This document shows, one piece after another, positions 1 through 64,000 of a DNA stretch of 64,000 bases. Numbering within the stretch: position 1 is the first letter of the stretch; every line of letters starts with the position of its first letter. Made by a program: the position numbers and the translations under genes. The notes under the pieces were generated by a model. That model worked only from the letters and a program-made list of their open reading frames with translations. It searched no databases and was not told the origin of the DNA. The stretch is taken from assembly GCA_038896535.1 (NCBI GenBank), contig JAWACY010000002.1, forward strand, positions 91,002 through 155,001, read 5' to 3'. The stretch comes from Candidatus Anstonellales archaeon (lineage in GTDB: Archaea; Micrarchaeota; Micrarchaeia; Anstonellales; J096).

Positions 1-385
1 CAACATTATTGCTGCTCATATAATCATTTAACATTTTTAAAAATCTCTGCTTCTCCATATCATTAAGGCCAAAAAGTATTGGTTCAAGTGATTCAATATA
101 TATAGCTTGTGGCCTAATCCTTTGTACAAATTGCTCGAGGATAAGAAATAATGAAGTCGGATCATTGGCATTACTTATTTTCAAAACCCCGCTTTGTTTT
201 TCACTTCCGCCTGTCTGTGTTAAATCAACACATGCCCATGCTTTCTTGCCCTTTATATATTTCTCCACTTGCTTAAATGGGGTTTTTGTTAGAATAATGA
301 GCTTTATCCTTTTATCCTTATTTATACGCTCAACAAACTTTTCCTTTACAACTAACAAAGCCAAAGCATAAATTAAAGGCATAAT
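1..385 (-). CDS. hypothetical protein, N-terminal part (gene continues beyond window start)
   Basis: Reverse strand reads ATG at 385-383 then about 128 sense codons with no stop to position 1 (MIMPLIYALALLVVKEKFVERINKDKRIKLIIL...), which is unlikely by chance in AT-rich DNA. Absent from the ORF track because it is truncated by the window edge. Confidence 0.4.
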   Translation of the reverse strand, partial: MMPLIYALALLVVKEKFVERINKDKRIKLIILTKTPFKQVEKYIKGKKAWACVDLTQTGGSEKQSGVLKISNANDPTSLFLILEQFVQRIRPQAIYIESLEPILFGLNDMEKQRFLKMLNDYMSSNNV

Positions 386-470
386 CATATATTTAGGAAA
401 CATATTTAAATGTTATTACTCAAATAAATCAAATAAAAATCGCTTACTTACATACAATATCGGCGGTTTT

Positions 471-932
471 ATGCGAAAATTTAGGGATATAAAAGAAAAA
501 TATAAAAAAGCTGAACAAAAAGCACTGGAAAAAATAGATAAAATAGCAGATAAATTAAGAAAATCAAAAATATTAAAACCATTGTATGAAAGAAGAAAAA
601 AACTTGGCCCTTTTATTGCTTATGGTGATGTGTTAATAAATACAGGCATTCTATACCTGACATTAAAAAATAAATTGCTTGGCATATCCTCATTATATGC
701 TTATGCTTATGCAAAAGATGCTTTTAGGGCTTTGCAATTTTTTACAAACGAAACAAAAAGTCCGCTGGCTAAGTATTGCATGCTATACTTCTCATTAAAT
801 ATCCTAAGCTTTGGCTTTTATTCTCTAATGCCGTTTGAAAGTTATTTATCATTATATTTCTACATTAAGACAAATAGAAAAGCAGATCATAGAAAAGAAG
901 ATTATGGGAAAGACAATAATGACAATATTTAA
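471..932 (+). CDS. hypothetical protein with K/E-rich N-terminus and hydrophobic C-terminal half
   Basis: 153-aa ORF in an otherwise uncovered interval upstream of serS. No recognisable domain. Confidence 0.35.
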   Translation: MRKFRDIKEKYKKAEQKALEKIDKIADKLRKSKILKPLYERRKKLGPFIAYGDVLINTGILYLTLKNKLLGISSLYAYAYAKDAFRALQFFTNETKSPLAKYCMLYFSLNILSFGFYSLMPFESYLSLYFYIKTNRKADHRKEDYGKDNNDNI

Positions 933-954
933 ATTATTTCTTATATAAGCATAT

Positions 955-2205
955 ATGCTTGATCCAGATTTTATAAGAAATAACCATGACATAGTAATAA
1001 AGAAATTTGTTGACAGAGGGTATGATAAAGGGCTTGTCCTAGAATTTTTAGAGATAGATAAAGAATGGAGGGCAGTAAAACAAGAAAGCGATAAAAAAAG
1101 GGCTGAGAAAAATATCATATCAAACAATATAAAAGAGCATATTAAAGAGAAAAAGGACATAACAAAATTAAAAGAACAAGCACTTGAACTTGATAAGAAA
1201 ATAAAGGAGCTGGAGCAAAAAGAGAAGGGCCTTGAACAAAACAGGAAAAATATATTGTTGCAAATGCCAAATTTACAGCAAGATGATGTGCCAATAGGAA
1301 AAGATGAAAATGACAATGTCGAAATAAAAAAATGGCTTAAGCCATCAAAAACAAGCAGTGATATAAAACCACATTACGAGCTGCCTTTTTTTGATTTCGA
1401 AAGAGCAGCAAAAATATCGGGCCATAGGTTTGCTTTAATGTATGGCCATTTTGCAAAGCTTGAAAGAGCATTAATAAACTTCATGCTTAACATGCAAATA
1501 TTAAATGGTTATAAAGAGGTATGGGGCCCGCATTTAGTATTAACAAAAGCAATGATAGGAACTGGGCAATTGCCAAAATTTGAACAGGAACTTTATAAAA
1601 CAGATGACGATTTATGGCTTTTGCCAACAGCAGAGGTCATGCTTGTCAATATTTACAGGGAAGAAGTTTTAGAAAACCATTACCTACCAATAAGGTTGTG
1701 TAGCTATACTCCTTGTTATAGAAGAGAAGCAGGAGCTTATGGCAAGGATATTAAAGGTTTTTTAAGGCAGCACCAATTTGATAAGATAGAGCTTGTATCA
1801 ATAACAAGAGCAGAAGACAGCAAAACAGAACATGAAAAAATGCTTTCTGATGCAGAATCAATACTAAAAGCCCTTGAACTGCCATATAGAGTTATGCTAT
1901 TATGCACTTCTGACCTTGGCTTTGCATCTGCAAAAACTTATGATATAGAAGTATGGCTTCCAAGCCAAGATAAATATAGAGAAATAAGTTCAGTCAGTAA
2001 TTGCCTTGATTTTCAGGCAAGAAGGGCAAACATCAGATACTTAGAAAGGGGCGAGCTATATTTTGCCCATACATTGAACGGGTCTGGCCTTGCTGTTGGG
2101 AGGACACTCATAGCATTAGTAGAAAACATGCAGGAAAAAGATGGCATAAAAATACCAAAGGCATTACAACCATATTTTGAAAGCGATTTCATACATTTTG
2201 ATTAA
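955..2205 (+). CDS. serS: seryl-tRNA synthetase
   Basis: Class II aaRS motifs (GHRFALMYG, TAEV, CYRREAGAYGKD) and an N-terminal coiled-coil arm. 416 aa. Confidence 0.95.
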   Translation: MLDPDFIRNNHDIVIKKFVDRGYDKGLVLEFLEIDKEWRAVKQESDKKRAEKNIISNNIKEHIKEKKDITKLKEQALELDKKIKELEQKEKGLEQNRKNILLQMPNLQQDDVPIGKDENDNVEIKKWLKPSKTSSDIKPHYELPFFDFERAAKISGHRFALMYGHFAKLERALINFMLNMQILNGYKEVWGPHLVLTKAMIGTGQLPKFEQELYKTDDDLWLLPTAEVMLVNIYREEVLENHYLPIRLCSYTPCYRREAGAYGKDIKGFLRQHQFDKIELVSITRAEDSKTEHEKMLSDAESILKALELPYRVMLLCTSDLGFASAKTYDIEVWLPSQDKYREISSVSNCLDFQARRANIRYLERGELYFAHTLNGSGLAVGRTLIALVENMQEKDGIKIPKALQPYFESDFIHFD

Positions 2206-2217
2206 ATTTAAATATGT

Positions 2218-2826
2218 TTAAATGATTTTAATGCTTTTCAATGCTTTATGTTTTTGCAGCTCTATTAATAAGCGCTTTGCTGCTTTCCAATCTTCCACCC
2301 TTTTTATGTTATCATGCTCTAAGCCCTTATTATAAGGCTTGTCCATTAATAGAACAAATATTCCATTTTGTGCTGCTTTAAAAGCAAAGTCCTTATTATC
2401 TTCTACAAGTATTTTTATGCCGATTTCTCTGCAAATAATTTCTTTTGAATTCCTTGTTTTATCGAGGAAAAAAACGTCTTTTATTTCTGGAAAGTGCGTT
2501 CTTATCCAGAAAATAGTATCAGAATAAAGGCTATTATGCCTGGATGTAAGAGCATATATTTCATAAATCTTGGATAATTCTTTAATTGCTTCTTTTGCAT
2601 ATGGTAAACATGTTAGCTGCTTTAATTTGCCTGAAGCATAAAAATTATCAAGCAATCTTCTCTCTTCTTCCTTAGTTATGCCAAAGCATTTACTAAATTC
2701 CCAATGGCATATATGATATTCCTTATAACCAGTGCCTTTCAAGGCATTGAAAAAATCAAGAAATGCTTGCAAAAAATTTGCCAAAACTCCGTCAATATCA
2801 ACAGCCAGCTTTTCCATATTTTTCAT
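2218..2826 (-). CDS. HAD-superfamily 5'(3')-deoxyribonucleotidase-like hydrolase
   Basis: N-terminal VDIDGVLANF matches the NT5C/HAD motif I (DxDGVLADF). Internal ATG at 2826 or 2817 is preceded by a GGGGGG SD-like run, so the start was moved from the ORF-track start at 2856. Confidence 0.65.
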   Translation of the reverse strand: MKNMEKLAVDIDGVLANFLQAFLDFFNALKGTGYKEYHICHWEFSKCFGITKEEERRLLDNFYASGKLKQLTCLPYAKEAIKELSKIYEIYALTSRHNSLYSDTIFWIRTHFPEIKDVFFLDKTRNSKEIICREIGIKILVEDNKDFAFKAAQNGIFVLLMDKPYNKGLEHDNIKRVEDWKAAKRLLIELQKHKALKSIKII

Positions 2827-2946
2827 AGCCCCCCTTAAATGCCTGATTAATAGCATAATTAATTAAAATGAAATTGAATGAAACAAATTGAATGAAATTG
2901 AATAAAAATAATAAAAAATAATTAAAAAATGAAAATCTGGTTAAGA

Positions 2947-3312
2947 TTATTCAACTTTTATTTTTGGCGGCACGATTGGTGGCCTATAGTTTAAAACCCT
3001 TGCTATAAGTGTGCCATGAGATGAGCCAAGATAGTTTATAATATTTATCAATCTTTCTGTCTGCTCTTTATCAAGCTTTTTATTCTTCTTCCATTGCTCA
3101 ACAACATCTTTTGGTTCATCTCTGCCAAAAAGAACGCCTTTTAATGTTATGCTGCCAACGCCCTTATATTCAACTGTATATACATAATGGTATTCTATCA
3201 TGCCTTCATTCTCTTTTACATCACTTATACTTATATTTATGCCCATGCCTTCATGCTCTTTTCTGTCATTTATTTTGGCATTTATTTCATCAACTCTGTC
3301 TCCTAATATCAT
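2947..3312 (-). CDS. hypothetical protein
   Basis: 121-aa ORF with coding-like composition and no recognisable motif. Confidence 0.4.
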   Translation of the reverse strand: MILGDRVDEINAKINDRKEHEGMGINISISDVKENEGMIEYHYVYTVEYKGVGSITLKGVLFGRDEPKDVVEQWKKNKKLDKEQTERLINIINYLGSSHGTLIARVLNYRPPIVPPKIKVE

Positions 3313-3486
3313 ATTCCTACCTCTTAATGTATTATGCTCGTATTTATGAAAACATCAGAGCAAACATTTTAAAAATGTATTACTACCATAAATATATTAT
3401 TAATAACATTTTGATTTCATAATTATGATAAGCAAAGCAAGAAAGAAAAGGCAAGAAAAAAGAGTGAGATAAAGAAGAGTGAAATT

Positions 3487-4548
3487 ATGGTCCTAAGAAA
3501 TAATATTGCAAGCAAGAATACAAACAAGAATGCAAGCAAGAATAATATTAAAAGCAGGAATATTAATAAAAGCATAAGCATTCAGGGGCCTTTTGTTTAT
3601 ATAAAGCAAAAAAGGCCATCAATAGTGGATATAGGACATAAATATCTGGAAGCACTTGAAAAAGAAGATATGCTTGGTAATTTGAGCAGGCCTTATGAGA
3701 TAAAGGTGCATATAATAACTTCTGTTAGGCTAATGAGGCATATAAAAGAATCTTGCATAAAAATGAGTAATGAGATAAATGAATTAATAGCATTACTTGA
3801 ACAAATAAATAGCATATTAGTGAAAAAAGGAGCAACAAGCGCAAGTGTTATGCATAACCTCTATTTTATTGAGAAAAAAATAAAGTCAAAATATTCATAT
3901 GAATGGCAACAAGCAAAATCAAGATTAGAAGAAACATTAGAAAAACTTGAAACAAATATTGATAAAAGCAATGAAAGAAATAGGCCGAACGCAGCTGCCT
4001 TAGTTGTATCAATAATAAACAGGCTTAAAAAAAGGCACAGAAATCTGCAATCAATAATGTCTTATGCATGCAATAATGAGCAATTGCTTGAAAAGGAAAT
4101 GAGAAATTGGCTTGCATTGTGGCTTCAAAAAGCCATCGAAAAAACAGCAGAATTAAAAAAAGAGATTGAATCATTTAAGCAAGCATCATCTTTATTATGC
4201 CAAGAATATTGGGAGATTGATGCGATGATTGAAAATTCAAGAAGGGAGAGGAGAGAATTGTTAAAGCTGTTGGAGAAGAGGCGCAGTGCTGAAAAATTAA
4301 AAGACATCGGTAAAAAAATCGATAGCATGCTAATGCAAATAAAAAAGCAATTCTCTTATTTATATGATGAAGTAAGGTTTGAATTATTAGCAGGAAAACC
4401 CTGGTTTATATCTTCTGAGCTTATTAAGAATGGAGAAACAAATATTGGTAATTTAATAGAAGAAGCAAATAGGCATATTTTAAAAGGAAATTTAGAAGAA
4501 GCAAGAAAAACATTTAAACAAGCGCTTGCATTAATTAAGCAAAATTAA
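3487..4548 (+). CDS. hypothetical coiled-coil protein
   Basis: 353 aa, K/E/L-rich heptad-like sequence, no catalytic motif. Confidence 0.5.
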   Translation: MVLRNNIASKNTNKNASKNNIKSRNINKSISIQGPFVYIKQKRPSIVDIGHKYLEALEKEDMLGNLSRPYEIKVHIITSVRLMRHIKESCIKMSNEINELIALLEQINSILVKKGATSASVMHNLYFIEKKIKSKYSYEWQQAKSRLEETLEKLETNIDKSNERNRPNAAALVVSIINRLKKRHRNLQSIMSYACNNEQLLEKEMRNWLALWLQKAIEKTAELKKEIESFKQASSLLCQEYWEIDAMIENSRRERRELLKLLEKRRSAEKLKDIGKKIDSMLMQIKKQFSYLYDEVRFELLAGKPWFISSELIKNGETNIGNLIEEANRHILKGNLEEARKTFKQALALIKQN

Positions 4549-5532
4549 TTAAGCAAAACCTTTACTTGCGCTTGCACTTATGTGCCTTTTTTGTATTACT
4601 TTAAACGTCTCAAACGCATATCGCATTATTTCATCATCATTATAATTTAGCTTCAACCAGTTTAATAAACCATTTATCTGTTCAAGTGTTTCCATTCTAT
4701 CCAGTATCATCTCAATTACAGCATTATTCTTGTATTCTGGAAACTTAGAGAAAAATTCATCCAGCACTTTATGGCCTTGCTTTTTAAATGCTTTAGCAAG
4801 TGCTTTTCCAATAATGAATAGAGAGTGTAAATAAAGTTCCTTCTTCTCCTCAAATGCATTGAACAGCCAAATCTTAAATTTATCAGCTAAGTAATGGCAC
4901 ATTCCAGCATCAAAATCTTTATCATCTTTAAAATCAATCACAAATGATATTACAAGCATCGTGCAAAGCTTTTTATCTAAAGGCATTTGAGTTTCCATAT
5001 CCCTTTCAATTGCTTTTATGTAAAATTCAGGCCTTTCTTCAGCAAGCAATTTGGCAAATGAAAAAACAGCTTCAAATGCTGTATCAAAGTCATCTGATTT
5101 TATAGAATTATATAGCAAAGGCAATATTTCATTTAACCTCCTTATTTTTTTCCCGCTTGTTAAAATATTTTGCAATGCAATAATGCAGGCCATTCTATTA
5201 ATATCAAATTCCTTTATTATAATTTCCTCTAATTTATTCTGGTTATTCTGTAATAAATAAGGAGTAATGATAATTAATGCTTCTCCTCTTTTGTTTTCCT
5301 CAATACTAAAAAAGTGCTCAGCGACTTCAAGTGCTTCTTCTATTATTTTATTTCCTTTAACAATTCTTAAAATGTTCGGATTTGTTAAAGAATAAGCCCA
5401 AAAATCCCTTATTAATTCAAGTAATGTTCTCTCTTTAATGTCCTTTCTTTGTAATGACCCATAAGTAGCTCTATTTATTAACCTACTCCTCATACCATAA
5501 TTACCTAATTTATCTAATACAATTTCCCTCAT
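4549..5532 (-). CDS. hypothetical alpha-helical repeat protein
   Basis: ATG at 5532 lies 5 nt downstream of an AGGGGGG SD-like run. The ORF-track start at 5640 would add a K/N-rich low-complexity leader. Confidence 0.5.
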   Translation of the reverse strand: MREIVLDKLGNYGMRSRLINRATYGSLQRKDIKERTLLELIRDFWAYSLTNPNILRIVKGNKIIEEALEVAEHFFSIEENKRGEALIIITPYLLQNNQNKLEEIIIKEFDINRMACIIALQNILTSGKKIRRLNEILPLLYNSIKSDDFDTAFEAVFSFAKLLAEERPEFYIKAIERDMETQMPLDKKLCTMLVISFVIDFKDDKDFDAGMCHYLADKFKIWLFNAFEEKKELYLHSLFIIGKALAKAFKKQGHKVLDEFFSKFPEYKNNAVIEMILDRMETLEQINGLLNWLKLNYNDDEIMRYAFETFKVIQKRHISASASKGFA

Positions 5533-5802
5533 AAAAGCCCCCCTATTGTTTTTCTTATTTTTCTTATTTTTTCTTATGTTTTCCTTATTTTTGTTATGCT
5601 TTTTATAAAAATATTTATTATAGGAAAGGTTTAAAAACACATATATTGAAAAATTAGGACTATAAAATCATATTAATCATAATTAGAAAAATAATTAGAA
5701 AAAATAGAGGAGCAAGAGAAACAAAAAGCAATGAAATAGGGCAACATAAAAATAAGGCAATAAAAGCATTAATATTTTAAATAGTTGCTCTAATTTAAAA
5801 AT

Positions 5803-6612
5803 ATGGTAAATTTTAATTTCACTGGCATTCCATTCAAACCATCTTATAAATCAATATTTTCCCATATATTTGTCCCATTGTTATTTGCAGTCTTATTTTA
5901 CAGTTTCATTTTAATGCTCGAATCATTAATAGGGCTGTTTGCCAGCATAAATTTATCTTCAATTTTTGCTATTCCGCTTGTATTAATAATACTAATTTTT
6001 GCCTCATATTATGAAATAAAAAGGCACTACACAGTATATAAGATTGATAATAATGGCATAGAGATAATAACAGGCATAATAAATAAAAGAGAGGCAAAAG
6101 TACCATATAGAAATATACAAAACATCTTTGTAGAGAAGCATCTTGTTGATAGATTATTAAACATAGGAACTGTATATATAGAGACTGCAAGTGCAACAAA
6201 AGAAGAAAAAGACAGAATAGAGCTTTATGGGATTGAAGAACCAAATTTATTCTCTGATAAGATTAGCGAGAAGATAACGGCATTAAGCAAAGAAAAAATA
6301 GAAAATAAGGAATATGAAAGGATAAAGGCTGAGATTGAGAACATTAAAAAAGACTTGGCTGCTGTTAAAGAGGCAATAGAAGGTTTTGGGCAGCATGTTG
6401 AAATGCATGAAAATGAAGTAAATTATATAAAATCAGAAATTGAAAAGCTTGATTCTCAAATTAAAATTATTGTAACAAGGCTGGATATAATAACTAATGA
6501 ATACTACAGCCAAAAAAATGAAAAAACAGATTCAAAAATAGCTGGAGAAACAAAGATAAGGAAAATTAGAAAGAAGAGAAAACAAAACGAAGATGAAACA
6601 GATGAAAAATAA
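5803..6612 (+). CDS. membrane protein with bacterial-PH-like (YdbS/YdbT, DUF304) domain and coiled-coil tail
   Basis: Two N-terminal TM helices, then YRNIQNIFVEKHLVDRLLNIGTVYIET matching the bPH_2 consensus. C-terminus is coiled-coil with a K/R-rich end. Confidence 0.55.
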   Translation: MVNFNFTGIPFKPSYKSIFSHIFVPLLFAVLFYSFILMLESLIGLFASINLSSIFAIPLVLIILIFASYYEIKRHYTVYKIDNNGIEIITGIINKREAKVPYRNIQNIFVEKHLVDRLLNIGTVYIETASATKEEKDRIELYGIEEPNLFSDKISEKITALSKEKIENKEYERIKAEIENIKKDLAAVKEAIEGFGQHVEMHENEVNYIKSEIEKLDSQIKIIVTRLDIITNEYYSQKNEKTDSKIAGETKIRKIRKKRKQNEDETDEK

Positions 6613-6650
6613 ATAAAAGTAAATTAATAATCTATTTATATTTCGCTTAT

Positions 6651-6734
6651 GCTGGGGTCGCCTAGCCCGGTATGGCGGCAGCCTGCTAAGCTGCTTCCCG
6701 AAAGGGTTCGCGGGTTCAAATCCCGCCCCCGGCG
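6651..6734 (+). tRNA. tRNA-Ser (anticodon GCU)
   Basis: Cloverleaf readable by eye: acceptor GCUGGGG/CCCCGGC with one G-U pair, 3-bp D stem, anticodon stem GCAGC/GCUGC with loop CUGCUAA, 15-nt variable arm UUCCCGAAAGGGUUC, T arm GCGGG-UUCAAAU-CCCGC, discriminator G. CCA not encoded. Confidence 0.85.
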
Positions 6735-6917
6735 TTCTAAAAAAAGAGATAGAAAGAAGCAATAATAAAATTAAATGAAAAAATGAAAATATAATGATAT
6801 ATGGAAGTAAAATAATAAAATAAAAAGATTAAATAAAAAAAATAAAAAATAATTTATTCTGAAGTGTTCTAAAACATTTTGCACATTTTGCAATTTCAAT
6901 TATTTCAATTCACTTTT

Positions 6918-7073
6918 TCATGCATTGCCCAATACTTTCCATACGGCTGTGTTGCAATTAGGACATTTTCCATTCAAGAACTTCTTTTTCCCTCTTTTAG
7001 TATCTTTAACTACTTCCTTTGCATCTCTCATTTCTACATTAGCCTTACACTTTACGCAATATCCTTTTGCCAT
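6918..7073 (-). CDS. small zinc-ribbon protein (CxxC...CxxC), 51 aa
   Basis: Reverse strand translates to MAKGYCVKCKANVEMRDAKEVVKDTKRGKKKFLNGKCPNCNTAVWKVLGNA. Two CxxC pairs and a basic linker resemble a conserved archaeal small zinc-ribbon protein family. Below the ORF-track size cutoff. Confidence 0.55.
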   Translation of the reverse strand: MAKGYCVKCKANVEMRDAKEVVKDTKRGKKKFLNGKCPNCNTAVWKVLGNA

Positions 7074-7114
7074 TTTAACCACCCTTGTTTATATGGAATT
7101 ATATATTTATAAAC

Positions 7115-8047
7115 TTAACCAATGTCAGTATTTAATAAACCAGCATGCTTCAAAAATCTGTGTGCATTCATAAAAAATATATTGTACAACTCTGCTTTTG
7201 AAAAGTTTTTACGCATTTTAAGTTCAAGCTTTTTTAATTCATTTGCTTCTTTTATTGGCATTATTAAATCTTTCAATTTTATCCCATACATGTCAGAGCC
7301 AAGGGCAACAGCATTTTTACCAACATTATCAATCATTGCATCAATGCACTTTATAAAAGTATTCAAATCTTTAACCATATTCTTTGATATTGCAATTCCA
7401 ACAATGCCTTTATTATCAGCAACTTTATTAGCGCATTCCATATCTATGTTTCTCTGCTTATCAAAAAATTCCTTTATCCCAGTATGTGATACAAAAACCC
7501 TTCCTTTATCTGCAATTTTTTCATTTAATATATCCATAATACTTTTCCTGCTTAAATGGGCCAAGTCAATTAAGCAATGTTTATCCATGATAATGCTTAC
7601 TGCCTTTGACCCAATTTCTGACAATCCATTATCTTTCTTATCACTGCATCCAGAAGAAAATGCATTGCCATAATTCCATGTAAATCCGTATGATGAAATG
7701 CCCAAATCAGATAAAGCCTCTATTTCATCAAGCTCCAAGCCATAACAGCCTTCTAATGAGATAAGCATATTGAATTTTATTTTATTACGCATTTTCTTAT
7801 AAAACATAAGCTGCTTTATTATCTCTCTAAAAGCATTTAGCTCATAAACGCCTGCTTCAGTATAATTTAAAGGGAATATTGCTGCAATTATAACTGAAAA
7901 TTGGTTGTTCATATTCTTTATTATATTATCAGAAAAATCGTCATAACAAAGCATCCAAGGCTGTCTTGCCCTTATTATAAGGTCTTGATGCAGATCTATG
8001 TATTTCATAATTTTCTTTTGTATTATCATTTTAAATTTATTATACAT
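7115..8047 (-). CDS. membrane dipeptidase (peptidase M19 family)
   Basis: IDLHQDL aligns with the M19 DGHNDLP zinc site, VFVSHTGI with the SHSD motif and ALGSDMYG with the GSDFDG motif. Confidence 0.7.
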   Translation of the reverse strand: MYNKFKMIIQKKIMKYIDLHQDLIIRARQPWMLCYDDFSDNIIKNMNNQFSVIIAAIFPLNYTEAGVYELNAFREIIKQLMFYKKMRNKIKFNMLISLEGCYGLELDEIEALSDLGISSYGFTWNYGNAFSSGCSDKKDNGLSEIGSKAVSIIMDKHCLIDLAHLSRKSIMDILNEKIADKGRVFVSHTGIKEFFDKQRNIDMECANKVADNKGIVGIAISKNMVKDLNTFIKCIDAMIDNVGKNAVALGSDMYGIKLKDLIMPIKEANELKKLELKMRKNFSKAELYNIFFMNAHRFLKHAGLLNTDIG

Positions 8048-8096
8048 TTACTCATCATTTCACTCAATACTTTTTTCATTATTTATTTTCATTGAT

Positions 8097-8987
8097 TTAC
8101 TTTGATCGCAATTTGCTTGTTAAATCAAAATTTAGCGTTATGCCCATTTCAAATAATGTTTTCCAGTCTTTATAAATAATAGGAAATCCATGCCATAAAG
8201 ATAGGTCAATAACGTTCTTACTATCTATTGTCATATAAGCAGTGTATAGAGTTGATCCATATGTATTTAGAACAAGCTGTTCATATGCTGCTATGCCAAG
8301 AGCATCGCAAATTTTCTTATATACTGGATAAGCATAAAATGCCCAATCTTTGCCCCCCATATGTGGCATTGTTGGAGCAACACTATAAGCAAGAACAAAC
8401 CCAGGCACTGTTAAATGAAACACTCTTTTCTTTAATAGCTCAAATACTGCATATGGATGAATATTACTTATATCTTCATAAGTCAGCTTTTCCAGCTTTT
8501 TTTCTTCATTAAATTTCCTCAACGCTATTTTCTCTCCCATGGCTTTTAATACATCAACAAAATATATGCCGTGGCCTTCATAAAGTGCTTGCAAAGTATC
8601 AACTATAACATCATAAACACTATTGAATGTGATAAACCTGCTTTTAATGTCCAGCAATGAAAATATTGTATTAAATGTCCTTACTACCGCTTCATTAGCT
8701 GGTAGCCCAACATTTTCTGCGAATATATCACGCAATATTAGAAGCCTTTCTATATAAGCATTTCTCTCCTGTTTGCTAAGTAAATTAAAAGCTTGCGTGC
8801 CTTTTATTCTATTAACTGCACTGTTTATGAATGAATTGCTTATAAATTCAATGAATAATGGAGAAAATGTTTGAAATACATATGGAACATTTTCCTCGTC
8901 TTTTTCGAATATTCTTGGAGATATTATATTGCTAGAAAATCTTAACACATGCGCTGAATCCGCCCTTGGCATTGCGAAATCTAGCAC
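8097..8987 (-). CDS. hypothetical protein, possibly the C-terminal part of a frame-disrupted gene
   Basis: 296-aa ORF whose listed start is a GTG. Its frame stays open 10 codons further upstream and overlaps the end of the 8981-9397 ORF by 7 nt in another frame. Confidence 0.5.
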   Translation of the reverse strand: MLDFAMPRADSAHVLRFSSNIISPRIFEKDEENVPYVFQTFSPLFIEFISNSFINSAVNRIKGTQAFNLLSKQERNAYIERLLILRDIFAENVGLPANEAVVRTFNTIFSLLDIKSRFITFNSVYDVIVDTLQALYEGHGIYFVDVLKAMGEKIALRKFNEEKKLEKLTYEDISNIHPYAVFELLKKRVFHLTVPGFVLAYSVAPTMPHMGGKDWAFYAYPVYKKICDALGIAAYEQLVLNTYGSTLYTAYMTIDSKNVIDLSLWHGFPIIYKDWKTLFEMGITLNFDLTSKLRSK

Positions 8988-9397
8988 ATGCAGACTGAAT
9001 AAAGGCCTCTTTCTCTAAGTGCATCAACTAAAAGCATTGAGAATATTTTATCTGCTGAAATATTTGGGGATGTATGCGAAAAGCTTGTAGTAAAATCTGG
9101 TTTTATTCCAGCAATTTTCTCAAACCCGGCTGTAAATGCTTCTCTTGCCTTAGGGAATAATGGCTTTATCTCTTTTGATTCTCTTATCTTTCTTTCGTTC
9201 TCTTCTATTAATGCATTTACTGATGGTCTGACAATGCCATATTTAAAATTCTGATTCAATAAAACAGAGCCAGCTAAATTATTAACTTCTAACCTCCCCG
9301 CCATATTAAAAGCTGCAGAAATTTCATTAAAACATTCATATTTTTTATTAACTTTAACATAACTAACACCAAAATGTTTTTGTTGCTCCATATACAA
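8981..9397 (-). CDS. hypothetical protein, possibly the N-terminal part of a frame-disrupted gene
   Basis: 138-aa ORF ending CMC* directly abutting the next ORF, same strand, frames differ by one nucleotide. Confidence 0.45.
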   Translation of the reverse strand: MYMEQQKHFGVSYVKVNKKYECFNEISAAFNMAGRLEVNNLAGSVLLNQNFKYGIVRPSVNALIEENERKIRESKEIKPLFPKAREAFTAGFEKIAGIKPDFTTSFSHTSPNISADKIFSMLLVDALRERGLYSVCMC

Positions 9398-9443
9398 TGT
9401 TGTGTTTAGAAAGATTTTTAAATAATGGCCTATAATTTAATTA

Positions 9444-10118
9444 ATGCTCAATATTGCAAAAAAGGAGATAGAAAAAAATTTTCCATATTTCATACTCGGA
9501 TTCCAAGATGGGCTTGTTAATGTATTTGGTGTCATAATGGCAGTTGCTGTTGGCACTGGAAATGTTGCTGTAACAATTTTAGCTGGTCTCGCAGCAACAT
9601 TTGCTGAAAGCGTATCTATGGGCGCTGTTGCATATACAAGCACAAAAGCAGAGAGAGCATTAAATGAAAAGAAATTTGCTGAGCTTAATAAAAAAAGCAG
9701 AAATAGCTTGAAAATGCACATAAAGCATGTATTAAAAAGTCTCGATATGAAAGAAAGGGAAGCTAATGAAATAGCAAGCATAATGTCAAAAAATAAAAAG
9801 GCAAGCTTAAACTTCCTTATTAGCAATGAAATGAAGTTAAGCCCTGAGATGAAAAATCCTTTAAAATATGGCATAATTGTTTTACTCTCATCTTTTATTG
9901 GCTCTTTTGTGCCTTTAATAAGTTTCTTGTTTTTTCCTATAAAAATGGCTATAATTTATACTATATTATTTTGCGCCATATGCCTTTTCTTTGTCGGCGT
10001 TTATAAATCAAGGCTTTATAAGACAAACCCATTAAAAGAAGGCCTTGAATTATTAATTATAGGCATGACTTCTGCATTCATAGGATTTATAACTGGATAC
10101 ATGTTTGGAGCAAAATGA
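9444..10118 (+). CDS. VIT1/CCC1-family iron/manganese transporter
   Basis: N-terminal FILGFQDGLVNVFGVIMAVAVG matches the VIT-family GxxDGLVS signature. Multiple TM helices. Confidence 0.7.
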   Translation: MLNIAKKEIEKNFPYFILGFQDGLVNVFGVIMAVAVGTGNVAVTILAGLAATFAESVSMGAVAYTSTKAERALNEKKFAELNKKSRNSLKMHIKHVLKSLDMKEREANEIASIMSKNKKASLNFLISNEMKLSPEMKNPLKYGIIVLLSSFIGSFVPLISFLFFPIKMAIIYTILFCAICLFFVGVYKSRLYKTNPLKEGLELLIIGMTSAFIGFITGYMFGAK

Positions 10119-10198
10119 TAAGGCTAAAAATAATAAAGAAATCAAAGTAAATAAACTAAAGAATAATGATTTAAAATATTGCCTTTATAAATTATAGA

Positions 10199-10729
10199 AT
10201 GCCAAGAAAAAAAACAAATGATAAAGAAAACAATGATAAGGAGATGAAAAAAGCAAAAGGTATTGATAAAAAAGAAGAAAGGCGGGATAAAGCACATAAA
10301 AACAAAGAGCAAGACTTTGAATACACAAGTTATGACAAGCTTATAGAGAGGGCTTACGAGCTATTGCCATCGAGTAAACAAAAGGCTGGGGAGAGGTTCC
10401 AAATGCCAGAAATGGACATAATAATTGAAGGAAATAAAACAATAATAAAAAATTTTCAGCAGATAGCAGAAAAAATAAGAAGGCAAAAGGGTGACATTGC
10501 TGCTTATTTAAAAAAAGAACTTGGGGCTCCAGTAAGGGTAGAGGAAGCAAGCTTGGTAATACAAAAGAAAATAAAGCCGGAATTTTTAAAAAGAAAAATA
10601 GAGCTTTACATAGAGGATTTTGTCATTTGCCAAGAATGTAAAAGGCCAGATACGCATATTGCCTCAATACAGGGCATAAGATTTATAATATGTGAAGCTT
10701 GCGGAGCAAGAAGGGCGTTGAGAAAATGA
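10199..10729 (+). CDS. eif2b: translation initiation factor 2 subunit beta (aIF2-beta)
   Basis: YDKLIERAYELLP, EGNKTIIKNFQQIA and a C-terminal C4 zinc ribbon (CQECKRPDT...CEACGA). K/E-rich N-terminal extension. Confidence 0.9.
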   Translation: MPRKKTNDKENNDKEMKKAKGIDKKEERRDKAHKNKEQDFEYTSYDKLIERAYELLPSSKQKAGERFQMPEMDIIIEGNKTIIKNFQQIAEKIRRQKGDIAAYLKKELGAPVRVEEASLVIQKKIKPEFLKRKIELYIEDFVICQECKRPDTHIASIQGIRFIICEACGARRALRK

Positions 10730-11031
10730 AGAAGGATGAAATTAAAAATGAGGAAATAACTCATGTTTTATTGCCAAAAGGTAATGAAGTATTTGGCTTA
10801 ATACTTTCTGAGCTTGGCGGAGCAAGGTTTGTATGCCTATGCTCAGACAAAAAAGAAAGGATATGCAGAGTTCCTGGCAGGCTAAAAAGGGATGTATGGG
10901 TTAAAGAAGGCGATTATGTAATAATAAAACCTTGGGATGTTGAAGGAGATAAAAAAGGTGACATAATATATAGATACAGGCCTTTAGAAGTTGAATGGTT
11001 AAGAAAAAAGGGCCTTTTAAAAGAACTCTAA
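10726..11031 (+). CDS. eif1a: translation initiation factor 1A (aIF1A)
   Basis: S1/OB-fold sequence GNEVFGLILSELGGARFVCLCSDKKERICRVPGRLKRDVWVKEGDYVII. ATG at 10726 overlaps the aIF2-beta stop as ATGA. Confidence 0.9.
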   Translation: MKKDEIKNEEITHVLLPKGNEVFGLILSELGGARFVCLCSDKKERICRVPGRLKRDVWVKEGDYVIIKPWDVEGDKKGDIIYRYRPLEVEWLRKKGLLKEL

Positions 11032-11046
11032 TAATGGCTGTAAAAA

Positions 11047-11739
11047 ATGGCAGAAAGATGGAAGATAGAGGAACTAGTTTTTGATAAGAGGGCATTATTA
11101 ACAATAGCAAGGATAATGAAAAAAAATATAATAGCAAACATAGACTTTCCCATCTCGACTGGAAAAGAAGCAATAGTATTTAGAGCAAAAACAAAAACCG
11201 GATTTGCTGCTTTGAAAATATATAAAATAGAAACAACTCATTTCATAAAAAGGACTGATTATTTATATGGTGATCCAAGATTTAAGCATGTTAAAAAATC
11301 AATTGCTGATATTGTTTATGCATTCACAAAAAAAGAGTACAAAAACTTACTCATAGCAGAAAAAGCAAAAATAAATGCTCCAAAAGCATATTACCAAGAG
11401 AAGAATGTTATAGTCATGCAATTTTTAGGAATAGATGGACTGCCTTTCCCGAAGCTTGCAGAATTAAAAGAAGTTGAAAAAGATTATTTTTACTCAATTA
11501 TTGAAGATATAAGAAAGTTATACAAAGCAGGGCTAGTGCACAGCGATTTAAGTGAATTTAATATTCTTGCTGGTGATAAGCCATATATAATAGATTTTGC
11601 GCAGGGCGTTTTAACATCGCATCCTTATGCTGATGTATTTTTGAAAAAGGATATTGAAAATATCGTTACATTCTTCAATAAAAAAGCCAATATAAAAATG
11701 GGTATAGAAGAGGCATTAAATTATGTTAAAAACAATTAG
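11047..11739 (+). CDS. RIO-type serine/threonine protein kinase
   Basis: STGKEAIVF, ALKIYK and catalytic LVHSDLSEFNIL are typical of RIO1/RIO2. Confidence 0.9.
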   Translation: MAERWKIEELVFDKRALLTIARIMKKNIIANIDFPISTGKEAIVFRAKTKTGFAALKIYKIETTHFIKRTDYLYGDPRFKHVKKSIADIVYAFTKKEYKNLLIAEKAKINAPKAYYQEKNVIVMQFLGIDGLPFPKLAELKEVEKDYFYSIIEDIRKLYKAGLVHSDLSEFNILAGDKPYIIDFAQGVLTSHPYADVFLKKDIENIVTFFNKKANIKMGIEEALNYVKNN

Positions 11740-12571
11740 CGAATGGGCAAAGTTATTCAGAATAGAGCATGGCATAATGCTTAGCATATCTGCATATATA
11801 GGATTAAAATTAGCTAAATATGTGAATGAATTAAACATCATATTTTACATGCTTGTGCCATTGCTAATACAGATGGGGGCTTTTGCATTAAACGACTATT
11901 TTGATATAGAAGCAGATAAAAAAAATAAGAGATATGAAAGGCCATTAATAAAAGGCACAATAAAACCAATGCATGCTTATATTGCTGGCATCACATGCCT
12001 TTTTATTGGCATCATTACATCAATGCTTATAAATGAAAAAGCATTTTTATTTGTCATATTTCTGGCTGTGCTTTCATATCTTTATAATACAAAATTGAAA
12101 GACATTGCAATAGTTGGAAATATATACATTGCATTTACAATGGCTGCTCCTTTTTTATATGCCTCAATAGCAACGAACAGGTTTAACAATGCTCTTATGC
12201 TCATATCAATTTCTTCCTTTCTTATCGGGCTTGCAAGAGAAATAATAAAAACAGTGCAGGATTATGAAGGAGATGTAAAGGCAAGAAAAAGTAAAACATT
12301 GCCCTTCTATATAGGAAAAAAGAACAGCATGAATTTAGCATCATTCATTTTGCTCCTATTCTTTATACCAGCTTTTATTCTCTTATATGAACTGCATACA
12401 AATTATGATATAAAAATGCCTTTTATTTTTACTTCTCTTTATATAATATCAATAGCTATTGTTGCTTACTGCCTTGCATATGCAATAAAAGATATGCATT
12501 ATGAAATGATAAGAAAAATGACTTTATTTGCCATTGCACTTACTCTACTTTCACTAATATTGGGGTTGTAG
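11723..12571 (+). CDS. UbiA-family prenyltransferase, candidate DGGGP synthase
   Basis: NDYFDIEADKKNKRYERPLIKG is the UbiA NDxxDxxxD prenyl-diphosphate-binding motif. Polytopic membrane protein. GGGP synthase is encoded elsewhere in the window. Confidence 0.8.
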   Translation: MLKTISEWAKLFRIEHGIMLSISAYIGLKLAKYVNELNIIFYMLVPLLIQMGAFALNDYFDIEADKKNKRYERPLIKGTIKPMHAYIAGITCLFIGIITSMLINEKAFLFVIFLAVLSYLYNTKLKDIAIVGNIYIAFTMAAPFLYASIATNRFNNALMLISISSFLIGLAREIIKTVQDYEGDVKARKSKTLPFYIGKKNSMNLASFILLLFFIPAFILLYELHTNYDIKMPFIFTSLYIISIAIVAYCLAYAIKDMHYEMIRKMTLFAIALTLLSLILGL

Positions 12572-12634
12572 GATAACCTGGTAGTCTGCTGCCTTCGGGA
12601 GGCAGAGGTCCCGGTTCAAATCCGGGCATCCCCA
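12562..12634 (+). tRNA. tRNA-Pro (anticodon CGG)
   Basis: Folded by eye: acceptor GGGGUUG/CAUCCCC with one U-U mismatch at 5:68, D arm GGAU-AACCUGGUA-GUCU, anticodon stem CUGCC/GGCAG with loop UUCGGGA, 4-nt variable arm, T arm CCCGG-UUCAAAU-CCGGG, discriminator A. Overlaps the UbiA stop codon by 10 nt. Confidence 0.7.
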
Positions 12635-13149
12635 TTTTTAATGGCACCCCTATTTTTAATAAAAAACCTCGTAAACGGCTTAGCATAAAAAATGCCATTG
12701 CTAAACAATACGTCAGATATGTAAATATCAATGTTGTCATATTCAATAATAGCATTTTTCACTTCATATTTGCCTTTATCGCTACATAAATAAAGCTTAT
12801 TATCAGATATGCTTGATTTTGCATACACATTAAAATAGCCCCTACCATTTAACTCTTCAAGGCTTAAAAATTTCGAATGCTTTATTACTTCAATGACTGA
12901 TAATGGAGTTGTGTATATAGCATTATTTCTTATTTTTGCATTCATTATCTTTATTTCATCTCTTGCTTTTATATTTTTTATATGCATTGGCAAAGCATAA
13001 ACAAATGCTTTATTGTTATTCTGCATAATACTGAATCCATGCCCATAAACATGTAAAACAACTGCATTTGATATTTTTACATGGTCAAGTTCTTTTACTT
13101 TATATATGTCATTTAATAAAAAATCAACAGCCATAAATAAATAACTCAT
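12616..13149 (-). CDS. hypothetical protein
   Basis: 177-aa ORF with no recognisable motif. Its 3' end overlaps tRNA-Pro on the opposite strand by 19 nt. Confidence 0.4.
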   Translation of the reverse strand: MSYLFMAVDFLLNDIYKVKELDHVKISNAVVLHVYGHGFSIMQNNNKAFVYALPMHIKNIKARDEIKIMNAKIRNNAIYTTPLSVIEVIKHSKFLSLEELNGRGYFNVYAKSSISDNKLYLCSDKGKYEVKNAIIEYDNIDIYISDVLFSNGIFYAKPFTRFFIKNRGAIKNGDARI

Positions 13150-13179
13150 GCTTTTTTAAACTTTATTACAAAAAGTTTT

Positions 13180-13872
13180 ATGGCATTTTTTAAAGATAGA
13201 ACTTATTCCTTATCTCCTTCTTCCTTAGCTTTATTCAAAGAATGCAAAAGATGCTTCTGGCTTCATATAAATAAAAGGTTTAAAAGGCCTACATCTGCAT
13301 TTCCTTCATTGCCATCTGGTATAGATAAACTTATAAAAGAGCACTTTAACTATCATTTAGAAAGCGGCACAAGGCCAAAGGAACTTTCATTCTTATCAGA
13401 AAAGATAAATCTCTTTTCAAATAAAGAAATACTTAAAAAATGGATGGCAAATATTGAATGGCAAGACGAAGAAGGAAATAAGTTAAATGGTAAAATAGAC
13501 TATCTTTTAGAAGATGAGGAAAAAAGGGCTATAATAATAGATTTTAAAACAAAGGGCAGTTATGTGAATGAAAACGATGTTAAGAATATAGAAATTTTTT
13601 ACAAACCGCAGCTAGAGATTTATGCATATTTAGTAATGAAAAACGGCTTTTATGTGAATAACTATGGCTATTTGCTCTATTTCTACCCTAAAAGCATAAA
13701 TGAAGACGGAAGCTTCGTATTTGGCATTGAAGGAAAAAAAGTTATGCTTGATATTATGCAAGCAGAAGCATTATTTAAAGATGCAATAGAAACATTAAGG
13801 GGCCCATTGCCAGAAAGCAGCAAAACATGCGATTTCTGTTCCTGGGCTGATAAAAGAGCATATTTTATATAA
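13180..13872 (+). CDS. PD-(D/E)XK nuclease, Cas4/RecB-like, with four Cys
   Basis: N-terminal CKRC and C-terminal CDFC with a central IDYLLEDEE...IIDFKTKG motif (D...ExK) typical of Cas4-like nucleases. No CRISPR array nearby. Confidence 0.6.
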   Translation: MAFFKDRTYSLSPSSLALFKECKRCFWLHINKRFKRPTSAFPSLPSGIDKLIKEHFNYHLESGTRPKELSFLSEKINLFSNKEILKKWMANIEWQDEEGNKLNGKIDYLLEDEEKRAIIIDFKTKGSYVNENDVKNIEIFYKPQLEIYAYLVMKNGFYVNNYGYLLYFYPKSINEDGSFVFGIEGKKVMLDIMQAEALFKDAIETLRGPLPESSKTCDFCSWADKRAYFI

Positions 13873-13917
13873 AGTACATTTTATACTTTTCTTAATAGCC
13901 AACTTTGTTCAAATAAT

Positions 13918-14496
13918 TTAAACTAATCTTTTGTAAGCTGTCAGGCCATAATGCCCTTTGAAAAACTTATAATTTGCATTATACAAAGCTCTTTCTAGTT
14001 TCGTGCCTCTTTTTTCAATTACATAATTTAGCTCGTCTTCTTTTGGATTTTCCCCGCATACACAAACAACGTAGTTTAATTTTTTCTCTTTTGCTCTTTG
14101 CTCTGTAAGCTCTATAAGCTTTTCTCTTATGCCATGTCCCTCAAATGCTATTAATATTGCTATATCCTGTAAGTATAGAGTGTTTGCTTCATTACAGCTA
14201 TATAGGGATTTTGTCAGCTCGTTAAAGCATAAAGGCCATGATAATGATAAACCAACTAAAAGTCTATCGACATATGCTCCATAACTCGTTTTATATCTTA
14301 TAATTTCTTCCAGCTCTTTTATTTCTTTTTCCCCTATTTCAAAAGCAGTCCTTCTCAGAACTGATACAACATCATCTATATCTTCTTTTTCCAATAGCTT
14401 AAATTCCGTCTGCTCACTATCAACTGCAAAACTCTTAATACGCCTTCTTTCTAATGCTATTGGCTCTTCTATCTTCTTTTCTTTTGTTTTTTCCAC
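13918..14496 (-). CDS. putative GNAT-family acetyltransferase
   Basis: IAFEGHGIREKLIEL resembles GNAT motif A (R/QxxGxG/A). Weak call. Confidence 0.4.
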   Translation of the reverse strand: MEKTKEKKIEEPIALERRRIKSFAVDSEQTEFKLLEKEDIDDVVSVLRRTAFEIGEKEIKELEEIIRYKTSYGAYVDRLLVGLSLSWPLCFNELTKSLYSCNEANTLYLQDIAILIAFEGHGIREKLIELTEQRAKEKKLNYVVCVCGENPKEDELNYVIEKRGTKLERALYNANYKFFKGHYGLTAYKRLV

Positions 14497-14574
14497 ATTT
14501 TATATAATTGCATAAGTTTTTAAAGCCTTTATACAAATATTTTTTTAGTGATGACATGAACAACCTCTGAACAT

Positions 14575-15027
14575 ATGATGAAGCTGACAGCGTCTGAATT
14601 TGGTGGTAATATGTTTTTTGATCCTTTTGAATACATTGAAAGAATGAGAAAGCATTTTGATAAGCTATTTAAAAATAAGGAAGTTGGTATATTTACTATT
14701 GCTCCTGTCAATGCATATAAAGATGGTAGCAATGTTGTTTATGAATTTCATATGCCTGGGTTTAGAAAAGATGAAATAAAAATAAGTTTATATGATGGCA
14801 TAATACATGTAAAAGCAGAAAAGAAAAGTGATATAAAAAAGCATGGCAAGGAAAAGAGTAAAGAATATTTCTATGAGGAAAGGGCCATAACAAAAATGGA
14901 AAGAAAACTGCCTATTCCTGATGGGGCAATATTAGAAAAAATAAGTGCAGAATATAAAGATGGCATATTAAAACTTGTTGTGCCAATTAAAACAAGCAAG
15001 AATAAAAAAGACATAAGCATAAAATAA
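14575..15027 (+). CDS. hsp20: small heat-shock protein (Hsp20/alpha-crystallin family)
   Basis: Alpha-crystallin domain sequence (YEFHMPGFRKDEIKISLYDGIIHVKAEKK...AEYKDGILKLVVPIK). Confidence 0.9.
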   Translation: MMKLTASEFGGNMFFDPFEYIERMRKHFDKLFKNKEVGIFTIAPVNAYKDGSNVVYEFHMPGFRKDEIKISLYDGIIHVKAEKKSDIKKHGKEKSKEYFYEERAITKMERKLPIPDGAILEKISAEYKDGILKLVVPIKTSKNKKDISIK

Positions 15028-15311
15028 AAATAAGCATTTTATATTAATCATTTTCTATCAATCTATCCTGCAATCCAGTTTTTATTCTACCAAAATGCTA
15101 ACCCAAGATAGCCCACAGATAATACACAAGATAAATCAATAAAGTTAATAAAAAACAAATGAAAAAAGCGATAAACAATAAAAATAAAAAATAATAAAAT
15201 AATAAAAAAAGAAAAAAGAAAAAAATCAAAAAGAAAAAATCAACAAAAAGCAAATAAAAAAGCAAAACAAATGTTTAAAAATGTTGCATAACATAAATTA
15301 TTGGTGGTTTT

Positions 15312-17498
15312 ATGGTTGAGAAACTGCAAAGCCCTCCTCCAGCATATGAGGAAATAAATAAAAACACGAAGGATGAATCAAGAAAGCTGGCATTGGAAGC
15401 CCTTAACTCCCTCAGAAATAACCCCAAATTCAAACAAGAATGGTTAACAAAAGAATTAGGAGAAAAAATCTCATCAATAACAAAGAAAATAATAGAAAAC
15501 ACATCAGGAGAATCAAGAAAGTGGGCATTCGAAGCTCTTAACAACCTCCTACAAAACCCAAAATTCAACCCAGAATGGCTAAAACCAGAATTAGGAGGCA
15601 ATATATCATCAGTAGTTAATAAGATTATGAGAAACGATTCACTAAGTGAAGAGCAAAAAAGGGCCTCATTAAATAATTTAAATGGACTTCTTCAAAATGC
15701 AGAAAATCCCATACGGATATTGTCAGGACAAGGAGCCACACAACAAACACCAACAGTTAGAGGAGAAGTGGCAAGAAGAGCAAGGAGCCAGATGCAAAGT
15801 GAAAATTATTATAGAGGCATTTCTACTGCTCTGGCTTATTATTTAGTTGGTAAAACTAAATATGAATATTTAATAGCGGAGCAAAGGGATCAACTCCAAA
15901 AATATGGAGTTGATGAAAAAACATTTAATGCTTATATTAAATATTTTAGGGAAAAGGGGGTAAAAAGTAGCATTGTAGATAAAGACGCTTATATTAGGGG
16001 CGTGCCTTTAGAAGAAGCACTTTTTGTAATACTTGTAGTAACAGGGACTGGACCAGTTGGAATGGAGACAATAAGAGAGATAACTAAGAATTACAATGAA
16101 ACAAACAAAATGAAAGATATTAACGATTTATTTGGAGGGTCTTTGGCCCACTTAAGTCAACGAGGTGTAAGGGGAGCAAGTGGCTATAAACAGTATTTTG
16201 GTGGTGTGATTGATTATCTAACATGGGAAAGTCCTCAAACGCAAGCAGGACCTTTAGAAGCAATTGGAGATATATTAAGAATGGCTAATGATAACAGAAA
16301 GAATTGGGGAGAAAAAGCTGTAAAAGAAGCATTGGATAACATTAGGGGGCTACTGGCTCAACCAGCACCACCTAAAGTTGAAGAAGGAAAAGTTCCACCA
16401 GCAACAGAACCTATAATTGGAAGGCCAGGTGCTCCCCCTCATGCTGAACAACAACCTGCGCCTCCTATAGCAACACCAAAGCCCGCTGTCACCGCACAAC
16501 CACCAGAAAAAGTAGAATTATTATCGCAGGGAGATTTGCAGAAAATAGTTGATAAATTAAACCAAAATCAAAATAAACCGCCTTATACTAAGTATGGTGT
16601 AGATGAGAGTGAGAATAAAATTAATGTTGCTTATGAAGTGGTTAAAGTGTTGGGGCTTGGTGAAGGACTCACACAAGACATAGAAGAATCAAGAAGGCAA
16701 AGAGCAGCAGTTGATCATGCATATAAGATTATAACTAATTTATCACCAAATGTTGAGGAAAGGAGGCTTTATTTAAAGAATGTAAACCCAGCAGCATTTG
16801 AGGATTTGAGGAGAATATTAAGTGGAACATATGCTTCTAAACTTTTAGATGACATTATAGGTGATGAAGCTGGTAGAAAATATATAAACTTAAAAAACCT
16901 TGATGCATTATATACAACACTTACTAAAGATGGTAGACATGTGTTGATAAAAAGTTTATTGAACGCTGCTGGCGTTAATGAAAATGATTTCTTAGATTTT
17001 ATTAATTGGGATAAAGATAAAAAGGAAATTAAAAGTCTTAAAGACTTATGGGAAAGGCTTAGCGATGATGAAACAGGAGCAATGCTGGGAACTGCTGTGA
17101 TGTTTATTGCTGGGTATAAGGGTAATTATTTATACACATCTTATCGCAGCAGGGAGGGCGCAAAAACAGAAATAAGTTTTACTACAGAAGATGTTGAAAG
17201 CAAAATAGGCAAAGGTGGGGGAGTTGTATTAAGTATTAGGGCGCGCTATGGAAATGGACCAATAGAAACAATAACAGAAAAAGAAAAAGGAAAGGGGCCA
17301 ATAAGTGAAGAAGATAAGTCAGCACAACCAAGTCTAACGCCTGGCGGTGGAGGGGCTGAGACCCCCCCCACAGCGGAGGGAGGAGGAGAAGGAGAAAAAA
17401 GAGAAGGAACAGAAAGCCAACAACAAGAAAAAAAAGAAGAAAAACAAACAGAAACACCACAAGCACCAGAAGGACCAGGAGGACCAATAACACCATAA
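15312..17498 (+). CDS. hypothetical 728-aa protein with N-terminal 45-aa tandem repeats and Pro/Gly/Glu-rich C-terminus
   Basis: Two 135-bp tandem repeat units encode SRK(L/W)A(L/F)EALN(S/N)L..NPKF..EWL..ELG. A central APPxxP linker and a GGGGAETPPTAEGGGEGE tail follow. No signal peptide. Confidence 0.6.
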   Translation: MVEKLQSPPPAYEEINKNTKDESRKLALEALNSLRNNPKFKQEWLTKELGEKISSITKKIIENTSGESRKWAFEALNNLLQNPKFNPEWLKPELGGNISSVVNKIMRNDSLSEEQKRASLNNLNGLLQNAENPIRILSGQGATQQTPTVRGEVARRARSQMQSENYYRGISTALAYYLVGKTKYEYLIAEQRDQLQKYGVDEKTFNAYIKYFREKGVKSSIVDKDAYIRGVPLEEALFVILVVTGTGPVGMETIREITKNYNETNKMKDINDLFGGSLAHLSQRGVRGASGYKQYFGGVIDYLTWESPQTQAGPLEAIGDILRMANDNRKNWGEKAVKEALDNIRGLLAQPAPPKVEEGKVPPATEPIIGRPGAPPHAEQQPAPPIATPKPAVTAQPPEKVELLSQGDLQKIVDKLNQNQNKPPYTKYGVDESENKINVAYEVVKVLGLGEGLTQDIEESRRQRAAVDHAYKIITNLSPNVEERRLYLKNVNPAAFEDLRRILSGTYASKLLDDIIGDEAGRKYINLKNLDALYTTLTKDGRHVLIKSLLNAAGVNENDFLDFINWDKDKKEIKSLKDLWERLSDDETGAMLGTAVMFIAGYKGNYLYTSYRSREGAKTEISFTTEDVESKIGKGGGVVLSIRARYGNGPIETITEKEKGKGPISEEDKSAQPSLTPGGGGAETPPTAEGGGEGEKREGTESQQQEKKEEKQTETPQAPEGPGGPITP
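15375..15644 (+). repeat. 135-bp in-frame tandem repeat (2 copies) inside the 728-aa gene
   Basis: gaatcaagaaag... recurs at 15375 and 15510, with about 75 percent nucleotide identity by eye across the units. Confidence 0.7.
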
Positions 17499-17530
17499 AA
17501 TAATAAATACAGAACAGAGAACAGGACATT

Positions 17531-17615
17531 CGGGCAATGAGGGGGTTAGGTAGGATTGTTAGGTGGGGGCAGGGGGAGGTTGTTTTAGATGGGGTTATTT
17601 GGGCGGTTGGTTATT
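17531..17615 (+). other. G-run-rich tract in the convergent intergenic region
   Basis: GGGGG, GGUGGGGG, GGGGG, GGGG, GGG and other G runs within about 85 nt. Confidence 0.5.
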
Positions 17616-17880
17616 TATGAATACTGATGGAGAGATAGGATAAAAAGAATAAAAAGTTGAGCTTATTATATCACTTATCTTATGATATTATAGAGTAAAT
17701 AGATAAAGACAAATAAAATCAATGAGAGATGAAAAAAACACGATAACAGATTTGGGGAGAAGTGTTAAAAATAAGAGCGTGTGCTTTGTATATGGGCTGT
17801 TTTATCTCAAAAAATATCTCAAAAAAATCAACATGCGGAATTATATAGTATAAAAAGCAATAAAAACCAAATAAAATTCA

Positions 17881-20800
17881 TTATTTCTCTTCTTCAAGTT
17901 TTTTCTCTAATGCTTTCAAATCCTCAATGAGTTTATCAAATGTTTTTTGTTCGGATTGCTCTCGGAAAATACTAGGGGCACTAACCCTCAAAAAATTAAA
18001 GTACTCTTCATACCTGCCGCTGAAATCTCTAAAACACAGACCAGGCATATTATAAAGATCGTTTATATCATCCCTCATTTGGTTTTTGAATTCTTGTGAT
18101 GTTGTTTTTTTAGTGGCCATTTCTTGTGCTGTCTTTAGAAATTGCGCCTCATAACTATCTGGCACTAGTAAAAAATATGATTCAACACCATCTTGACCTA
18201 TTTTTCCTCCTACTGCTTTTATATAACCTAACGGATTATTTACGATAGATGTATAAAGATTTATTACCTTCTTGATTGAACTAAACTCCGTTTGTTCTTT
18301 TTCTGCTTCCTTTTGTTCTTGTGTTGGTTCTAGTTTTTTGTATAAATCGTTAAATAATCTTGTAATTTCCCCTTCGTTGCCAAGCAATTTTTTCAACGCT
18401 TCATATTCACTTTCTCCCAATATCTCTTTAGCGAGTTTTCCGTCTTCTACTTCTAGTAAAGGAGTATAATAATATATAATGGGCTCTAAATTCCTCAAAA
18501 CTGTTAAAACATCTTCAAAATAGCTTAAATAAGCATTTCTTATTTCACTCCTTATTTTAGATATTTCAAGCAACACATGATATTTAGCCCTTTCTGACAA
18601 ATTAAATTTTTTCAGCTTCTCAATTAGTCTTCTCTCTTCTTCCTTTAACTCATTTATTCTGTCTTTGGTTTTTTCCAATGCCTCGTTATTCAATTTTTCT
18701 AATTCATTTATGTAGTTATTTATTGTTCCGCTGTCATATTTTGATAAAAAATCATGTAATGAAACCTGCTCTCCGTTAAAATAAAACCTATAATGAAAAG
18801 GCGTAAATGGTTCTTTAATACCAAGCAAGCTTAAAAAAGGCGACAAAAGTGGCACTCTTGCTTTTTTCTCATCCTCATACTGTTGTTTTACTATTTCTCT
18901 AAATCTATTATCGATCTTACTAATCACATTGTCTTTATCTAAACCAAATTTCGTTGCAAATGACTCCGCAATTCCAGTCTTTATCTCCATAAATGGCGCT
19001 GCACTACCATAATTAACCTTAAAAAACATGAAATCTATTAAAGCTCTATAATCAAGCTTAATATAATCAGCGGCTTCCTCAATAGAAACACCGTATGTTT
19101 TTGCAAGCGCTAAAATCCTTCTTACGGAATAAGAAAGAGCACTTATTACATCCCCTGTATAATTCCATTTCCTTTCATATATAAGAGCCCCTACATCTTT
19201 CTTAAATTTTTCTATGTTGCTTATTCCACTCAATTTTTCTACTGCTTTAACCAATACCTCAACAACATCGCTTTCCTTCATATCGCCAGAAAGATAAAAA
19301 ACAGGTGAGCTGGGGTTTCGAATATCTATTTTTGTACTGAGATATGTTATTATTGCAGCCATTTCTCTTATTTGTTCCGGCTTTAGAGTATTCAGGTTAA
19401 CAAGTTTATTTAATCTTACGTATCTCTCCCTCATTTTTTCTGCTATTTTTTCTCTTAACGTTTTTCTTGCTTCGTCTCCATTATAAAAACTATAACTTAT
19501 CCATTGCTTCTTTTCCTCTTCCAACTCTTTTATCTCTTTTTCTCTTTGCCCCCTTATTATATCCCATGCTTTCTTGAATGCTTCCCCTCCTTGTTCAACA
19601 AGAGTAAATATAAATTTCGGTGGAAAGCCAAAAGTTGATATATCCTCCAATTTCGATATTGATGCAAATTGCAATGTTTCATAAAATGCTTCTAATGATG
19701 CATACACATAACTATTCTTGCCAAGAGGGTTTTTTCCATTTTCCAGTGCTTGCAGGATTCTTTCCATTAAACCCTTTGCTCTTATAATATCACCAAAAAT
19801 AAGAAGTTTATAAACAATTTCCATATGTTTTGACAGATCTTCTGTTTTTTCTATTTTTATCTCAGTCTTCAACAAATTATCTGCCAACACTGCAGTTCTC
19901 TTATAAAAATCAAAAGCCGAACTTAATACGTTCTTAGCTGCTTCCAATGGGGATATGCCAAGTTTTTTTATGTATTCTAATGCTGCTTCACCTGTATAAA
20001 CTATAATCTCTCCTGATTTGCCTGTTTCTACATAAATCATACCTCTTGCCCTTATATCTCTTTGATATTCACCACTAAATGCATTATTTACATACATAGC
20101 CAAAATATAAAATGCTGCCATTTGTGTATTTGTAAAAACAAATTTCCCAGATCTTATATTTAATGCGCCAGCCGGTGTTTCAAGGCTTAATTTACCGCCA
20201 GCCAGCCACCTAAAATCGAGTAAATCCGGGGCTAATGTAATGCCTGCATATGGCCCAAACTTATGAGACACTCCTGCTAAAAATTCTTCAACCTCGGCCT
20301 GAACATAAGGGTTCCATTGTGGCACTTCTGCCCCAATTGCAACGCCAGAACTAGAAGTTGGAACTTGCATTCTTCTGCCTTCAGGATGTGGTATTTCTTG
20401 TATTGTTCTTTCTTCTACCCTAACTCCAAATCCAGCTGTTGGTTGGAGCTTTTCTGTTGGGGTAATTATCACACCGAAACGAGGGCCTGCCTCTAACCTT
20501 TGTTCATAATAATTAGTTATTGCTGTTGTACCTCTGTTTATAAATACTTCCTCTAAAGCGTTTTTAATATCTTCCAAATTCGCATGTCTATTTTTTGAAC
20601 TCTTGTAAAGAGATTCAACTAGGCCCTCTAAATCTCCTTTTGTAAGATAAACAGTACCCCCCAACAGTTCTTTTATCTTCTGTAGTTCTCCTTCTGATAG
20701 TAAAATACCGCCAGACCCAGCCAAAGCTTGTGGGCCAGCTAATAAATCAATAGGTAGAACAAATACTCGACTCTCTTGATCATATATAACTACTTCCTTG

Positions 20801-20985
20801 CCATTATAGGTTATCTTACCATCCCTCCCTATTTTATAACCAGCATTTTTCATCTTATTTAAAAGCCAATCATAAACCTTTCTCCATGGTTCTCTCTTGT
20901 ATTCTTGCTTTTTTCTTTGCTCCTCTGCCTTCTCTGCTGTTTCCCTTGTTCGTTGTTCCAGTTTACTTCCTTTTTCTTGCCCCAA
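17881..20985 (-). CDS. giant hypothetical protein (1034 aa), fourth gene of the giant-protein operon
   Basis: Uninterrupted 3.1-kb ORF. N-terminal third is Gly-rich and beta-like (GPYAGITLAPDLLDFRWLAGGKLSLETPAGALNIRSGKF). The remainder is K/E-rich alpha-helical. No catalytic motif found. Confidence 0.7.
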   Translation of the reverse strand: MGQEKGSKLEQRTRETAEKAEEQRKKQEYKREPWRKVYDWLLNKMKNAGYKIGRDGKITYNGKEVVIYDQESRVFVLPIDLLAGPQALAGSGGILLSEGELQKIKELLGGTVYLTKGDLEGLVESLYKSSKNRHANLEDIKNALEEVFINRGTTAITNYYEQRLEAGPRFGVIITPTEKLQPTAGFGVRVEERTIQEIPHPEGRRMQVPTSSSGVAIGAEVPQWNPYVQAEVEEFLAGVSHKFGPYAGITLAPDLLDFRWLAGGKLSLETPAGALNIRSGKFVFTNTQMAAFYILAMYVNNAFSGEYQRDIRARGMIYVETGKSGEIIVYTGEAALEYIKKLGISPLEAAKNVLSSAFDFYKRTAVLADNLLKTEIKIEKTEDLSKHMEIVYKLLIFGDIIRAKGLMERILQALENGKNPLGKNSYVYASLEAFYETLQFASISKLEDISTFGFPPKFIFTLVEQGGEAFKKAWDIIRGQREKEIKELEEEKKQWISYSFYNGDEARKTLREKIAEKMRERYVRLNKLVNLNTLKPEQIREMAAIITYLSTKIDIRNPSSPVFYLSGDMKESDVVEVLVKAVEKLSGISNIEKFKKDVGALIYERKWNYTGDVISALSYSVRRILALAKTYGVSIEEAADYIKLDYRALIDFMFFKVNYGSAAPFMEIKTGIAESFATKFGLDKDNVISKIDNRFREIVKQQYEDEKKARVPLLSPFLSLLGIKEPFTPFHYRFYFNGEQVSLHDFLSKYDSGTINNYINELEKLNNEALEKTKDRINELKEEERRLIEKLKKFNLSERAKYHVLLEISKIRSEIRNAYLSYFEDVLTVLRNLEPIIYYYTPLLEVEDGKLAKEILGESEYEALKKLLGNEGEITRLFNDLYKKLEPTQEQKEAEKEQTEFSSIKKVINLYTSIVNNPLGYIKAVGGKIGQDGVESYFLLVPDSYEAQFLKTAQEMATKKTTSQEFKNQMRDDINDLYNMPGLCFRDFSGRYEEYFNFLRVSAPSIFREQSEQKTFDKLIEDLKALEKKLEEEK

Positions 20986-21038
20986 TATCCCACCATTTAT
21001 TTATTAAAATATTCATTTCCTCGGCATGTGCACAATCA

Positions 21039-24000
21039 TTACCTAGTAGCCTTCAGTTTTGAGATCCTAAAAATGGCATCAAAATATGCTTTCACTACCT
21101 CTCCTGTTCTTTGAATGTTCAGTGCTATGTCGCCCCCATATTGACTTATTTCTGCGGGCCATGTCTCTGATATTGCCATACTACCATACACAACAATTCC
21201 TTGGAGCAGTTCATTACTTAGATCTTTACCAATAACTGTGGCTCTATACACACCACTACCAAGACGCCATGTCTCATCACTTATATTATTAAAAACAATC
21301 TCACCATTCTTGATGCTATAATTTATCTCTCTTACTTCATTGTTGAAAGTAAAATCCCCCCTTACACCAGTGCCACCTGGAGTCATGCCTGGCCCACCTA
21401 TATCATGAGTATAAACACCAGTTGCAAGCCAACTTTTATATTTACTGATCTGCCCAATAATAATATCTTCCCTTTCTTTATTTTTTATCTTTACTCCCTC
21501 GCTCGTTTTAACTCTCTCGCCAAAAGCAAGTTGAACATTTGTAACTCTTCTAAGACCAGTTAGATATGTGTTAACTAAATTAAATGTGCCTGTCATTCTT
21601 CTGGCTATTAACTCATCTGCCTTTTCTCCTCCTGCTCCTACATATTGTGTCCCCCCTGTTCCGAAAAATAGCCACTTATTATCTTCTCCTGCAAGAAAGC
21701 CAAGCCACCCACTTGTAGCATCTTTTTGCCCCTTAGCTATATCTATATTTGTTCCTATTAATAACTTACCACTAACAAACTTCGCCTCTAATCTCCCCTC
21801 TAATGCTCCGCCTGTTATTGTTATCCTCTCCTTGCCATTAATTGTTTTGCCGTTTAAATTTTTTAAAACCGCTTCTCCTGTCTTTAAAGGCCCTAAATTT
21901 CTTGTCCACCCACCTAAAACAATAAGCCTCCCTTCTTGGTTTGGGGCAAGAGCAACAATTGCTGATATCTTATTCTTATCATCAAATTCAACATGCACAA
22001 AAGCATGCCTAACCTCCAAATCCTCTATTTTCTCTCTTCCAATACCAGCAATAGCATTAATGGTTTCTGTATCTAAACCTGCGTATGAAAGAAATTGCAA
22101 AACAGTCTTAGGATCTCCTTCTTTTTCTCCATTAACTATCAAAAGGTAATCCCTTAAAAAATACGTAAGAGCTGCTTGTAAACGCCTCCTCCCCTCATTA
22201 AAGTTGTTTATAATACCAAATTGAAAATCAGTACCAAAACTTTGAAGAGTTTCTATTTGTTTTTTTAATAGTGGATCACCTAGATCCTCATTTATTGTTC
22301 TCACAGAATACCCTAATGCTGCTAAAGCAATTGGTGCATTCCTGTATGGATTTGTATATTGAAATTGTGCTCCATATTCTAACTGTACTTTTTTAGGTGT
22401 CCAATGCTTAGTGACTTTATCAACAAAACCTTTTGCTTCCCAATTTGTTGTTCCTGGGGGCGCACTTATCCCACTAATATATACGCCCCGTCTTCCCATT
22501 ACGTCATAAATTTTACCTACGAAGATACTATAATTCCTTTGATCAAGATAGGATAAACCACCTAAGCCACCACCACCAATTGGTAAGTTCTGCCCAATTA
22601 AAAAACCGCCCCATTGATTAACCTGAAGTGCTGGGGCTGCTACAAAACCATCAATACTTGGTTTATTATGCAAGGCTATAACAAGACCATCTAGACTAGC
22701 CAGAGTTGTTCCCTTTGTTTCTCTTCCTCCTTGCACACCAGTTTCAATCACCAATCCCTGCGCCTTTGCCAAATTCCCCTCCTTTGCCTTTTCCCTTACC
22801 CCTAAGTTATTAAGATAATTTATATACTCCTTTGCTTGTTCTTGTGGTACATAAAAGTATCCTGCTTCTGCATAAGTTCCATTTGGTTGTCTATAAAAAA
22901 TTCTTGCTTTATACTCTCCTTTCTCTATTTCCCCTCCTTTTGTTTTTTCGAAAACAAGGCCAGTTTCAACACCAGTCGGTAATAATAAATTCAACTTGTC
23001 CAAAGTTGTTAATTCTTTTGGCCCTTTATAAGATGCGTTGGCTTCAACAGTCCACAAAGTATTCCCGTCGTTGAGATTCACTCTTTTAAATCTTCCCTCT
23101 GCTATTGTTACTGCCCCCGAATCACTTGAGCCCCCGCCACCACTCAACTCAGCTTCTGTTCTGGTTATGCCTGGAAAGGCCCGTTGAATGTAGCTAAGTC
23201 TTCCGCTGAAATATCTACTCCATTGTCCCTCGCCATTTCTTTCCGCTCTGTAAGTACCGCCAAACGTTCCTTCAATAACTTTAAATGTCAGAGGTCCTTC
23301 AATTGGCAAATACTTGCTCAATATCTTGTTTAATTTACTATAATCAAATGTAAAATAAGGCAAGATTAATTGCAATGCTGGTGTGGTTAAATTAAATTCC
23401 AACATTTCTCCGTTTTCTATTGTTTTTCTGAGTTCTTCAAATGTTTTTGGTAGTGCAGTTGGTATTTCGCCAGGAAGAAGATAACCATGAAGAGAATTAT
23501 ACACGGTTCTTGGAAGGTTGATATTGATCTTTAAATCTGGTATATTTACAGTAAAACCTTGTTGTTCTGTTTGTGTTATTTTTATTTTAAAAGTTTCTAA
23601 GCCAGTAGTCTGGTCTCTTTCAACTTTAAGATTTTCCATTTTTATATCTTGAATGGTTGGAAATATTTTATTTAATTCAGTTCCGACTTCACGCAGAAAA
23701 TTTATTGCGCCTGCTGTATAATTACTTTCATATAATGCCTGCGCACTACCTAAAATCAAAGACAACCCATGGCTAAGTATCTCAGTGTTGCCTTGTTTGC
23801 TTACAAAGGGCGTTAGATAAACTGCAGCAGCAAAATGCAGCTCAGGGCGTATCATAGAAAGATTCTCAATAAAAATCCTTAATTTTTCTCCTTCTACTGT
23901 CTTAAGAAATTCTCTAATTTTACTCATCGTTATACGTTCAGGGTCTCCGCCAAGCAAGGAAGCGGCATGCTTGGCTATATAAATTTGTGCGTAGTAATTA

Positions 24001-24833
24001 AGTAGCGCGAACTGTTTCTGTGTTGTCGTATTAGATCCTAAGGCCTCAAAGAATTTATTTCTAATTTCTAAATCTTTTGCCAAATTTTCATCACCATAGG
24101 GCAATATGAATTTTCTCAGTTCTGCCATTTGTTTCTCATTTTCAATTTCAATTTTGCCGTCATAATAAGCAAAAATGTCAGCTATAGCAGTTTGTCTTCT
24201 TCCATAAAATGTTGATAGAATTCTATGGAACAGCGTTCTTGTATCAAGATTGAGATTACTCAAAAGATCTTCGAAATCCTTGAGATCTCCATCTTTCCTT
24301 TTAATCTTTTCTTCTAGAACTTTCTCTAATTTTTCTCCTAATAGCCTTTTGTATTTAGTTTCAAGTTTTTTTAGGTTACCCCAAACTTCTTCTAATCTCT
24401 TTATAAAATCATCAATCTTTCCTCTTACAGTTTTTGCGTCTGCATCGGGGGGAATATTTAGAAAACAATCCGCATAAGCATCCTCTATTATTTTAGCCTG
24501 GGAGGTTAATTCATTTAATAATTTCTTATATTCTTGTATGAGCTCCCTTTCCTTCTCTGAAAAAAAGTCTAGATTAAGTTTACTTAAATATTGAACAAAC
24601 TCATTTAATGTTCTGTAGTTCAAGGCGTATTGGGTATATTTAGGCACTTCTTCCTCTATTTTCTGTGGAGCCTTCATATTAAATAGAAGCGTTAAACCCA
24701 TTACTACGCTCTCTCTTTGCTTCTGCGCCTCATTTGCTGTTTCTATTGCTCTTCTTTTTCCTTCTGTTAGTTCTTCTGTTAGTTGTGGTGTTTCTTTTTT
24801 TCCGACCGGACTTTTTTCTTGTGTGGCTGGCAT
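21039..24833 (-). CDS. giant hypothetical protein (1264 aa), third gene of the operon
   Basis: Uninterrupted 3.8-kb ORF. N-terminal 600 aa are helical and K/E-rich, C-terminal 650 aa are Gly-rich (GGGGLGG, GGPGMTPGGTGVRGDF). No Walker motif or protease motif seen. Confidence 0.7.
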   Translation of the reverse strand: MPATQEKSPVGKKETPQLTEELTEGKRRAIETANEAQKQRESVVMGLTLLFNMKAPQKIEEEVPKYTQYALNYRTLNEFVQYLSKLNLDFFSEKERELIQEYKKLLNELTSQAKIIEDAYADCFLNIPPDADAKTVRGKIDDFIKRLEEVWGNLKKLETKYKRLLGEKLEKVLEEKIKRKDGDLKDFEDLLSNLNLDTRTLFHRILSTFYGRRQTAIADIFAYYDGKIEIENEKQMAELRKFILPYGDENLAKDLEIRNKFFEALGSNTTTQKQFALLNYYAQIYIAKHAASLLGGDPERITMSKIREFLKTVEGEKLRIFIENLSMIRPELHFAAAVYLTPFVSKQGNTEILSHGLSLILGSAQALYESNYTAGAINFLREVGTELNKIFPTIQDIKMENLKVERDQTTGLETFKIKITQTEQQGFTVNIPDLKININLPRTVYNSLHGYLLPGEIPTALPKTFEELRKTIENGEMLEFNLTTPALQLILPYFTFDYSKLNKILSKYLPIEGPLTFKVIEGTFGGTYRAERNGEGQWSRYFSGRLSYIQRAFPGITRTEAELSGGGGSSDSGAVTIAEGRFKRVNLNDGNTLWTVEANASYKGPKELTTLDKLNLLLPTGVETGLVFEKTKGGEIEKGEYKARIFYRQPNGTYAEAGYFYVPQEQAKEYINYLNNLGVREKAKEGNLAKAQGLVIETGVQGGRETKGTTLASLDGLVIALHNKPSIDGFVAAPALQVNQWGGFLIGQNLPIGGGGLGGLSYLDQRNYSIFVGKIYDVMGRRGVYISGISAPPGTTNWEAKGFVDKVTKHWTPKKVQLEYGAQFQYTNPYRNAPIALAALGYSVRTINEDLGDPLLKKQIETLQSFGTDFQFGIINNFNEGRRRLQAALTYFLRDYLLIVNGEKEGDPKTVLQFLSYAGLDTETINAIAGIGREKIEDLEVRHAFVHVEFDDKNKISAIVALAPNQEGRLIVLGGWTRNLGPLKTGEAVLKNLNGKTINGKERITITGGALEGRLEAKFVSGKLLIGTNIDIAKGQKDATSGWLGFLAGEDNKWLFFGTGGTQYVGAGGEKADELIARRMTGTFNLVNTYLTGLRRVTNVQLAFGERVKTSEGVKIKNKEREDIIIGQISKYKSWLATGVYTHDIGGPGMTPGGTGVRGDFTFNNEVREINYSIKNGEIVFNNISDETWRLGSGVYRATVIGKDLSNELLQGIVVYGSMAISETWPAEISQYGGDIALNIQRTGEVVKAYFDAIFRISKLKATR

Positions 24834-24863
24834 AGAAAAATTTGAATAAATGAGTTTAAAAAT

Positions 24864-26711
24864 CTATATGAAATACTTGCAAGGAGAATTTAAAAGCGTT
24901 AGATTAATATCGCACTTATAGTCTAATTCTTTCGTTGCTCCGCCTATATTTCTTTGCACATTTTCTATTGTTAAATTAATTGTATAACTCTTTTTTTCGT
25001 CTTCACGCATATTATTAAAACCGTCCCTTGATGCTGTGGCATTAAATAGCATATAAGCTTGTTTTGGTTGAGATGTAGTCGTGTCGTTAACAATACTTAT
25101 TAATGCTGATAATTCAGCCAATAAATCACTGCCATCTTTAACCCCATACTTAGGAGCATTATCACAGCTCAAATATCTGTTTTGAGATATGTCAAAACCG
25201 CAAAATATATAACTGTATTTAAGAGTGCCGGGCAGCAATATAACTTTAACCGGCTGAGGAGAGCAAGCCAAAGATCCCATGCAATAAAACACCCTACTCT
25301 TATTGTTATCATCCTCATTGCTTTCAGCTATACTATTTTCAGGATCAGCACTCGTATTTACCTCTATTATTTTAAATTCATCTTCGCATATTAAATTGAA
25401 TTTTACTATATTATTATCTGGTGATAGCTCATATTTATCCTCTATTATTGTGCTTTGTGTTTGTGTTGTTTCTTTAATTTTCAATGATAAATTTGCTTTT
25501 CCTTGTGGCGGGAAATTTTCAAAAATAATCGATGCATTACACTCATAACTTCTGCCTTGGCCTATTTCATTGCCATTAAATGGGCATGATATGTCTGATT
25601 TTAAGTTTGGTGTCAATATATTTACTGTTATTTGTGTAGTTATTGTATAACCACTACACCCAGATTCTAATGATTGAATTGTAACATTAAATGTCAGGCT
25701 TGCTGGCATTGGTTGATTGCCATTATAATTTAAATCCCCTGTTACATCAGCACTACTGCCACTAGCTATTTCCACCTGATTATCAAGAGAAAAAGCGAAA
25801 TTATTATCATTAGGCACTACAGATATAACTTTTATCTTCTCTTCTCCATTATTTGTGACTTTTATTGTAACTTTTGTAGGGTTTCCAGTATATACAATTC
25901 CATTACTTGATAACTGAACATTTATTAATTTACAATATGGCACATTAACCGGCAAGCTTATTGAGTAAGCATCTGTAGGTTGCCTGAAATATCTTATTCC
26001 TTCCCTAAAAGAAAAATAAGTATCATTCATATCAACAAGTAAGACACAAAAATAATTGGCATTTGCATTTATTGAATTTGGATTATTACTTATTGTGAAA
26101 GTTTTGGCAAAACTATTGCCTGATTCGCCACTTATAGATTGATAATAATTGTTAACAGATATATCCCCATGACAATACATTACTGCTGAACCATTTGAGA
26201 CTTTCCAGTTATTATCATTATTATAATATTTAACATTTACTTGCCTCCCGTTTGAAATTGAGAAAGCACATGAACCAGTTTTATTAAAATAATAATAACC
26301 AACGCCATTACCAAAATCTGTTTTACAATTGTTTGATGCGTCGAATGGAAGCGAGCCTTGTTGGATAAAATTTACTGTTAAATTTTGCAATCCGGGCCCA
26401 GTTCCGCCAGTCGAGCCAAATGAAGAGCTTGTTGATGATATTACATCACCAGTAGGCCAAAACTTTAAAGTTAGGTTTGCTAAAACGTTAAATGGTTTAT
26501 TTGGTATTACTTTTTGAACTCTTACACCATTTTGATAAAAATCAACTGAAAAGTTAAATAACCATGAAATTGGAGCAATTAAATCAAAATTAGTTTGTTG
26601 CCCTGAACGAGGAGCATTTCCTGCCTTATATAAGTCACTTCCAGATTGTGATGTTTGTGCACTAAAAACAATTGTTAAAATTAAAAATAAAAAAAATATT
26701 TTTTTTATCAT
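24864..26711 (-). CDS. secreted Cys-rich, N-glycosylation-sequon-rich protein (615 aa) with signal peptide, second gene of the operon
   Basis: MIKKIFFLFLILTIVFSAQTSQ is a typical signal peptide. More than 25 N-x-S/T sequons and about 20 Cys. KVTIKVTNNGEEKIKVISVVPNDNNFAFSL resembles CARDB-like beta-sandwich adhesion domains. Confidence 0.7.
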   Translation of the reverse strand: MIKKIFFLFLILTIVFSAQTSQSGSDLYKAGNAPRSGQQTNFDLIAPISWLFNFSVDFYQNGVRVQKVIPNKPFNVLANLTLKFWPTGDVISSTSSSFGSTGGTGPGLQNLTVNFIQQGSLPFDASNNCKTDFGNGVGYYYFNKTGSCAFSISNGRQVNVKYYNNDNNWKVSNGSAVMYCHGDISVNNYYQSISGESGNSFAKTFTISNNPNSINANANYFCVLLVDMNDTYFSFREGIRYFRQPTDAYSISLPVNVPYCKLINVQLSSNGIVYTGNPTKVTIKVTNNGEEKIKVISVVPNDNNFAFSLDNQVEIASGSSADVTGDLNYNGNQPMPASLTFNVTIQSLESGCSGYTITTQITVNILTPNLKSDISCPFNGNEIGQGRSYECNASIIFENFPPQGKANLSLKIKETTQTQSTIIEDKYELSPDNNIVKFNLICEDEFKIIEVNTSADPENSIAESNEDDNNKSRVFYCMGSLACSPQPVKVILLPGTLKYSYIFCGFDISQNRYLSCDNAPKYGVKDGSDLLAELSALISIVNDTTTSQPKQAYMLFNATASRDGFNNMREDEKKSYTINLTIENVQRNIGGATKELDYKCDINLTLLNSPCKYFI

Positions 26712-26723
26712 TTTTTCACTTTA

Positions 26724-29700
26724 TTATGTAGATTCAGCATTCTTAAATAATTCTTCTGCCATTTCTTCTGGATCTCTTGTTATTGTTCTCCCCCATGCAT
26801 CTACATCTTCTGTTCTTAAACCTATCTGTTCTAAAAGCCAATTAACTGCCCTCTCTGCTCCAGACACAATAACTGTAAGTATTGGGACAAAGTAAGGGCC
26901 TACTTGAATAACAGAAATGCTAGGGTTAACAGACCAGTTCTCTCGCTCATAACTAACTGTATAAGTATTTATTAATCCCACTGATGGAATTGGGCTCCTT
27001 GCCCAAGATAAACCAAATTTTCCACCGCCAATTGCATAACTAGCTCCTGCTCCCCACATTAAACCGGCGCTGCTAAAACCAACAAATGGAGAAACAGTTA
27101 AATCTCCTAATCTAACATATGGGGACAGAGCAGCCATTCCATAAATAGCGAGGGCATTAGTTGCACTAGCACTAAGAAGCCAGGCAAGTCCAACATTCTC
27201 ATTCCCAAATATTGGGAATGCAGTACTTATTCCAACTCCGGGATTTACAAATTTTCCATTAACAAACATAATTTGTGGCTGAATAGTAAATGGCCCCTCA
27301 CGAAACTCTAAGCCAACAATTGCTGTCCTTCTCAATCTATCAGCAAATAATTTTTGCTTTTCTTTTAATGTTAATTCTCTTGGCCTCTGCTCTCTTACCT
27401 CTTTTATTATTGGTTTAATCTTCTCTTGGTCTTTTTTATCAAATTCAAGCCCGCCTAATTTCTGGCCATTACTGTCTTTTACTTCAATAAATATTTTATC
27501 ATTTGTTTCTGTTACTGTATAATTATAATTCCTAAGATTGTGAGCCACATTTTTAAGTCCTTCTTTTGTATTTTCTCCTATATTAGGTATCTGATCGATC
27601 TGATCATCGGTTGGCACATTAACGACCCAATTACCATTTTGCTTCGTGAGAGTTAAATTTTGCTGTAATTTCTTTATTGCTTCTTCAGCAAGGTTGCCGC
27701 CTACATCAGAAGGTAATATTGAACGAAATTCCGTCAAAGATATTTCATAACCAACAACTTCTGTTCTTATTATTGATTCCGTTGCTGTTGTTGGTAGGCT
27801 AACTACTGGCACAACTGGAAGGAGTGTTAAGTCTGGCTTTCTTGGCTGAATAAAAATTGGTGTTCCTACATTATCTATCATACCATAAAATTCTACTTTT
27901 GGCAGTTGCGGAGCTCTACTAACACTTTCTGAAGGAACAGGCATAGTTATAGAAAATTCTCCTCCCCACCTTGAAACGCTGCCATAACCAAGCTCAACAT
28001 CGCCATTCAATACAAAATAGTTGCGCCATATAAGTGCATCTTTTTTGTTATCCTCTTCTTTTTCATTCTTTTGTGATAGCATTAAAATTGCCATACTGGC
28101 ACTTGATGCCATTATTATATTTTCTCTATCATTTTCTGGTGTCAGGACAAGCCTATCATTTTTCGTTACTAATATATCATCTTTTGCGGCTGCGTTAACT
28201 GTTACATTCCCTCTATTATCAACATTAACTCTATAAACTGTTATTCTTTCACCATTTGGCTTTAAGATATCTATGTTATAAGTTCCGGGCTTTAAATTTT
28301 TTGCTTTAATTGTCTCTTGAATATTTTCAATCTTTTGTTGACTGCCAAACACATTTCTGTTTATATTGATGCCTTCTGTTGCTTTTTGCCATCCAGCTAT
28401 CCAATTTTGAGCATTAAATGCATTTCCAACCAGATCTTCAAATGGATATTCAACTGCCTGTATTGCAAACAAAACTGCTGCAGCATCTTCAACCGATATT
28501 TTATTACTAAGGCCAAGTTCTTGTATCAATTTTCTTGCACTATCTCTTAAGTTATTCTTTTCTGTATCAGACATGGAATCAAAAATCCTTTGTGTATTAT
28601 TCAGAAAGTAATCAAAAACCGCGTTATATCTCCTCCTATATACTTCATTAGCTTCTTCGCTTACATAACCAAAATACCTTCTTATAACAAATTCTTTTAG
28701 GCCATTCAAATCATTTACTCTGCTGCCTTTAGCATATTTAACAATCCAAGCAACAGATGGATAATAGCCAAGAAATTCTTGGCTGTATTCATAACTTGCT
28801 GTTATACTATAACCTTTACCTTTCTTCTTTTCTCCTGCTGGTTTATAATATACTCTTGTCTCTGTTGCCCCTTGTGGTGGTTGTGGCTGCAGTGGTGATT
28901 CAGGTGGTTTTTGTTCAACTTCAACATACTTAACCGGTAGCTTTGGTTGTATGCTTTCTACAAGTTTTAGAATACGCAAACCCTGCTTTTGCTCTTCTGA
29001 TCCTTTAGCAAAATATTCGTTTTTATTAAGCTCTTCATTAAAAGCAGAAATCTCATTATCGGTTTTTAAATGCTCCTTTATAATATTAAGCACATCGACC
29101 TTTTCATTATCAGGCAACTGCTTATTCATAATTTGTATTAATGCTATTCTCCTGATTAAAGGCTCTAAAAACAAGGGCATAAAATCTTCTTCTATCCCTA
29201 CTCTTTTTGCCAGTGAAACAAGCTCACTCCTTATATCATTATCCTCTTTCTTTAACTGTTCTATCTGTGCAATAACATCTTTTAGATTAACATTATTCTT
29301 CAACATAAATACAACATCATTTATATCATAACCATAATCCCATAATAAACTTTTTACATCTTCCTCATTATTTTCATTGATAGTAATATTTTTTTGTTTT
29401 AATTTTTCTTTTATTTGCTGCCACACAACATCTGACCATTTTTCTTTTATTTTGTCTTCCAGATATTCGTTAAAATCTCTATACTTCATGCTTCTTAAGT
29501 TAATACTTTTTTCATACCAGTCTTCATCCAAAAGTTCAGCAACAAATGATAAATATTCATCCGCTGTCATTGAATTCATTATTTGAGTCAAAAAATTTTG
29601 CCTTCTCATAGAAACAATTGAAAATGCTTCTCTATCCCCTGCACTTCTATATGATAATCTTTCTTGAATAAGAATTAAAGCAAATTGGTTTGCAACTGTC

Positions 29701-30680
29701 ATTGTAGAAGCTTTTGCATTCATATCAGCAAATGTTTTTGCCAGCTTTCTGTATTGCTTTTCAAACTCTTCTTTTTCTTGATCTCCTGAATTTTTACTTA
29801 TACTGTCTTTATAGAATTTTTGTAGTTTATCATAAAATTCTGAGACAATAAGATAAATAGATGCCAGCTTTCCTGCTTCTGCATCAAAAAGATGAAGATA
29901 CTTACTTGGCAATTTTCCTCCTTCTACCAATCTTTCTACTACTCCCCTTAAGTCATTCATGCCTTTACTCAACTCATCGTAAAAATCATTCATCGATTTT
30001 GTTAGGTCTACTTTTTGTTCTCTTTCTCCTATTTGTTCATTAGAAATTAAAATGGAATAACCCTTAGCTAGAGTCAAATTCAAATATGCAACAGAATCAT
30101 AAAGCTCTTTGCCGGTTTTGAGCTTTTTTTCATCAAATAATGCTTTCATAATAAGTCCTATTGTTGCTTCCATATATACATTTTTTTCTTTTGCTGGCAA
30201 TTCTAAACTTTGGCCAATTGAATCAAAACCATCATAAGCAATGCCAATAACTTGCAATAGACTAAGCCTTATTCTTCCAGCTTCTGTTCCAACATCTTTT
30301 AACTCTGCAAGAGATTTTATCACATCTGCAATCTCTTCATCCCCTAATCCTTTCCTTTTTGCAGCTAATTCAACAAGCATTGCTGCTTCTATTGTTGACG
30401 CATATCTTGCCTTTTCTTTAGGGTCTTTTTCATTCAATATACTCTCTATAAGTCCCCTATCAGTCCTTACAAGATAGGCAATTCTACCAAAAAAAGTTCT
30501 AGGCCATATTTTTGCATAACCTTGCTTTACTAATCTATCTATTAACTCACCTTCATTTTTTATTTGAAATTTGTTTACATATGCACTTAATACTTCTTCG
30601 CTTACCCCATATTTTTGTGCTAATTGCTTAACATCAATTTGTTTTTCAGTTGCTGTTTGATCAGGCATTTTTACACCCAT
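26724..30680 (-). CDS. giant hypothetical protein (1318 aa) with C-terminal Gly-zipper-like hydrophobic membrane region, first gene of the operon
   Basis: Uninterrupted 3.96-kb ORF. First 900 aa are K/E-rich and helical. Last 200 aa contain hydrophobic Gly/Ala/Ser-rich stretches (VGLAWLLSASATNALAIYGMAALSPYV, VSPFVGFSSAGLMWGAGASYAIGGG, VGPYFVPILTVIVSGA). Confidence 0.7.
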   Translation of the reverse strand: MGVKMPDQTATEKQIDVKQLAQKYGVSEEVLSAYVNKFQIKNEGELIDRLVKQGYAKIWPRTFFGRIAYLVRTDRGLIESILNEKDPKEKARYASTIEAAMLVELAAKRKGLGDEEIADVIKSLAELKDVGTEAGRIRLSLLQVIGIAYDGFDSIGQSLELPAKEKNVYMEATIGLIMKALFDEKKLKTGKELYDSVAYLNLTLAKGYSILISNEQIGEREQKVDLTKSMNDFYDELSKGMNDLRGVVERLVEGGKLPSKYLHLFDAEAGKLASIYLIVSEFYDKLQKFYKDSISKNSGDQEKEEFEKQYRKLAKTFADMNAKASTMTVANQFALILIQERLSYRSAGDREAFSIVSMRRQNFLTQIMNSMTADEYLSFVAELLDEDWYEKSINLRSMKYRDFNEYLEDKIKEKWSDVVWQQIKEKLKQKNITINENNEEDVKSLLWDYGYDINDVVFMLKNNVNLKDVIAQIEQLKKEDNDIRSELVSLAKRVGIEEDFMPLFLEPLIRRIALIQIMNKQLPDNEKVDVLNIIKEHLKTDNEISAFNEELNKNEYFAKGSEEQKQGLRILKLVESIQPKLPVKYVEVEQKPPESPLQPQPPQGATETRVYYKPAGEKKKGKGYSITASYEYSQEFLGYYPSVAWIVKYAKGSRVNDLNGLKEFVIRRYFGYVSEEANEVYRRRYNAVFDYFLNNTQRIFDSMSDTEKNNLRDSARKLIQELGLSNKISVEDAAAVLFAIQAVEYPFEDLVGNAFNAQNWIAGWQKATEGININRNVFGSQQKIENIQETIKAKNLKPGTYNIDILKPNGERITVYRVNVDNRGNVTVNAAAKDDILVTKNDRLVLTPENDRENIIMASSASMAILMLSQKNEKEEDNKKDALIWRNYFVLNGDVELGYGSVSRWGGEFSITMPVPSESVSRAPQLPKVEFYGMIDNVGTPIFIQPRKPDLTLLPVVPVVSLPTTATESIIRTEVVGYEISLTEFRSILPSDVGGNLAEEAIKKLQQNLTLTKQNGNWVVNVPTDDQIDQIPNIGENTKEGLKNVAHNLRNYNYTVTETNDKIFIEVKDSNGQKLGGLEFDKKDQEKIKPIIKEVREQRPRELTLKEKQKLFADRLRRTAIVGLEFREGPFTIQPQIMFVNGKFVNPGVGISTAFPIFGNENVGLAWLLSASATNALAIYGMAALSPYVRLGDLTVSPFVGFSSAGLMWGAGASYAIGGGKFGLSWARSPIPSVGLINTYTVSYERENWSVNPSISVIQVGPYFVPILTVIVSGAERAVNWLLEQIGLRTEDVDAWGRTITRDPEEMAEELFKNAEST

Positions 30681-30730
30681 TAAATTTTTATTTAGTTATA
30701 TTTAAAAATGTTGCTAAAATAAAAAAAGGT

Positions 30731-31309
30731 ATGAAAGCAATTTACATACATTTGTTTTGTATTGGCCTTATGTTATTAATTTTATTTGCTTCATTTATAA
30801 TAGCAAAACAGGAAATGCAAAGAAATACACTGCTTATAAGTGCTTTTGGATTCCTTGCCCTTTTATGGCTTATTTTTACAACATCATTGACAATTGCAAT
30901 TAAATTCCTGCCAAATAATGAGATATTGAAATTCTTAATAAAAGAAAGAAGGATTGTTGGGCTTTATGGCTTCTTTTTTGCTTTGATACATATCACTTTA
31001 GTACTAAACTTTTTTTTCAGATGGGACATTGAAAAGGCAATTTTTGGTAATACTTACAGATTTATTGGCGGGATCGCACTGCTTCTTTTATCATTATTAG
31101 CAATAACAAGCAATAATTTCTCTATGGCATTATTAAAGAAAAACTGGAAAACATTGCATTATTTAATATATATAATAATAATTCTAGCGCTAATTCATGC
31201 AGCAAACATAGGCTTAATTTTCATGAAAAATGATTACATAAAATATGGCATAATACTTTTATCAGCAGCAGTTTTATTATATAAATTTAAAAATCTTTTC
31301 TTAAAATAG
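30731..31309 (+). CDS. ferric-reductase-like / MsrQ-YedZ-like heme-binding membrane protein
   Basis: Six predicted TM helices with conserved His inside helices (LIHITLV, LHYLIY, LIHAANIG), typical of the ferric reductase transmembrane-component family. ATG at 30731 follows AAAGGT. Confidence 0.55.
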   Translation: MKAIYIHLFCIGLMLLILFASFIIAKQEMQRNTLLISAFGFLALLWLIFTTSLTIAIKFLPNNEILKFLIKERRIVGLYGFFFALIHITLVLNFFFRWDIEKAIFGNTYRFIGGIALLLLSLLAITSNNFSMALLKKNWKTLHYLIYIIIILALIHAANIGLIFMKNDYIKYGIILLSAAVLLYKFKNLFLK

Positions 31310-31312
31310 AGT

Positions 31313-31744
31313 ATGGAGTATAATAAATTTTATGCTTTATTCCTTATATTGATGCTAATTTTCTTATATGGCTGTTATCAAAGCACAAGCCCATCAAATA
31401 CTGAAATCAAAGAGGAGTTAGCAAATATTAATAAAAGTAATGAAAGCATTAATGTAATTAATATAACAAGCAGTGGTTTTATACCAGACACAATAAAAAT
31501 AAAGAAAGGCCAGGCAGTGAAATTCGTTAATGTCGATACAAACAAACATTGGCCAGCATCAGATGTCCATCCAACACATAATGTATATCCTGAAAAAGGG
31601 GGTTGTATAGGGAGTAAATTCGATGCATGCAAGCCCTTGCAAAAAGATGAGTCATTTATATTTGTATTCAATGAAATAGGAACTTGGGATTATCATGACC
31701 ATCTAAACCCTGGATTAAAAGGTAAAATTATTGTTGAGGGCTGA
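31313..31744 (+). CDS. cupredoxin-fold lipoprotein-like protein with non-canonical metal-site residues
   Basis: Signal/lipobox-like N-terminus (LIFLYGCYQ). IKIKKGQAVKFVNVDTNKHWPASDVHPTHNV and FNEIGTWDYHDHLNPGLKGKIIVEG mirror the plastocyanin/halocyanin pattern (TWTN..PHNV ... GTYDYYCTPHxxMKGKIVV), but with His/Asp in place of the Cys ligand. Confidence 0.5.
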   Translation: MEYNKFYALFLILMLIFLYGCYQSTSPSNTEIKEELANINKSNESINVINITSSGFIPDTIKIKKGQAVKFVNVDTNKHWPASDVHPTHNVYPEKGGCIGSKFDACKPLQKDESFIFVFNEIGTWDYHDHLNPGLKGKIIVEG

Positions 31745-31799
31745 GAAATAAAAAAGAAAAAAAGCAAACATATTTATTATTTTACACCCTATTTATTTT

Positions 31800-32210
31800 A
31801 TGTTCTCAAAAAAATTTCTCTATACATTGGATGCAGATGAAGTTATTGATATAACACATGATATAAAAAATGCTGTTGAAGAAAGCAAGATAAAGAATGG
31901 CATATGCAATGTTTTTGCTAAAGGTTCTACTGCCGCATTAATATTGAGTGAGTATGAGCATGGCCATATAAAAGATTTATTTAATGCAATGGAAATAATA
32001 GCGCCATCAAAAAATTATTATGAGCATGACAAAGCATGGCATGATGGCAATGGAAAAAGCCACATAAGAGCAGCATTTTTACAGCAACATTTGACAATGC
32101 CATTAATAAACAAAAGGCTTGAAATAGGCCAATGGCAAAACATTCTATTGATAAATCTTGATACAAGAAAAAGAGAAAGGGAAGTATTGCTTTCTATATT
32201 GGAGGGCTAA
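31800..32210 (+). CDS. YjbQ/UPF0047-family protein (secondary thiamine-phosphate synthase-like)
   Basis: GICNVFAKGSTAALILSEYEHGHIKDL and HIRAAFLQQHLTMPLINKRLEIGQWQNILLINLD match the YjbQ family. Confidence 0.8.
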   Translation: MFSKKFLYTLDADEVIDITHDIKNAVEESKIKNGICNVFAKGSTAALILSEYEHGHIKDLFNAMEIIAPSKNYYEHDKAWHDGNGKSHIRAAFLQQHLTMPLINKRLEIGQWQNILLINLDTRKREREVLLSILEG

Positions 32211-32211
32211 A

Positions 32212-32583
32212 ATGAGAAAAGGCATAAACGCAGAAAGAGAGCTTTTTCATTTACTAGAAAATAAAGGGTTCTTCGTAATAAGGGCTGCTGGTTCAGGGCA
32301 TCTAAAAAGCCCTGACTTACTTGCTTTTAAACTCGGCACTTATATTGGTTTTGAAGTAAAGGCACACAATAAAAAAGAATTAAGATTTAGCAGAGAGCAG
32401 CTGGATAATATGGAAAAATGGGAAAAAAACACAGGCATTGCTTTATACATAGCATGGAAAGTGCCCAAAAAAGGTTTTTTGTTTCTTCCTACAAAATATA
32501 TAAACAAAAACGACGGAGCAAAAACTGTTAGCATAAAACTTGATGAAGCTTATAAACTTGCTTACAAAGAATGGGAACTTTAA
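32212..32583 (+). CDS. hjc: Holliday junction resolvase Hjc
   Basis: GINAERELFHLLENKGFFVIRAAGSG...PDLLAF...GFEVKAH carries the archaeal Hjc PD-(D/E)XK motifs. ATG at 32212 lies 1 nt after the YjbQ stop. Confidence 0.9.
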   Translation: MRKGINAERELFHLLENKGFFVIRAAGSGHLKSPDLLAFKLGTYIGFEVKAHNKKELRFSREQLDNMEKWEKNTGIALYIAWKVPKKGFLFLPTKYINKNDGAKTVSIKLDEAYKLAYKEWEL

Positions 32584-32584
32584 C

Positions 32585-33880
32585 TTATGCTCTTGGCTTT
32601 TTTTCCTTCGGCGGAGGGTATGTTTTTTCTTCTCTTGGTTTTTCCTGGGCCGGATATTCAGCATAGTAATACCTAATCGGATCTGGATTCCAAGGGTTAG
32701 TTAAACCGGCCGCGATAAACCTTGCTATAACATGTTGTAATATTTCTGCTTCTGAAGCAATATTTTTCATTACATCTTCTTTTATTCCAAGGGCACTTAT
32801 GTTTTTAAACAATTCATATTCATCTCCTTTCGTATAATCACCCCCTCGCGGTAGATAATATGAATTAATCTGTGTTAAAAAAGAAAATGGTTTATCACTA
32901 GATATCATGTTTGTTGCTTCTATTAAATATTTTCTAGCTTTCTCTCCTTCACCTATTCCAATAATAAGATTTGTATGCCCAACAAATGAATCTTCTTTCT
33001 TTTTATCTTCTTTTAATAAAAATGCATTCATGTAAGAAATGCTGACTTTTTCTTTTTCATTTCTAAGAGCTATTGATAAAAAAGACCCTAAAAGAAATGA
33101 GCTAGAATCACAATCTAAGACTCTTTCATTCATTGCGCTTACAAGATCAGCTGTTGCTTTTGGCTTATAACCCAACATCCACACAGATAAAGTCATTGAT
33201 ATAATAGCAGCTTCAATCTTTTCTTCAGTAGTCAAATACCTCCTTTCCTCTGATATAGTTTTAGAAATTATTCCATTATAAAGTGCCTGTGTTAAAGTCA
33301 TTATGCGCAAAAAATTTCTAACTTGATTCTTTACTTCTCTATATTTTTTATTTCCCATCTCTGCTTTCAGATGATCAAACTTATTATAGAACTGTTCTTC
33401 ATTTTCATATCCTATTGATCCTAAGAATACAATTATCTTTTCATCTACCATATCTTCTGCTAAAAGCTCTGGACTCATAATTTTTAATACATCTGCCGGC
33501 CTTTTTTCTTTTTGCCCATCAATTCTTGCTGCTATAGTATTTCCTCCTTTGCTGTATTCTATTATTAATGAGCTAATAGCAAGGCCGTGCTGTTTAAACT
33601 TGTTTTCTAATATTTCTTTAACCATATTTATCTTTCTGCCAACTTCTTTTTCATCTCCTTCCCTATGCAAGAAATAAAGCACTAACTTCCCTGTCTTTTT
33701 AAATTCTTCTACTGCTTTCTTGTAAGCATCAATATTTACCCCTGTCATTTTTAATTGAGTGATAGTATGTTGTGATAATAAAACTTCATTGGCAAATCTC
33801 TCTCTGTCTTTTTTATCTTTTAAATCATATTTAGTTTTTTCTTGCTTTTGCTCTTTGCTCTTTTGCACACCATTTGCCAT
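32585..33880 (-). CDS. hypothetical protein (431 aa)
   Basis: Long ORF with coding-like composition and a Pro/Lys-rich C-terminus. No recognisable domain. Confidence 0.5.
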   Translation of the reverse strand: MANGVQKSKEQKQEKTKYDLKDKKDRERFANEVLLSQHTITQLKMTGVNIDAYKKAVEEFKKTGKLVLYFLHREGDEKEVGRKINMVKEILENKFKQHGLAISSLIIEYSKGGNTIAARIDGQKEKRPADVLKIMSPELLAEDMVDEKIIVFLGSIGYENEEQFYNKFDHLKAEMGNKKYREVKNQVRNFLRIMTLTQALYNGIISKTISEERRYLTTEEKIEAAIISMTLSVWMLGYKPKATADLVSAMNERVLDCDSSSFLLGSFLSIALRNEKEKVSISYMNAFLLKEDKKKEDSFVGHTNLIIGIGEGEKARKYLIEATNMISSDKPFSFLTQINSYYLPRGGDYTKGDEYELFKNISALGIKEDVMKNIASEAEILQHVIARFIAAGLTNPWNPDPIRYYYAEYPAQEKPREEKTYPPPKEKKPRA

Positions 33881-33926
33881 ATTAACATTAATAGTAGATG
33901 TTTTTAAATTTTTAGTGTCTCGAAAG

Positions 33927-35678
33927 TTAAATAATTTCTAATGTATCAATGTTTAAAAGTTCTAAGCATGTTTTTATTACTGCTAAAAATCTTTTTGTCA
34001 GAAAAAGGCGTTTATGTGCTTGCTCTTTATCTTCGCTTATTATTTTGTATTTCTCATAAAATGTATTGAATGCATTGGCAAGTTCAAATGCATAATCTGC
34101 AATGACATTTGGCTCGAAAGTATTTGCAGACTTTTGGACATAATATGGAAATTGCCATATCAATCTTGCAACTGCCCTTTCATCCTCATTTAATACAACA
34201 TTTAGAGATAGCTGCTTTTTTTCCATTTCTTTATACTCAGCATTATAATCAGCAATATCGCTTTTAACTTTATTTAAAATACTATTTGCCCTTGCATAGG
34301 CATATAGTAAATAAACACCGCTTGCCCCATCTAACTTCAATGCTTTATCCCAATCAAAAACAACAATGCTGTTGTTTGCCATTCTCAACATTGAGTATTT
34401 AATTGCAGCAAGTGCTATTTTTTTCTTATCCCCCCTCTCAATCCTTGCAATGCCCTCATTAAGCAAATCATCTGCAGTAAAACCTATCCATGTGCCTTTT
34501 CTCCCTGAAAAACGCTCTTCTTTTTTTCTAACATGGCCATAAGATACATGGAAAAAGTCATTTTCATTAATAATGCCCATCTCAACTAATGCTTTCTTCA
34601 ATACATTTTGATGGGGCTGTTGTTCCTGCCCAATAACATTTATGATGATTGGGTCTTTCACATTATAAAAATTAAGCCCTTCATCAGAGGATTCATAAAT
34701 GCCATTATGAGATTTAAATAAAATGCAACATAAATGGCCTGCTTTAAACATATGAAATATTATGTCTTTTCCAAGATATGTTGGTATGCCATTGCTTCTA
34801 ACAATCACTTTATATTGATTATCATTTTGATTAGCATCATTTATTTTTATTACAACGCAATCTTTATACTCTCCTTGCTCCGGCATTTCAACATTTTTAA
34901 GTGCCTTTATTTTTCTTATCCCATCATCAAATAATTTTATAACATCGCTTTCATAAATTGCAAAATCATGCCTTACTCCATATTCCCTAGCAGTCTCCCT
35001 TTGTGCATTTACAACATTTCTTATGAATTCCTTAAAACCTTGCTCTTTTCCGGCTTCAATATTTTTCATTAATTCTGCTATTTCTTTTATATTCTCTTCC
35101 TTCTCAGCCAGTTCATTTGCTTTTATATAATCAAGCCCAATATCAAAATCAAATTTCCCAGTGTTTTGTGTTTTGCCAAATTTTTTATAATACCAATAAC
35201 TTTGTGCAACCTGAAGGCCAAGGTCATTTATATAGTCCATTCTTATTACATCATAGCCATAATAATGCATAATATTCGAGATTGCCATGCATATAAGTGC
35301 ATTTCTTAAATGGCCAATATGCCATGGTTTATTTGGGTTAACAGAAGGCCCCTCTATTATGCAATGTCTCTTTTTTCTCTCAAATGTATAAGAAGAGAAT
35401 AGCAAATTTTTATTATCCGCATAGAGGTTTAAAAATCCGTTAATGGCTTTTAAACGAAATCCGCTTAAATTGTATTTATCAAGATCAATGCTTTCTAAAT
35501 CTTGGGCAATTTTATAAACATTCCCGCCTTTTTCTTTTGCTATTTTGAATGCTATTGTACTTGCTATGTCCCCCTGCTCTTGAGATTTTGGCAATGATAT
35601 TGTATTAAAAACAAGCTCATTTGCTAATCCTGTTTCTTTTGCTATAGCATATGAAAACTTATTTATAACATCAAGCAC
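33927..35678 (-). CDS. argS: arginyl-tRNA synthetase
   Basis: Class I HIGH motif PWHIGHLRNALI and the ArgRS N-terminal anticodon-binding region. 583 aa. Confidence 0.95.
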   Translation of the reverse strand: MLDVINKFSYAIAKETGLANELVFNTISLPKSQEQGDIASTIAFKIAKEKGGNVYKIAQDLESIDLDKYNLSGFRLKAINGFLNLYADNKNLLFSSYTFERKKRHCIIEGPSVNPNKPWHIGHLRNALICMAISNIMHYYGYDVIRMDYINDLGLQVAQSYWYYKKFGKTQNTGKFDFDIGLDYIKANELAEKEENIKEIAELMKNIEAGKEQGFKEFIRNVVNAQRETAREYGVRHDFAIYESDVIKLFDDGIRKIKALKNVEMPEQGEYKDCVVIKINDANQNDNQYKVIVRSNGIPTYLGKDIIFHMFKAGHLCCILFKSHNGIYESSDEGLNFYNVKDPIIINVIGQEQQPHQNVLKKALVEMGIINENDFFHVSYGHVRKKEERFSGRKGTWIGFTADDLLNEGIARIERGDKKKIALAAIKYSMLRMANNSIVVFDWDKALKLDGASGVYLLYAYARANSILNKVKSDIADYNAEYKEMEKKQLSLNVVLNEDERAVARLIWQFPYYVQKSANTFEPNVIADYAFELANAFNTFYEKYKIISEDKEQAHKRLFLTKRFLAVIKTCLELLNIDTLEII

Positions 35679-35731
35679 ATAACCACCTGGTCTCAGATTT
35701 TTAAATAAATAAAGTCAATTTCATAACGTTT

Positions 35732-36409
35732 TCAGCCATAAACTTTTGGTTGCTCTGATGGAAAATGAATAAATATTTTACTTATTTCTTCCTTTATTTT
35801 CTCTTTCTCTTTCTTATCTATTTTTATTTTATCTAATTTCTCCTCCCATTGTTTTAAAGAATCAAGCACTGCTGCTAAAAGTTCATCTTTTGTAATGTCA
35901 GAGAGCACTATTAAGAGTTGTGCTGCATAACTGTTTTTTGATTGCCCCAACCCTTTTATCGCCCTCAAAGATAAAAGCCTCGATTCCTGCGTATTAAGAT
36001 TTAAATATCTCGTCAGATGGAAGCTTAATAATTTCAAGCTCAATGTATCATCAAAATTTAGCAATAATGATAAAAAGTCATCTATGCCATCAAAAGAGGA
36101 AGTGTAATCAAGCACTGCTGTTGTTATATCTTCTGCTTTTATATTTTGCCCCCTTTCTTTTGCAAGTGACATGCTTAAAAAATCTCTAAAATATCTAAAT
36201 GAGCTTAACCTTTCATTTATTATGGCTATAATATAACCCTTTATTACATCATCATTTTTTTTGTATATCTCTACCAATTCCTTTTTCAAGCTCTCTTTAT
36301 CAGCCCATGATAATGCAACAGGATAAGATGATATATCACTAATAATTTTTCTTACCCTCTCTCTTATAATTTCATAATTCACATTTTCTTTTGGCATTTT
36401 ATCCCTCAT
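35732..36409 (-). CDS. hypothetical helical-repeat protein
   Basis: 225 aa with a K/E-rich C-terminus. Overlaps the downstream gene start by 4 nt. Confidence 0.5.
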   Translation of the reverse strand: MRDKMPKENVNYEIIRERVRKIISDISSYPVALSWADKESLKKELVEIYKKNDDVIKGYIIAIINERLSSFRYFRDFLSMSLAKERGQNIKAEDITTAVLDYTSSFDGIDDFLSLLLNFDDTLSLKLLSFHLTRYLNLNTQESRLLSLRAIKGLGQSKNSYAAQLLIVLSDITKDELLAAVLDSLKQWEEKLDKIKIDKKEKEKIKEEISKIFIHFPSEQPKVYG

Positions 36410-36819
36410 ATGATTTTTATTTCTAAATCAGCAATTAAATGTGAGGCATAGGATATAAAAGCATATACTACCTGCTCTTGGATAATAAAAAATATAAAAC
36501 CAGTATATAATAACAATGCAACAATCGAATGCGTAAAACCCCTATGCCTTGGTATAAAAACCACTGTTAATATATAAACAATTAAAACAATTGCACTATA
36601 AAGAACATTGTTTGTGAAAAGCCATAATGCAAATGCAAAAGCAATAGATAAGGCAAAAACAAGTTTTCTTATTATGCTTGTTCCTATGTCTATGTCTGGG
36701 AGAAGTGATGATATAATTATTAATGGAACTGCCATCATAAAATTTTCTATGTCATTTTTATAAAATGCTGCAAAAAGGCAGAGAACAAGTGCTACTATGA
36801 TATGCATATACCATTGCAT
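36406..36819 (-). CDS. membrane-bound metal-dependent hydrolase (YdjM/DUF457 family)
   Basis: LPDIDIG, HRGFTHS and HLIADL are the DUF457 His/Asp motifs. Four TM helices. Confidence 0.6.
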   Translation of the reverse strand: MQWYMHIIVALVLCLFAAFYKNDIENFMMAVPLIIISSLLPDIDIGTSIIRKLVFALSIAFAFALWLFTNNVLYSAIVLIVYILTVVFIPRHRGFTHSIVALLLYTGFIFFIIQEQVVYAFISYASHLIADLEIKII

Positions 36820-36867
36820 AATAAAGAAAAAATGATAAAATTTAAATACTTATTACAAAATGATATT

Positions 36868-38688
36868 ATGTGCGGTATAACTGGTTATATAGGAAAATTG
36901 CCTGCATCAATAGAAGCAATAAATGCGTTGTCAATACTCGAATATAGGGGATATGATTCAGCAGGCATAGCTGCAAGTAATGGAAAAAATATTATAACAA
37001 AAAAATTGAACGGATATGTAGAAGAGCTTAAAAAAGAAGTGCTGACAAACAAGATTTTTTTGAGCACTGATTATTATATGGCAATAGCCCATACAAGATG
37101 GGCTACACACGGAAAGCCAACAATGAAAAATGCACACCCTCATTTAAGTTGCAATAATGAAATTGCTATAGTACATAATGGGATAATAGAAAATTATGAA
37201 GAAATAAAGGAGATGCTTATACATAAAGGCCATGTCTTTAATTCAGAAACTGATTCAGAAGTTATAGCACATTTAATAGAAGAGCATATGAAAAGCAAAA
37301 CATTCATAGAAGCAACAAAAAAGGCATTAGAAATGCTTAAAGGAACTTATGGACTTGCAATTTTATCAAGTAAGCATGATTGCATAATATGCGCAAGATT
37401 AGCCAGTCCATTAAAAATAGGCGTTGCAAATCATGGCTTTTATATAAGTTCTGACGTTAATGCCTTAATAGGCAGGGCACAAAAATACCTTTCCTTGAAT
37501 GATGGGCAGATTGCAATAATAAAAAGGGATTCTTACAAAATAGAAGGAAATGCTGAATTAAAGGCAATTTCATTTACAAAAGATGAAGTCTCAAAAGGAG
37601 CTTTCCCAACTTATATGCTTAAAGAGATATTTGAACAAGAAAAAGCTGTCAGGATGGCATTGTCTGGAAAAAGCAACTTTGGCAGGCTTAAATTGCTTAA
37701 AGAACAGATAAATAAGGGAAATGCTGAATATGGCCTTGGAGATATTGGCAGCATTAATGTTTCATACATGAAAAAAGTAAAGAGAATTGCATTGATAGGA
37801 GCAGGCACATCTTACCATGCTTGTTTATTGGGCTCATATTTATTTAATTCCATAAATGATTTTGAAGCACATGCATTTCTATCATCAGAAGCGATAAAAA
37901 CAATAAAGCCGCATTATGACCTATACATATTTATAAGCCAATCAGGAGAAACAGCAGATACGATTGAAGTATTAAGGCAAGTAAACAAAATGGGTAAGCC
38001 AACATTTGGCATATGCAATGTGCCTGGAAGCACAATAGCAGAAGAAACAATGGGGGGCAAATTTACCTATGCTGGCCCAGAGTTAAGCGTTGCTTCAACA
38101 AAATCTTTTACAACACAGCTTGCAGTTCTATATCTCATGTATTTATACTTTAAAGCTGTTAATAATATTGATGTAGAGCAGGAATTAAAAGAACTTGAAA
38201 GACTGCCGGAAAAAATAGGAAAATGCATAATGGAAAATGATAAGAAAGCAAAAGATCTTGCATATGAAATAGGAAATTCAAATTATCTTATTTACATAGG
38301 AAGAAATTTATACTACCCAATAGCACTTGAAGGAGCATTGAAAATGAAGGAGATAGCTTATATTCCATGCATCGCATATGCAGGAGGGGAATTAAAACAC
38401 GGCCCATTAGCACTTGTTAATGAAAATACTAATGTCATAGCAATAAATCCTGAGAATGAAGCAAAGCATGAGATGGAAAGCAACATAAAAGAAGTTGAAG
38501 CAAGGAGGGGAAATATTATACTCATATCTGATCATAATGCTAATTTCAATTTGCCCAAAACAATGCCAGTATTTTATCCAATTCTCTCTATATTACCATT
38601 ACAACTCTTAGCACATCATACAGCTACAATAAAAGGGAATAACATTGATAAGCCAAGGAATTTAGCAAAAAGTGTTACTGTAAAATAA
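36868..38688 (+). CDS. glmS: glutamine--fructose-6-phosphate aminotransferase (isomerising)
   Basis: N-terminal MCGITGYIG with Cys2 glutaminase nucleophile after Met removal, and two SIS domains (ISQSGETADT). The real start is the ATG at 36868, not the ORF-track 36802. Confidence 0.95.
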   Translation: MCGITGYIGKLPASIEAINALSILEYRGYDSAGIAASNGKNIITKKLNGYVEELKKEVLTNKIFLSTDYYMAIAHTRWATHGKPTMKNAHPHLSCNNEIAIVHNGIIENYEEIKEMLIHKGHVFNSETDSEVIAHLIEEHMKSKTFIEATKKALEMLKGTYGLAILSSKHDCIICARLASPLKIGVANHGFYISSDVNALIGRAQKYLSLNDGQIAIIKRDSYKIEGNAELKAISFTKDEVSKGAFPTYMLKEIFEQEKAVRMALSGKSNFGRLKLLKEQINKGNAEYGLGDIGSINVSYMKKVKRIALIGAGTSYHACLLGSYLFNSINDFEAHAFLSSEAIKTIKPHYDLYIFISQSGETADTIEVLRQVNKMGKPTFGICNVPGSTIAEETMGGKFTYAGPELSVASTKSFTTQLAVLYLMYLYFKAVNNIDVEQELKELERLPEKIGKCIMENDKKAKDLAYEIGNSNYLIYIGRNLYYPIALEGALKMKEIAYIPCIAYAGGELKHGPLALVNENTNVIAINPENEAKHEMESNIKEVEARRGNIILISDHNANFNLPKTMPVFYPILSILPLQLLAHHTATIKGNNIDKPRNLAKSVTVK

Positions 38689-38738
38689 GAAAGTGAATAA
38701 GAAGGTAAATAAGAAAGATTTTTTAACCCTACTATTGA

Positions 38739-39521
38739 ATGTTGGTTATGGACAAAAAAAAGGTTGCTGAATACATAAAAGAAAGGCTTGAAAAACAAGG
38801 AGCTATGATATTCTCACTTATTGACCCTCTGGATTATAAAAATGAGGAAGAAATTTTTAGAACAGCAAAAAATTTGAATGAAGGAAATGTTGATTGCATC
38901 CTTATTGGCGGCTCAATAGGTGTGCAGGGCCATTATTTAGATGAAATAATAAAAGGCATAAAAAGCATATCATCTATCCCTATTATCCTATTTCCAGGCA
39001 ATATAGGGACATTAAGCCCATTTGCTGATGCTGTTTATTTTATGAGCTTATTAAATTCTAGAAATAATTACTGGATAACAAGGGCACAAATGCTTGCTGC
39101 TCCTGTTGTAAAAAAGATTGGCATAGAAGCATTATCTGTTGCTTATCTTGTTGTTGAGCCTGGTGGCTCTGTTGGCTTTGTAGGAGAAGTTGACCTATTA
39201 CCAAGAAGCAATTTAAAAGTTGCCAGCGCATATGCAATGGCTGCTGAAATAATGGGCTTTAAATATATCCTAACTGATGCTGGCAGCAATCCAGACAGGC
39301 ATATTCCTTTGCCATTTATTAAAGCAGTAAGAAATTCCACTTCACTGCCATATATTGTTGCTGGCGGGATAAAAAAGCCGGAGCAAGCAAAATCTATTAT
39401 AGAAGCTGGTGCAGACATTGTGCAGATAGGAACAGCATTCGAGCAAGATAACGGCTTAGAAAAAATAAAAGCTTTTGTCAATGCAGTAAGAGAAGCAGGA
39501 AAAAAGAGAAAGCAGTATTAG
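38739..39521 (+). CDS. geranylgeranylglyceryl phosphate synthase (PcrB/GGGPS family)
   Basis: LIDPLDY, DCILIGGSIGV and C-terminal IVAGGIKKPEQAKSIIEAGADIVQIGTAFE match the TIM-barrel GGGPS signature. Confidence 0.85.
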   Translation: MLVMDKKKVAEYIKERLEKQGAMIFSLIDPLDYKNEEEIFRTAKNLNEGNVDCILIGGSIGVQGHYLDEIIKGIKSISSIPIILFPGNIGTLSPFADAVYFMSLLNSRNNYWITRAQMLAAPVVKKIGIEALSVAYLVVEPGGSVGFVGEVDLLPRSNLKVASAYAMAAEIMGFKYILTDAGSNPDRHIPLPFIKAVRNSTSLPYIVAGGIKKPEQAKSIIEAGADIVQIGTAFEQDNGLEKIKAFVNAVREAGKKRKQY

Positions 39522-39656
39522 GCTCGTATTAGGCTTATATTGTCAAGACTTTTAAATATCAAATGCGCTCATCTCTTCCGTGTTTATGCCTATTAAAAAT
39601 TAATGGTAAAAAATCAATCTAAAATCCTAACTGCAACAATTAATGCCTAATTGATT

Positions 39657-40322
39657 TTAGTTTAATCTTTCTGTTAGGGTTATATATGGGAATTCCTCTT
39701 GCAACATTTCATCTTCATCTCTTATGTAATCTAATGTTTCCAAGTCAGATTTTGCTTTGCCTGATAAGTCAAATAAATTCATTCTTGAAACGCCAGCGAG
39801 GACAAAACCAAAAACTTCTGTATTATCTTTCAATGCTTTTGCCTGCTCAATAATAGTTGTTTCGCTTTCCCCATGAGCTTCTTTTAATGCTTCTGTATTT
39901 TCTACTTTAATAACAAGCATTGCATTGAAGAACATATCTCTAAGCTTGCTAAAAGGAAATGAAAATATATTATTGGCTAAAGCATTTTTATCATCATTTT
40001 TACCGCCATTTTTATCATTTAATTTATTGTTATCATATACATAAAATTGGTAATATGGCAAATTTATGAGAACGCCTTTTTTCCTGTATGAATCCCTGCC
40101 TATTGGATAAAAAATTAGCAAATATTGCTCAAAAATTTCTTTGCCATTCAATGCATCTCCAAACTCATTAGGTGTTTTAATAGTTGCTTTCACTGCAACA
40201 AAATCGCATTTTCTGAGTTTTTTTACCAACCCTTCATTGCCAGTTATTTGAATCTCAAAATAAGGTTTTTCTGCATTGCTTTTTTCTGCATTGTTTTTTT
40301 TATCCTTTAACATATCAACCAC
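39657..40322 (-). CDS. hypothetical protein
   Basis: 221-aa ORF, no recognisable domain. Confidence 0.45.
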   Translation of the reverse strand: MVDMLKDKKNNAEKSNAEKPYFEIQITGNEGLVKKLRKCDFVAVKATIKTPNEFGDALNGKEIFEQYLLIFYPIGRDSYRKKGVLINLPYYQFYVYDNNKLNDKNGGKNDDKNALANNIFSFPFSKLRDMFFNAMLVIKVENTEALKEAHGESETTIIEQAKALKDNTEVFGFVLAGVSRMNLFDLSGKAKSDLETLDYIRDEDEMLQEEFPYITLTERLN

Positions 40323-40329
40323 AATATAA

Positions 40330-41118
40330 TTGTTATATTACGTATTTAAAAATGTTTCTACTATAAAAATTATTATGACACTATGCATGGGATTTGGGCA
40401 AAATAAAGAAATAAAAAGGAGTGCTGAAAATGATAAGAATAATGAAGGGTATAAGATAAAAAGCAAAATAGCATCCTTTTATGGATTAAAGGATAAAATA
40501 AATGGGGATAAAATAAATGGGGGAATGAATAGAATCAAAAGAATGCCAAGAGCATTTGCCATTGCTTATGCTATTTTATCTTCTCTTTCCTACATTAATG
40601 GATTAAATTATTTGGCTAAATCAAATATGGACATTGCTTTTTATAATAGCATTGCAGGAATTAATTTAAATACAAGAACAACAAATTATGAAGAAATGGC
40701 AAGAAAAATAAAAGAAATAAGGGCTGATTTTTTAACTAACTCAATAGAGATGAAATTATTGAACAACATGAACAGACAGTTTAAAGAAGGAGAAAAAATA
40801 AATTTAGATATTGACATCACAGCAGATAAAGATCTTTATATAATGGCTGCTCTTATAGTAATAGGTGGAGGAAGAATGGCATTAATTGTTAATAAAGAGG
40901 AAGAAAATAATTTAACTATAAGGATTTCATTCACAATAAGTAAAGGGTTAATAAAAGAAATTAATGGGCTTAAAGTTTTATACTTAAAACTTATTGTTAG
41001 CGGGGTCGATAAAGAATTATTAGCAAAAAAAAGTACTAATGAAAAAATAGATAATGAAAATATAGATAAAGAAGACGTTTTAATAAAGGTGTTTAATCTT
41101 GCCATACCATTAGCTTAA
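40330..41118 (+). CDS. hypothetical protein
   Basis: 262-aa ORF with an Asn/Lys-rich N-terminus. No recognisable domain. Confidence 0.4.
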   Translation: MLYYVFKNVSTIKIIMTLCMGFGQNKEIKRSAENDKNNEGYKIKSKIASFYGLKDKINGDKINGGMNRIKRMPRAFAIAYAILSSLSYINGLNYLAKSNMDIAFYNSIAGINLNTRTTNYEEMARKIKEIRADFLTNSIEMKLLNNMNRQFKEGEKINLDIDITADKDLYIMAALIVIGGGRMALIVNKEEENNLTIRISFTISKGLIKEINGLKVLYLKLIVSGVDKELLAKKSTNEKIDNENIDKEDVLIKVFNLAIPLA

Positions 41119-41164
41119 ATACAATTAGCTTATAGCACTAGTAGAGTTAAGTTTAAAAAACAAA

Positions 41165-41758
41165 TTGAGAAAATGCTTTATGCGAGATGTTGTTGTTGCA
41201 ATATCAATATTATTAATAGTTGCTTTCATTATTAGCATATTGCTAATTTTTGCTACTGCAAAACAAACAGGCCAAATTTTAAGTGTGGAGAAACAATCAA
41301 TAGAGAACGCCATAATAGAAGACGCAAGCCAGAGATTCAGAGGGGCTGATATAATAGATATTGTAAAACTTACAAAAAAAGATAACAATGAGGTTGCAGT
41401 ATTAAGAGTAACATATAATTATTCTTCAATATGCCCAAAAAGGGAGCATGTTTACTATTCTTATCCAGAAGGCAGGTTTTTGCCTCAATACCCAATAGAA
41501 GTAATAACATCTTGCGACTTATGCAGGAATAGCAATAATTGCTTAATCGCATATGAAGAGGAAGCAATCATTGCAAGCACAAATATTAAAGGCACTGAAA
41601 AACTTAGAGATTTCGTAATAAATGAAGGGGCCAGCCCGATACCAAAAAAGATAGGAGAAAATGTTTGGAAGGTTACATGGATCTCTGAAGATGGGAAGAT
41701 AGGCACGGCCAGCTTTACAAATAAAGGAGAGCTTATACAAGTTTCTGTTAGCTCTTAA
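41165..41758 (+). CDS. hypothetical membrane-anchored protein
   Basis: Single N-terminal TM helix (VVVAISILLIVAFIISILLIFA) and an extracytoplasmic domain containing four Cys. Confidence 0.4.
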   Translation: MRKCFMRDVVVAISILLIVAFIISILLIFATAKQTGQILSVEKQSIENAIIEDASQRFRGADIIDIVKLTKKDNNEVAVLRVTYNYSSICPKREHVYYSYPEGRFLPQYPIEVITSCDLCRNSNNCLIAYEEEAIIASTNIKGTEKLRDFVINEGASPIPKKIGENVWKVTWISEDGKIGTASFTNKGELIQVSVSS

Positions 41759-41777
41759 TTGCATTAAAGGTGGTAAA

Positions 41778-42884
41778 ATGATTGAATTAAAAGAACTGCC
41801 ATTGGTAAAAGCAGATGAGCCATTATCTAAAGGCATTGCACTTTTATTAAAACCATCTCCGATTGTTGGTGTTTTAGAAGGCAATAACTTAATTGGGGTA
41901 TTAGATGACAGACATTTGAGCATAAGGGCAAAAGATGCTTCGCAGATAAAATGTTCCAGTGTTTCCATAAAGTGCCATAAAATAAAGAAAATCGGCAGCA
42001 TAGAGCATTTAATAAAAATTTTTGCTAACGAGCATTTCAAAGCACTTCCTGTTGTTGGAAAAGATAACAGGCCAGTTGGTTATTATTCAAGGAGCGAGAT
42101 ATTAAAGGCAATTGTTGATAAAGGCCTTTTGCCAGATGTTAGCATAACAGATATTATGTCTGCTCCTATTTATACAATAGATTCAAATGCAACATTAGGA
42201 GAAGCAAAAGCAAGAATGAAAGAGCTGGGCGTAAAAAGATTGACAGTATTGGAGAATGGCAGATTAATTGGTGTCATATCAAGCTTTGATCTTATAGCAT
42301 TGAAAATAAAACCAAAACAAAGACAAAGCATGCAACTTGTAAAAGAAGTGAAAAATATTGAAAATACAAAAGTAAAAGAGCTTTTAAGAGAGCCATTGCT
42401 TATAGTAGCAAAAACAGATAGGCTTTATGATGTTGTAACAAAAATGTATGAAAAAAATGTTTCTTATGCATTAGTAGTTGAAAGCTTGGAAAAAAGAAAG
42501 CCAATTGGCATATTAACAGCAAGGGCGATATTCAAAAAAGTTTTAGAGAACATAGAAAAGCCAAAAACAAAAATAGAGATATCTGGATTAAAAGATAAAA
42601 ATATGTGGGCCTTTGATGAGATAAAAGATGCATTTATGAAGTTGGCAGAAAAAATAAATAAAATAAAAAGCCTTGATAAAATATCAATAACAATCAAAGA
42701 AGGAAAAAGCACTTATCGTTATAATGTAGGGGTTTATTCAGAAGGCAAAATAGAGCATTTCCATTCAGAAGATGAAGAGCTTTTAATGGCTGCTTATAAA
42801 GTCATTGACATAATAAAAGCGCGGGCGTTAAAAGAAAAGGGAAGAAAACACTTAAGAAAACCGGCTGAAGAGGAATTTGAATGA
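41778..42884 (+). CDS. CBS-domain protein (two CBS pairs)
   Basis: Repeated CBS-like units (e.g. DIMSAPIYTIDSNATLGEAKARMKELGVKRLTVLENGRLIGVISSFDL). Confidence 0.7.
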   Translation: MIELKELPLVKADEPLSKGIALLLKPSPIVGVLEGNNLIGVLDDRHLSIRAKDASQIKCSSVSIKCHKIKKIGSIEHLIKIFANEHFKALPVVGKDNRPVGYYSRSEILKAIVDKGLLPDVSITDIMSAPIYTIDSNATLGEAKARMKELGVKRLTVLENGRLIGVISSFDLIALKIKPKQRQSMQLVKEVKNIENTKVKELLREPLLIVAKTDRLYDVVTKMYEKNVSYALVVESLEKRKPIGILTARAIFKKVLENIEKPKTKIEISGLKDKNMWAFDEIKDAFMKLAEKINKIKSLDKISITIKEGKSTYRYNVGVYSEGKIEHFHSEDEELLMAAYKVIDIIKARALKEKGRKHLRKPAEEEFE

Positions 42885-43306
42885 AAAAACATAGGGCACA
42901 AGTTTCATTTGAATTGCTTGCTATTATCTTCTTTATTTTTGCATTATTTATCCCTATATTATATTTTTTTTACATAAGGTCTTCAGATATAACAAGGCAG
43001 GCATCAAATGATTATGCAAGTGCTTATTTAGATGCAATTTATTCAAATGCTTTATCTGTCTATCATGCTGGTAATGGCAGTTATGTCATAGCAGTCATAA
43101 ATGTCCCGAATGGAATAAAGAATATTGCTATAAAAAATATAAACAGCATGCCAATATTACTTGTAATTGAAACTGAAGGCAGTAATATGACAAAGATCAT
43201 GCCAGCAAATACAACTATAGATGGAAAAGATAGATTGATATTGCCAGGAATAAGAGAGATAAACATAAGTTATGACGGAAATGCTATATTAATAAAGCCA
43301 AAATAA
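42881..43306 (+). CDS. archaeal type IV pilin-like protein with class III signal peptide
   Basis: MKKHRA|QVSFELLAIIFFIF has Q at +1 and E at +5 after a basic leader, the prepilin-peptidase recognition pattern, followed by a hydrophobic helix. ATGA overlap with the CBS gene. Confidence 0.6.
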   Translation: MKKHRAQVSFELLAIIFFIFALFIPILYFFYIRSSDITRQASNDYASAYLDAIYSNALSVYHAGNGSYVIAVINVPNGIKNIAIKNINSMPILLVIETEGSNMTKIMPANTTIDGKDRLILPGIREINISYDGNAILIKPK

Positions 43307-43343
43307 ACAGCAATAAATAAAAAAAGGCAGAATAAAATATTTT

Positions 43344-44609
43344 ATGGCAAGCGTTATAGCACTAATAGAAAAAAATAAAAAATTACTGATTGAATTACAT
43401 GAAAAGGATAAATCAATGTATTCAAATGCATTAACACTCCCAGGCGGGCATATAGAAAAGGGCGAAAACGAGGAGCAAGCATTAATAAGAGAAATGAAAG
43501 AAGAGCTTGACATTTTACCATTGAAATATAAAAAACTCGGCACATTCAAAGTAATAAAAGATTTTAACAATTATTCTTATGAGCATGTTTTTCACATAAC
43601 CTCATTTGAAGGCAAGATAAAAAAATTGTCAGCAAGCAATCTATTCTGGATAAATAAAAACATTGCTGAAAGTATGCTAGAATTAGAGCCAGATAAAAAT
43701 GCTGTTAGATTTCTATTCAAAAAGGGAAAACAAAGAGCATTAAAATGCTTTGGCATAGAATTCAAAACAAAAAATGTTTTTTTAGATTTTCATAAAAAAT
43801 ATGGGCCAGTAACAGTAATAAAAGGGAAGAGAAACATTATGATAAAAAGCGGTGAAAAGCCGAAAAGTTCTGGTCTTTTTCTTGCATTTGAAACAGCAAA
43901 GAAAATGAAAAGTAATAAAGTTTATAAAGTTCTTGACATAGGCACTGGCAATGGAGCAGTTTTATTTGGCATATATGCATTTGCTGATATAGATTGCTAT
44001 TGCATAGAAAAGCATGCAGGTCCTTTAAAAGAATTAAAAACTAATGCTGAGATAAATAAATTGAGAAACATAAAAATAATAAGAAAAGATATAAATAAGG
44101 ATATAAATTTAATAGAAAATAAGAATAAAACCTTCGATTTTATAACAAGCAATATAGCACAACTCCCATACAATGCTGGGATTATTAAAAAACTCAGATT
44201 AAATAAAGAGAGCATAGATTATAATTTTGCTAAATCCAATGGCTGGCAAAATATAAAAAGCGTTTTGTCATTGTCAAAAAAAATATTGAATAAGGACGGA
44301 AAGTTAATGCTATTAATGTTTTCATTTTTAGGCACTTCTAAAAGAACTGGCAAAGAAAAATGTCTCATTGAATTAGCAAAAGACAATTTCTCATTTAGGC
44401 TATGTAATTCATATATAAGAAAGATAAGGGGCAATGGCATAACAGCATCTGCATTGCCAGCAATTGCAAAACACTACCCAAAAGCAGAATTTTTCTATTT
44501 GACAAAAAATGGAATTAAAAAATGCTATGCAAGAAAAGCATATAAAATGTTTTCTCATAATTTTCCATTATACACAAAAATGGAGGTCTGGGAGTTATGC
44601 AGAAGATAA
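43344..44609 (+). CDS. Nudix hydrolase fused to class I SAM-dependent methyltransferase
   Basis: Nudix box GGHIEKGENEEQALIREMKEELDI at aa 34-57. MTase motif I VLDIGTGNGAVL near aa 196 and a degenerate motif-IV-like FDFITSNIAQLPY near aa 264. Confidence 0.7.
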   Translation: MASVIALIEKNKKLLIELHEKDKSMYSNALTLPGGHIEKGENEEQALIREMKEELDILPLKYKKLGTFKVIKDFNNYSYEHVFHITSFEGKIKKLSASNLFWINKNIAESMLELEPDKNAVRFLFKKGKQRALKCFGIEFKTKNVFLDFHKKYGPVTVIKGKRNIMIKSGEKPKSSGLFLAFETAKKMKSNKVYKVLDIGTGNGAVLFGIYAFADIDCYCIEKHAGPLKELKTNAEINKLRNIKIIRKDINKDINLIENKNKTFDFITSNIAQLPYNAGIIKKLRLNKESIDYNFAKSNGWQNIKSVLSLSKKILNKDGKLMLLMFSFLGTSKRTGKEKCLIELAKDNFSFRLCNSYIRKIRGNGITASALPAIAKHYPKAEFFYLTKNGIKKCYARKAYKMFSHNFPLYTKMEVWELCRR

Positions 44610-45166
44610 TTTTTATTGGCGGAGCTTCAGGAGTAGGAAAGACAACATTTGCTAGAGAACTCGCAATTAAAAACAAAGCAGAATATTTGCACTTCTTCAA
44701 GTATTTTCATTCATTTTTTGGGAAGCCTGATAAAAAGCATTATTATGAATTATTGAATTATTTTACTCAAATACTAATAAAGCAATTAAAAGCATCTGAC
44801 AATGATGTTTTCATTGACATGCATTATGCTCTCCAGTTAGATAGCATAAATTGTTGGAGTAAAAGGGCAGTTGATCCAAATGCAAAGTTTTATCCAAGCC
44901 TAAAAAAGGAAAGCATAAAATTGTTAAAAAGTTATTTTGATGTCTATGCTATAATGTTATTAACTGGATATGGAAACATTGATAAAAGATTTGGCATTAG
45001 AAAAGAGCAATTCGAAAAAGAACAAGAAGGAGAGCTAGAGCAATATTTAAATCTACCATTGGAGAATGAAAGGAAATTAATGCTATTAAGGACTGATCTA
45101 AAATTTATGGCTCAACTTCTTCAATCGTATATTCTGGGAAAAAGGCTGGAAAATCAAATGATTTAA
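44597..45166 (+). CDS. P-loop NTPase, predicted nucleotide or polynucleotide kinase
   Basis: Walker A IFIGGASGVGKTT and Walker-B-like VFIDMHYAL. Overlaps the Nudix-MTase gene by 13 nt. Confidence 0.6.
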   Translation: MQKIIFIGGASGVGKTTFARELAIKNKAEYLHFFKYFHSFFGKPDKKHYYELLNYFTQILIKQLKASDNDVFIDMHYALQLDSINCWSKRAVDPNAKFYPSLKKESIKLLKSYFDVYAIMLLTGYGNIDKRFGIRKEQFEKEQEGELEQYLNLPLENERKLMLLRTDLKFMAQLLQSYILGKRLENQMI

Positions 45167-45713
45167 ACCTTTCATAATTTATTTCTTCTTTTTTCTTATC
45201 ATCTATTTTTGCTATTGTAACAACCTTCTTTTCTCTGTCCACATTTATTACTTCTAAACCAGCGAATTTAAAGAATGCTTTTATTTTTTCAATTTCATCT
45301 TTTATGACCTTTCTTAACTTAACTTTCACAATAACGCTCTTGCCAGCAAGTGGATGGTTAAAATCTATTGTCACTCTGCCAGCTTCTATTTTCTTAACAG
45401 TTCCTTGTATTGGTCCGTATGGCCCTTTAAATTCCAATGTCTGCCCTTCTCTTATATCAGCATTTGCAAAAGCAGATAGGGGATATGTCTTTACAAGGCT
45501 TAAATCTCTTTCCCCAAATGCTTCATGCTTGTTCAGCTCTTTTTCCATCTCTTGCCCTTCTTTAAGCCTGCCTATATCAATATCAATGGCATTGAATATT
45601 GAATTATAACCATATATTATAAGCGCCCCTTGTTCTTTTGTTTCAATGCTTAAATCGCCATCTTTTTCTTTTATCTTGTAATCAACAACAAGAAAATCTC
45701 CAAATATTGCCAT
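45105..45713 (-). CDS. FKBP-type peptidyl-prolyl cis-trans isomerase (archaeal long SlyD-like)
   Basis: FKBP fold with an IF-domain insertion and DFNHPLAGK signature. The C-terminal end overlaps the convergent kinase gene by 62 nt. Confidence 0.9.
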   Translation of the reverse strand: MAIFGDFLVVDYKIKEKDGDLSIETKEQGALIIYGYNSIFNAIDIDIGRLKEGQEMEKELNKHEAFGERDLSLVKTYPLSAFANADIREGQTLEFKGPYGPIQGTVKKIEAGRVTIDFNHPLAGKSVIVKVKLRKVIKDEIEKIKAFFKFAGLEVINVDREKKVVTIAKIDDKKKEEINYERFKSFDFPAFFPEYTIEEVEP

Positions 45714-45772
45714 TTTACCACCAATACATAATTAAAACATACGATTTTTAAATTCTCCTTAAAAATTCATTT

Positions 45773-46741
45773 ATGGATGCAAAAAAAGCTCTTGCTATCT
45801 TTATTGCATTAATATTACTTGGGGAAGCTTTATATTTAATATTTATAAATAATCAAAGAGTAAATATAGGCAACAATAATGAAGAACAAAGAGAGCTTTT
45901 TACTGCTATTATAAAAGCAAAAATAGTGAAGCTTGACAGGATAACAACAAAAAATAGCGATTTAGCAAATGCATTAAGTTTTTGCAACCAAAATAAAATA
46001 ATGGATGATTACATAATAAGCTGCCAAGAGCAGGGCAATTTGAGCAGTATTTTAAAAAATTTCGATGGTTTTAACAGCACTACATTCAGATATAAGATTA
46101 ATACAGAGAAAGTCATTACAAAGGTAAGCCAAGGCAATTTCACGCAAGACATGGATATTACACTACCATATTACATAGAATTAAATGGAACAATAGAGCT
46201 TGAGGGCACAGCAACAATAATAAATGATTCAATATCAAGCATAAGTATAAACAGCATATACACAAAGAGAGACTTAATAAATGAGAGCGCTAAAGTGTTA
46301 GAATCAAAAATTATTAATTATTTATATTCAATACCATTTGATTATAGAAATATCATTCCAAAAAATAATGAATCAAATATTAATATTAGAAATGTTGTTT
46401 ATACAAACATGACAAATATAGAAAAACCAGATTTTGTATCATTTGTTGGAGAAGGGTATATAATAGTAAATGACGCTGTTAATGCAGAAGAAGTAAAAAA
46501 GTATTACAAAGATGCTGTGATGCCAAATATCATTTATGAAACAAAAGAAAAGATTAATAATAATTATAATTTCAGTTATTCAATTTTATATAATCTAACT
46601 TTAAACACAAGTATTGGGCTAATAAACACATCTTATAATAGCAATAAAACAATAAATGAGGGAGAATATTTAAACATATCAATTGATTTAATAAAGTCAG
46701 GCGATTTAATAATAAGTAAAAAATTAACAATTATTGGTTGA
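45773..46741 (+). CDS. hypothetical membrane-anchored Asn-rich extracellular protein
   Basis: N-terminal TM/signal-anchor (ALAIFIALILLGEALYLIF) followed by a domain very rich in Asn/Ile/Ser with many N-x-S/T sequons. Confidence 0.45.
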   Translation: MDAKKALAIFIALILLGEALYLIFINNQRVNIGNNNEEQRELFTAIIKAKIVKLDRITTKNSDLANALSFCNQNKIMDDYIISCQEQGNLSSILKNFDGFNSTTFRYKINTEKVITKVSQGNFTQDMDITLPYYIELNGTIELEGTATIINDSISSISINSIYTKRDLINESAKVLESKIINYLYSIPFDYRNIIPKNNESNINIRNVVYTNMTNIEKPDFVSFVGEGYIIVNDAVNAEEVKKYYKDAVMPNIIYETKEKINNNYNFSYSILYNLTLNTSIGLINTSYNSNKTINEGEYLNISIDLIKSGDLIISKKLTIIG

Positions 46742-46819
46742 TTTTATTAAGATTTTATTGTTTATTAAGATTTTATTGATGGCCACATTAATAATCAATT
46801 TATTTAATAATTAAGTTAT

Positions 46820-48814
46820 TTAATAACCAATTTCATTATTTTTTAGTCTCATGATCTCTAGCTCATCTATATACTTTTTGAAGATTTTTAATAATATGGG
46901 CTTAACAATTTTCATAGACAAAATCCTTATAAATGAAGCTGGCGCTGAAAAAAGCGTTTTTATGCTTAGCCTTTCTTTTTTATCTTTTGAAACTTGTATG
47001 TTCAATATGAAATTTCTTAAATTATCATTAGCATAAAATGCAATTAATTTTTCTGTTCTTATTATATGTAGCAGTTCAACATAGCTCTTAATCGATCTCT
47101 GCCCATATTTAATAAGAGATGAGATTATTGGCTCTTTAATATCATTTCTTGCGTATAACCCCTCAGCTTCAAACAACTTATTTAATTCATTTAGATAATT
47201 TAAAAATGACCTATTATCATATAAGCTTTTTTTCTCTTCTATCAATCTATCCAAAAATGAAGCAGCGATATTTGACATAATGTTAAGCTTTGTAAAAAAT
47301 CCTATTTTGCTCTCTTTAAAAATATCTCTTATCTCATAAAAGTCTATATAGCTATCAGCATTTTTAACATAAAATGGCAAAAGATAAATTAATTTATTTC
47401 TTACAATAAATGAATAATCACCATCAATAAATTTGTAGAATTCAAACTCTTTGTACTTTTCATTTAATACTTTCAATACTTCATTATCAAAAGCTATGTT
47501 GCTGAACTGTTTTGTTTTTGCCATGCTATAAACAAAATCATTTATAATTTCATTAACAGCTCTGACTAAATATATATCGTTAATATTATCAGAATTGAGC
47601 GTTTTTATTAAATTACATACAAACATTGAATAATATAACAAAAATGCTTTTCGTTCTTTTTCTGATTCTGATATTGGGTCACTCTTATTTCTTTGCTTTC
47701 TGTAATCACTAACTTCATTCTTCACTTTTTCTTTTATTCTCCTAACTACAAAAATTGGGATGCCGGCATTATTAAAATAAGAATCAACGCTTTCTAATGC
47801 TGGGTTGGTCTGTTTAAATAATAGTTCATCATAAGCCTTATCCATAACTTCTATAAATAGTCTCTTCCTACGTTCATGCATTATATAGTTTTCAAGATTA
47901 ATTGGTATTCTGTAATCAAGCATTGATAAGCTGCCCGTATCAATATTTAGCGCTAAAGATGGGGTGTATATTATTTCATTCATAACACAAATGCCCAATG
48001 GCCTTAAAACTAATTTTCCTTTTTCAAAATTTACCACATCACACATCAATCTTAGTATTTTTTCATGTTCTGAGAATAAAGCATTTAGCCATTCATGCCT
48101 TACAGGCTTATAAAAAAGCCTTATTTTATCAAATCCATATTTAAAAGCCATATTCAGGGCAATTATTAACTGCATCGGGTTTCTAAATGCCTTATCTTCC
48201 TTAACATTATCCTGATCAAAATAATAATCTGGGTATTTTTTATCATTATTATTAAATTCCACATCATAGCAATTGTTTTTATCAGCACGGGTAAATTTAA
48301 AGCTATATGAGATTTGTAAATGTGTTCTATAATCATTTCCAACAATCATATACCTAGGCCCAGATAATGATAATAGGTCTTTTTTTATGTAATCTTGCCC
48401 ATCTTCTTCATTTTTTGATTTTATATCAAATGCATTTTTTAATATAAAATGATGAATCCTTAAATAGCGCAACTCATTAACAATATCGCTTCCAAATATG
48501 TAAATAAGTAACCTATCAAATTTCTCTGATACTGGGGGAAAATGTTCATTTAAAAATACTTTACTCGGGTGATAGCCATCTATGCCAATTATTTCTTGCC
48601 TAAACTCTGATAAATTTTTGTCTACTTCAAATATTTTATCTATTAATGTTCCAGCCACTTTTATTTGCTCTGCTAATTTAGCATTTAATTTGTCATAAAA
48701 ACTGCTATCAGTTCTTAAAAAAATCTTCCTGCATTTTATGAGCTGTTTTTTCAAAGCTTGCAAATAATCATGTCTTTCAATTATTAATCTTTTTCTTGTA
48801 TCAAAGCCCCCCAT
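46820..48814 (-). CDS. hypothetical protein (664 aa)
   Basis: Long uninterrupted ORF with no recognised motif. Confidence 0.55.
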   Translation of the reverse strand: MGGFDTRKRLIIERHDYLQALKKQLIKCRKIFLRTDSSFYDKLNAKLAEQIKVAGTLIDKIFEVDKNLSEFRQEIIGIDGYHPSKVFLNEHFPPVSEKFDRLLIYIFGSDIVNELRYLRIHHFILKNAFDIKSKNEEDGQDYIKKDLLSLSGPRYMIVGNDYRTHLQISYSFKFTRADKNNCYDVEFNNNDKKYPDYYFDQDNVKEDKAFRNPMQLIIALNMAFKYGFDKIRLFYKPVRHEWLNALFSEHEKILRLMCDVVNFEKGKLVLRPLGICVMNEIIYTPSLALNIDTGSLSMLDYRIPINLENYIMHERRKRLFIEVMDKAYDELLFKQTNPALESVDSYFNNAGIPIFVVRRIKEKVKNEVSDYRKQRNKSDPISESEKERKAFLLYYSMFVCNLIKTLNSDNINDIYLVRAVNEIINDFVYSMAKTKQFSNIAFDNEVLKVLNEKYKEFEFYKFIDGDYSFIVRNKLIYLLPFYVKNADSYIDFYEIRDIFKESKIGFFTKLNIMSNIAASFLDRLIEEKKSLYDNRSFLNYLNELNKLFEAEGLYARNDIKEPIISSLIKYGQRSIKSYVELLHIIRTEKLIAFYANDNLRNFILNIQVSKDKKERLSIKTLFSAPASFIRILSMKIVKPILLKIFKKYIDELEIMRLKNNEIGY

Positions 48815-48947
48815 AAAATAAAATAGAATTCGTTTTTTAAAATTTTACTTCCAATAAGCAATTCACAATAATTCAAGATAAACTTTTACTCCTACTAATC
48901 TCCAATTTATTCTTTCCCTTATTTTTCCAATGCTTTATCATTTTTTC

Positions 48948-50330
48948 TTATCTTTTGCCTGCTCTTATTATTTTTTGCCCAGCCGCCTTTCTTAATAGCT
49001 CAGCTATTTCTTTATAGACATTTTCAGCAGCCAATGTTAAAGCTGTTCTGCCTTTATTATCTTTAACATTGATATCTGCTCCTTTTTCTATTAATAATTT
49101 AACTCCCTCTAATTTAACTTTTTCTTTTTTGTTATTGTAACCATCAATAAGAGTCATTAAAGCAGTTTCTCCTCTATTATTTATGATATTTGGATTAACG
49201 CCTGCTTTTAATAGTAATTCAGTTATTTCATTGGTTTCATGAATCCCATAAGTAGAATATATTAAAGCAGTATTGCCTTCTTTATCTTTAACATTGATAT
49301 CTGCTCCTTTTTCTATTAATAATTTAATTGCTTCTACATTACCGTAAGGAGTGTCAACAGCATAAATTAAAGCTGTTTTTTCTTCATCATCTCTTGCATT
49401 TACATCTACTCCTTTTTCTATTAATAATTTAATTATCTCTATATAGCCTCTGTAAGCAGCTAACATTAAAGCTGTTCTGCCTTTATTATCTTTAGCATTT
49501 ACATCTACTCCTAATTCTATTAATGATTTAACTGCTTTTTTATTGCCAATGTTAGCAGCATACATTAAAGCAATGGCCCCATATCTACTTTTAATGCTTT
49601 CTTTTGCTCCTGATTTTATTAATAATTCAAGTATTTCTACATCACCATTTGCTGCAAAATATACCAAAGCAGTATTGCCATATTTATCTTTAGCGTTTAC
49701 ATCTATGCCTGATTTTATTAATAATTCAACTGCTTCTTTATTTTCATATTCAGAAAAAGCAGCATGCATTAAAGCTGTTCTGCCATCTATATCTTGAGCA
49801 TTTACATATGCCCCTAATTTTATTAATAATTTAATTGCCTCTGCATTGCCTCTTGAAGCGCTATAAATTAAAGCTGTCCTGCCTTTATTATCTTGAGCAT
49901 TTACATATGCCCCTTTTAACAAAGCTTTGACAATCATGGCAATTTTTCTCTTTCGACAATTAACCATTAGTTTTCCGTTTTCTTTCTGGATCTGCACAAA
50001 TCTATAATATTTTTTTAATTTTGCATTTATTTCTTCATTTATCTCCTTAAAAGCAATTGCTAATATTCCACTTTCATCATTTATTACTCTTTCTGCTATT
50101 TCCTTATACCTCTTCTGTCTGGCTAAGCTAAGGATTTCCTTCTTTTTTTCTTCTATTGTATTTTTTATCGTATTTTTTTCCTCATCTACTAATGGCTGCT
50201 TATTATGAAATGCATTACCATATTTATTAGAATTAGATACATTATTTCCTTCTTGCTTTACATTGTTCCCTTCTTGCTTTACTACTTTAATCACATTTTT
50301 AATTTCTCCACTTCCCATCATCTTACCCAA
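48948..50330 (-). CDS. ankyrin-repeat protein (about 9 ANK repeats)
   Basis: Repeated 33-aa units GRTAL(M/I)xAAxxGxxExxKLLIExGADVNA. A K/N/E-rich N-terminal region precedes the repeats. Confidence 0.85.
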   Translation of the reverse strand: MGKMMGSGEIKNVIKVVKQEGNNVKQEGNNVSNSNKYGNAFHNKQPLVDEEKNTIKNTIEEKKKEILSLARQKRYKEIAERVINDESGILAIAFKEINEEINAKLKKYYRFVQIQKENGKLMVNCRKRKIAMIVKALLKGAYVNAQDNKGRTALIYSASRGNAEAIKLLIKLGAYVNAQDIDGRTALMHAAFSEYENKEAVELLIKSGIDVNAKDKYGNTALVYFAANGDVEILELLIKSGAKESIKSRYGAIALMYAANIGNKKAVKSLIELGVDVNAKDNKGRTALMLAAYRGYIEIIKLLIEKGVDVNARDDEEKTALIYAVDTPYGNVEAIKLLIEKGADINVKDKEGNTALIYSTYGIHETNEITELLLKAGVNPNIINNRGETALMTLIDGYNNKKEKVKLEGVKLLIEKGADINVKDNKGRTALTLAAENVYKEIAELLRKAAGQKIIRAGKR

Positions 50331-50421
50331 ATAAATAGGTTTATATTTATTTTATAGCAGTTTTTAAAAATGTATTTTTTATTTATTTTTTATTTTCATT
50401 TATTTTGCTGTTATTAAGCAA

Positions 50422-50841
50422 TTGTCGAAATGTATGGTTAAAGATTTTAAAAATGGAAGAAATATTAAACAATGCATGAAAACAAACACAACAAATACAA
50501 TAACAAAAGGAGTAAATAGATTGGAAAATTGGCAGAGACAGGAAAATGAGCAGGAGAAAAAAGAGAAAAATGGGCAAATAGGAAAAGATAAATCAAATAA
50601 AAAAGACAAATTTATAGAAGCAATAAAAAGAGGAGATATTACATCTGTTGAGAGGTATTTAAAAAATGGGGTTAATCCAAACACAAAAGAAAAGAGAACA
50701 GGGTTTTATGCTGTTGAAGTTGCTATATGGTTCGGGAAAGAAAACATAGTAGAATTATTAAAAGAATATGGAGCAAACATGAAAATAGCAGAAGATTTCA
50801 GAAAAAAAATAGAACTTGGGCCTCTTTTTCCGTACTTTTAA
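50422..50841 (+). CDS. small ankyrin-repeat-like protein
   Basis: FIEAIKRGDITSVERYLKNGVNPNTKEKRTGFYAVEVAIWFGKENIVELLKEYGANMK contains one to two ANK-like repeats. Confidence 0.5.
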   Translation: MSKCMVKDFKNGRNIKQCMKTNTTNTITKGVNRLENWQRQENEQEKKEKNGQIGKDKSNKKDKFIEAIKRGDITSVERYLKNGVNPNTKEKRTGFYAVEVAIWFGKENIVELLKEYGANMKIAEDFRKKIELGPLFPYF

Positions 50842-50878
50842 ATTTTTTTAAATATTTTTTAAACTATTTAATTAAAGA

Positions 50879-51400
50879 TTAATGCCCATCTTTGATGCCC
50901 ATCTTTGATAATATATAATTAGATATGTGCTTTGCATTTTCGCCTAAAAGAAAAACAGGGCCCTTGTCTTTTATCCCATACGTTATAACATGCTCTTTTG
51001 TAGCATAAGCCATAAATGCAAGCCCTGCAATATCTTCTTCTCCTTTTATCAATAAAGCTCCGCCATTTAGCATTAAATGTTTGGCAATGCCCAAAAGCTC
51101 TTTATTAAATGTCCCAGCATTATTTTTTGCCTGCATTATATGCCTGAATGTTTGCTTTAACCTTGCTTTATCTTCTTCTCTTATTTCTTTTCTCAAATTC
51201 CTAAAATCGAATACAGCGACAAAGGGCTTAAACCCATAATCTAAACATGATAGCGTTACAACATCTCCTACGCATACTAAATTTCTATTATTGGCTTGAG
51301 CAAAATCAATAATATTGTTAATATCGCAAATACTTCCAAATGGACTTGCTAAAACTTTCCTGAGCTCTTCATTTATTTTTATTTCCATTTTATCATGCAC
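50879..51400 (-). CDS. DUF359-family protein, candidate GTP-dependent dephospho-CoA kinase
   Basis: LRKVLASPFGSICD...VCVGDVVTLSCLDYGFKPFVAVFDFRNLRKE fits the DUF359 pattern LkkPlG...vGDvvt...G..P.iaivD.kT.R. Confidence 0.55.
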   Translation of the reverse strand: MHDKMEIKINEELRKVLASPFGSICDINNIIDFAQANNRNLVCVGDVVTLSCLDYGFKPFVAVFDFRNLRKEIREEDKARLKQTFRHIMQAKNNAGTFNKELLGIAKHLMLNGGALLIKGEEDIAGLAFMAYATKEHVITYGIKDKGPVFLLGENAKHISNYILSKMGIKDGH

Positions 51401-51431
51401 TAAAAGCTAATAAAAGGAAGCTAATAAAAAG

Positions 51432-51791
51432 CTAATCCCTTGTAATATCGAAAATTGTTTTTATGCCAACAATCAATATTACTGGGGCTAGAAAGAGTAT
51501 TAATGCTTTTAAAAATAGTAGTAATGGCTCGGTTATAAATGCTGGCATTATATCGCTTGTTAAATTGCTCTTTAAAAATTCACTTGCAATTATAACTGCT
51601 GTGACTGAAACAAGCAGTTTTACAACCTCTTCTGGTGTTATATTCAATAAGCCCACTATAAAACCAAACAATAATATTGAGATTAATATGATATTGTTTT
51701 GTAGGAATACATAAACAACACAAGCTATTATTCCAACAATAAAAGATGTCGTCCCTATAATATCAAAAATATTTGTTTTCTGCTCAGGCAT
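51432..51791 (-). CDS. small polytopic membrane protein
   Basis: 119 aa with three to four hydrophobic helices. Confidence 0.4.
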   Translation of the reverse strand: MPEQKTNIFDIIGTTSFIVGIIACVVYVFLQNNIILISILLFGFIVGLLNITPEEVVKLLVSVTAVIIASEFLKSNLTSDIMPAFITEPLLLFLKALILFLAPVILIVGIKTIFDITRD

Positions 51792-51805
51792 TCAACCACC
51801 AAAAA

Positions 51806-52024
51806 TCAAAGGGAATAAATATAGACTATTGAATCTCCTCTTAAAAACATCTTTTCAGCATTTATTTCCTGGCCGTTTTCAAGCTTCATATTAACTTTTA
51901 GCAATGATAGGTTTAAATGTATGTCATATGCAACAAGCTTTGCTTTTATTTCTCTATTCCCTTTTATGCCTATAACAACATCTTTGCCAACCATCTCATT
52001 TATATAATCAAAGGGTTTTGCCAT
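51806..52024 (-). CDS. Sm-like (LSm) archaeal protein
   Basis: GKDVVIGIKGNREIKAKLVAYDIHLNLSL...FLRGDSIVYIY matches the Sm1/Sm2 motifs. Confidence 0.8.
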   Translation of the reverse strand: MAKPFDYINEMVGKDVVIGIKGNREIKAKLVAYDIHLNLSLLKVNMKLENGQEINAEKMFLRGDSIVYIYSL

Positions 52025-52041
52025 TTTATCAACCTTCTTAT

Positions 52042-52356
52042 TTAACTGCTTGATTGTTGATTACTTTGTTTAGCATCATTTAAAAAACCTTCCCTTTTTT
52101 GTATGTAAACTGGCTCGACTCTTTTTAATACTTCCTTGTCAGCATAAACATAAAATGTTACCCTTATTGCCCTCAAACCAGCCCTTTGTTCTATTTTCTT
52201 AATTATAGTTAACTCTGGGTCTTTTCCAATAGCTGATATTATAGCACTTTTTATCTCTGCTCTTGTTGGGGTTGCTTTATCAAAATGCAAATCAGCAATA
52301 TATTCTTCCCTTCCTATTGCATTATTATCATTTTTTGTTATTATATTTATTTTCAT
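52042..52356 (-). CDS. rps24e: ribosomal protein S24e
   Basis: DKATPTRAEIKSAI...RVTFYVYADKEVLKRVEPVYI fits the S24e family. Confidence 0.8.
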   Translation of the reverse strand: MKINIITKNDNNAIGREEYIADLHFDKATPTRAEIKSAIISAIGKDPELTIIKKIEQRAGLRAIRVTFYVYADKEVLKRVEPVYIQKREGFLNDAKQSNQQSSS

Positions 52357-52360
52357 CTTA

Positions 52361-52762
52361 TCACTCTTTAAATACTCTTAAAACTGCTTTTCTGCCTAAT
52401 GCTTCCATAACTTCTATCTCTTTGCCTTCTGCGACCTCATTTTTTAGCTCATCTGGAATTATCACATCAAATGTTTCATAATTATCTTTATCCATTACAT
52501 TAGCGATATTGCCATTTATTGCTAAAACCTGTGCTGTTCTCTTTTTAACAACAGGCACTTCAACACTTGCATCAGTAGGCACTAAGAGTGTCTTTTTTTG
52601 ATTATCAAATATGCCTATTGCAGTAACTCTCATTTTTGCTGAGCCATGCTTGCCTGGTTTTGACACTTCTATGCTTACAACTTTGCAAGGAATGTCATCA
52701 ATAACTACAAACCTCCCGACTTTCAATTCTTTTGCTTCAACCTTTATTACTTCATCTGTCAT
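52361..52762 (-). CDS. eif5a: translation initiation factor 5A (aIF5A)
   Basis: Hypusination loop SKPGKHGSAKMRV and the C-terminal OB domain. Confidence 0.95.
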   Translation of the reverse strand: MTDEVIKVEAKELKVGRFVVIDDIPCKVVSIEVSKPGKHGSAKMRVTAIGIFDNQKKTLLVPTDASVEVPVVKKRTAQVLAINGNIANVMDKDNYETFDVIIPDELKNEVAEGKEIEVMEALGRKAVLRVFKE

Positions 52763-53247
52763 AACAATCCCCTTGATTTTCTGCCTGCTTTTGTTAAGCC
52801 TCTGAATGCCCTGCCTGTTCTTTTTACTACATTTGAAGCATGCTTATCTTTAACATCTCTGGTAGCAAGCAAAACCTCATAAAATACATGCTGTCCATCT
52901 TCCCCAACATAATAACTTCCTAAAACTTCTGCATTTCTGTGCTTTCTAGCAACCCTTTGTTCAGCAATTGCCTGCTTATTCAATGAGGTTTGAATATATC
53001 TATAATTATGCCTAGCTTTTCTTCCTGCCTTTGGAGATGGTCTTTTTCTAAGCCCTTTTTTAACCATGCATCTAACAACAAAAAATCCTTTTTTCGCCTT
53101 ATATCCAAGCGCTCTAGCCCTTTCAGGATTTAAAGGCTTATCTACTCTTACAATTGCGCCTTGCTTTCTCCATTCAGCAAGCCTGTTTTTGTAGTAATCA
53201 GGCCTTGTCTTAAATGTTTGTTGAAAATTCTTCATTATATGTCCCAT
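52759..53247 (-). CDS. rpl15e: ribosomal protein L15e
   Basis: Highly basic 162-aa protein with recognisable L15e sequence (WRKQGAIVRVDKP...GYKAKKGFFVVRCMV). Confidence 0.9.
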   Translation of the reverse strand: MGHIMKNFQQTFKTRPDYYKNRLAEWRKQGAIVRVDKPLNPERARALGYKAKKGFFVVRCMVKKGLRKRPSPKAGRKARHNYRYIQTSLNKQAIAEQRVARKHRNAEVLGSYYVGEDGQHVFYEVLLATRDVKDKHASNVVKRTGRAFRGLTKAGRKSRGLL

Positions 53248-53256
53248 ATTACCGCC

Positions 53257-53634
53257 TCATGCTTCTTTATTTATGATCATAATTGCCTTTGCGATATCGC
53301 CTTTTGCTTTTTTTAATGCCTGTTCAGCTATTTCTTTGCTTACATTTGCCTGCTTTGACACAAAATCTACATCAGCAGCATTTATTTTATAAACTTCTTG
53401 CATTTCTTGCCTTTCTTCTCCAGCTTCATGTTTTTCCTTTTCTTCCTTTATTACCTTGCCTTCTACTATAAATGTTTTTTTGCCTGCCTGTTCCATTTCA
53501 ATTACTGAAGGCGTTTCTATCTTTATTTCATGTTTTGTTGTTTTAATAATAACTTCAACTGCATCAATACTATCAACCTTTATACCGGCCTGCTTGAGCA
53601 TTGCCATCATTTTTTCTCTACTCATACCAAACAT
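53257..53634 (-). CDS. nac: nascent polypeptide-associated complex protein (NAC alpha homologue)
   Basis: NAC domain (VEVIIKTTKHEIKIETPSVIEMEQAGKKTFIVEG) plus C-terminal UBA-like DVDFVSKQANVSKEIAEQALKKAKGDIAKAI. Confidence 0.85.
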   Translation of the reverse strand: MFGMSREKMMAMLKQAGIKVDSIDAVEVIIKTTKHEIKIETPSVIEMEQAGKKTFIVEGKVIKEEKEKHEAGEERQEMQEVYKINAADVDFVSKQANVSKEIAEQALKKAKGDIAKAIMIINKEA

Positions 53635-53650
53635 GTTCTCATCTCTATAA

Positions 53651-54244
53651 TCATGCTGCTATAATTTTTTGCTCGCTTTTCCTTACAATAACATGTGAAA
53701 CTGGATTTATCTTATTAAGCTCTCTTCCTAAATCCTTTGCAAATGTATCTAATAATATACTCTTTATTAACTCTTCTCTTGTTTTACTGCTTGCTGCTTT
53801 TAAAACAAATGCCTTTGCTGCTTTTCTAAGATTTTTCTTTACTACTTCTGAAACTTTTCTCAATGTTATTATGACAATCTTAAGCCTTATTTTCTGCCCA
53901 TCATTTGTATTGACATCAATGACTTCATGTATAACACTCCTATGTTTTCTTGCAAGGCTCCTTAAATATGATTGTGCAACTTCATGGCCTATGAATTCTG
54001 TTTTTACTGTTCCTTGGCCGAGTTCAATTACTCTTAACAAAACTGTTGTATAAAGGCTTAAAGGAGATGCCTTTATATCTTCAAGCTCGTTCAAAGCCAC
54101 TTTTATTATTCTATTTATTACTGTATCCTTCCTTCCTATAAGCTCACCAACTTGTTTATTATTAAATAATGCTGGAGCAATGATAGCATATTCAGTTTTT
54201 TGTTTTCCTTTTTCTGCTTTTGCTGCTCTTGTTCTTCTTGCCAT
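53651..54244 (-). CDS. rps3ae: ribosomal protein S3Ae (S1e)
   Basis: The 197-aa sequence matches the S3Ae family along its length. Confidence 0.9.
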   Translation of the reverse strand: MARRTRAAKAEKGKQKTEYAIIAPALFNNKQVGELIGRKDTVINRIIKVALNELEDIKASPLSLYTTVLLRVIELGQGTVKTEFIGHEVAQSYLRSLARKHRSVIHEVIDVNTNDGQKIRLKIVIITLRKVSEVVKKNLRKAAKAFVLKAASSKTREELIKSILLDTFAKDLGRELNKINPVSHVIVRKSEQKIIAA

Positions 54245-54257
54245 TTTATCACTCTTA

Positions 54258-54719
54258 TTATGCTCTTATAAGTGCTGCTGCCTCTTCTGGGTCATATTTC
54301 CATGTAGCACTTATCTCGCCTTTTTTCTTATAATATGAAGCAAGCCTGTTTATTTTGCTCAAAATATGGTTATATTTAACCCTATTTGCAATGTCCTTCT
54401 TATTCTTTTTCAAATGCTCCCATAACCTGACAGCTTTTCTAATTAAGTTAAGCATGTCCTCAGGCATTTTTGTATATATTTTTTCCTGCTTGAGAAATTG
54501 TTTCATGCTAACTCCTGTAAGCCCTTTGAATGAAGGCACACCATACTGGTCTCTTAAAATTACTCCTATATTTGCAGTACTATTGCCCTGCCTAAAAAGT
54601 TTTTTTACAATGTCCTTTGCCTCTTCTGCATTTAACTGCGCAAATGCTGGACTGCTTTTCTTCCTGCCAGCAAATTTACTTGAACTTTTTCCTTTTTTCT
54701 TTGAATGCAATCTTGCCAT
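54258..54719 (-). CDS. rps15: ribosomal protein S15 (archaeal S15/eukaryotic S13e type)
   Basis: N-terminal S13e extension and C-terminal S15 fold (GVILRDQYGVP...SKINRLASYYKKKG). Confidence 0.9.
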   Translation of the reverse strand: MARLHSKKKGKSSSKFAGRKKSSPAFAQLNAEEAKDIVKKLFRQGNSTANIGVILRDQYGVPSFKGLTGVSMKQFLKQEKIYTKMPEDMLNLIRKAVRLWEHLKKNKKDIANRVKYNHILSKINRLASYYKKKGEISATWKYDPEEAAALIRA

Positions 54720-55037
54720 TTAATCACCCAATTCAATCATATTTTCTTTATACCCCATCTTTATGAGCAATTCTTTTGCCTTTTTTTTATGCTCACCTTG
54801 CAACATTATCTTATCATCTTTTAAAGACCCACCGCAAGCAAGTTTTGATTTCAACTGCTTGAAAATTTCTTTTATCTGGCTCTTTTCTATGCCTTCAACA
54901 ATTGTTATAAATTTCTTGAACTTTGCTTTTGCAGTATATATTTTTATTCTTTTAACCGCTCCTTCTCTTGTCAATGTATCACAAACGCAAAGTTCAAGTG
55001 GTAAATTACATGTAGGACATTTTTCTCCTATTATAAT
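54720..55037 (-). CDS. sui1: translation initiation factor aIF1 (SUI1), start codon non-canonical or uncertain
   Basis: SUI1 domain (KIYTAKAKFKKFITIVEGI...LQGEHKKKAKELL) preceded in frame by the archaeal N-terminal zinc knuckle GEKCPTCNLPLELCVCD. Between the in-frame TAA and this motif the only codons are GAG GAG GTT GAT ATT ATA ATA, immediately after AGGAGG. The ORF-track start at 54974 is a TTG inside the conserved domain. Confidence 0.75.
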   Translation of the reverse strand: MIIGEKCPTCNLPLELCVCDTLTREGAVKRIKIYTAKAKFKKFITIVEGIEKSQIKEIFKQLKSKLACGGSLKDDKIMLQGEHKKKAKELLIKMGYKENMIELGD

Positions 55038-55067
55038 ATCAACCTCCTCTTACTGCCATTATATATT

Positions 55068-55256
55068 TTAACTTGCATAACCTCCTTTTTCAAACTCTTT
55101 ACCATGTATGAATGTTATTATTCTTGCTCGCATCCTTTTTAATTTCTTTATTTTCACTTCATCCTGGGCTGATAAAGCAAGCATCTCCTTCTCAATATTT
55201 TCAAGCTGCTTTTTCAGCTCATCAACAGGCATTGATTTCAATTCTTTTTTCTTCAT
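55068..55256 (-). CDS. rpl29: ribosomal protein L29 (uL29)
   Basis: MKKKELKSMPVDELKKQLENIEKEMLAL...KIKKLKRMRARIITF matches the uL29 pattern. Lies between S3 and SUI1 as in archaeal S10-spc clusters. Confidence 0.8.
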   Translation of the reverse strand: MKKKELKSMPVDELKKQLENIEKEMLALSAQDEVKIKKLKRMRARIITFIHGKEFEKGGYAS

Positions 55257-55264
55257 TCTACCAC

Positions 55265-55918
55265 CTAATTATTTTGCTCCTGCTGCTCTTGGCTTTGTTT
55301 TTCATTTTCTTGATCTGCATATATCTCTGGCTTAACAAGCCTTGCAATCTCCTTTCTGGCTATTCTTACTGTTATGCCAATAATACCAGATTTCGTCAAT
55401 GCTCCATACTTATAAACACCAACATATCTTGATACATCCCCCGCTTTTGGTACAAATCCAGCACTCACTTTTATACTTTTTGCCTTGCTTCCCTTTGCAC
55501 CAAGCTTTCCACCAGCAATTATTTCAACCCCCAAAGCTCCAGCGTTCATTACAGAACGCATAAGCTTATTAAGAACTGCCTTTACTTTTTCTCCTCTTTC
55601 TATTGCATTTGCTGCTCTTTTTGCAACAATCCTTGGCTCAAGCCATGGCTCTTTGACATCTATTACTGTTATATTAGGATTGTCTATGCCAAAATCATTT
55701 TTTATTTTTTCAACAATGCTCTGTATTTTCCTGCTTTTTTTATTCATCAATCTCTTTGGATCAAGCATCTCTATATATATTCTTGTCTCTACCGGGCTCT
55801 TTTGTATTATAACATTAGCAACAAGCACATTATCAAGCTCTTTTTCAAGAAATTCTGCAATCATGGATTTTTTTATTGCATCTGATATAAATTTATTTTT
55901 TATACTTGTCATAACCAT
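55265..55918 (-). CDS. rps3: ribosomal protein S3 (uS3)
   Basis: KH domain and S3 C-terminal domain, with an acidic Q/E-rich tail. Confidence 0.95.
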   Translation of the reverse strand: MVMTSIKNKFISDAIKKSMIAEFLEKELDNVLVANVIIQKSPVETRIYIEMLDPKRLMNKKSRKIQSIVEKIKNDFGIDNPNITVIDVKEPWLEPRIVAKRAANAIERGEKVKAVLNKLMRSVMNAGALGVEIIAGGKLGAKGSKAKSIKVSAGFVPKAGDVSRYVGVYKYGALTKSGIIGITVRIARKEIARLVKPEIYADQENEKQSQEQQEQNN

Positions 55919-55932
55919 ATTATCACCACATA

Positions 55933-56634
55933 CTATTTATCAATATCTTCATGCCCTTCGCCTTTTTCTTTTTCTCTGCTCTTTTTTTCTCTTGCTTTTC
56001 CTTTTTTGTCTTTGCTTTCTTTTTGTTTGCTTTCTTTTTGTTTTTCTTTTTCTTTGCTTTCTGCTTTTATACTTTCCTGACTTTGACTTGTTTCTCTTCC
56101 TTCTGTCTGCTTTGGCTCTTGCTTCTCCTTTAATTCCTGCTTCTTCTCCTTTAATTCCTGCTTCGGTTTTACTGGCTTTGCTCCTTTTTGCATTACAACA
56201 ATTTCAAGCCTTGCTAATTCATAAGACCTTGGCATCCTCCTTCCCTTTGGTTGCATTCTTCTATATGCCGCTTTTTTATTAGCGCATGCATGAGCAATAA
56301 AAAGCATTTCTTCATTTGCTCCTTTTCTAACTGCATTTGCAATAGCATCTTTTAATAAAGACAAAACATATTTTACTGCTTTTACTGGATATCTGCCTTT
56401 TCTGCCGTTCAATTCTTTTCTATGAGCAAGCTTTTTATTATGGGTTTTATAAAAAATAGGGGTTTTTCCTTCTTTCCCAAGAGAAGCTTTTTCAAGAAAA
56501 ACAATGGCTTTTTGAACATTCATATTTCTTATATTATTACAAACTTGACAAAGATCCTTGAATGAAGCATTAATTGCCTCATTCCTTGCTTTTCCTACAA
56601 TATTATTTTCTTCATCAAATTTCATTGTATACAT
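55933..56634 (-). CDS. rpl22: ribosomal protein L22 (uL22) with about 85-aa K/E-rich C-terminal extension
   Basis: Core L22 (NIVGKARNEAINASFKDLCQV...YPVKAVKYVLSLLKDAIANA) plus a low-complexity KEKQ-rich tail encoded by the short-period repetitive DNA at 55933-56190. Confidence 0.9.
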   Translation of the reverse strand: MYTMKFDEENNIVGKARNEAINASFKDLCQVCNNIRNMNVQKAIVFLEKASLGKEGKTPIFYKTHNKKLAHRKELNGRKGRYPVKAVKYVLSLLKDAIANAVRKGANEEMLFIAHACANKKAAYRRMQPKGRRMPRSYELARLEIVVMQKGAKPVKPKQELKEKKQELKEKQEPKQTEGRETSQSQESIKAESKEKEKQKESKQKESKDKKGKAREKKSREKEKGEGHEDIDK

Positions 56635-56638
56635 GTTA

Positions 56639-57058
56639 TCACTTTGCTGCTACAAACTTGCTTCCTCTTGTTGCCCCTATTCCAGGGCTTGAATGGCTCT
56701 CGAATTTCACAGTATATGAATATTCTCCCAATCTATGGCCAAGCTTATCTATTGTTATATCAACTGGCTTCCATTCTTTGCCATTATAAACAAGGAATCT
56801 CAGCCCAAGCCATTCTGGAATAATAACAGCTTCTCTGCAATGCGTCTTTATAGGTTTTTTTTGCAAATCTTCTTTTTTTGCAAGTTTTTTCCTAACTTTT
56901 TTAACTAAGTTTGCATACTCAATATTTCTTCCATCAAGCATTGACATTATTGCCCTTCTGCTTCTTGCTTTTACAAGTTTTGCAAATTCTTCAATAGGCA
57001 TTGCCTTTAATTCTTGCTCATTTTTTCCTCTATAAACATCCTTTGCTATTTCTACCAT
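56639..57058 (-). CDS. rps19: ribosomal protein S19 (uS19)
   Basis: GHRLGEYSYTVKFESHS and a conserved C-terminal region. Confidence 0.95.
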   Translation of the reverse strand: MVEIAKDVYRGKNEQELKAMPIEEFAKLVKARSRRAIMSMLDGRNIEYANLVKKVRKKLAKKEDLQKKPIKTHCREAVIIPEWLGLRFLVYNGKEWKPVDITIDKLGHRLGEYSYTVKFESHSSPGIGATRGSKFVAAK

Positions 57059-57070
57059 TTTGCCACCTCG

Positions 57071-57838
57071 TCATTGATTTTGCTGCTTTGATGCGGCTGT
57101 CTTTCTAGATTTTCTGCCGGTCATTTTTGCTCTAAGATGGCCAACTTTTTGTCCAGGAACTGCATGCTTTCCAACAGTTGTAGGCTTACCGCCATGATGC
57201 TCTTTTCCTCCAAATGGATGGTCATAAGCAGACATTTTAACGCCCCTTACCCTTGGCCATATTGCATTTGCTGCTTTTCTATATTTATAAAATGCATTTC
57301 CTGCTTTTAATAATGGCTTCTCTTTTATTCCCCCGCCAGCAGCAACGCCAACCTGGGCAAGGCATTCTGGATTAAGATTAATGATTTTGTTGCTCGGCAG
57401 TTTTATTTGCACATAATCCGCGCTTTTCATCAATATCTGTGCAAAACTGCCTGCTGCTTTTGCTATTTTCCCACCATCGCCTGGTTGCTTCTCTATATTA
57501 TAAATGTAAAATCCTTCTGGTATTGATTTCAAAGGCAAGACATTCCCAAGCTTTATGCTTGCTTGCTCTCCTATCTCTATATTGCTTCCTGATACAATGC
57601 CCTCTGATGCAATTAAATAACCTTCATTCCCATCATTAAACTTTACTTTTGCTAATATTGTATTTCTTTCTGGTGCATCTACAAAATCTTTTATAGTACA
57701 TGTTAATAATGGCTTTTCTTTTCTGACTGCTTTTGGATAAAAATCATTATAGCTGACTTTAGCTTTAAACCTATGGCTCTTCGCCCTATATCTTGGCGTG
57801 CCTTTTCCTCTTACTTGCTGTTTTAATCTTTTTCCCAT
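57071..57838 (-). CDS. rpl2: ribosomal protein L2 (uL2)
   Basis: MSAYDHPFGGKEHHGGKPTTVGK and the C-terminal basic region. Confidence 0.95.
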   Translation of the reverse strand: MGKRLKQQVRGKGTPRYRAKSHRFKAKVSYNDFYPKAVRKEKPLLTCTIKDFVDAPERNTILAKVKFNDGNEGYLIASEGIVSGSNIEIGEQASIKLGNVLPLKSIPEGFYIYNIEKQPGDGGKIAKAAGSFAQILMKSADYVQIKLPSNKIINLNPECLAQVGVAAGGGIKEKPLLKAGNAFYKYRKAANAIWPRVRGVKMSAYDHPFGGKEHHGGKPTTVGKHAVPGQKVGHLRAKMTGRKSRKTAASKQQNQ

Positions 57839-57842
57839 ACTA

Positions 57843-58094
57843 TCACGCTATATTTAATTGTGTGGCAAGCTCCTCAATATTAACTTCTGGAGCAAATTTA
57901 ACATAAGCAATTTTTTTACCTTTCCTGACATGAGTATTAATTTTTTCTACTTTAACTTTAAAAATCCTTTCTATTTCTTTCTTTATTTCCTGTGCATTTG
58001 CATTTATATTCACAAAAAATGCGAGCTTCCTTTCTTTTAAAGAAAGTTTTATAATTTTTTCTGTTCTTACTGGGGCTATTATTATTCCTGCCAT
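57843..58094 (-). CDS. rpl23: ribosomal protein L23 (uL23)
   Basis: PVRTEKIIKLSLKERKLAFFVNINANAQEIKKEIERIFKVKVEKINT matches uL23. Overlaps L4 by 13 nt. Confidence 0.9.
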   Translation of the reverse strand: MAGIIIAPVRTEKIIKLSLKERKLAFFVNINANAQEIKKEIERIFKVKVEKINTHVRKGKKIAYVKFAPEVNIEELATQLNIA

Positions 58095-58852
58095 TTTCTC
58101 ATCTCCTCTATTGCTTTTTCTGTATATATTGCAACCCTTCCTGCATGAGTGCCTGGAGCAAGATGCTTGACTTTAAGCTCATCAATATTTACAGCATCAA
58201 CGCCTTTAATATTTTCTATAGCTTTTGCAAACTTCAATTCATCTTTTGCACAAACCAGTAATGCTGATTTAGGATATTTTTTATTTCTCCCTCTTTTTTT
58301 AGCTGCTCTCTCAAGTTCTTTTGGCATTATTTTACTTAAAAATTCCACAAATGTTTTTGTCTTTATCGTTGCTTTGTCCAAATTATTAAATGATATAATA
58401 ATGGGCAAATCAACATCAACCTTATGGCCCCTTGTAATAACAATTTCCCTATTAGCTGTTGCTGCAATAGCACTTCTCAATGCAAGCATATATTCTTTTT
58501 TATTCATTTTTTCTTCTATTTTTTTCTCAGGTTTTGGCGGATGTGCTCTTCTTCCCTTAACAGAGCTAGGAATGATCCTTACCCTGCCTGGAATGCCACC
58601 CCCATAAAATTCTCTTGGCCTCATTGCTTGCCCTCTATTCTTCAATGATTTATAAGCTTCTTTTCTTCCAACATAAGTTGCTGAAGTTTCCAGGCCAGCC
58701 CATCTATAAGCTCCTTTTGGCTGTCTTTCTTTGCTTTCCTCTGATATGACTGCTCTTGCAATAACCTCCTTTCTGTATGGAGTTGCAAAAATGCTTGGCA
58801 GATCAATTTCCTTGACAGCATTGCCTTCAATATCATAAACTTTTGCTTTCAT
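58082..58852 (-). CDS. rpl4: ribosomal protein L4 (uL4)
   Basis: The 256-aa sequence matches archaeal L4/L1e (KGAYRWAGLETSATYVGRKEAY...GGIPGRVRI). Confidence 0.9.
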   Translation of the reverse strand: MKAKVYDIEGNAVKEIDLPSIFATPYRKEVIARAVISEESKERQPKGAYRWAGLETSATYVGRKEAYKSLKNRGQAMRPREFYGGGIPGRVRIIPSSVKGRRAHPPKPEKKIEEKMNKKEYMLALRSAIAATANREIVITRGHKVDVDLPIIISFNNLDKATIKTKTFVEFLSKIMPKELERAAKKRGRNKKYPKSALLVCAKDELKFAKAIENIKGVDAVNIDELKVKHLAPGTHAGRVAIYTEKAIEEMRKWQE

Positions 58853-58872
58853 ATTATCATCTCATTATCATT

Positions 58873-59820
58873 TCATATTGTAAAGCTTGCATCTTTTATT
58901 TCCTTTAATGTTTGTTTTCTTATTGATAATCTAAATCTCAAAAGCCTCTTAACAGGGCCAGGCAAGCTACCTTTAATTATTATAGCATCATTTTTTAAAA
59001 CTCCATAATTTTGGAACCCGCCTTTTGGATTTATCTCTATTGCTTTTTCTTTTGGCAAAACTGCCATTACTAACTTATTTAACTCGACCCTTTTATGATA
59101 ACCAGTCTGCCCTGCATGAGGGACAGTATAAAATGTATAAGGCGGTTTAAACTGCCCCAATGTACCGACATGCCTTATTTTACCTGTTGCTTTTCTCCTC
59201 TGCTTGGCTATGCCAAATCTTCTAACTGGTCCTTGCCAACCTTTGCCTTTTGTTACTGCTGATACATCAACAAACATACCAGCTTTTAAAACATCTCCTG
59301 CTCTTATTTGCTTTCCTAAAAGGCTCAAGCCATAATCAACAGCTTCATTTAAATCATTTCCACCTATCCCTAGCTCAAGTTTCTCTATGTGCTTTTTCCC
59401 TATGCCAGTTAATGAAGGCATAGAAAAGCATAAAAGCCTTGCATTCTCATACTTGTCCTTTATTTCATTAATTTTGCTCGCTGTTGCTTTAACATTCTTT
59501 ATATTCATTAATTTTAATACATCTTTATTATCTGTTAATATGTCCTTGCAGTATGAATCTTTTATTAATCTTACTCCATATGCATATAATGGAGGTGCTT
59601 CAACAACAGTTGCTCCTCCAGCATATTCTATAAGCCCTTTCTTACCTTCTGCCTGCTCTAGCCATGTTGCTGTAAGCATACCAGCTTTATATCCAGCAAA
59701 ACCCAGAATAGCTTTTTCTTTAACTACTGGCCATGCATTAAATCCAGCATTCTCATTATCAGCTCTCTTTCTAGGCCTAAAAGCCATTGATCCTCTTCTT
59801 GGTTTTCTTATATCTGTCAT
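58873..59820 (-). CDS. rpl3: ribosomal protein L3 (uL3)
   Basis: GKGWQGPVRRFG and N-terminal PRRGSMAFRPRKRA. Confidence 0.95.
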   Translation of the reverse strand: MTDIRKPRRGSMAFRPRKRADNENAGFNAWPVVKEKAILGFAGYKAGMLTATWLEQAEGKKGLIEYAGGATVVEAPPLYAYGVRLIKDSYCKDILTDNKDVLKLMNIKNVKATASKINEIKDKYENARLLCFSMPSLTGIGKKHIEKLELGIGGNDLNEAVDYGLSLLGKQIRAGDVLKAGMFVDVSAVTKGKGWQGPVRRFGIAKQRRKATGKIRHVGTLGQFKPPYTFYTVPHAGQTGYHKRVELNKLVMAVLPKEKAIEINPKGGFQNYGVLKNDAIIIKGSLPGPVKRLLRFRLSIRKQTLKEIKDASFTI

Positions 59821-59924
59821 AAAACCACCGGTTGCCCTCTTTTGTTGAGGGTCCGCTATTATATTAAAATCTAAATATAGTTTAAGATAATAAATTTGCC
59901 TATCATTTTTTAAATATATGCTCT

Positions 59925-60240
59925 TTTTTCTTGCTTTTTTCTTTTTTCATTCTTTTTATTCTTTTTTTATCCATTTTTTATATTTTTTTATCCATTTTTT
60001 ATTGCTCTGATTATATCATCTTTATTATATTATCATGCTTATTATATCATGCTTATTGTTCTCGTTATTCATTCAGCTTTATTATTTCATTCAGCCTTAT
60101 TATTCATATCCTTATGCTCTCATCATCTTTCTATAATCCTGCTTCTAACATTCTCTCTACAACATTCTGCTCTCTAACATTATGCTCATATCATTCTCCT
60201 ATTTTATCCTTTTTCTTTTTATATTATCTGTTTTTTGCCT
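59925..60240. repeat. G-depleted (plus strand) pyrimidine-rich tract with nested short tandem duplications, upstream of rpl3
   Basis: About 315 bp with very few G on the plus strand. Adjacent imperfect direct duplications: tatccattttttat x2, tattatatcatgcttat x2, ttcattcagcYttattatt x2, ctaacattMtSctc x2. The plus-strand ORF 59931-60272 here is spurious low complexity. Confidence 0.6.
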
Positions 60241-60243
60241 TGT

Positions 60244-61092
60244 TCATTCTTCCTTTTCTTCCTTTTTGCTAATTTTCGGCATAAAATAAAATAAGTTTTC
60301 TGGCTTTCTGGAACGGAAGAATAAAGTGCTTCTCAGCATCCAGCCTATGAATCCTGACGGGTGCCTTTTGTCCTCAATATTAAAATGCTTAAACATATTT
60401 TTAAACATGTTGAGGTTTTTTTGATTGCTCTCATTTACCATATTCACAATGTTTTCTGTTACTATTATATTCCCTTTTTCTGCAAGCCTTTGTATCTTCA
60501 TGCTAACATTTATAGGCTTGCCTATTATATCATAATGTATTTTACTATAAGGTGAACCTATTTTAACAGCTATTGCATAACCAGAATCACAAGCTATGCC
60601 ATAATCAACTTTTTGCATGCCTAAATCATGCATTACATCGCTTATTTCATGCATTGCTCTTGATATTGCATAAGAGCATAGAAGTGTTCTCTTTATACTA
60701 TCCTCTATTTTTTGGCAAGGAAAAAATGATATTACGCCATCTCCAAGAAATTTTAATACATGCCCCCCAGCTATCTCTGTTAAACTGCCGGTTATATTAG
60801 AAAAAATTGATATTATGGCCGCAATGTCTTTAGCATTTTTCTCGTAACTTAGCTGTGTGAATCCTCTCAAATCTGTGGCAAGGAATGCGCAATAAAAAGG
60901 CCTTGATTTATGCGCATTCCAATAATCATGTAAAAAATTTTGTGCAGGGTCATTTGGCGGGCTGTTTATTTCTTTTTTTATCTTTGCTATCTTTGCTATC
61001 TGAATACCAACTTTTTCAGCTTTTTCTAATGTATCTACCTCTGTTTCTCTCTCTTTAAAAAACGGCTGGGCTTTTATATCCTCATTGGCCAT
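60244..61092 (-). CDS. class III adenylyl/guanylyl cyclase catalytic-domain protein
   Basis: FLATDLRGFT (metal-binding Asp), KFLGDGV (second Asp) and YDIIGKPINVSMKIQ (substrate/transition-state region) reproduce the class III cyclase motif order. K/E-rich C-terminal tail. Confidence 0.7.
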   Translation of the reverse strand: MANEDIKAQPFFKERETEVDTLEKAEKVGIQIAKIAKIKKEINSPPNDPAQNFLHDYWNAHKSRPFYCAFLATDLRGFTQLSYEKNAKDIAAIISIFSNITGSLTEIAGGHVLKFLGDGVISFFPCQKIEDSIKRTLLCSYAISRAMHEISDVMHDLGMQKVDYGIACDSGYAIAVKIGSPYSKIHYDIIGKPINVSMKIQRLAEKGNIIVTENIVNMVNESNQKNLNMFKNMFKHFNIEDKRHPSGFIGWMLRSTLFFRSRKPENLFYFMPKISKKEEKEE

Positions 61093-61572
61093 GCCAATAT
61101 TTATAGTTTAAGATTTAAAAATGTGATATTTTAACAGCAATAAATTTAATGACATAAAATTTAATGACATAATATTGGCAATATGACAATAATCTATAAT
61201 ATTTTACTATAATGTTTGCAATAACATAATAACATTTTGCAATGATATTGTTGTTAACTTATTTGAATGATCCACAACTTCACAACAAATCAGAAGTTAA
61301 GGATGGGACTGACGAAGAATTAAAAGAAAACTTAAAGATTTAAGTATGTTCTTCTTTATACCTATGCTAAAAGATTTATGAATAAAAGGAAATGAGAACG
61401 CTGCTTCTTAATTATTTCTTTAGTAACAGCGTGGCTGATATAGTTGATAAACAGAATATTTACATAAAAATCGTAAGAAAACACTCACTGATCATTCACT
61501 GATTTTTCATAATAGTGGATATGTTTACATCAGGCAATGAAGGGTAAATGAAGAAAGAGTGATGCTATGATG

Positions 61573-62763
61573 CTAATTGAAACGTTTTAGAGCAAGCTCA
61601 AATGCTTCTGGGTTTTTGTATCTTTCTGTTATTTCTTCCCTCGCTTCCTTTTCTGTTTTTATTCCTAACTTAACAGCAACAATAAGCCAGTTTGCTGGTG
61701 TGTTTGGACTTGTTATCTCAATAATTCTATGTACTAATTCTCTAAGTTTATCCACCATAAAAAGGTTTACAAATAAGTGCGCTCTTGAGCCTAGAGACAT
61801 AAAATCGCAAGGGTCTGGTTCAACTGAATTAACAAAGGCCAGCAGGTCCAGAAGTTTTTTTCGGTCTTCAAAAAGAGAACAATAGAAGTGGATGAACTGG
61901 TTTATGGAGACAACTGTAATGCCTCTTTCTAAGTCATATGCATTATAATTGCCTAGGTTTTCAACTTCTAATGGGTAATCATAGGTCTCGCCATTCTTTT
62001 TATTATGCACGTGTACATGTTTAAAGTAATCAAGAGAAAGAGCGCTTTCTAGCAATCGTTCTTCTATTTCCCAAGATCTAAAAATTCCATGGAATGTATC
62101 TACATCAATATAAACAAGTTCAGGATTATTTTTTAAGAACGCGGAGGTATAAGTTTTTTCTAAACCACTTGAAAGAACTGCTTTACTTGGTTCTAATAAA
62201 CATGGACTTGTTTCATCTATTATTATTTTCTCTCCTTTTCTTAATTGTTCAAGAGCCCAAATGACTTTATTGAATCTTCTGGTTGAACTTATTAACCTTA
62301 TTTCAAGATCAGAAAACGGGTCTTTTTCGTAGCTGTAAACCACAGGGATGGTTAAACTTCTACCGATACAATTTAAATCGCCTTTAATATTCTCTATTCC
62401 ACTCAGACCAGAGAAAAAGTATGGGAAAGCTGGGAGACCTTCTGTAAACGGAGCAAAAACAAAATCTATTGAGGAAGTTATAGAGTTTATTGCAGCTACA
62501 AAGTCTTCAGAATAATCCTCAACGAATAGAGCTTGCCTTACTGAAGTGCCAGAGAACTTGCCTAACTTTTGATAAAGGTCATTGAAAAAATCCATTCTCT
62601 TCGCATTCTCAACATAATTTTTTGGGCTATATTCTTCACAAATCATGAGTTTTGAGAAAGCCTTCTCAGGATTTTCTGGTAAAGAATTCTTCACCTTTTC
62701 TCTTAGAGTCTGAAGATACTTTAAACGCCTTTCTATTATAATGTCCGCAAACATATATATCAT
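61573..62763 (-). CDS. hypothetical protein (396 aa) in a compositionally distinct segment
   Basis: Uninterrupted ORF. GC visibly higher than neighbours (about 35 percent against 27 percent by eye). Contains an acidic D..D...E.EE stretch (VYIDVDTFHGIFRSWEIEERLLE) that could be a metal site. No family assigned. Confidence 0.5.
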   Translation of the reverse strand: MIYMFADIIIERRLKYLQTLREKVKNSLPENPEKAFSKLMICEEYSPKNYVENAKRMDFFNDLYQKLGKFSGTSVRQALFVEDYSEDFVAAINSITSSIDFVFAPFTEGLPAFPYFFSGLSGIENIKGDLNCIGRSLTIPVVYSYEKDPFSDLEIRLISSTRRFNKVIWALEQLRKGEKIIIDETSPCLLEPSKAVLSSGLEKTYTSAFLKNNPELVYIDVDTFHGIFRSWEIEERLLESALSLDYFKHVHVHNKKNGETYDYPLEVENLGNYNAYDLERGITVVSINQFIHFYCSLFEDRKKLLDLLAFVNSVEPDPCDFMSLGSRAHLFVNLFMVDKLRELVHRIIEITSPNTPANWLIVAVKLGIKTEKEAREEITERYKNPEAFELALKRFN

Positions 62764-63110
62764 TGTTTTAACTTTTCTCTTACTCTCTCAACAATATCTG
62801 ATTTAACTTCGCCGCCAGACCTAGCCATAATAGCCGGAATAGCAGCTCTTGTCGCTGCCTCTCTGAATCTTAAGTCGCTTGCCTCCCTAAATATGTCAAT
62901 TATTTCCAAAGGACTTAAATTAAGACCTTTTTCCTTAAAGAAAGGTTCTAACAAATCGACGAGTTCTCTTGATTTCATAGTTAAAAGACTATCTGGCTCA
63001 ATGTTTTTTGAAGATAAAAATTTTGTTAAGCCATTTACCAATTCATCTGCTTTTTCGCCAAACCTTCCTTTAAAAACTTCTTCAATACATTTTATTGCCA
63101 TATTTACCAC
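62760..63110 (-). CDS. hypothetical protein (116 aa)
   Basis: Overlaps the downstream 396-aa gene by 4 nt (ATGA), so a two-gene operon is likely. Same elevated GC. Confidence 0.45.
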   Translation of the reverse strand: MVNMAIKCIEEVFKGRFGEKADELVNGLTKFLSSKNIEPDSLLTMKSRELVDLLEPFFKEKGLNLSPLEIIDIFREASDLRFREAATRAAIPAIMARSGGEVKSDIVERVREKLKQ

Positions 63111-63170
63111 AATATAATTATATGGGGGTAAAGTTTTTAAATATTATCGTTTTTGGCTGTTTTCAGATAT

Positions 63171-63322
63171 TGCCGCGGGTGGGATTCGAACCCACGACCT
63201 CCAGATAGCCCAAAGCCAAATTATAAATTTATAAATTAAATTCAAACATCATTGCATAAGCTCAGCACTCATAGATATATGCTTCCATGAGTCTGGCGTT
63301 CTACCAACTAAACTACCGCGGC
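63171..63322 (-). tRNA. tRNA-Met (anticodon CAU) with 79-nt intron at the canonical 37/38 position
   Basis: Exons give acceptor GCCGCGG/CCGCGGC, D arm GUUU-AGUUGGUA-GAAC, anticodon stem CCAGA/UCUGG with loop CUCAUG|A, variable arm AGGUC, T arm GUGGG-UUCGAAU-CCCAC, discriminator A. Intron begins GAAGCAUAUAUCUAUGAGUGCUGAG and contains CUAUGAG, which can pair with the anticodon-loop CUCAUGG for a bulge-helix-bulge. G1:C72 suggests an elongator or Ile2-type tRNA rather than initiator. Confidence 0.8.
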
Positions 63323-63373
63323 ATTATTTTTTATTAATGCAAATGATTTAAATAATTTTACACAAATCTAATC

Positions 63374-63961
63374 ATGGTAGAAAAAACACACGAAGCAATA
63401 AATATGCCTTGGGAAGATGAAAGGGCAAGAGTTTTTGTTAGCGACATAGGCATAATTTCTAGCAATGGTAAATATGGATATAACCTCATGTCTTGCGAAT
63501 GGACACATCAAATATCTTATAACCCAGCCAGAATTAGCATATCTGTAAATAAAGAAAGTGCGACACTTGAAAATATCATGGAGAGAAAATATTTTGGAGT
63601 AAATATACTAGAAGAAAAACAAGCATTGGTATCAAGCATATGTGGAAACATATCAGGAAAAGATGTTGATAAAATCTCTGTAATAAAAGCACTTGGCTAT
63701 GAATTTGAAAAGGCAAAATATATAGATGTATTATTATTAAGAGATGCTTTATTTAATGCTGAATGCAAAGTCATAAATATCTTAGATATTGGTGACCATG
63801 TGCTTTTTATAGGAGATATTATTGAAGCAAAAAGAAGGAATGGGGCTCCATTAATATATCATGCTGCATCTTATTGGAAAATTGGCGAAAAATTGAGCAG
63901 GCCATCAAAGGAGGAGGTTGATAAAATTAATGCAATCATAGAGAAGTTCAAGAAAAATTAA
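63374..63961 (+). CDS. flavin reductase-like FMN-binding split-barrel domain protein
   Basis: GYNLMSCEWTHQISYNPARISISV and GDHVLFIGDIIEAK match the flavin reductase-like domain family. Confidence 0.7.
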   Translation: MVEKTHEAINMPWEDERARVFVSDIGIISSNGKYGYNLMSCEWTHQISYNPARISISVNKESATLENIMERKYFGVNILEEKQALVSSICGNISGKDVDKISVIKALGYEFEKAKYIDVLLLRDALFNAECKVINILDIGDHVLFIGDIIEAKRRNGAPLIYHAASYWKIGEKLSRPSKEEVDKINAIIEKFKKN

Positions 63962-64000
63962 AAATGGCGATAAAATGGAAAATGAGAATAAAATAATTGG

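Follow-up and report, generated by a model that had tools for sequence, protein, structure and literature searches.

The window analysed here, 64,000 nt from a Candidatus Anstonellales archaeon, contains a stretch of 12.8 kb that this tiny-genome archaeon devotes to four adjacent genes with essentially no known relatives. The gene cluster is real and orphan. As a tentative reading of the whole, we propose that the cluster is lineage specific and natively encoded in Anstonellales (Micrarchaeota, DPANN) and that it may specify an envelope-spanning complex composed of cytoplasmic giant proteins (P1, P3 and P4), a membrane module within P1 and an extracellular protein, P2.

A compact block of native genes

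All four open reading frames are co-directional on the minus strand. P1 (26724-30680; 1318 aa), P2 (24864-26711; 615 aa) and P3 (21039-24833; 1264 aa) have ATG start codons, and P4 (17881-20985; 1034 aa) has a TTG start preceded, 5 nt upstream, by a GGTGG Shine-Dalgarno-like element. The P1-P2, P2-P3 and P3-P4 gaps are 12, 30 and 53 nt, and the proteins sum to 4231 aa over 12,800 nt, or 20.0% of the window. These lengths, strands and spacings, as well as the window share of about 20%, match an initial annotation of this DNA, and the motifs quoted there were located at P3 residue 753 (GGGGLGG), P1 residue 1210 (GAGASYAIGGGKFG) and P4 residue 262 (AGGKLSLETPAGALN).

From the spacing alone, we infer that P1 to P4 form an operon. 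A TATA-like box read from the sequence (TTTTTAAATATA; 30697..30708, minus strand), centred ~23 nt upstream of the P1 ATG, is a candidate archaeal promoter for the block, and at that distance archaeal promoter geometry would imply a leaderless or near-leaderless transcript. Directly past the P4 stop codon, oligo-T tracts (TTTT, TTTTT and TTTTT; 17851..17880, minus strand) are a candidate archaeal terminator. TATA-like AT-rich boxes are also present within the P2-P3 and P3-P4 gaps. A ferric-reductase-like gene begins on the opposite strand, divergent from P1, and the flanking genes are housekeeping genes (ArgRS, Hjc, HSP20, eIF2-beta and RIO).

The block genes show the GC1>GC2>GC3 coding pattern and native codon usage, with GC3 values (0.21 to 0.26) equal to those of the adjacent housekeeping genes and to the genomic norm. 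A Logan assembly contains a contig that matches 18,288 nt of this DNA at 100% identity, and NCBI metagenome-assembled genome (MAG) contigs hold the four genes intact, one of them differing by a single P4 amino acid (1033/1034 identical). An assembly artefact is thereby ruled out. That the open reading frames might be non-functional, as a chimera or as decaying genes, is a reading to which the lack of homologues lends something, but it is effectively refuted, and we regard it as extremely improbable: frames of 615 to 1318 codons at 31% GC cannot be chance, the coding pattern and independent assemblies speak against it, and remote P3 homologues are conserved. NCBI names the MAGs that carry the genes Candidatus Anstonellales archaeon; the host is a reduced-genome DPANN archaeon (Micrarchaeota, Anstonellales), in agreement with the reduced-genome setting considered in the initial annotation.

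The block proteins are orphans

No significant match in Pfam, NCBIfam, PHROGs, PADLOC or PDB sequences was found for any of P1 to P4, and a scan for Walker A, HExxH, GxSxG or similar motifs was empty, so the earlier descriptions of proteins with no recognisable domains and no Walker- or protease-type motifs were both borne out. Nor did the giants give a significant adhesin, Ig, laminin-G, protease or toxin domain (Pfam and NCBIfam) or confident homology to ordinary cytoplasmic families (Pfam, NCBIfam and PDB sequences). When P1 and P3 were searched against sets of 5.8 and 1.84 billion proteins, just the genes themselves and two distant, truncated P3 homologues came back. The sole protein-database match for P1 was its own record, MEM4296529.1, and P2 is a singleton cluster in a 15-billion-protein collection.

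The synteny search proposed in the initial annotation yielded no second instance of the four-gene block; the genes ahead of the two P3 homologues are unrelated (PEP synthase/MscS and an HtpX-like gene) and are not P1-P2. The architecture said to be common to the three giants holds as a loose compositional likeness, but paralogy is not detectable among P1, P3 and P4.

P1 contains a charge-poor beta-rich module

P1 (149 kDa, pI 5.4) has no Cys and no signal peptide. K/E-rich helices make up its N-terminal half, residues 600-1100 mix alpha and beta structure, and near the C terminus lies a hydrophobic beta module (residues 1120-1273; 26862..27323, minus strand). This module is amphipathic and rich in Gly, Ala and Ser, and K/R/D/E make up 7% of it over 150 aa, the lowest value among the proteins examined, with only secreted P2 comparable. 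It is predicted to be a meander of 9 to 11 long beta strands in antiparallel order, connected by tight two-residue G/N/P turns, with F/I/V/L/W/Y on one face of the strands and G/S/T/N/Q/A on the other. The only strongly hydrophobic 19-mer of P1 spans residues 1254-1272 (Kyte-Doolittle 1.84), and the "Gly-zipper" GLMWGAGASYAIGGG lies inside the module. The segment of this kind with which P1 had been said to end is thus present, charge poor and Gly rich, but it does not form the extreme C terminus, since a 45-residue charged helical tail comes after the module.

These properties suggest that the module could be membrane embedded. An AlphaFold model made from single-sequence input is of low confidence (mean pLDDT 52; barrel 33 to 61) and depicts the ~150-aa module as a beta-meander that may resemble transmembrane beta-barrels. 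To our knowledge, membrane beta-barrels are unknown in archaea.

P2 is a predicted exported protein

Among the four proteins, P2 alone carries a Sec-type signal (MIKKIFFLFLILTIVFSAQTSQS; residues 1-23; 26643..26711, minus strand; Kyte-Doolittle 19-mer mean, 1.88). The protein (68 kDa, pI 5.1) is low in charge, beta rich and N/S/T rich and has no C-terminal anchor. It contains 15 Cys and 15 N-X-S/T sequons, the latter a modest excess over the 11.4 expected from composition; a hydrophobic N-terminal signal, cysteines and sequons are all present, as first described. Sub-threshold matches to CARDB (E = 0.0017; residues 405-472) and Ig_VWA7 (E = 0.037; residues 265-351) complete the picture of a predicted exported extracellular protein that is Cys rich and weakly CARDB/Ig-like. 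The 12-nt gap between P1 and an exported P2 suggests co-translation and co-function.

P3 has two remote homologues, and P4 is sequon depleted

P3 (141 kDa, pI 8.4, 10% Gly) has no signal peptide and no transmembrane segment; residues 17-395 are predicted to be helical and the remainder beta rich and Gly rich. In a HMMER search of 1.84 billion representatives, it matched only itself, P0003 (34% identity) and P0004 (27% identity). Invariant columns of the three-sequence alignment are most densely packed in the most conserved core of the family (FTVNIPDLKININLPRTVY ... LPKTFEEL; residues 426-475; 23409..23558, minus strand), which served as the pattern for collection scans. P0004 begins with a signal-anchor-like segment, which implies that the P3 family can be membrane associated.

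An AlphaFold2 model of P3 from the three-sequence alignment had a mean pLDDT of 42, with N-terminal helical hairpins (H93-125 and H133-179) at 65 to 85. The Foldseek matches to it included ClyA at noise level (probability ≤0.07, E > 1), and an NCBIfam match to the alpha-xenorhabdolysin A subunit was weak (E = 0.0036; 16.6 bits, where the cutoff is 125). AlphaFold and Foldseek yielded no fold-level identification.

P4 (119 kDa, pI 6.3) likewise has neither a signal peptide nor a transmembrane segment. Its beta-like region lies at about residues 120-330, the rest being helical and K/E rich, and it is depleted of sequons (2 observed versus 4.7 expected).

Helix-turn-helix-like motifs link P1, P4 and a convergent neighbour

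The pattern phi-A-x-x-Y-G-V-S...Y-V is typical of helix-turn-helix (HTH) units. An HTH-like motif near the N terminus of P1 (VKQLAQKYGVSEEVLSAYVNKF; residues 11-46; 30543..30650, minus strand) gave sub-threshold matches to ~12 HTH Pfam families, led by HTH_Tnp_1 (E = 0.0014), and a second one in P4 (RRILALAKTYGVSIEEAADYIKL; residues ~621-650; 19036..19125, minus strand) matched Sigma70_r4_2 at a sub-threshold E of 0.09; every HTH match falls below the Pfam gathering threshold. The convergent neighbour of the block, N728 (15312..17498, plus strand), encodes an orphan protein of 728 aa without a signal peptide, found in the same Anstonellales population only; it carries the YGV(D) HTH-like motif twice (at residues 197 and 427) and has linkers rich in Pro and a C terminus rich in Gly. 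Across the six-frame window, YGV[SD] occurs four times, confined to P1, P4 and N728, whereas shuffles gave a mean of 0.058 and 0/5000 of them reached four, for a motif defined post hoc. A functional connection between N728 and the block is probable, and the common motif points to a cytoplasmic location for the bulk of these proteins.

A proposed envelope-spanning complex and its alternatives

In the arrangement that we tentatively favour, P1 would be synthesised in the cytoplasm, and its C-terminal beta-rich module, a predicted beta-meander or barrel that might form a channel upon oligomerisation, would hold it at, or insert it into, the cytoplasmic membrane, while ~1100 residues, including the N-terminal HTH-like unit, would remain cytoplasmic. 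P2, exported and glycosylated, would supply an Ig/CARDB-like extracellular part, and P3, P4 and probably N728 would be cytoplasmic or peripheral partners docking on P1. The helical K/E-rich regions may be scaffolds and the HTH-like units nucleic-acid-binding or protein-docking modules. Candidate roles are to organise the cell envelope or to act as a conduit where the cell touches a partner cell. The tight gaps, the upstream TATA-like box and the downstream oligo-T run count for such a complex, as do the native GC3, the export features of P2, the charge-poor P1 module and the missing signal peptides and sequon enrichment of the giants. Counting against it are the internal TATA-like boxes, the lack of conservation of the block beside the remote P3 homologues, the low confidence of the barrel-like model, the lack of known membrane beta-barrels in archaea and the sub-threshold HTH matches to a post hoc motif. 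The membrane or cell-surface assembly first envisaged is retained for P2, which is predicted to be exported, and for the possibly membrane-embedded P1 module, but not for P1, P3 and P4 as surface proteins.

A somewhat doubtful alternative is that P1, P3, P4 and N728 are purely cytoplasmic scaffold or nucleoid-associated proteins whose HTH-like units bind DNA or RNA, the P1 module being a soluble barrel or oligomerisation core and P2 an unrelated secreted protein that is only co-transcribed with them. The giants do lack signal peptides and alpha-helical transmembrane segments, they are K/E rich with pI values of 5.4 (P1), 8.4 (P3) and 6.3 (P4), sequons are depleted in P4, the HTH-like motifs recur in P1, P4 and N728, and P3 homologues exist without P1 or P2. 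Yet a 150-residue stretch with 7% charge and a G/S/T/N/Q/A polar face would be an atypical soluble domain in a K/E-rich proteome, P1 lies 12 nt from an exported protein, P0004 has its signal-anchor-like N terminus, and the HTH matches are all sub-threshold. We consider it unlikely that the giants are instead surface or secreted host-interaction proteins (adhesins or partner-membrane pore-formers) exported by a non-classical route, with P2 as co-receptor. Giant envelope proteins such as SPEARE have been implicated in host contact in DPANN (PMC6642349), the amphipathic beta-hairpin module of P1 is similar to those parts of beta-barrel proteins that insert into membranes, the P3 hairpins are compatible with alpha-pore-former-like bundles, albeit with the noise-level ClyA match, the P0004 anchor would place the bulk of that protein outside, and the giants' genes adjoin exported P2. 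However, a signal peptide, a Tat motif and an N-terminal anchor are all lacking in P1, P3 and P4, no upstream extension of their frames is possible, and sequons are not enriched (0.82x, 1.14x and 0.43x of expectation in P1, P3 and P4), N-glycosylation being typical of Micrarchaeota surface proteins (bioRxiv 10.1101/2021.04.28.441871). Together with the K/E-rich composition, the HTH-like motifs suggestive of the cytoplasm and the absence of adhesin, Ig, laminin-G, protease and toxin domains and of the domains that define SPEARE, this makes the giants unlike surface proteins.

Structural and transfer genes of mobile elements are typically orphan and fast evolving and encode very large helical/beta proteins with HTH-like units. 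The block proteins fit that pattern, their phyletic distribution is extremely patchy, and the bulk GC of the block is slightly above that of its flanks. These features speak for a degenerate module of a virus, plasmid or other mobile element, for example one of ejection, tape-measure-like or transfer proteins, that the chromosome has since domesticated. We nevertheless consider this origin very unlikely: the higher GC is explained by amino acid composition, GC3 and codon pattern are those of host genes, housekeeping genes flank the block, the annotated part of the window contains no integrase, capsid, terminase, portal or ATPase, and IMG/VR scans, phage and plasmid tblastn and PHROGs gave zero matches.

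Comparison with known systems

The closest fold resemblance of the P1 module, in a low-confidence model, is to transmembrane beta-barrels (KdgM/NanC porins, OmpT, OpcA, autotransporter beta-domains and Tom40/VDAC). Unlike outer-membrane barrels, P1 has no sequence-family match and no signal peptide, and its module is followed by the 45-residue helical tail rather than closing with an aromatic residue. Those barrels are bacterial or organellar, whereas the host of P1 is an archaeon, and a cultivated Micrarchaeon has a single membrane and an S-layer (bioRxiv 10.1101/2021.04.28.441871). With an N-terminal phi-A-x-x-Y-G-V-S...Y-V pattern and a hydrophobic module at the far end, P1 also recalls ToxR/CadC-like regulators and the HTH of IS3-type transposases, but it is 5 to 10 times larger than ToxR/CadC-like one-component regulators, its HTH matches are sub-threshold, and the HTH-like motif is also internal to P4 and N728, both without a membrane segment. 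The predicted long helical hairpins at the P3 N terminus are like those of alpha-helical pore-forming toxins (ClyA and XaxA/YaxA), although P3 lacks a beta-tongue, a hydrophobic head motif and an export signal, and the scores are at noise.

An N-terminal signal, a pI of 5.1, a beta-rich and N/S/T-rich composition, numerous sequons and weak similarity to CARDB/Ig are what P2 has in common with secreted archaeal surface glycoproteins of the CARDB/Ig-like type and with S-layer proteins (such as SLP_Mh of Ca. Micrarchaeum harzensis). S-layer proteins are nearly without sulfur-containing residues (bioRxiv 10.1101/2021.04.28.441871), whereas P2 contains 15 Cys; neither an S-layer domain nor a homologue was found for it, and its CARDB/Ig matches lie below gathering thresholds. 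The SPEARE proteins of Nanohaloarchaeota are single polypeptides of 3,000 to 8,500 aa, mostly extracytoplasmic, with serine-protease, laminin-G/adhesion and type III restriction-enzyme domains (PMC6642349). The block proteins differ in having none of these domains and a bulk that looks cytoplasmic; like SPEARE, they are very large, restricted to a DPANN lineage and a measurable share of a tiny genome, with a hydrophobic segment towards the C terminus and a proposed role at a cell-cell interface.

Results

Gene block layout and integrity

P1 (26724-30680, 1318 aa), P2 (24864-26711, 615 aa), P3 (21039-24833, 1264 aa), and P4 (17881-20985, 1034 aa, with a TTG start) lie head to tail on the minus strand, separated by 12, 30, and 53 nt, and these ORFs agree exactly with the coordinates claimed in the initial annotation. 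The three Gly-rich strings quoted there were also found, at P3 residue 753, P1 residue 1210, and P4 residue 262. The block spans 12,800 nt, or 20.0% of the window, and encodes 4231 residues (~480 kDa). Genomes of the Anstonellales, an order of Micrarchaeota (DPANN), range from 0.49 to 1.2 Mb (PMC12892359), so that the block represents ~1 to 2.6% of the genome.

The P4 TTG start codon is preceded, 5 nt upstream, by a Shine-Dalgarno-like element (GGTGG), and its frame is closed just upstream. The P1 ATG has a TTTTTAAATATA box ~23 nt ahead of it, and the P4 stop codon is followed by oligo-T runs, signals that fit a single archaeal transcription unit. Because AT-rich TATA-like strings are also present in the P2-P3 and P3-P4 gaps, we regard the operon as putative.

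The ORFs had been flagged for a check against assembly chimeras and internal stops, and we found the genes to be intact in Logan and MAG assemblies. A Logan contig (SRR27730028) showed 100% identity over 18,288 nt, including the entire block, and the same intact genes were present in MAG contigs that NCBI lists as Candidatus Anstonellales archaeon, one of which carried a single P4 substitution. A third MAG contig was 99.83% identical, a similarity that made a dN/dS estimate impossible.

Codon positions in the block followed the order GC1 > GC2 > GC3, with GC3 values of 0.21 to 0.26, equal to those of the adjoining housekeeping genes. The locally raised GC content is therefore a consequence of amino acid composition rather than foreign origin, and recent horizontal transfer of the block was rejected on GC3. 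The flanks consist of archaeal housekeeping genes, encoding Hjc resolvase, YjbQ, a cupredoxin, a ferric-reductase-like membrane protein, ArgRS, HSP20, eIF2-beta, RIO kinase, UbiA prenyltransferase, GGGP synthase (PcrB), and GlmS, and the vicinity of the block contained no gene for an integrase, a capsid protein, a terminase, or an ATPase of secretion or pili. Between the Hjc and ArgRS genes lies a K/E-rich 431-aa orphan (32585-33880, minus strand) with no family match, recorded solely in the same Anstonellales population.

Families and database distribution

Nothing significant was returned by Pfam (at E<=10, with the entire proteins and with nine sub-segments), by NCBIfam, PHROGs, or PADLOC (whole proteins), or by PDB sequences, including searches with the P3-family profile and the P1 C-terminal module (phmmer for P1). 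The statement that Walker, protease, and nuclease motifs are missing held up, as a scan for Walker A, HExxH, GxSxG, and related motifs came back empty. Among the three giants (P1, P3, and P4), all-against-all BLASTP and hhalign (P3-family profile versus P1 and P4) detected no paralogy, and self-BLAST detected no internal repeats.

When 5.8 billion proteins were searched by word index, P3, P1, and the P3-family alignment retrieved nothing beyond the protein cluster to which the query itself belongs, and exact look-up placed P2 and P4 in this Anstonellales population only. Filter-only HMMER with P3 residues 65-1264 against 1.84 billion cluster representatives found just two other proteins, both truncated: P0003 (472 aa, 34% identical to P3, on a 1.9-kb ENA contig) and P0004 (RME79856.1; 934 aa, 27% identical to P3, on an 8.3-kb contig of a MAG labelled Methanobacteriota archaeon J096). 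A GTDB genome scan recovered one of these two homologues again, and scanning the JGI metagenomes, once with the P3 alignment and once with P4, yielded nothing. The helical N-terminal region and a core, FT(I/V)NIPxLxI...P(K/R)(T/S)VY ... P(K/P)TFxEL, are common to P3, P0003, and P0004. Taken together, these results show that the cluster is real, intact, native, and almost wholly orphan.

The synteny search for the block covers the upstream side of the P3 homologues, the downstream side being cut by contig ends. One homologue is preceded by genes for PEP synthase and MscS, and the other by the end of a gene for an HtpX-like peptidase and then ~215 nt of noncoding DNA. The P1-P2-P3 arrangement is absent from both upstream regions and, since the genes there are unrelated, its order is not conserved.

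The N terminus of P0004 (~5546-5750 of L002, the locus that carries it) contains a 40-residue insertion that is not in P3 or P0003 and that includes KAFRRKPMLER and then AMSLALSTALVANPIFI (KD ~1.8), which is signal-anchor-like. As this insertion occurs in P0004 alone, members of the P3 family may differ in membrane attachment. A second stretch of P0004, GGKVALETPA (L002 7484-7513), resembles GGKLSLETPA at P4 residues 263-272. Tblastn gave E=0.86, and in hhalign the P3 profile matched P4 with a probability of <1%, which leaves this GGK(L/V)xLETPA likeness unsubstantiated; it is either chance or a tiny common motif.

Location of the four products

P2 is the sole product of the four with an export signal (MIKKIFFLFLILTIVFSA, residues 1-23, KD 1.88, followed by QTSQ), which it combines with an extracellular-type composition: it is beta-like and N/S/T-rich, has a pI of 5.1, and is 5 to 15% charged along most of the chain, with 15 Cys (2.4%), 15 sequons versus 11.4 expected, and no C-terminal anchor. 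Its matches to Pfam CARDB (19.0 bits, cutoff 22.7, E=0.0017) and Ig_VWA7 (14.7 bits, cutoff 27) fall below the cutoffs. The criteria for S-layer proteins include an almost complete lack of sulfur-containing residues (bioRxiv 10.1101/2021.04.28.441871). No S-layer Pfam domain was found in P2, and on this absence and its Cys content, which argues against an S-layer protein, we rejected an S-layer role.

P1, P3, and P4 have charged, K/E-rich starts, cannot be extended upstream, and carry no signal peptide. P1 begins with MGVKMPDQTATEKQ... and has no hydrophobic segment before residue 1120. Observed-to-expected sequon ratios were 0.82 for P1, 1.14 for P3, and 0.43 for P4, versus 2.4 for the membrane-anchored protein encoded at 45773-46741. 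Residues 17-395 of P3 are predicted to be helical and the remainder mixed and beta-rich; a model of residues 1-800 (3-sequence MSA) had a mean pLDDT of 42, with values of <45 in the beta regions, and its Foldseek matches were noise. The initial annotation had proposed a membrane or cell-surface assembly, a proposal that survives in part: P2 is the extracellular member and P1 probably makes contact with the membrane, but the giants, with neither signal peptides nor sequon enrichment, are not surface-like.

The 45773-46741 protein (plus strand, 322 aa, pI 5.2, no Pfam match) has a membrane anchor or signal at its N terminus and carries 14 N-X-S/T sequons versus 5.9 expected; it is a far better candidate for a glycoprotein or surface protein than the giants are. 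At 42881-43306 (plus strand), a 141-aa protein with 4 sequons versus 1.3 expected starts with MKKHRAQVSFELLAIIFFIF, resembling the class III (type IV pilin-like) signals of archaea; small ORFs with a hydrophobic N terminus adjoin it at 40330-41758, and together they may make up a small cluster of pilin-like genes. At 48948-50330 (minus strand), ankyrin repeats account for nearly the whole of a 460-aa protein (Pfam Ank_2, E=4e-80). Eukaryote-like repeat proteins of this kind are typical of symbiont effector repertoires, and the protein is a candidate for partner interaction in this DPANN archaeon. Elsewhere in the window, a 282-aa protein with an adenylate/guanylate cyclase catalytic domain (60244-61092, minus strand; Pfam Guanylate_cyc, E=2e-8) is encoded next to a ribosomal-protein cluster, and an Rfam tRNA match (63171-63322, minus strand; 61.9 bits) with no ARAGORN call covers 152 nt, a span that implies a long intron.

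The charge-poor C-terminal module of P1

In residues 1120-1273 of P1, only 7% of positions over 150 aa are charged; every other protein examined had a higher value, and only secreted P2 came close. One 19-mer (1254-1272, KD 1.84) lies above the usual threshold for an alpha-helical transmembrane segment, and two others are marginal. AlphaFold2 run on the single sequence of residues 1040-1318 gave a model with a mean pLDDT of 52, in which a small alpha/beta domain (pLDDT 70-85) is followed by two helices, a set of strands, and C-terminal amphipathic helices. The 9-11 predicted strands are antiparallel, 9-15 residues each, joined by two-residue G/N/P turns (pLDDT 33-61), and have a face of F/I/V/L/W/Y residues alternating with one of G/S/T/N/Q/A residues. 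Foldseek matched the model to proteins of the same class (PapC, Tom40, VDAC, and porins) at E>=5e-3. The barrel-like model, being of low confidence and matched by shape rather than by family, is a lead and not a result. Searches of the barrel families (Pfam Autotransporter, OMP_b-brl, and porins) with whole P1 and with residues 1110-1318 at E<=10 found none, and the N-terminal Sec signal expected of an autotransporter or outer-membrane barrel is absent from P1.

A motif shared with a neighboring orphan

The six-frame translation of the whole 64-kb window contains four copies of the motif YGV[S/D]: at P1 residue 24, at P4 residue 631, and at residues 198 and 428 of N728, a 728-aa orphan convergent with P4 (15312-17498, plus strand). 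All copies lie in a phi-A-x-x-Y-G-V-S/D ... A/D-Y-I/V context. Shuffles of P1, P4, and N728 contained a mean of 0.058 occurrences and none of 5000 reached four, for a motif that was defined post hoc. The P1 copy aligned to ~12 helix-turn-helix (HTH) Pfam families, all below cutoff (best HTH_Tnp_1, 19.2 bits versus 24.1, E=0.0014), and weak, sub-threshold alignments were seen between P4 621-650 and Sigma70_r4_2 (E=0.09) and between N728 and HTH_29 (E=0.056). The HTH-like sequences favor a cytoplasmic location for the regions of P1, P4, and N728 that carry them. N728 had no family match in Pfam, NCBIfam, PHROG, or PADLOC; its features include an N-terminal tandem repeat of ~45 aa (ESRKLALEALNSL.../ESRKWAFEALNNL...), linkers rich in Pro, and a C terminus rich in Gly. 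The nonrandom recurrence of the motif links N728 to the block, and N728 is probably part of the same system.

Discussion

The reading that we place first, and hold tentatively, is an envelope-spanning complex in which P3, P4, and N728 would be cytoplasmic elements, P1 would be anchored through its C-terminal beta module, and P2 would be the exported element; such a complex might serve envelope organization or act as a contact-site conduit. Only a little less likely is that the proteins are wholly cytoplasmic, as a scaffold or a nucleic-acid-associated set to which P2 would be incidental; the K/E-rich composition of the giants and the HTH-like units would suit this reading, and the charge-poor stretch of P1 would not. 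True export of the giants by a nonclassical route, as adhesins or pore-formers, is unlikely, as they have neither signal peptides nor sequon enrichment.

A domesticated mobile-element module is very improbable. IMG/VR scans and tblastn against phages (INPHARED genomes) and plasmids found nothing significant, and a viral, plasmid, or defence-system origin was rejected on the lack of PHROGs, IMG/VR, INPHARED, plasmid, or PADLOC matches. An artefact is scarcely credible for genes found intact in separate assemblies.

A bolder form of the envelope-spanning reading makes the P1 module a true membrane-inserted beta-barrel (autotransporter- or porin-like, or an oligomeric beta-pore), with P2 outside and P3, P4, and N728 inside, forming a novel type of conduit that would let the DPANN cell exchange material with a partner cell, possibly nucleic acid in view of the HTH-like units. 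This version is improbable. We know of no archaeal transmembrane beta-barrel, and P1 would be the first. Published accounts differ: ARMAN cells, as read from earlier cryo-ET, have two membranes (PMC4243693), and the cultivated Ca. Micrarchaeum harzensis has one membrane and an S-layer (bioRxiv 10.1101/2021.04.28.441871). The single membrane of the cultivated organism and the missing signal peptide of P1 both make an outer-membrane-type barrel less likely.

A streamlined organism would probably not retain genes for ~480 kDa of protein of unassigned family if they were unimportant. Should the envelope-spanning reading prove correct, the block is a concrete and testable candidate for part of the cell-envelope or cell-contact apparatus of Micrarchaeota, about which, to our knowledge, almost nothing molecular is known. 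If the P1 module is truly membrane embedded, it would challenge the supposed restriction of transmembrane beta-barrels to bacterial and organellar outer membranes. If the proteins form an ordinary cytoplasmic scaffold, the block is one more case of DPANN "dark matter," orphan giant genes being common in DPANN genomes. The worth of the cluster lies in the possible archaeal membrane beta-barrel and in the size of the investment.

The block matches no known family or system, a novelty that is provisional because there is no fold-level identification. The likeness to alpha-pore-forming toxins (XaxA/YaxA and ClyA) is at noise level, and we rejected it: NCBIfam alph_xenorhab_A scored 16.6 bits versus a cutoff of 125, and Foldseek gave ClyA at E>1 and a probability of <=0.07 on a P3 model of pLDDT 42. 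The amphipathic beta sheets had prompted a comparison with bridge-like lipid-transfer proteins (AsmA/TamB/VPS13 repeating beta-groove), which found no support at the profile level, Pfam returning no AsmA, TamB, or Chorein match. SPEARE proteins are defined as single giant polypeptides that combine domains of three kinds, serine protease, laminin-G/adhesion, and type III restriction endonuclease (PMC6642349), and Pfam and NCBIfam detected none of these domains in P1-P4; the SPEARE giants of Nanohaloarchaeota (PMC6642349) share with the block size, lineage restriction, and a hydrophobic segment toward the C terminus, and nothing else. Bacterial autotransporters and porins resemble the P1 module in predicted shape only, and the archaeal CARDB/Ig surface glycoproteins offer an analogy for P2 alone.

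Follow-up and report, generated by a model that had tools for sequence, protein, structure and literature searches.

DPANN archaea live attached to their hosts, and we know of almost no proteins that build this contact. Archaeal cell-surface proteins with CARDB domains (PF07705) are represented by the structures 3IDU (from Pyrococcus furiosus), 2L0D and 2KL6. Micrarchaeon Mia14 encodes strain-specific secreted surface proteins in which PKD or β-propeller domains are fused to CARDB-like adhesion modules (PMC5498576). The Micrarchaeota S-layer protein SLP_Mh (Micr_00292) carries S-layer domains (PF05123) and contains almost no cysteine or methionine; an S-layer is present in this phylum, and an N-glycosylation system is expressed (bioRxiv 10.1101/2021.04.28.441871).

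Gene C lies in a 64,000-nucleotide stretch (the window) of contig JAWACY010000002.1 from Candidatus Anstonellales archaeon, a member of the Micrarchaeia (DPANN) with a genome GC content of 31%. The open reading frame is intact at exactly the coordinates given in Table 1, and the product is identical to the MAG protein deposited at NCBI as hypothetical protein QXP22_03000. As initially annotated, C is embedded between giant genes, with D (1,318 aa) and B (1,264 aa) on either side. A gap of 12 nucleotides separates the stop codon of D from the start of C, a gap of 30 nucleotides separates C from B, and A follows B. On balance, C is rather likely to be a secreted, adhesin-like cell-surface subunit, a Sec-exported envelope protein that is held by the upstream protein D. 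What is new is a small, putatively exported Cys-rich Ig/CARDB family with a C-terminal domain of its own and a tie to giant orphan genes.

Table 1. Features of the D-C-B-A block and of protein C (positions in the window; residues are those of C)
Feature	Coordinates	Strand	Basis
Putative archaeal promoter of the D-C(-B-A) unit, TTTAAATATA ~25-35 nt upstream of the D start	30681..30730	-	Sequence inspection only; tentative in a 31% GC genome
Gene D, 1318-aa orphan	26724..30680	-	Conserved upstream partner of C; homologues upstream of C homologues in loci L005 and L006
Gene C, probably secreted Cys-rich β-sandwich protein, 615 aa	24864..26711	-	ORF and translation; MAG protein identity; nine remote relatives (exhaustive phmmer)
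Sec-type signal peptide, approx. residues 1-19 (MIKK-IFFLFLILTIVF-SAQ)	26655..26711	-	Sequence inspection; AF2 helix 2-14; equivalent n-h-c leaders in P0004-P0009 and P0011
Variable N-terminal β-rich region, residues 20-256; Ser/Gly/Thr-rich low-confidence insert 93-150; five lineage-specific Cys	25944..26654	-	AF2 strands, pLDDT 55-88 outside the insert
Ig-like β-sandwich, residues 257-366; invariant N287 and C352; contains KVTIKVTNNGEEKIKVISVVPND (25806-25874)	25614..25943	-	pLDDT 85-94; weak Pfam; profile matches
CARDB domain, residues 367-477; hallmark ADPENSIAESNEDDNN (25302-25349)	25281..25613	-	Pfam; family profile vs PDB; pLDDT 80-91
Family-specific Cys-rich C-terminal domain, residues 478-615; conserved C483, C504, C516, C600, C611	24867..25280	-	Alignments
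Gene B, 1264-aa orphan	21039..24833	-	30 nt 3' of C
Gene A, 1034-aa orphan	17881..20985	-	Final gene of the same-strand block

C resembles the CARDB cell-surface proteins in a profile-matching domain at residues ∼367 to 477, the terminal DPxNxIxExNExNN motif, the signal peptide, and the all-β modules. The Pfam CARDB profile matches residues 405 to 472 (profile positions 37 to 100 of 101; E = 0.0017) with 19.0 bits, which for C alone falls short of the gathering threshold of 22.7 bits; 6 of the 9 family members match it, with a best E value of 5.6e-56. A family profile built from alignment A7 recovers the CARDB structures 3idu_A (3.9e-5), 2l0d_A (8e-5), and 2kl6_A (2e-4) from the PDB, and the solved-structure relatives of the family detectable by profile are CARDB or cell-surface domains only (3idu, 2l0d annotated as "cell surface protein," and 2kl6). 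The terminal motif ADPENSIAESNEDDNN spans residues 455 to 470 and is of the type D-P-x-N-x-[IV]-x-E-x-N-E-x-N-N, which takes the form ADPxNxIxESxExNN in the family. In contrast to the described CARDB cell-surface proteins, C stays below the Pfam threshold on its own, holds a single CARDB copy, lacks PKD, β-propeller, and YVTN modules as well as a C-terminal anchor, and carries an N-terminal region specific to the family along with a Cys-rich C-terminal domain; residues 478 to 615 find no match in Pfam or the PDB. With the Mia14 proteins, compared here by description, C shares the phylum, probable secretion, a CARDB-like module, and a role proposed in interactions between cells or with a host, whereas those proteins are very large multidomain fusions and C comprises 615 aa, is Cys rich, and is paired with a separate giant ORF (PMC5498576).

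The stretch KVTIKVTNNGEEKIKVISVVPND, which the initial annotation had described as CARDB-like, is present as residues 280 to 302 and lies in a β-sandwich whose Asn287 is invariant in the family. This sandwich is the neighboring Ig-like domain, and the Pfam CARDB match belongs to the domain after it. The Ig-like region shows a weak match to Pfam Ig_VWA7 in C itself, and matches to DUF1573 or HYDIN-like Ig domains in three of nine members each; in the PDB, the profile also hits 8q30 (DUF4352) and 8fk7 (flagellin outer domain). Structure prediction, proposed at the outset as a check, returns the expected string of β-sandwiches, with the Ig-like (257 to 366) and CARDB (367 to 477) domains modeled confidently. 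With an alignment of nine sequences, AF2 renders C all-β with a pLDDT of 80 to 94 over residues 250 to 480, while the C-terminal domain (pLDDT of 40 to 65) and residues 93 to 150 are of low confidence; the single-sequence model, with a pLDDT of 35, is uninformative. Foldseek searches with the model return only multi-Ig ectodomain arrays, namely, the integrin alpha thigh and calf domains, complement MG domains, the ASH/Ig repeats of HYDIN, and the Ig domains of phage tails and baseplates. C shares with these arrays the serial β-sandwiches, a likeness of fold class that implies no homology, given 7 to 13% identity and TM scores that do not exceed 0.27 in the PDB or 0.34 in BFVD.

The leader of C, MIKK / IFFLFLILTIVF / SAQTSQSG, was judged by inspection against the features of a Sec class I signal, namely, a basic n-region, an h-region of 7 to 15 residues, a polar c-region, and small residues at positions -3 and -1. 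All of these are found: the n-region is basic, the h-region has 12 residues, and the small polar c-region offers candidate cleavage sites after Ser17, Ala18, or Ser23, with Val15/Ser17 and Ser21/Ser23 as possible -3/-1 pairs. The same architecture is seen by inspection in all full-length relatives. Among the four genes of the block, C is, as initially proposed, the only one with a signal peptide by inspection; D, B, and A have none. Together with the CARDB and cell-surface domains among its structural relatives, the leader argues for C as an exported protein and supports the early view of an extracellular component. Inspection of the leader shows no twin-Arg motif. A lipobox cysteine is absent, the first cysteine of C being residue 129, which rules out an archaeal lipoprotein with a cysteine at position +1 of the mature chain. 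A type IV pilin (class III) was likewise rejected; MIKK runs straight into IFFLF with no Gly or Ala residue for cleavage by PibD/FlaK. C was also rejected as a substrate of archaeosortases (PGF-CTERM and relatives), as it ends in LLNSPCKYFI with no hydrophobic segment, the type of ending found across the family. No membrane anchor or transmembrane segment is seen on inspection of the sequence.

Cysteine is strongly enriched in C (2.44%, compared with 0.74% on average in the window, a 3.3-fold difference), while D, B, and A hold zero to one each (zero in D). The count is 15, lower than the ∼20 first reported. All 15 are conserved in the orthologue P0011, which shows 33% identity overall. Cys352, Cys600, and Cys611 are invariant, and Cys442, Cys477, Cys483, Cys504, and Cys516 are kept in six to eight of nine members, which makes eight cysteines conserved family-wide, the other seven being specific to the lineage of the window. 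Since the number is odd, at least one cysteine must be unpaired. The conservation of these residues in a putatively exported protein suggests that disulfides probably brace the chain.

The count of N-x-S/T sequons is also 15 and not the more than 25 of the initial annotation. Shuffling of the mature sequence gives an expectation of 11.2 ± 2.9 and a P(≥15) of 0.12, so the excess is not significant and the description "heavily sequon-bearing" was overstated. The number follows from the Asn/Ser/Thr-rich composition, with 11.4% Asn compared to a window mean of 6.3%. The sequons at Asn392, Asn407, and Asn603 recur in most family members, and C is probably N-glycosylated at some of the 15 sites; the scanned ORFs of the window include no AglB gene. 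C shares with SLP_Mh the phylum and the profile of a presumably exported, putatively N-glycosylated envelope protein, but it lacks S-layer domains and is not Cys poor. Its leader, its Asn/Ser/Thr-rich composition, and its sequons could also fit the S-layer protein proper of the organism, which is a very improbable assignment. Taking S-layer domains (for example, PF05123) and low Cys as the marks of such a protein, C shows neither, with no S-layer Pfam family in any of the nine members and 2.4% Cys. The family is moreover very rare: a search of 1.8 billion representatives yielded 9 relatives, whereas SLP homologues are widespread in the phylum (bioRxiv 10.1101/2021.04.28.441871).

These nine relatives were recovered by exhaustive phmmer/HMMER searches. 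Those with a taxon label all come from Micrarchaeota except one labeled Methanobacteriota; the family currently appears to be specific to Micrarchaeota. A search for related loci with alignment A5 added one new locus (L011), and alignment A4 yielded no relatives from genome contigs. Word-indexed protein searches with C, the C family profile, or the D family profile return the query itself only; their candidate lists seem to be overwhelmed by low-complexity composition. A degenerate form of the C-terminal motif (Y-x-C...C-x-Y-[YF]-I-stop) matched 37 metagenome loci, all of which were chance matches by tblastn. C itself ends in CKYFI-COOH (24867 to 24881), and the motif C-x-Y-[YF]-I is found in 7 of 10 members. 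Toward the distant members P0003 to P0007, identity is 14 to 22% in the N-terminal region, compared to 26 to 34% in the C-terminal half.

The constant feature of the family is its upstream neighbor. A large, codirectional orphan ORF directly precedes the C homologue in all eight loci with upstream DNA (the window, L002, L003, L004, L005, L006, L007, and L011), from a 4-nucleotide overlap to a 37-nucleotide gap. The pairing spans members with only 20 to 33% identity, and all other neighbors change. Where complete, the upstream ORFs encode 620 to 1,734 aa and have no signal peptide. In L005 (34% identity) and L006, the ORF directly preceding the C homologue is a full-length homologue of D, and the window and L005 have the order YjbQ-D-C in common, set among housekeeping genes. 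Because C and its homologues are always encoded together with the large upstream gene and almost no intergenic space, cotranscription and possibly translational coupling are suggested. By hhalign, hmmsearch, and phmmer, the upstream partners sort into at least five groups that share no detectable similarity; the pairing is therefore one of position, and its orthology is not demonstrable. D lacks a signal peptide and cysteines and is 27% charged, with a Gly/aromatic-rich stretch over its last ∼200 aa and one hydrophobic segment (1253 to 1275); it looks largely cytoplasmic. A search of the PDB, Pfam, NCBIfam, and PHROG with D, B, A, and a 728-aa neighbor found nothing significant.

These data can be read in a second way, in which C acts on its own as a glycoprotein, secreted or associated with the S-layer, such as a generic envelope decoration or pseudoperiplasmic protein, and its place after a giant gene reflects shared transcription only. 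This would agree with the missing homology among upstream ORFs of different subfamilies, with the absence of any export signal in D, and with the frequency of CARDB and Ig modules in many unrelated archaeal surface proteins (PMC5498576). It leaves unexplained the codirectional adjacency in eight of eight loci at 20 to 33% identity while other neighbors change, and C itself lacks an anchor; this reading is unlikely, though it retains an appreciable share of probability.

For C as a subunit held by D, a multistep route can be proposed. Removal of the signal peptide would leave a mature chain of ∼595 aa that folds outside the membrane as a row of modules: the variable N-terminal β region, the Ig-like domain, the CARDB domain, and the Cys-rich C-terminal domain. 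Because no transmembrane, lipid, or archaeosortase anchor is present, C would be retained by protein-protein contact, for which the product of the upstream gene D is the likeliest partner. The better-conserved C-terminal half, with the CARDB and C-terminal domains and the free C-x-Y-[YF]-I end, would serve for docking. The N-terminal half, which evolves fast, may be exposed as a ligand- or host-facing, adhesin-like part. The adhesin role given in the initial annotation is in line with the Ig-like and CARDB domain content, and the rapid change of the N-terminal half points the same way; as a function, it is still deduced from these features. The contact with D is hard to explain for a partner with no signal peptide, unless the C-terminal ∼200 aa of D are membrane embedded or exposed.

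Gly/aromatic-rich, strand-like segments form the C-terminal ends of the upstream proteins, three of which terminate in Phe (KFSLGF, HFTSNVF, and VRFAF). In another reading, C would not be the adhesin but a factor acting outside the cell in the assembly, export, or capping of an upstream protein whose β-rich C-terminal ∼200 to 250 aa insert into or cross the envelope, similar to the accessory subunits of bacterial surface display. The tight coupling to the upstream gene would suit this role, as would the resemblance of the Phe-terminated ends to a β-signal and a conserved free C-x-Y-[YF]-I end that could serve strand augmentation. The upstream C termini match no barrel family significantly, however, the best Pfam hit being Autotransporter at an E value of 0.077, which was rejected as evidence, and Foldseek reveals no similarity of C to POTRA, usher, or chaperone folds. 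Membrane β-barrels are, to our knowledge, not established in archaea, which also counts against such a factor, and its probability is low. A more far-reaching and decidedly improbable proposal is an undescribed two-component envelope machine of the Micrarchaeota, in which the giant protein provides a highly charged, cytoplasm-facing body and a β-rich, possibly barrel-like, Phe-terminated C-terminal domain spanning the envelope, with C, braced by disulfides, capping it or docking to it outside via its C-x-Y-[YF]-I end. If the partner domains were indeed membrane β-barrels, they would be the first for archaea.

A trans-envelope complex of C and D, if real, could belong to the apparatus of symbiont-host contact, and a role would thereby be assigned to some "giant hypothetical proteins" of the kind that Micrarchaeota genomes typically encode. 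If the two proteins do not span the envelope, C would be one more lineage-specific surface decoration. C and D form a concrete, testable pair for cultivated Micrarchaeota.

The partnership with the giant proteins proposed in the initial annotation narrows to the upstream gene D, since counterparts of B and A were not found next to any C homologue. The GC content of the D-C-B-A block (0.33 to 0.39) lies above that of its flanks (∼0.30), and all four genes are orphans. Together with the tail and baseplate Ig arrays matched in the Foldseek viral library, this could indicate a mobile element or provirus with C as a receptor-binding or tail-like protein. Such an origin has only a marginal probability: PHROG gives no significant match, no integrase, capsid, terminase, or flanking repeats are seen, the order YjbQ-D-C is kept among housekeeping genes in L005, and the viral fold matches, with TM scores no higher than 0.34, are to Ig arrays of a generic kind. 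A scan for bacterial sigma-70 promoters and terminators stays at background level, a model irrelevant for an archaeon. Besides the putative promoter of the unit, inspection shows a TATA-like element, TTTTTAAA, ∼25 nucleotides upstream of the start of B, and T-runs follow the stop codon of A.

The best reading of the gene C product is a modular β-sandwich protein of the cell envelope that is exported by the Sec pathway, probably disulfide stabilized, and probably N-glycosylated. The open reading frame (ORF) is real and lies, as initially annotated, between giant genes, being the second of four co-directional ORFs in the order D-C-B-A. Its product matches, at 100% identity, 'hypothetical protein QXP22_03000 [Candidatus Anstonellales archaeon]', Anstonellales being an order in Micrarchaeia (DPANN archaea). 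By inspection, TATA-like boxes precede D and B, and a promoter would not fit in the D-C gap of only 12 nt. The genes on either side of the block are ordinary, encoding a ferric-reductase-like protein, a cupredoxin, YjbQ, ArgRS, GlmS, and Hsp20. The window is AT rich (GC content of ∼31%) and archaeal, and an intron-containing tRNA gene found by Rfam and missed by ARAGORN is consistent with this source. The giant-gene block (16000 to 30000) shows a GC content of 0.33 to 0.39 with a strongly negative GC skew, compared to ∼0.30 in the flanks, which may reflect amino acid composition and not foreign origin. Convergent with the block end is an orphan ORF with low-complexity tails rich in Pro, Gly, and Glu and zero matches in every library searched.

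Coordinates of gene C, its neighbors, and further features in the window and at loci of C homologues (L002 to L011)
Feature	Locus	Position	Strand	Length	Remark
D	window	26724-30680	-	1318 aa	
C	window	24864-26711	-	615 aa	12 nt downstream of D
B	window	21039-24833	-	1264 aa	30 nt downstream of C
A	window	17881-20985	-	1034 aa	53 nt downstream of B
C residues 280-302	window	25806-25874			annotated CARDB-like peptide
D residues 11-46	window	30540-30650	-		
Upstream ORF	L002			>422 aa	4-nt overlap; ORF cut by contig end
Upstream ORF	L003			1715 aa	14-nt gap
Upstream ORF	L004			620 aa	15-nt gap
Upstream ORF	L005			1393 aa	17-nt gap
Upstream ORF	L006			1389 aa	4-nt gap
Upstream ORF	L007/L008			1241 aa	37-nt gap
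Upstream ORF	L011			1734 aa	2-nt gap
Gly/aromatic-rich C terminus	window	26724-27400		∼200-250 aa	D
Gly/aromatic-rich C terminus	L002	600-1269		∼200-250 aa	
Gly/aromatic-rich C terminus	L004	2160-3062		∼200-250 aa	
Gly/aromatic-rich C terminus	L007	4260-4861		∼200-250 aa	
Small hydrophobic protein	L003	12228-12689		131-153 aa	
Small hydrophobic protein	L004	5052-5447		131-153 aa	
Small hydrophobic protein	L011	12042-12503		131-153 aa	
YjbQ/UPF0047	window	31800-32210	+		divergent
YjbQ/UPF0047	L005	5327-5740			divergent
Orphan ORF	window	15312-17498	+	728 aa	
ORF	window	42881-43306	+	141 aa	
ORF	window	45773-46741	+	322 aa	
Ankyrin-repeat protein	window	48948-50330	-	460 aa	Ank_2, E = 4e-80
Ank protein	L009	6479-7159			
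tRNA with long intron	window	63171-63322	-	152 nt total	

The signal peptide is unique to C within the block, as initially proposed, and shows the n/h/c layout of a Sec leader (MIKK-IFFLFLILTIVF-SAQTSQSG), with nothing comparable in D, B, and A. A lipobox, a twin-arginine motif, a class III motif, and a C-terminal hydrophobic anchor are all absent from the sequence, and C, which lacks its own anchor, must be held by a second protein. The initial annotation had overestimated both sequons and cysteines: C contains 15 N-x-S/T sites instead of >25 and 15 Cys residues instead of ∼20. Shuffling of mature C gives an expectation of 11.2 ± 2.9 sequons (P[≥15] = 0.12), so that the excess is not significant; the sequon load results from a composition rich in Asn (11.4%, compared to 6.3%) and in Ser/Thr. 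Despite the lower count, the Cys content of 2.44% is striking against a window mean of 0.74%, with 0, 1, and 1 Cys residues in D, B, and A, respectively.

The peptide annotated as CARDB-like is present in C. Pfam places CARDB on residues 405 to 472 with 19 bits, below the cutoff of 22.7 bits, and Ig_VWA7, also subthreshold, on residues 265 to 351. Among nine family members, six match CARDB (best, 5.6e-56), and the preceding domain matches DUF1573 in three and a HYDIN/VesB-like Ig domain in three. The family profile matches the solved CARDB domains 3idu_A (3.9e-5), 2l0d_A ('cell surface protein'), and 2kl6_A, and for the preceding domain, it matches a DUF4352 domain and a flagellin outer domain. 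AlphaFold reaches a pLDDT of 35 with the single sequence and gives an all-β model with a mean pLDDT of 66.5 with the nine-sequence alignment. Both sandwiches (residues ∼250 to 480) are modeled at 80 to 94, parts of the N-terminal region are moderate, and confidence is low at residues 93 to 150 and across the C-terminal domain. The CARDB-type fold is real, and there is good support for an extracellular protein, as proposed initially, built of β-sandwiches. Foldseek searches of the model (PDB and BFVD) return only serial Ig-like ectodomain arrays, including integrin alpha, complement MG domains, HYDIN, and phage tail/baseplate proteins, with low TM scores that indicate a resemblance in fold class only. 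No catalytic domain is detectable in C, and the Cys-rich C-terminal domain (residues 478 to 615) matches nothing in Pfam or the PDB. CARDB-bearing, strain-specific secreted surface proteins have been described for Micrarchaeon Mia14 (PMC5498576), and C is of the same broad kind. It differs from the Micrarchaeota S-layer protein, which has S-layer domains and is nearly free of sulfur-containing residues (bioRxiv 10.1101/2021.04.28.441871).

A word-indexed protein search with C returned only the query, and an exhaustive phmmer search of 1.84 billion representatives gave nine relatives (E values of 1e-21 to 1e-12); one further match, a repeat protein, was judged spurious. Cluster look-up provided the full-length orthologue P0011 (33% identity, 15/15 Cys residues aligned), and a genome scan provided the extra locus L011. 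All records that carry a taxon label are labeled Micrarchaeota except for one MAG labeled Methanobacteriota. Every full-length member starts with a signal-peptide-like leader, and the family shares a VxNxG strand motif with an invariant N287 as well as the motif ADPxNxIxESxExNN. C352, C600, and C611 are kept in 9/9 members, C442 and C477 in 8/9, C483 and C504 in 7/9, and C516 in 6/9; the extreme C terminus reads C-x-Y-[YF]-I in 7/10. Identity of C to the family proteins P0003 to P0007 is 26 to 34% in the C-terminal half, compared to 14 to 22% in the N-terminal region.

Most informative is the genomic context: a large same-strand orphan ORF lies directly upstream of the C homologue at every locus with upstream DNA, while the other neighbors vary. 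Over its full length, D has homologues in the L005 (34% identity) and L006 upstream ORFs. By phmmer, hmmsearch, and hhalign, those of the other loci show no detectable relationship to D or, apart from L003 and L011, whose ORFs are homologous to each other, among themselves. Since no related locus encodes a counterpart of the downstream giants B and A, the conserved unit is a large orphan plus C and not C between giants. The initially suggested partnering with the giants holds, by positional linkage, for the upstream one only. C represents an uncharacterized family that so far seems confined to Micrarchaeota, has a C-terminal domain of its own, and is obligatorily paired with a large upstream gene. 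At three loci, the C homologue is followed by a small hydrophobic protein (37 to 39% identity among loci), whose slot is taken by B in the window. YjbQ/UPF0047, divergent upstream of the D-C pair both in the window and at L005, is the sole flanking synteny common to loci.

Given this tight and strict linkage, the protein encoded upstream is the prime candidate to hold C. The conserved C-terminal half with its invariant carboxy terminus would serve as the docking module, and the variable N-terminal half would form the exposed, ligand-facing part, possibly in adhesion. The main difficulty for docking is that most of the length of D looks cytoplasmic. The upstream proteins are alike in that they lack a signal peptide, are highly charged, and carry a C-terminal region of ∼250 residues rich in Gly and aromatic residues, and they match nothing in Pfam, NCBIfam, PHROG, or the PDB. 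The last ∼200 residues of D, with one hydrophobic segment (residues 1253 to 1275) and strand-like Gly/aromatic-rich repeats, are the sole candidate region for envelope contact. In three unrelated-looking partners, alternating hydrophobic strands lead up to a terminal Phe (…KFSLGF, …HFTSNVF, and …VGVRFAF), a pattern that resembles the bacterial outer-membrane β-signal; Pfam gives these C termini no significant family (best, Autotransporter; E = 0.077), and the likeness is taken only as an unexplained lead from sequence. A trans-envelope complex of C and the upstream protein, possibly with an archaeal β-barrel-like anchor, is improbable and would be of high interest if true. At its other end, D contains a stretch conserved in L005 and L006 (…QLAQKYGVSEEVLSAYVNKF…), which may be a helix-turn-helix-like motif, the match to HTH_Tnp_1 being weak and not significant (E = 0.048).

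Elsewhere in the window, the 322-aa ORF shows the top sequon density (14 sites, 43 per 1,000 aa) and the leader MDAKKALAIFIALILLGEAL, and the 141-aa ORF starts with MKKHRAQVSFELLAIIFFIF. Both resemble exported proteins of either the class III (pilin-like) or the membrane-anchored type, and Pfam gives a match for neither. Ankyrin-repeat proteins are unusual for archaea; the window encodes one, and another is found close to the L009 homologue of C.

What the first reader, a model, noticed from the sequence alone, without database searches (positions are those of the whole stretch)
26724..27340. C-terminal Gly-zipper-like hydrophobic module on the 1318-aa protein
The last ~200 aa (FVNPGVGISTAFPIFGNENVGLAWLLSASATNALAIYGMAALSPYVRLGDLTVSPFVGFSSAGLMWGAGASYAIGGGKFGLSW...VGPYFVPILTVIVSGA) contain three hydrophobic stretches rich in small residues with GxxxG/AxxxG spacing. 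This pattern is characteristic of membrane-inserting or channel-forming helices. It contrasts sharply with the charged helical bulk of the protein and could anchor the complex or form a pore.
Basis: seen in the sequence. Interest (0 to 1): 0.6.

Follow-up and report, generated by a model that had tools for sequence, protein, structure and literature searches.

The report
Porin-like beta module on archaeal giant protein
The uncharged, glycine-rich tail of this 1318-residue protein from a tiny symbiotic-type archaeon is not a bundle of membrane helices but a run of about eleven beta hairpin strands, modelled with moderate confidence as a porin-like barrel, a fold not established in archaea, and its function is still unproven.

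Summary
The sequence is as quoted. Window 26724-27340 (-) encodes residues 1115-1318 of a 1318-aa ORF from a Candidatus Anstonellales (Micrarchaeia, DPANN) genome. The compositional break is real: 7.6% charged and 19.7% Gly+Pro residues, against about 27-35% charged elsewhere.

The Gly-zipper helix reading fails:
- GxxxG and small-xxx-small spacings are no commoner than in shuffles.
- Only one stretch passes a helix hydropathy threshold, and a conserved GPYFxP motif interrupts it.
- In the only clear homologue of the module (36% identity) no stretch passes, and the first stretch carries indels, His, Pro and Asn.

AlphaFold2 on a two-sequence alignment (pLDDT 69, pTM 0.61) gives two helices, eleven strands of 10-15 residues with conserved Gly/Asn/Pro turns, then three helices. 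Foldseek hits are almost all transmembrane beta-barrels (porins, VDAC/Tom40, KdgM, designed barrels).

Against a classical outer-membrane protein: there is no signal peptide, no C-terminal beta-signal and no Pfam hit, and cultured Micrarchaeota have an S-layer, not an outer membrane.

The family is tiny, with three sequences found. A downstream secreted Ig-like protein is syntenic in all three.

Best reading: a conserved beta-barrel-like hydrophobic anchor or pore module of an unknown four-gene envelope-associated system. Membrane insertion is inferred, not shown.

The parts
26724..30680 (-). 1318-aa ORF (NCBI: hypothetical protein QXP22_03005, Candidatus Anstonellales archaeon; annotated from Met5 as 1314 aa). 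No N-terminal signal peptide or TM helix.
27333..27437 (-). Two conserved charged helices just before the beta module (residues about 1082-1116; RELT..E.QK..A..LR conserved in P0002)
26862..27326 (-). The beta-hairpin module, residues 1119-1273. Eleven predicted strands of 10-15 residues, joined mostly by 2-4-residue turns (GP, NG, FG, GD, GG, GP) plus one 11-residue low-confidence loop (1171-1181). 7.6% charged residues. The better AF2 model gives a porin-like barrel.
26727..26855 (-). Conserved charged helical tail after the module, residues 1276-1318 (AER...E..GLRT.D..AW....R.PE). Three predicted helices at lower confidence.
27438..27695 (-). Small alpha/beta domain, residues about 996-1081, also present in the P0002 fragment (low-confidence model)
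27762..28817 (-). Middle region, residues 622-973, homologous to the 1356-aa protein P0003 (25% identity, E 2e-24 pairwise). It includes a SpaA/CnaB-like beta-sandwich segment at residues 784-858 (window 28107-28331).
24864..26711 (-). 615-aa protein with an N-terminal signal peptide and Ig/CARDB-like repeats. It starts 12 nt after the 1318-aa ORF. A related signal-peptide protein follows the homologue in both other loci.
21039..24833 (-). 1264-aa orphan protein, third gene of the apparent operon: helical N-terminal part and a beta/Gly-rich C-terminal part with its own low-charge stretch at residues 698-798
17881..20985 (-). 1034-aa orphan protein, fourth gene of the apparent operon
30697..30706 (-). 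TATA-like TTTAAATATA about 20 nt upstream of the ATG at 30680, a candidate archaeal promoter for the operon (read from the sequence only)

Best explanation
Residues about 1119-1273 form an all-beta hairpin meander of eleven, possibly twelve, strands of membrane-spanning length. The strands are joined by conserved Gly/Asn/Pro turns. The module most probably closes into a small porin-like barrel with almost no charged residues. It sits between conserved charged helices on both sides. I take it to be the hydrophobic anchoring or pore-forming end of a large, otherwise soluble, helical and Ig-containing protein. On this reading the barrel is buried in a lipid bilayer, or failing that in an equally apolar protein interface. 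It would tether or connect a four-gene envelope-associated assembly (1318 aa, secreted 615 aa, 1264 aa, 1034 aa) of a DPANN archaeon.

Shown: the compositional break; the absence of helix signatures; the beta secondary structure in two model runs; conservation of the module and its turn residues in a second organism; synteny with a secreted protein in three loci.

Inferred: closure into a barrel (one moderate-confidence model); burial in a membrane; any pore or anchoring function; co-function of the four genes.
For: - Composition: 7.6% charged and 19.7% G+P in 1119-1275, against about 27-35% charged elsewhere.
- AF2 on the two-sequence alignment A1: mean pLDDT 69, pTM 0.61. It gives strands 41-50, 53-62, 65-79, 82-92, 104-113, 116-125, 129-139, 142-153, 157-168, 173-182 and 185-195 of the construct, with helices on both sides.
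- The same strand positions recur in an independent run on a longer construct.
- Foldseek against PDB: the significant and near-significant hits are almost all transmembrane beta-barrels. These include Tom40 at E 3e-4, Rhodopseudomonas blastica porin, VDAC, the 12-stranded KdgM (TM 0.54 per target, rmsd 4.5 A over 147 columns) and a designed TM barrel (TM 0.56).
- Turn residues (G1129, N1141-G1142, G1181, G1219, G1261-P1262) and strand motifs (PQ.MF, PYV.L, G.GASY, VGPYF.P) are invariant between this protein and P0002 at 36% overall identity, E 2e-38.
- Most strands have one hydrophobic face and one face of G/S/A/T/N/Q in both homologues.
- Synteny: a signal-peptide, Ig-like protein follows the gene here, in L001 and in L002.
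- Gene gaps of 12, 30 and 53 nt suggest an operon.
- A SpaA/CnaB-like segment, usual in surface proteins, lies in the same polypeptide.
Against: - There is no signal peptide or any other TM segment in the 1318-aa protein, so no known route to the outside.
- Cultured Micrarchaeota have one membrane plus an S-layer, not an outer membrane (bioRxiv 10.1101/2021.04.28.441871; PMC11329633).
- The barrel rests on one model from a two-sequence alignment. The five models ranged from pLDDT 69 down to 44. The longer construct gave pLDDT 44.
- Dyad hydrophobic periodicity is not significant here (z 0.6) or in P0002 (z 0.9). It is significant only in P0003 (z 3.9).
- Conserved prolines sit inside predicted strands, which to my knowledge is unusual for membrane barrels.
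- The putative equivalent region of P0003 is 17% charged, and its homology is only tentative (z 2.0).
- Eleven is an odd strand count, so closing the barrel would need one parallel pair.
- No OMP, autotransporter or porin Pfam family is hit.
Confidence: 0.45

Rival explanations
1. A soluble beta-barrel or beta-sandwich that acts as an oligomerisation or docking domain. The uncharged surfaces are buried in protein-protein contacts, either homo-oligomeric or with the 1264-aa and 1034-aa partners. The complex is cytoplasmic and has no membrane role.
For: - None of the three giant proteins has a signal peptide or TM helix.
- The organism's relatives lack an outer membrane (10.1101/2021.04.28.441871).
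- The P0003 counterpart carries 17% charged residues with strong dyad alternation, as expected for a solvent-exposed sheet face.
- Prolines lie within the predicted strands.
- The 11-residue loop 1171-1181 could serve as a cross-over between two sheets.
- Model confidence is only moderate.
Against: - Both strand faces are nearly free of charge in two homologues, in proteins that are otherwise about 27% charged.
- Foldseek does not return soluble sandwiches or barrels among the top hits. It returns membrane barrels.
- Strands of 10-15 residues with 2-residue turns are long for a sandwich domain.
Confidence: 0.3
2. One reading: three alpha-helical, Gly-zipper-type transmembrane or channel-forming helices.
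For: - There is one G-x3-G-x3-S-x3-G run at 1206-1218.
- One segment, 1253-1273, has KD19 = 1.84.
- The region has overall low charge.
Against: - The motif counts equal shuffle expectation.
- The outer zipper glycines are not conserved.
- In P0002 no segment exceeds KD19 1.18, and stretch 1 has indels, His, Pro and Asn.
- The one hydrophobic segment contains the invariant GPYFxP.
- 19.7% G+P, and the longest apolar run free of Pro/Gly is 16 residues.
- Helical periodicity z = -1.4.
- AF2 gives strands in both runs.
- No Gly-zipper Pfam hit at E <= 10.
Confidence: 0.04
3. The module has no stable barrel or sandwich fold of its own. It would be a hydrophobic, hairpin-prone segment that only orders on assembly, for example as an amyloid-like or cross-beta interaction element or as strands donated to a shared inter-subunit sheet. 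The AF2 barrel would then be an artefact of a shallow alignment.
For: - The alignment has only 2-3 sequences.
- Model pLDDT ranged from 44 to 69, and fell to 44 on the longer construct.
- There is no significant dyad periodicity.
- There is no significant internal repeat.
Against: - Motifs and turn positions are collinear and conserved over about 155 residues at 36% identity. This argues for a defined fold.
- The strand boundaries are the same in two runs.
- pTM 0.61 for the shorter construct.
Confidence: 0.15

Closest known systems
Small bacterial outer-membrane beta-barrels of 10-12 strands (KdgM-family porins, PDB 4fqe/4pr7; designed TMB10 barrels, 8uzl)
   Same: They are the best structural matches to the AF2 model (TM 0.52-0.56 per target, rmsd about 4.5 A). 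Both are all-next-neighbour antiparallel meanders with strands of about 10-15 residues, tight turns, and a small, Gly-rich composition.
   Different: - There is no sequence similarity (10-16% identity; no Pfam hit).
- There is no signal peptide.
- The barrel is not at the extreme C-terminus and lacks a terminal aromatic beta-signal.
- It is fused to about 1100 residues of helical and Ig-like protein.
- The host is an archaeon with no known outer membrane or BAM machinery.
- Prolines lie inside the strands.
Type Va autotransporter translocator domain (passenger, then linker helix, then 12-stranded C-terminal barrel)
   Same: The overall layout matches: a large N-terminal 'passenger', then a helix directly before an 11-12-strand barrel near the C-terminus.
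   Different: - No Sec signal peptide.
- No PF03797 match.
- A conserved 43-residue helical tail follows the barrel.
- The predicted strand count is odd.
- The passenger is mostly alpha-helical and charged, not a beta-helix.
VDAC/Tom40 and general porins (16-19 strands)
   Same: They give the lowest Foldseek E-values (3e-4 to 1e-3). VDAC/Tom40 also combine an odd strand number with an adjacent helix.
   Different: They are much larger barrels, with low TM-scores (0.2-0.3) and rmsd of 8-14 A. The resemblance is at the level of a membrane-type beta meander only.
Glycine-zipper membrane motifs (GxxxGxxxG; Pfam Gly-zipper_Omp / _OmpA / _YMGG)
   Same: Both are rich in Gly/Ala/Ser and low in charge. 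One i, i+4 run of small residues is present (1206-1218).
   Different: The motif is not enriched and not conserved, the secondary structure is beta rather than helix, and there is no HMM match.

Membership tests
Glycine-zipper helices (GxxxGxxxG membrane motif; Pfam Gly-zipper families) | Repeated G/A/S at i, i+4, i+8, above composition expectation and conserved in homologues | tested here: not met
   Counts equal the shuffle means. G1206 and G1218 of the single run are replaced in P0002.
Glycine-zipper helices (GxxxGxxxG membrane motif; Pfam Gly-zipper families) | The motif lies in an alpha-helical hydrophobic segment long enough to span a membrane | tested here: not met
   Only 1253-1273 passes KD 1.6, and GPYFxP interrupts it. 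The P0002 maximum is 1.18. AF2 assigns strands. Helical moment z = -1.4.
Glycine-zipper helices (GxxxGxxxG membrane motif; Pfam Gly-zipper families) | Match to a family HMM | tested here: not met
   No Gly-zipper family at E <= 10 on the module alone, or at E <= 0.1 on the whole protein.
Bacterial-type outer-membrane beta-barrel proteins (OMPs, porins) | Closed antiparallel meander barrel with a lipid-facing hydrophobic exterior | tested here: inconclusive
   The AF2 model (pLDDT 69, pTM 0.61) matches TM barrels in Foldseek. The second model had pLDDT 44. No coordinates were available, so the exterior could not be inspected. Dyad periodicity is not significant.
Bacterial-type outer-membrane beta-barrel proteins (OMPs, porins) | N-terminal Sec signal peptide | tested here: not met
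   The N-terminus MGVKMPDQTATEKQIDVKQLAQKYG is polar. The ORF cannot be extended upstream. There is no hydrophobic segment before residue 950.
Bacterial-type outer-membrane beta-barrel proteins (OMPs, porins) | C-terminal beta-signal: the last strand ends the protein with an aromatic residue | tested here: not met
   The last predicted strand ends at residue 1273. A further 45 residues follow, mostly helical and charged.
Bacterial-type outer-membrane beta-barrel proteins (OMPs, porins) | The organism has an outer membrane and BamA/Omp85 assembly machinery | not testable with these tools
   Only 64 kb of the genome was available. The literature reports a single membrane plus S-layer for cultured Micrarchaeota (10.1101/2021.04.28.441871; PMC11329633), revising the earlier two-membrane view (PMC4243693).
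Type Va autotransporters | Signal peptide, passenger, linker helix and a 12-stranded C-terminal barrel matching the Autotransporter HMM | tested here: not met
   No signal peptide. No Pfam autotransporter hit. Eleven strands are predicted, followed by a tail. Only the helix-then-barrel order is similar.
PGF-CTERM / archaeosortase sorting signals | PGF-like motif, TM helix and short basic tail at the extreme C-terminus, together with an N-terminal signal peptide | tested here: not met
   GPYF at 1261-1264 is followed by only about 11 apolar residues and then 43 further residues. There is no signal peptide and no NCBIfam hit at E <= 0.1.

The most novel reading that the evidence does not exclude
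The module is a genuine lipid-embedded beta-barrel made by an archaeon. That would be the first of its kind outside bacteria, organelles and secreted toxins. It would sit at the end of a giant DPANN protein exported by a non-Sec route. It would insert without BAM into the cell's own membrane or a host cell's membrane. There it would anchor or open a conduit for a previously unrecognised four-protein contact apparatus.
Probability: 0.15. Interest if true: 0.85.

Novelty: new variant of a known kind. Interest (0 to 1): 0.5.

Why it matters
To my knowledge, transmembrane beta-barrels are regarded as a hallmark of bacterial outer membranes, their organelle descendants and secreted pore-forming toxins. 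None is established in archaea. A conserved porin-like module on a giant protein of a DPANN archaeon would therefore question that boundary if it really sits in a membrane. These organisms live by physical contact with hosts, and the molecular parts of that contact are largely unknown. The operon would become a concrete candidate for envelope or host-contact machinery. If instead the module is a soluble assembly domain, the finding shrinks to an orphan domain of an orphan operon. In either case the family is extremely rare. An exhaustive HMMER scan of 1.84 billion cluster representatives (from about 15 billion proteins) found three members. The claim is cheap to test with a 240-residue recombinant fragment.

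Tried and rejected
- **Family libraries.** Pfam, NCBIfam, PHROGs and PADLOC on the four large proteins and two neighbours gave nothing above threshold. Pfam on the isolated module, on P0002 and on the P0003 C-terminus at E <= 10 gave nothing relevant. Pfam on three sub-segments gave only sub-threshold noise.
- **PDB sequence searches.** Searches with the C-terminal half, the A1 profile, the 1264-aa protein and the 615-aa protein found no relatives.
- **Word-indexed homology searches.** All three were used. They returned only the protein itself, or P0002.
- **Locus scans.** Two scans each of genome contigs, metagenome contigs and viral contigs returned nothing. tblastn against phage and plasmid collections found no match. 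A virus or plasmid origin therefore has no support.
- **Longer AF2 construct.** Residues 880-1318 with a three-sequence alignment gave pLDDT 44, so its 3D arrangement and its Foldseek hits were discarded.
- **Repeats and shared modules.** Internal hairpin repeats, and similarity to the beta-rich parts of the 1264-aa and 1034-aa neighbours, were not significant (z <= 1.7).
- **Hydrophobic-moment test.** It did not give significant beta periodicity for this protein, so the two-faced strand description is descriptive only.
- **PGF-CTERM sorting signal.** Considered because of the GPYF plus apolar stretch, and rejected (see membership test).
Full report
**Where this is**

The window is a 32% GC archaeal chromosome segment. 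One tRNA is 152 nt long and was found by Rfam but not by ARAGORN, which suggests it contains an intron. Housekeeping genes lie all around: SerRS, ArgRS, GlmS, RIO kinase, UbiA, PcrB/GGGP synthase and ribosomal proteins L2/L3/L4.

The 1318-aa ORF at 26724..30680 (-) is identical to NCBI 'hypothetical protein QXP22_03005 [Candidatus Anstonellales archaeon]'. Anstonellales is an order of Micrarchaeia, in DPANN.

The ORF is the first of four co-directional genes: 1318 aa, 615 aa, 1264 aa and 1034 aa. The gaps between them are 12, 30 and 53 nt. A TATA-like TTTAAATATA sits about 20 nt upstream of the first ATG. None of the four matches any Pfam, NCBIfam, PHROG or PADLOC family above threshold.

**Checking the observation**

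Positions 26724-27340 encode residues 1115-1318, and the quoted peptide is present.

The compositional break is genuine. Residues 1119-1275 are 7.6% D/E/K/R and 19.7% Gly+Pro, whereas the other segments are 19-35% charged. This is the only long low-charge segment in the protein.

GxxxG, [GA]xxx[GA] and [GAS]xxx[GAS] occur exactly as often as in composition-preserving shuffles: 2 against 2.3, 7 against 7.6, and 16 against 15.9.

Only one of the three 'hydrophobic stretches' reaches a helix-type hydropathy threshold. That is 1253-1273, with a KD19 of 1.84. The other two peak at 1.27 and 1.11.

**Homologues**

The word-indexed search of 5.8 billion proteins found only the protein itself. An exhaustive HMMER scan of 1.84 billion cluster representatives, using residues 621-1318 as query, found two real relatives.

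- **P0002** is 361 aa and matches residues 1079-1313 at 36% identity (E 2e-38). It lies on a 1.5-kb contig of 32.7% GC. Its reading frame is open to the contig edge, so it is the C-terminal fragment of a larger orthologue.
- **P0003** is 1356 aa, on a 5.7-kb contig of 48% GC. It matches residues 622-973 at 25% identity, and weakly matches the N-terminus. MAFFT aligns its C-terminal region collinearly with the module. That similarity is only tentative (z 2.0).

In both foreign loci the next gene encodes a signal-peptide protein with Ig-like repeats, like the 615-aa ORF here. The L001 product matches p615 at E 2e-7, and the L002 product at E 1e-3. The pair 'giant protein plus secreted Ig-like protein' is therefore conserved.

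Further scans of genome, metagenome, viral, phage and plasmid collections found nothing.

**Helices or strands?**

The comparison with P0002 argues against transmembrane helices.
- In P0002 no 19-residue window exceeds KD 1.18.
- Stretch 1 (VGLAWLLSASATNALAIYGM) aligns to LG---IISNLGTN-ISPHGLGLV, with indels, His, Pro and Asn.
- The one strongly hydrophobic stretch contains the invariant motif VGPYF.P.

What is conserved instead are short motifs and turn residues: REG.F, PQ.MF.NG.F.NP, IST, EN.G, TN, PYV.L, G.GASY, VGPYF.P and AER...GLRT.D..AW.

Hydrophobic-moment analysis shows no helical periodicity (z -1.4). It also shows no significant dyad periodicity for this protein (z 0.6) or for P0002 (z 0.9). 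Only P0003 shows it (z 3.9).

**Structure prediction**

AlphaFold2 on the two-sequence alignment of residues 1079-1318 gave mean pLDDT 69 and pTM 0.61. The model has two helices, then eleven strands of 10-15 residues, then three helices. The strands are joined mostly by 2-4-residue turns, with one 11-residue low-confidence loop.

In full-length numbering the strands are 1119-1128, 1131-1140, 1143-1157, 1160-1170, 1182-1191, 1194-1203, 1207-1217, 1220-1231, 1235-1246, 1251-1260 and 1263-1273. The two-residue turns are GP, NG, FG, GD, GG and GP. Most strands show one hydrophobic face and one face of G/S/A/T/N/Q in both homologues.

A second run on residues 880-1318 with three sequences reproduced the strand positions. 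Its mean pLDDT was only 44, so its 3D arrangement is not usable.

**Fold comparison**

Foldseek of the better model against the PDB returned almost exclusively transmembrane beta-barrels:
- Tom40, E 3e-4;
- Rhodopseudomonas blastica porin, E 6e-4;
- VDAC;
- OmpU, OmpF and OmpG;
- the PapC usher pore;
- the 12-stranded KdgM porin, with TM 0.54 per target and rmsd 4.5 A over 147 columns;
- a designed 10-strand TM barrel, with TM 0.56.

**What it most likely is**

With good confidence, about 0.8, the module is a conserved beta-hairpin meander and not a set of helices. With moderate confidence, about 0.5, it closes into a small porin-like barrel.

Both faces of the strands are nearly uncharged, in a protein and a proteome context that is otherwise about 27% charged. 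I therefore favour burial of the barrel in a lipid bilayer, or in an equally apolar interface. On this reading it is the anchoring or pore-forming end of an envelope-associated assembly encoded by the four-gene cluster.

Two weak indications point to the cell surface. The co-operonic partner is secreted. A SpaA/CnaB-like segment at residues 784-858 matches repeats of LPXTG surface proteins (E 5e-6 and 2e-5 against the whole library).

**What speaks against a classical membrane barrel**

- There is no signal peptide or other TM segment.
- There is no C-terminal beta-signal, since 45 residues follow the last strand.
- No OMP or autotransporter HMM is hit.
- The predicted strand number is odd.
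- Conserved prolines lie inside strands.
- The tentatively equivalent P0003 region is 17% charged.

On the organism's envelope, early cryo-ET was read as two membranes in ARMAN cells (reviewed in PMC4243693). Later work on cultured Micrarchaeota showed a single membrane with an S-layer (bioRxiv 10.1101/2021.04.28.441871; PMC11329633).

Membership in the OMP, autotransporter, Gly-zipper and PGF-CTERM families is therefore rejected or unproven. What remains is a resemblance of fold, not of family.

**Rivals**

- A soluble oligomerisation barrel or sandwich whose apolar surfaces are protein-protein interfaces (about 0.3).
- A segment that orders only on assembly, with the AF2 barrel an artefact of the shallow alignment (about 0.15).

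**Verdict**

The composition and the coordinates are right. The motif spacing is chance.

The helix and Gly-zipper mechanism is wrong, but a membrane or pore role remains open, and is if anything better motivated by a porin-like beta model.

This is an orphan module, with three known sequences, whose predicted fold class would be unexpected in an archaeon. The key step, lipid insertion, is untested. The structural evidence rests on one moderate-confidence model.

Noticed in passing
window 63171-63322 (-): A 152-nt tRNA was detected by Rfam (61.9 bits) but missed by ARAGORN. It presumably contains an intron, which fits an archaeal genome.
   Followed up: no
window 48948-50330 (-): A 460-aa protein made largely of ankyrin repeats (Pfam Ank_2, E 4e-80). 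To my knowledge this is an unusual protein type for an archaeon and is often linked to host interaction in symbionts.
   Followed up: no
window 28107-28331 (-), residues 784-858 of the 1318-aa protein: This segment resembles the SpaA/CnaB-type beta-sandwich repeats of LPXTG-anchored bacterial surface proteins (P0004 and P0006; E 5e-6 and 2e-5 against 1.84 billion proteins). No Pfam model reaches threshold. The domain type is usual outside the cell, yet the protein has no signal peptide.
   Followed up: partly
window 21039-24833 (-), 1264-aa ORF: The second giant orphan protein has its own low-charge, Gly-rich, beta-looking stretch at residues 698-798. It also has a weak NCBIfam hit to alpha-xenorhabdolysin subunit A at residues 131-187 (E 0.0036, far below cutoff). 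It shows no significant similarity to the module studied (z 1.3).
   Followed up: partly
window 24864-26711 (-); L001 1138-1539; L002 4103-5725: A signal-peptide protein with Ig/CARDB-like repeats follows the giant gene in all three loci, from contigs of 32-48% GC. This conserved gene pair has no annotated function.
   Followed up: partly
window 30650-31744 (+): Divergently transcribed from the operon are a ferric-reductase-like transmembrane protein (Pfam E 7e-11) and a cupredoxin-like protein. The real start of the first is probably the ATG near 30732, not the TTG at 30650.
   Followed up: no
window 17881-30680: The four-gene block has slightly higher GC (34.6%, locally up to 38.6%) than the window average (32.2%). 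This may reflect the Gly-rich coding or foreign origin. The cause was not resolved.
   Followed up: no
window 60244-61092 (-): A 282-aa protein has an adenylate/guanylate cyclase catalytic domain (Pfam E 2e-8). It lies next to the ribosomal protein cluster.
   Followed up: no
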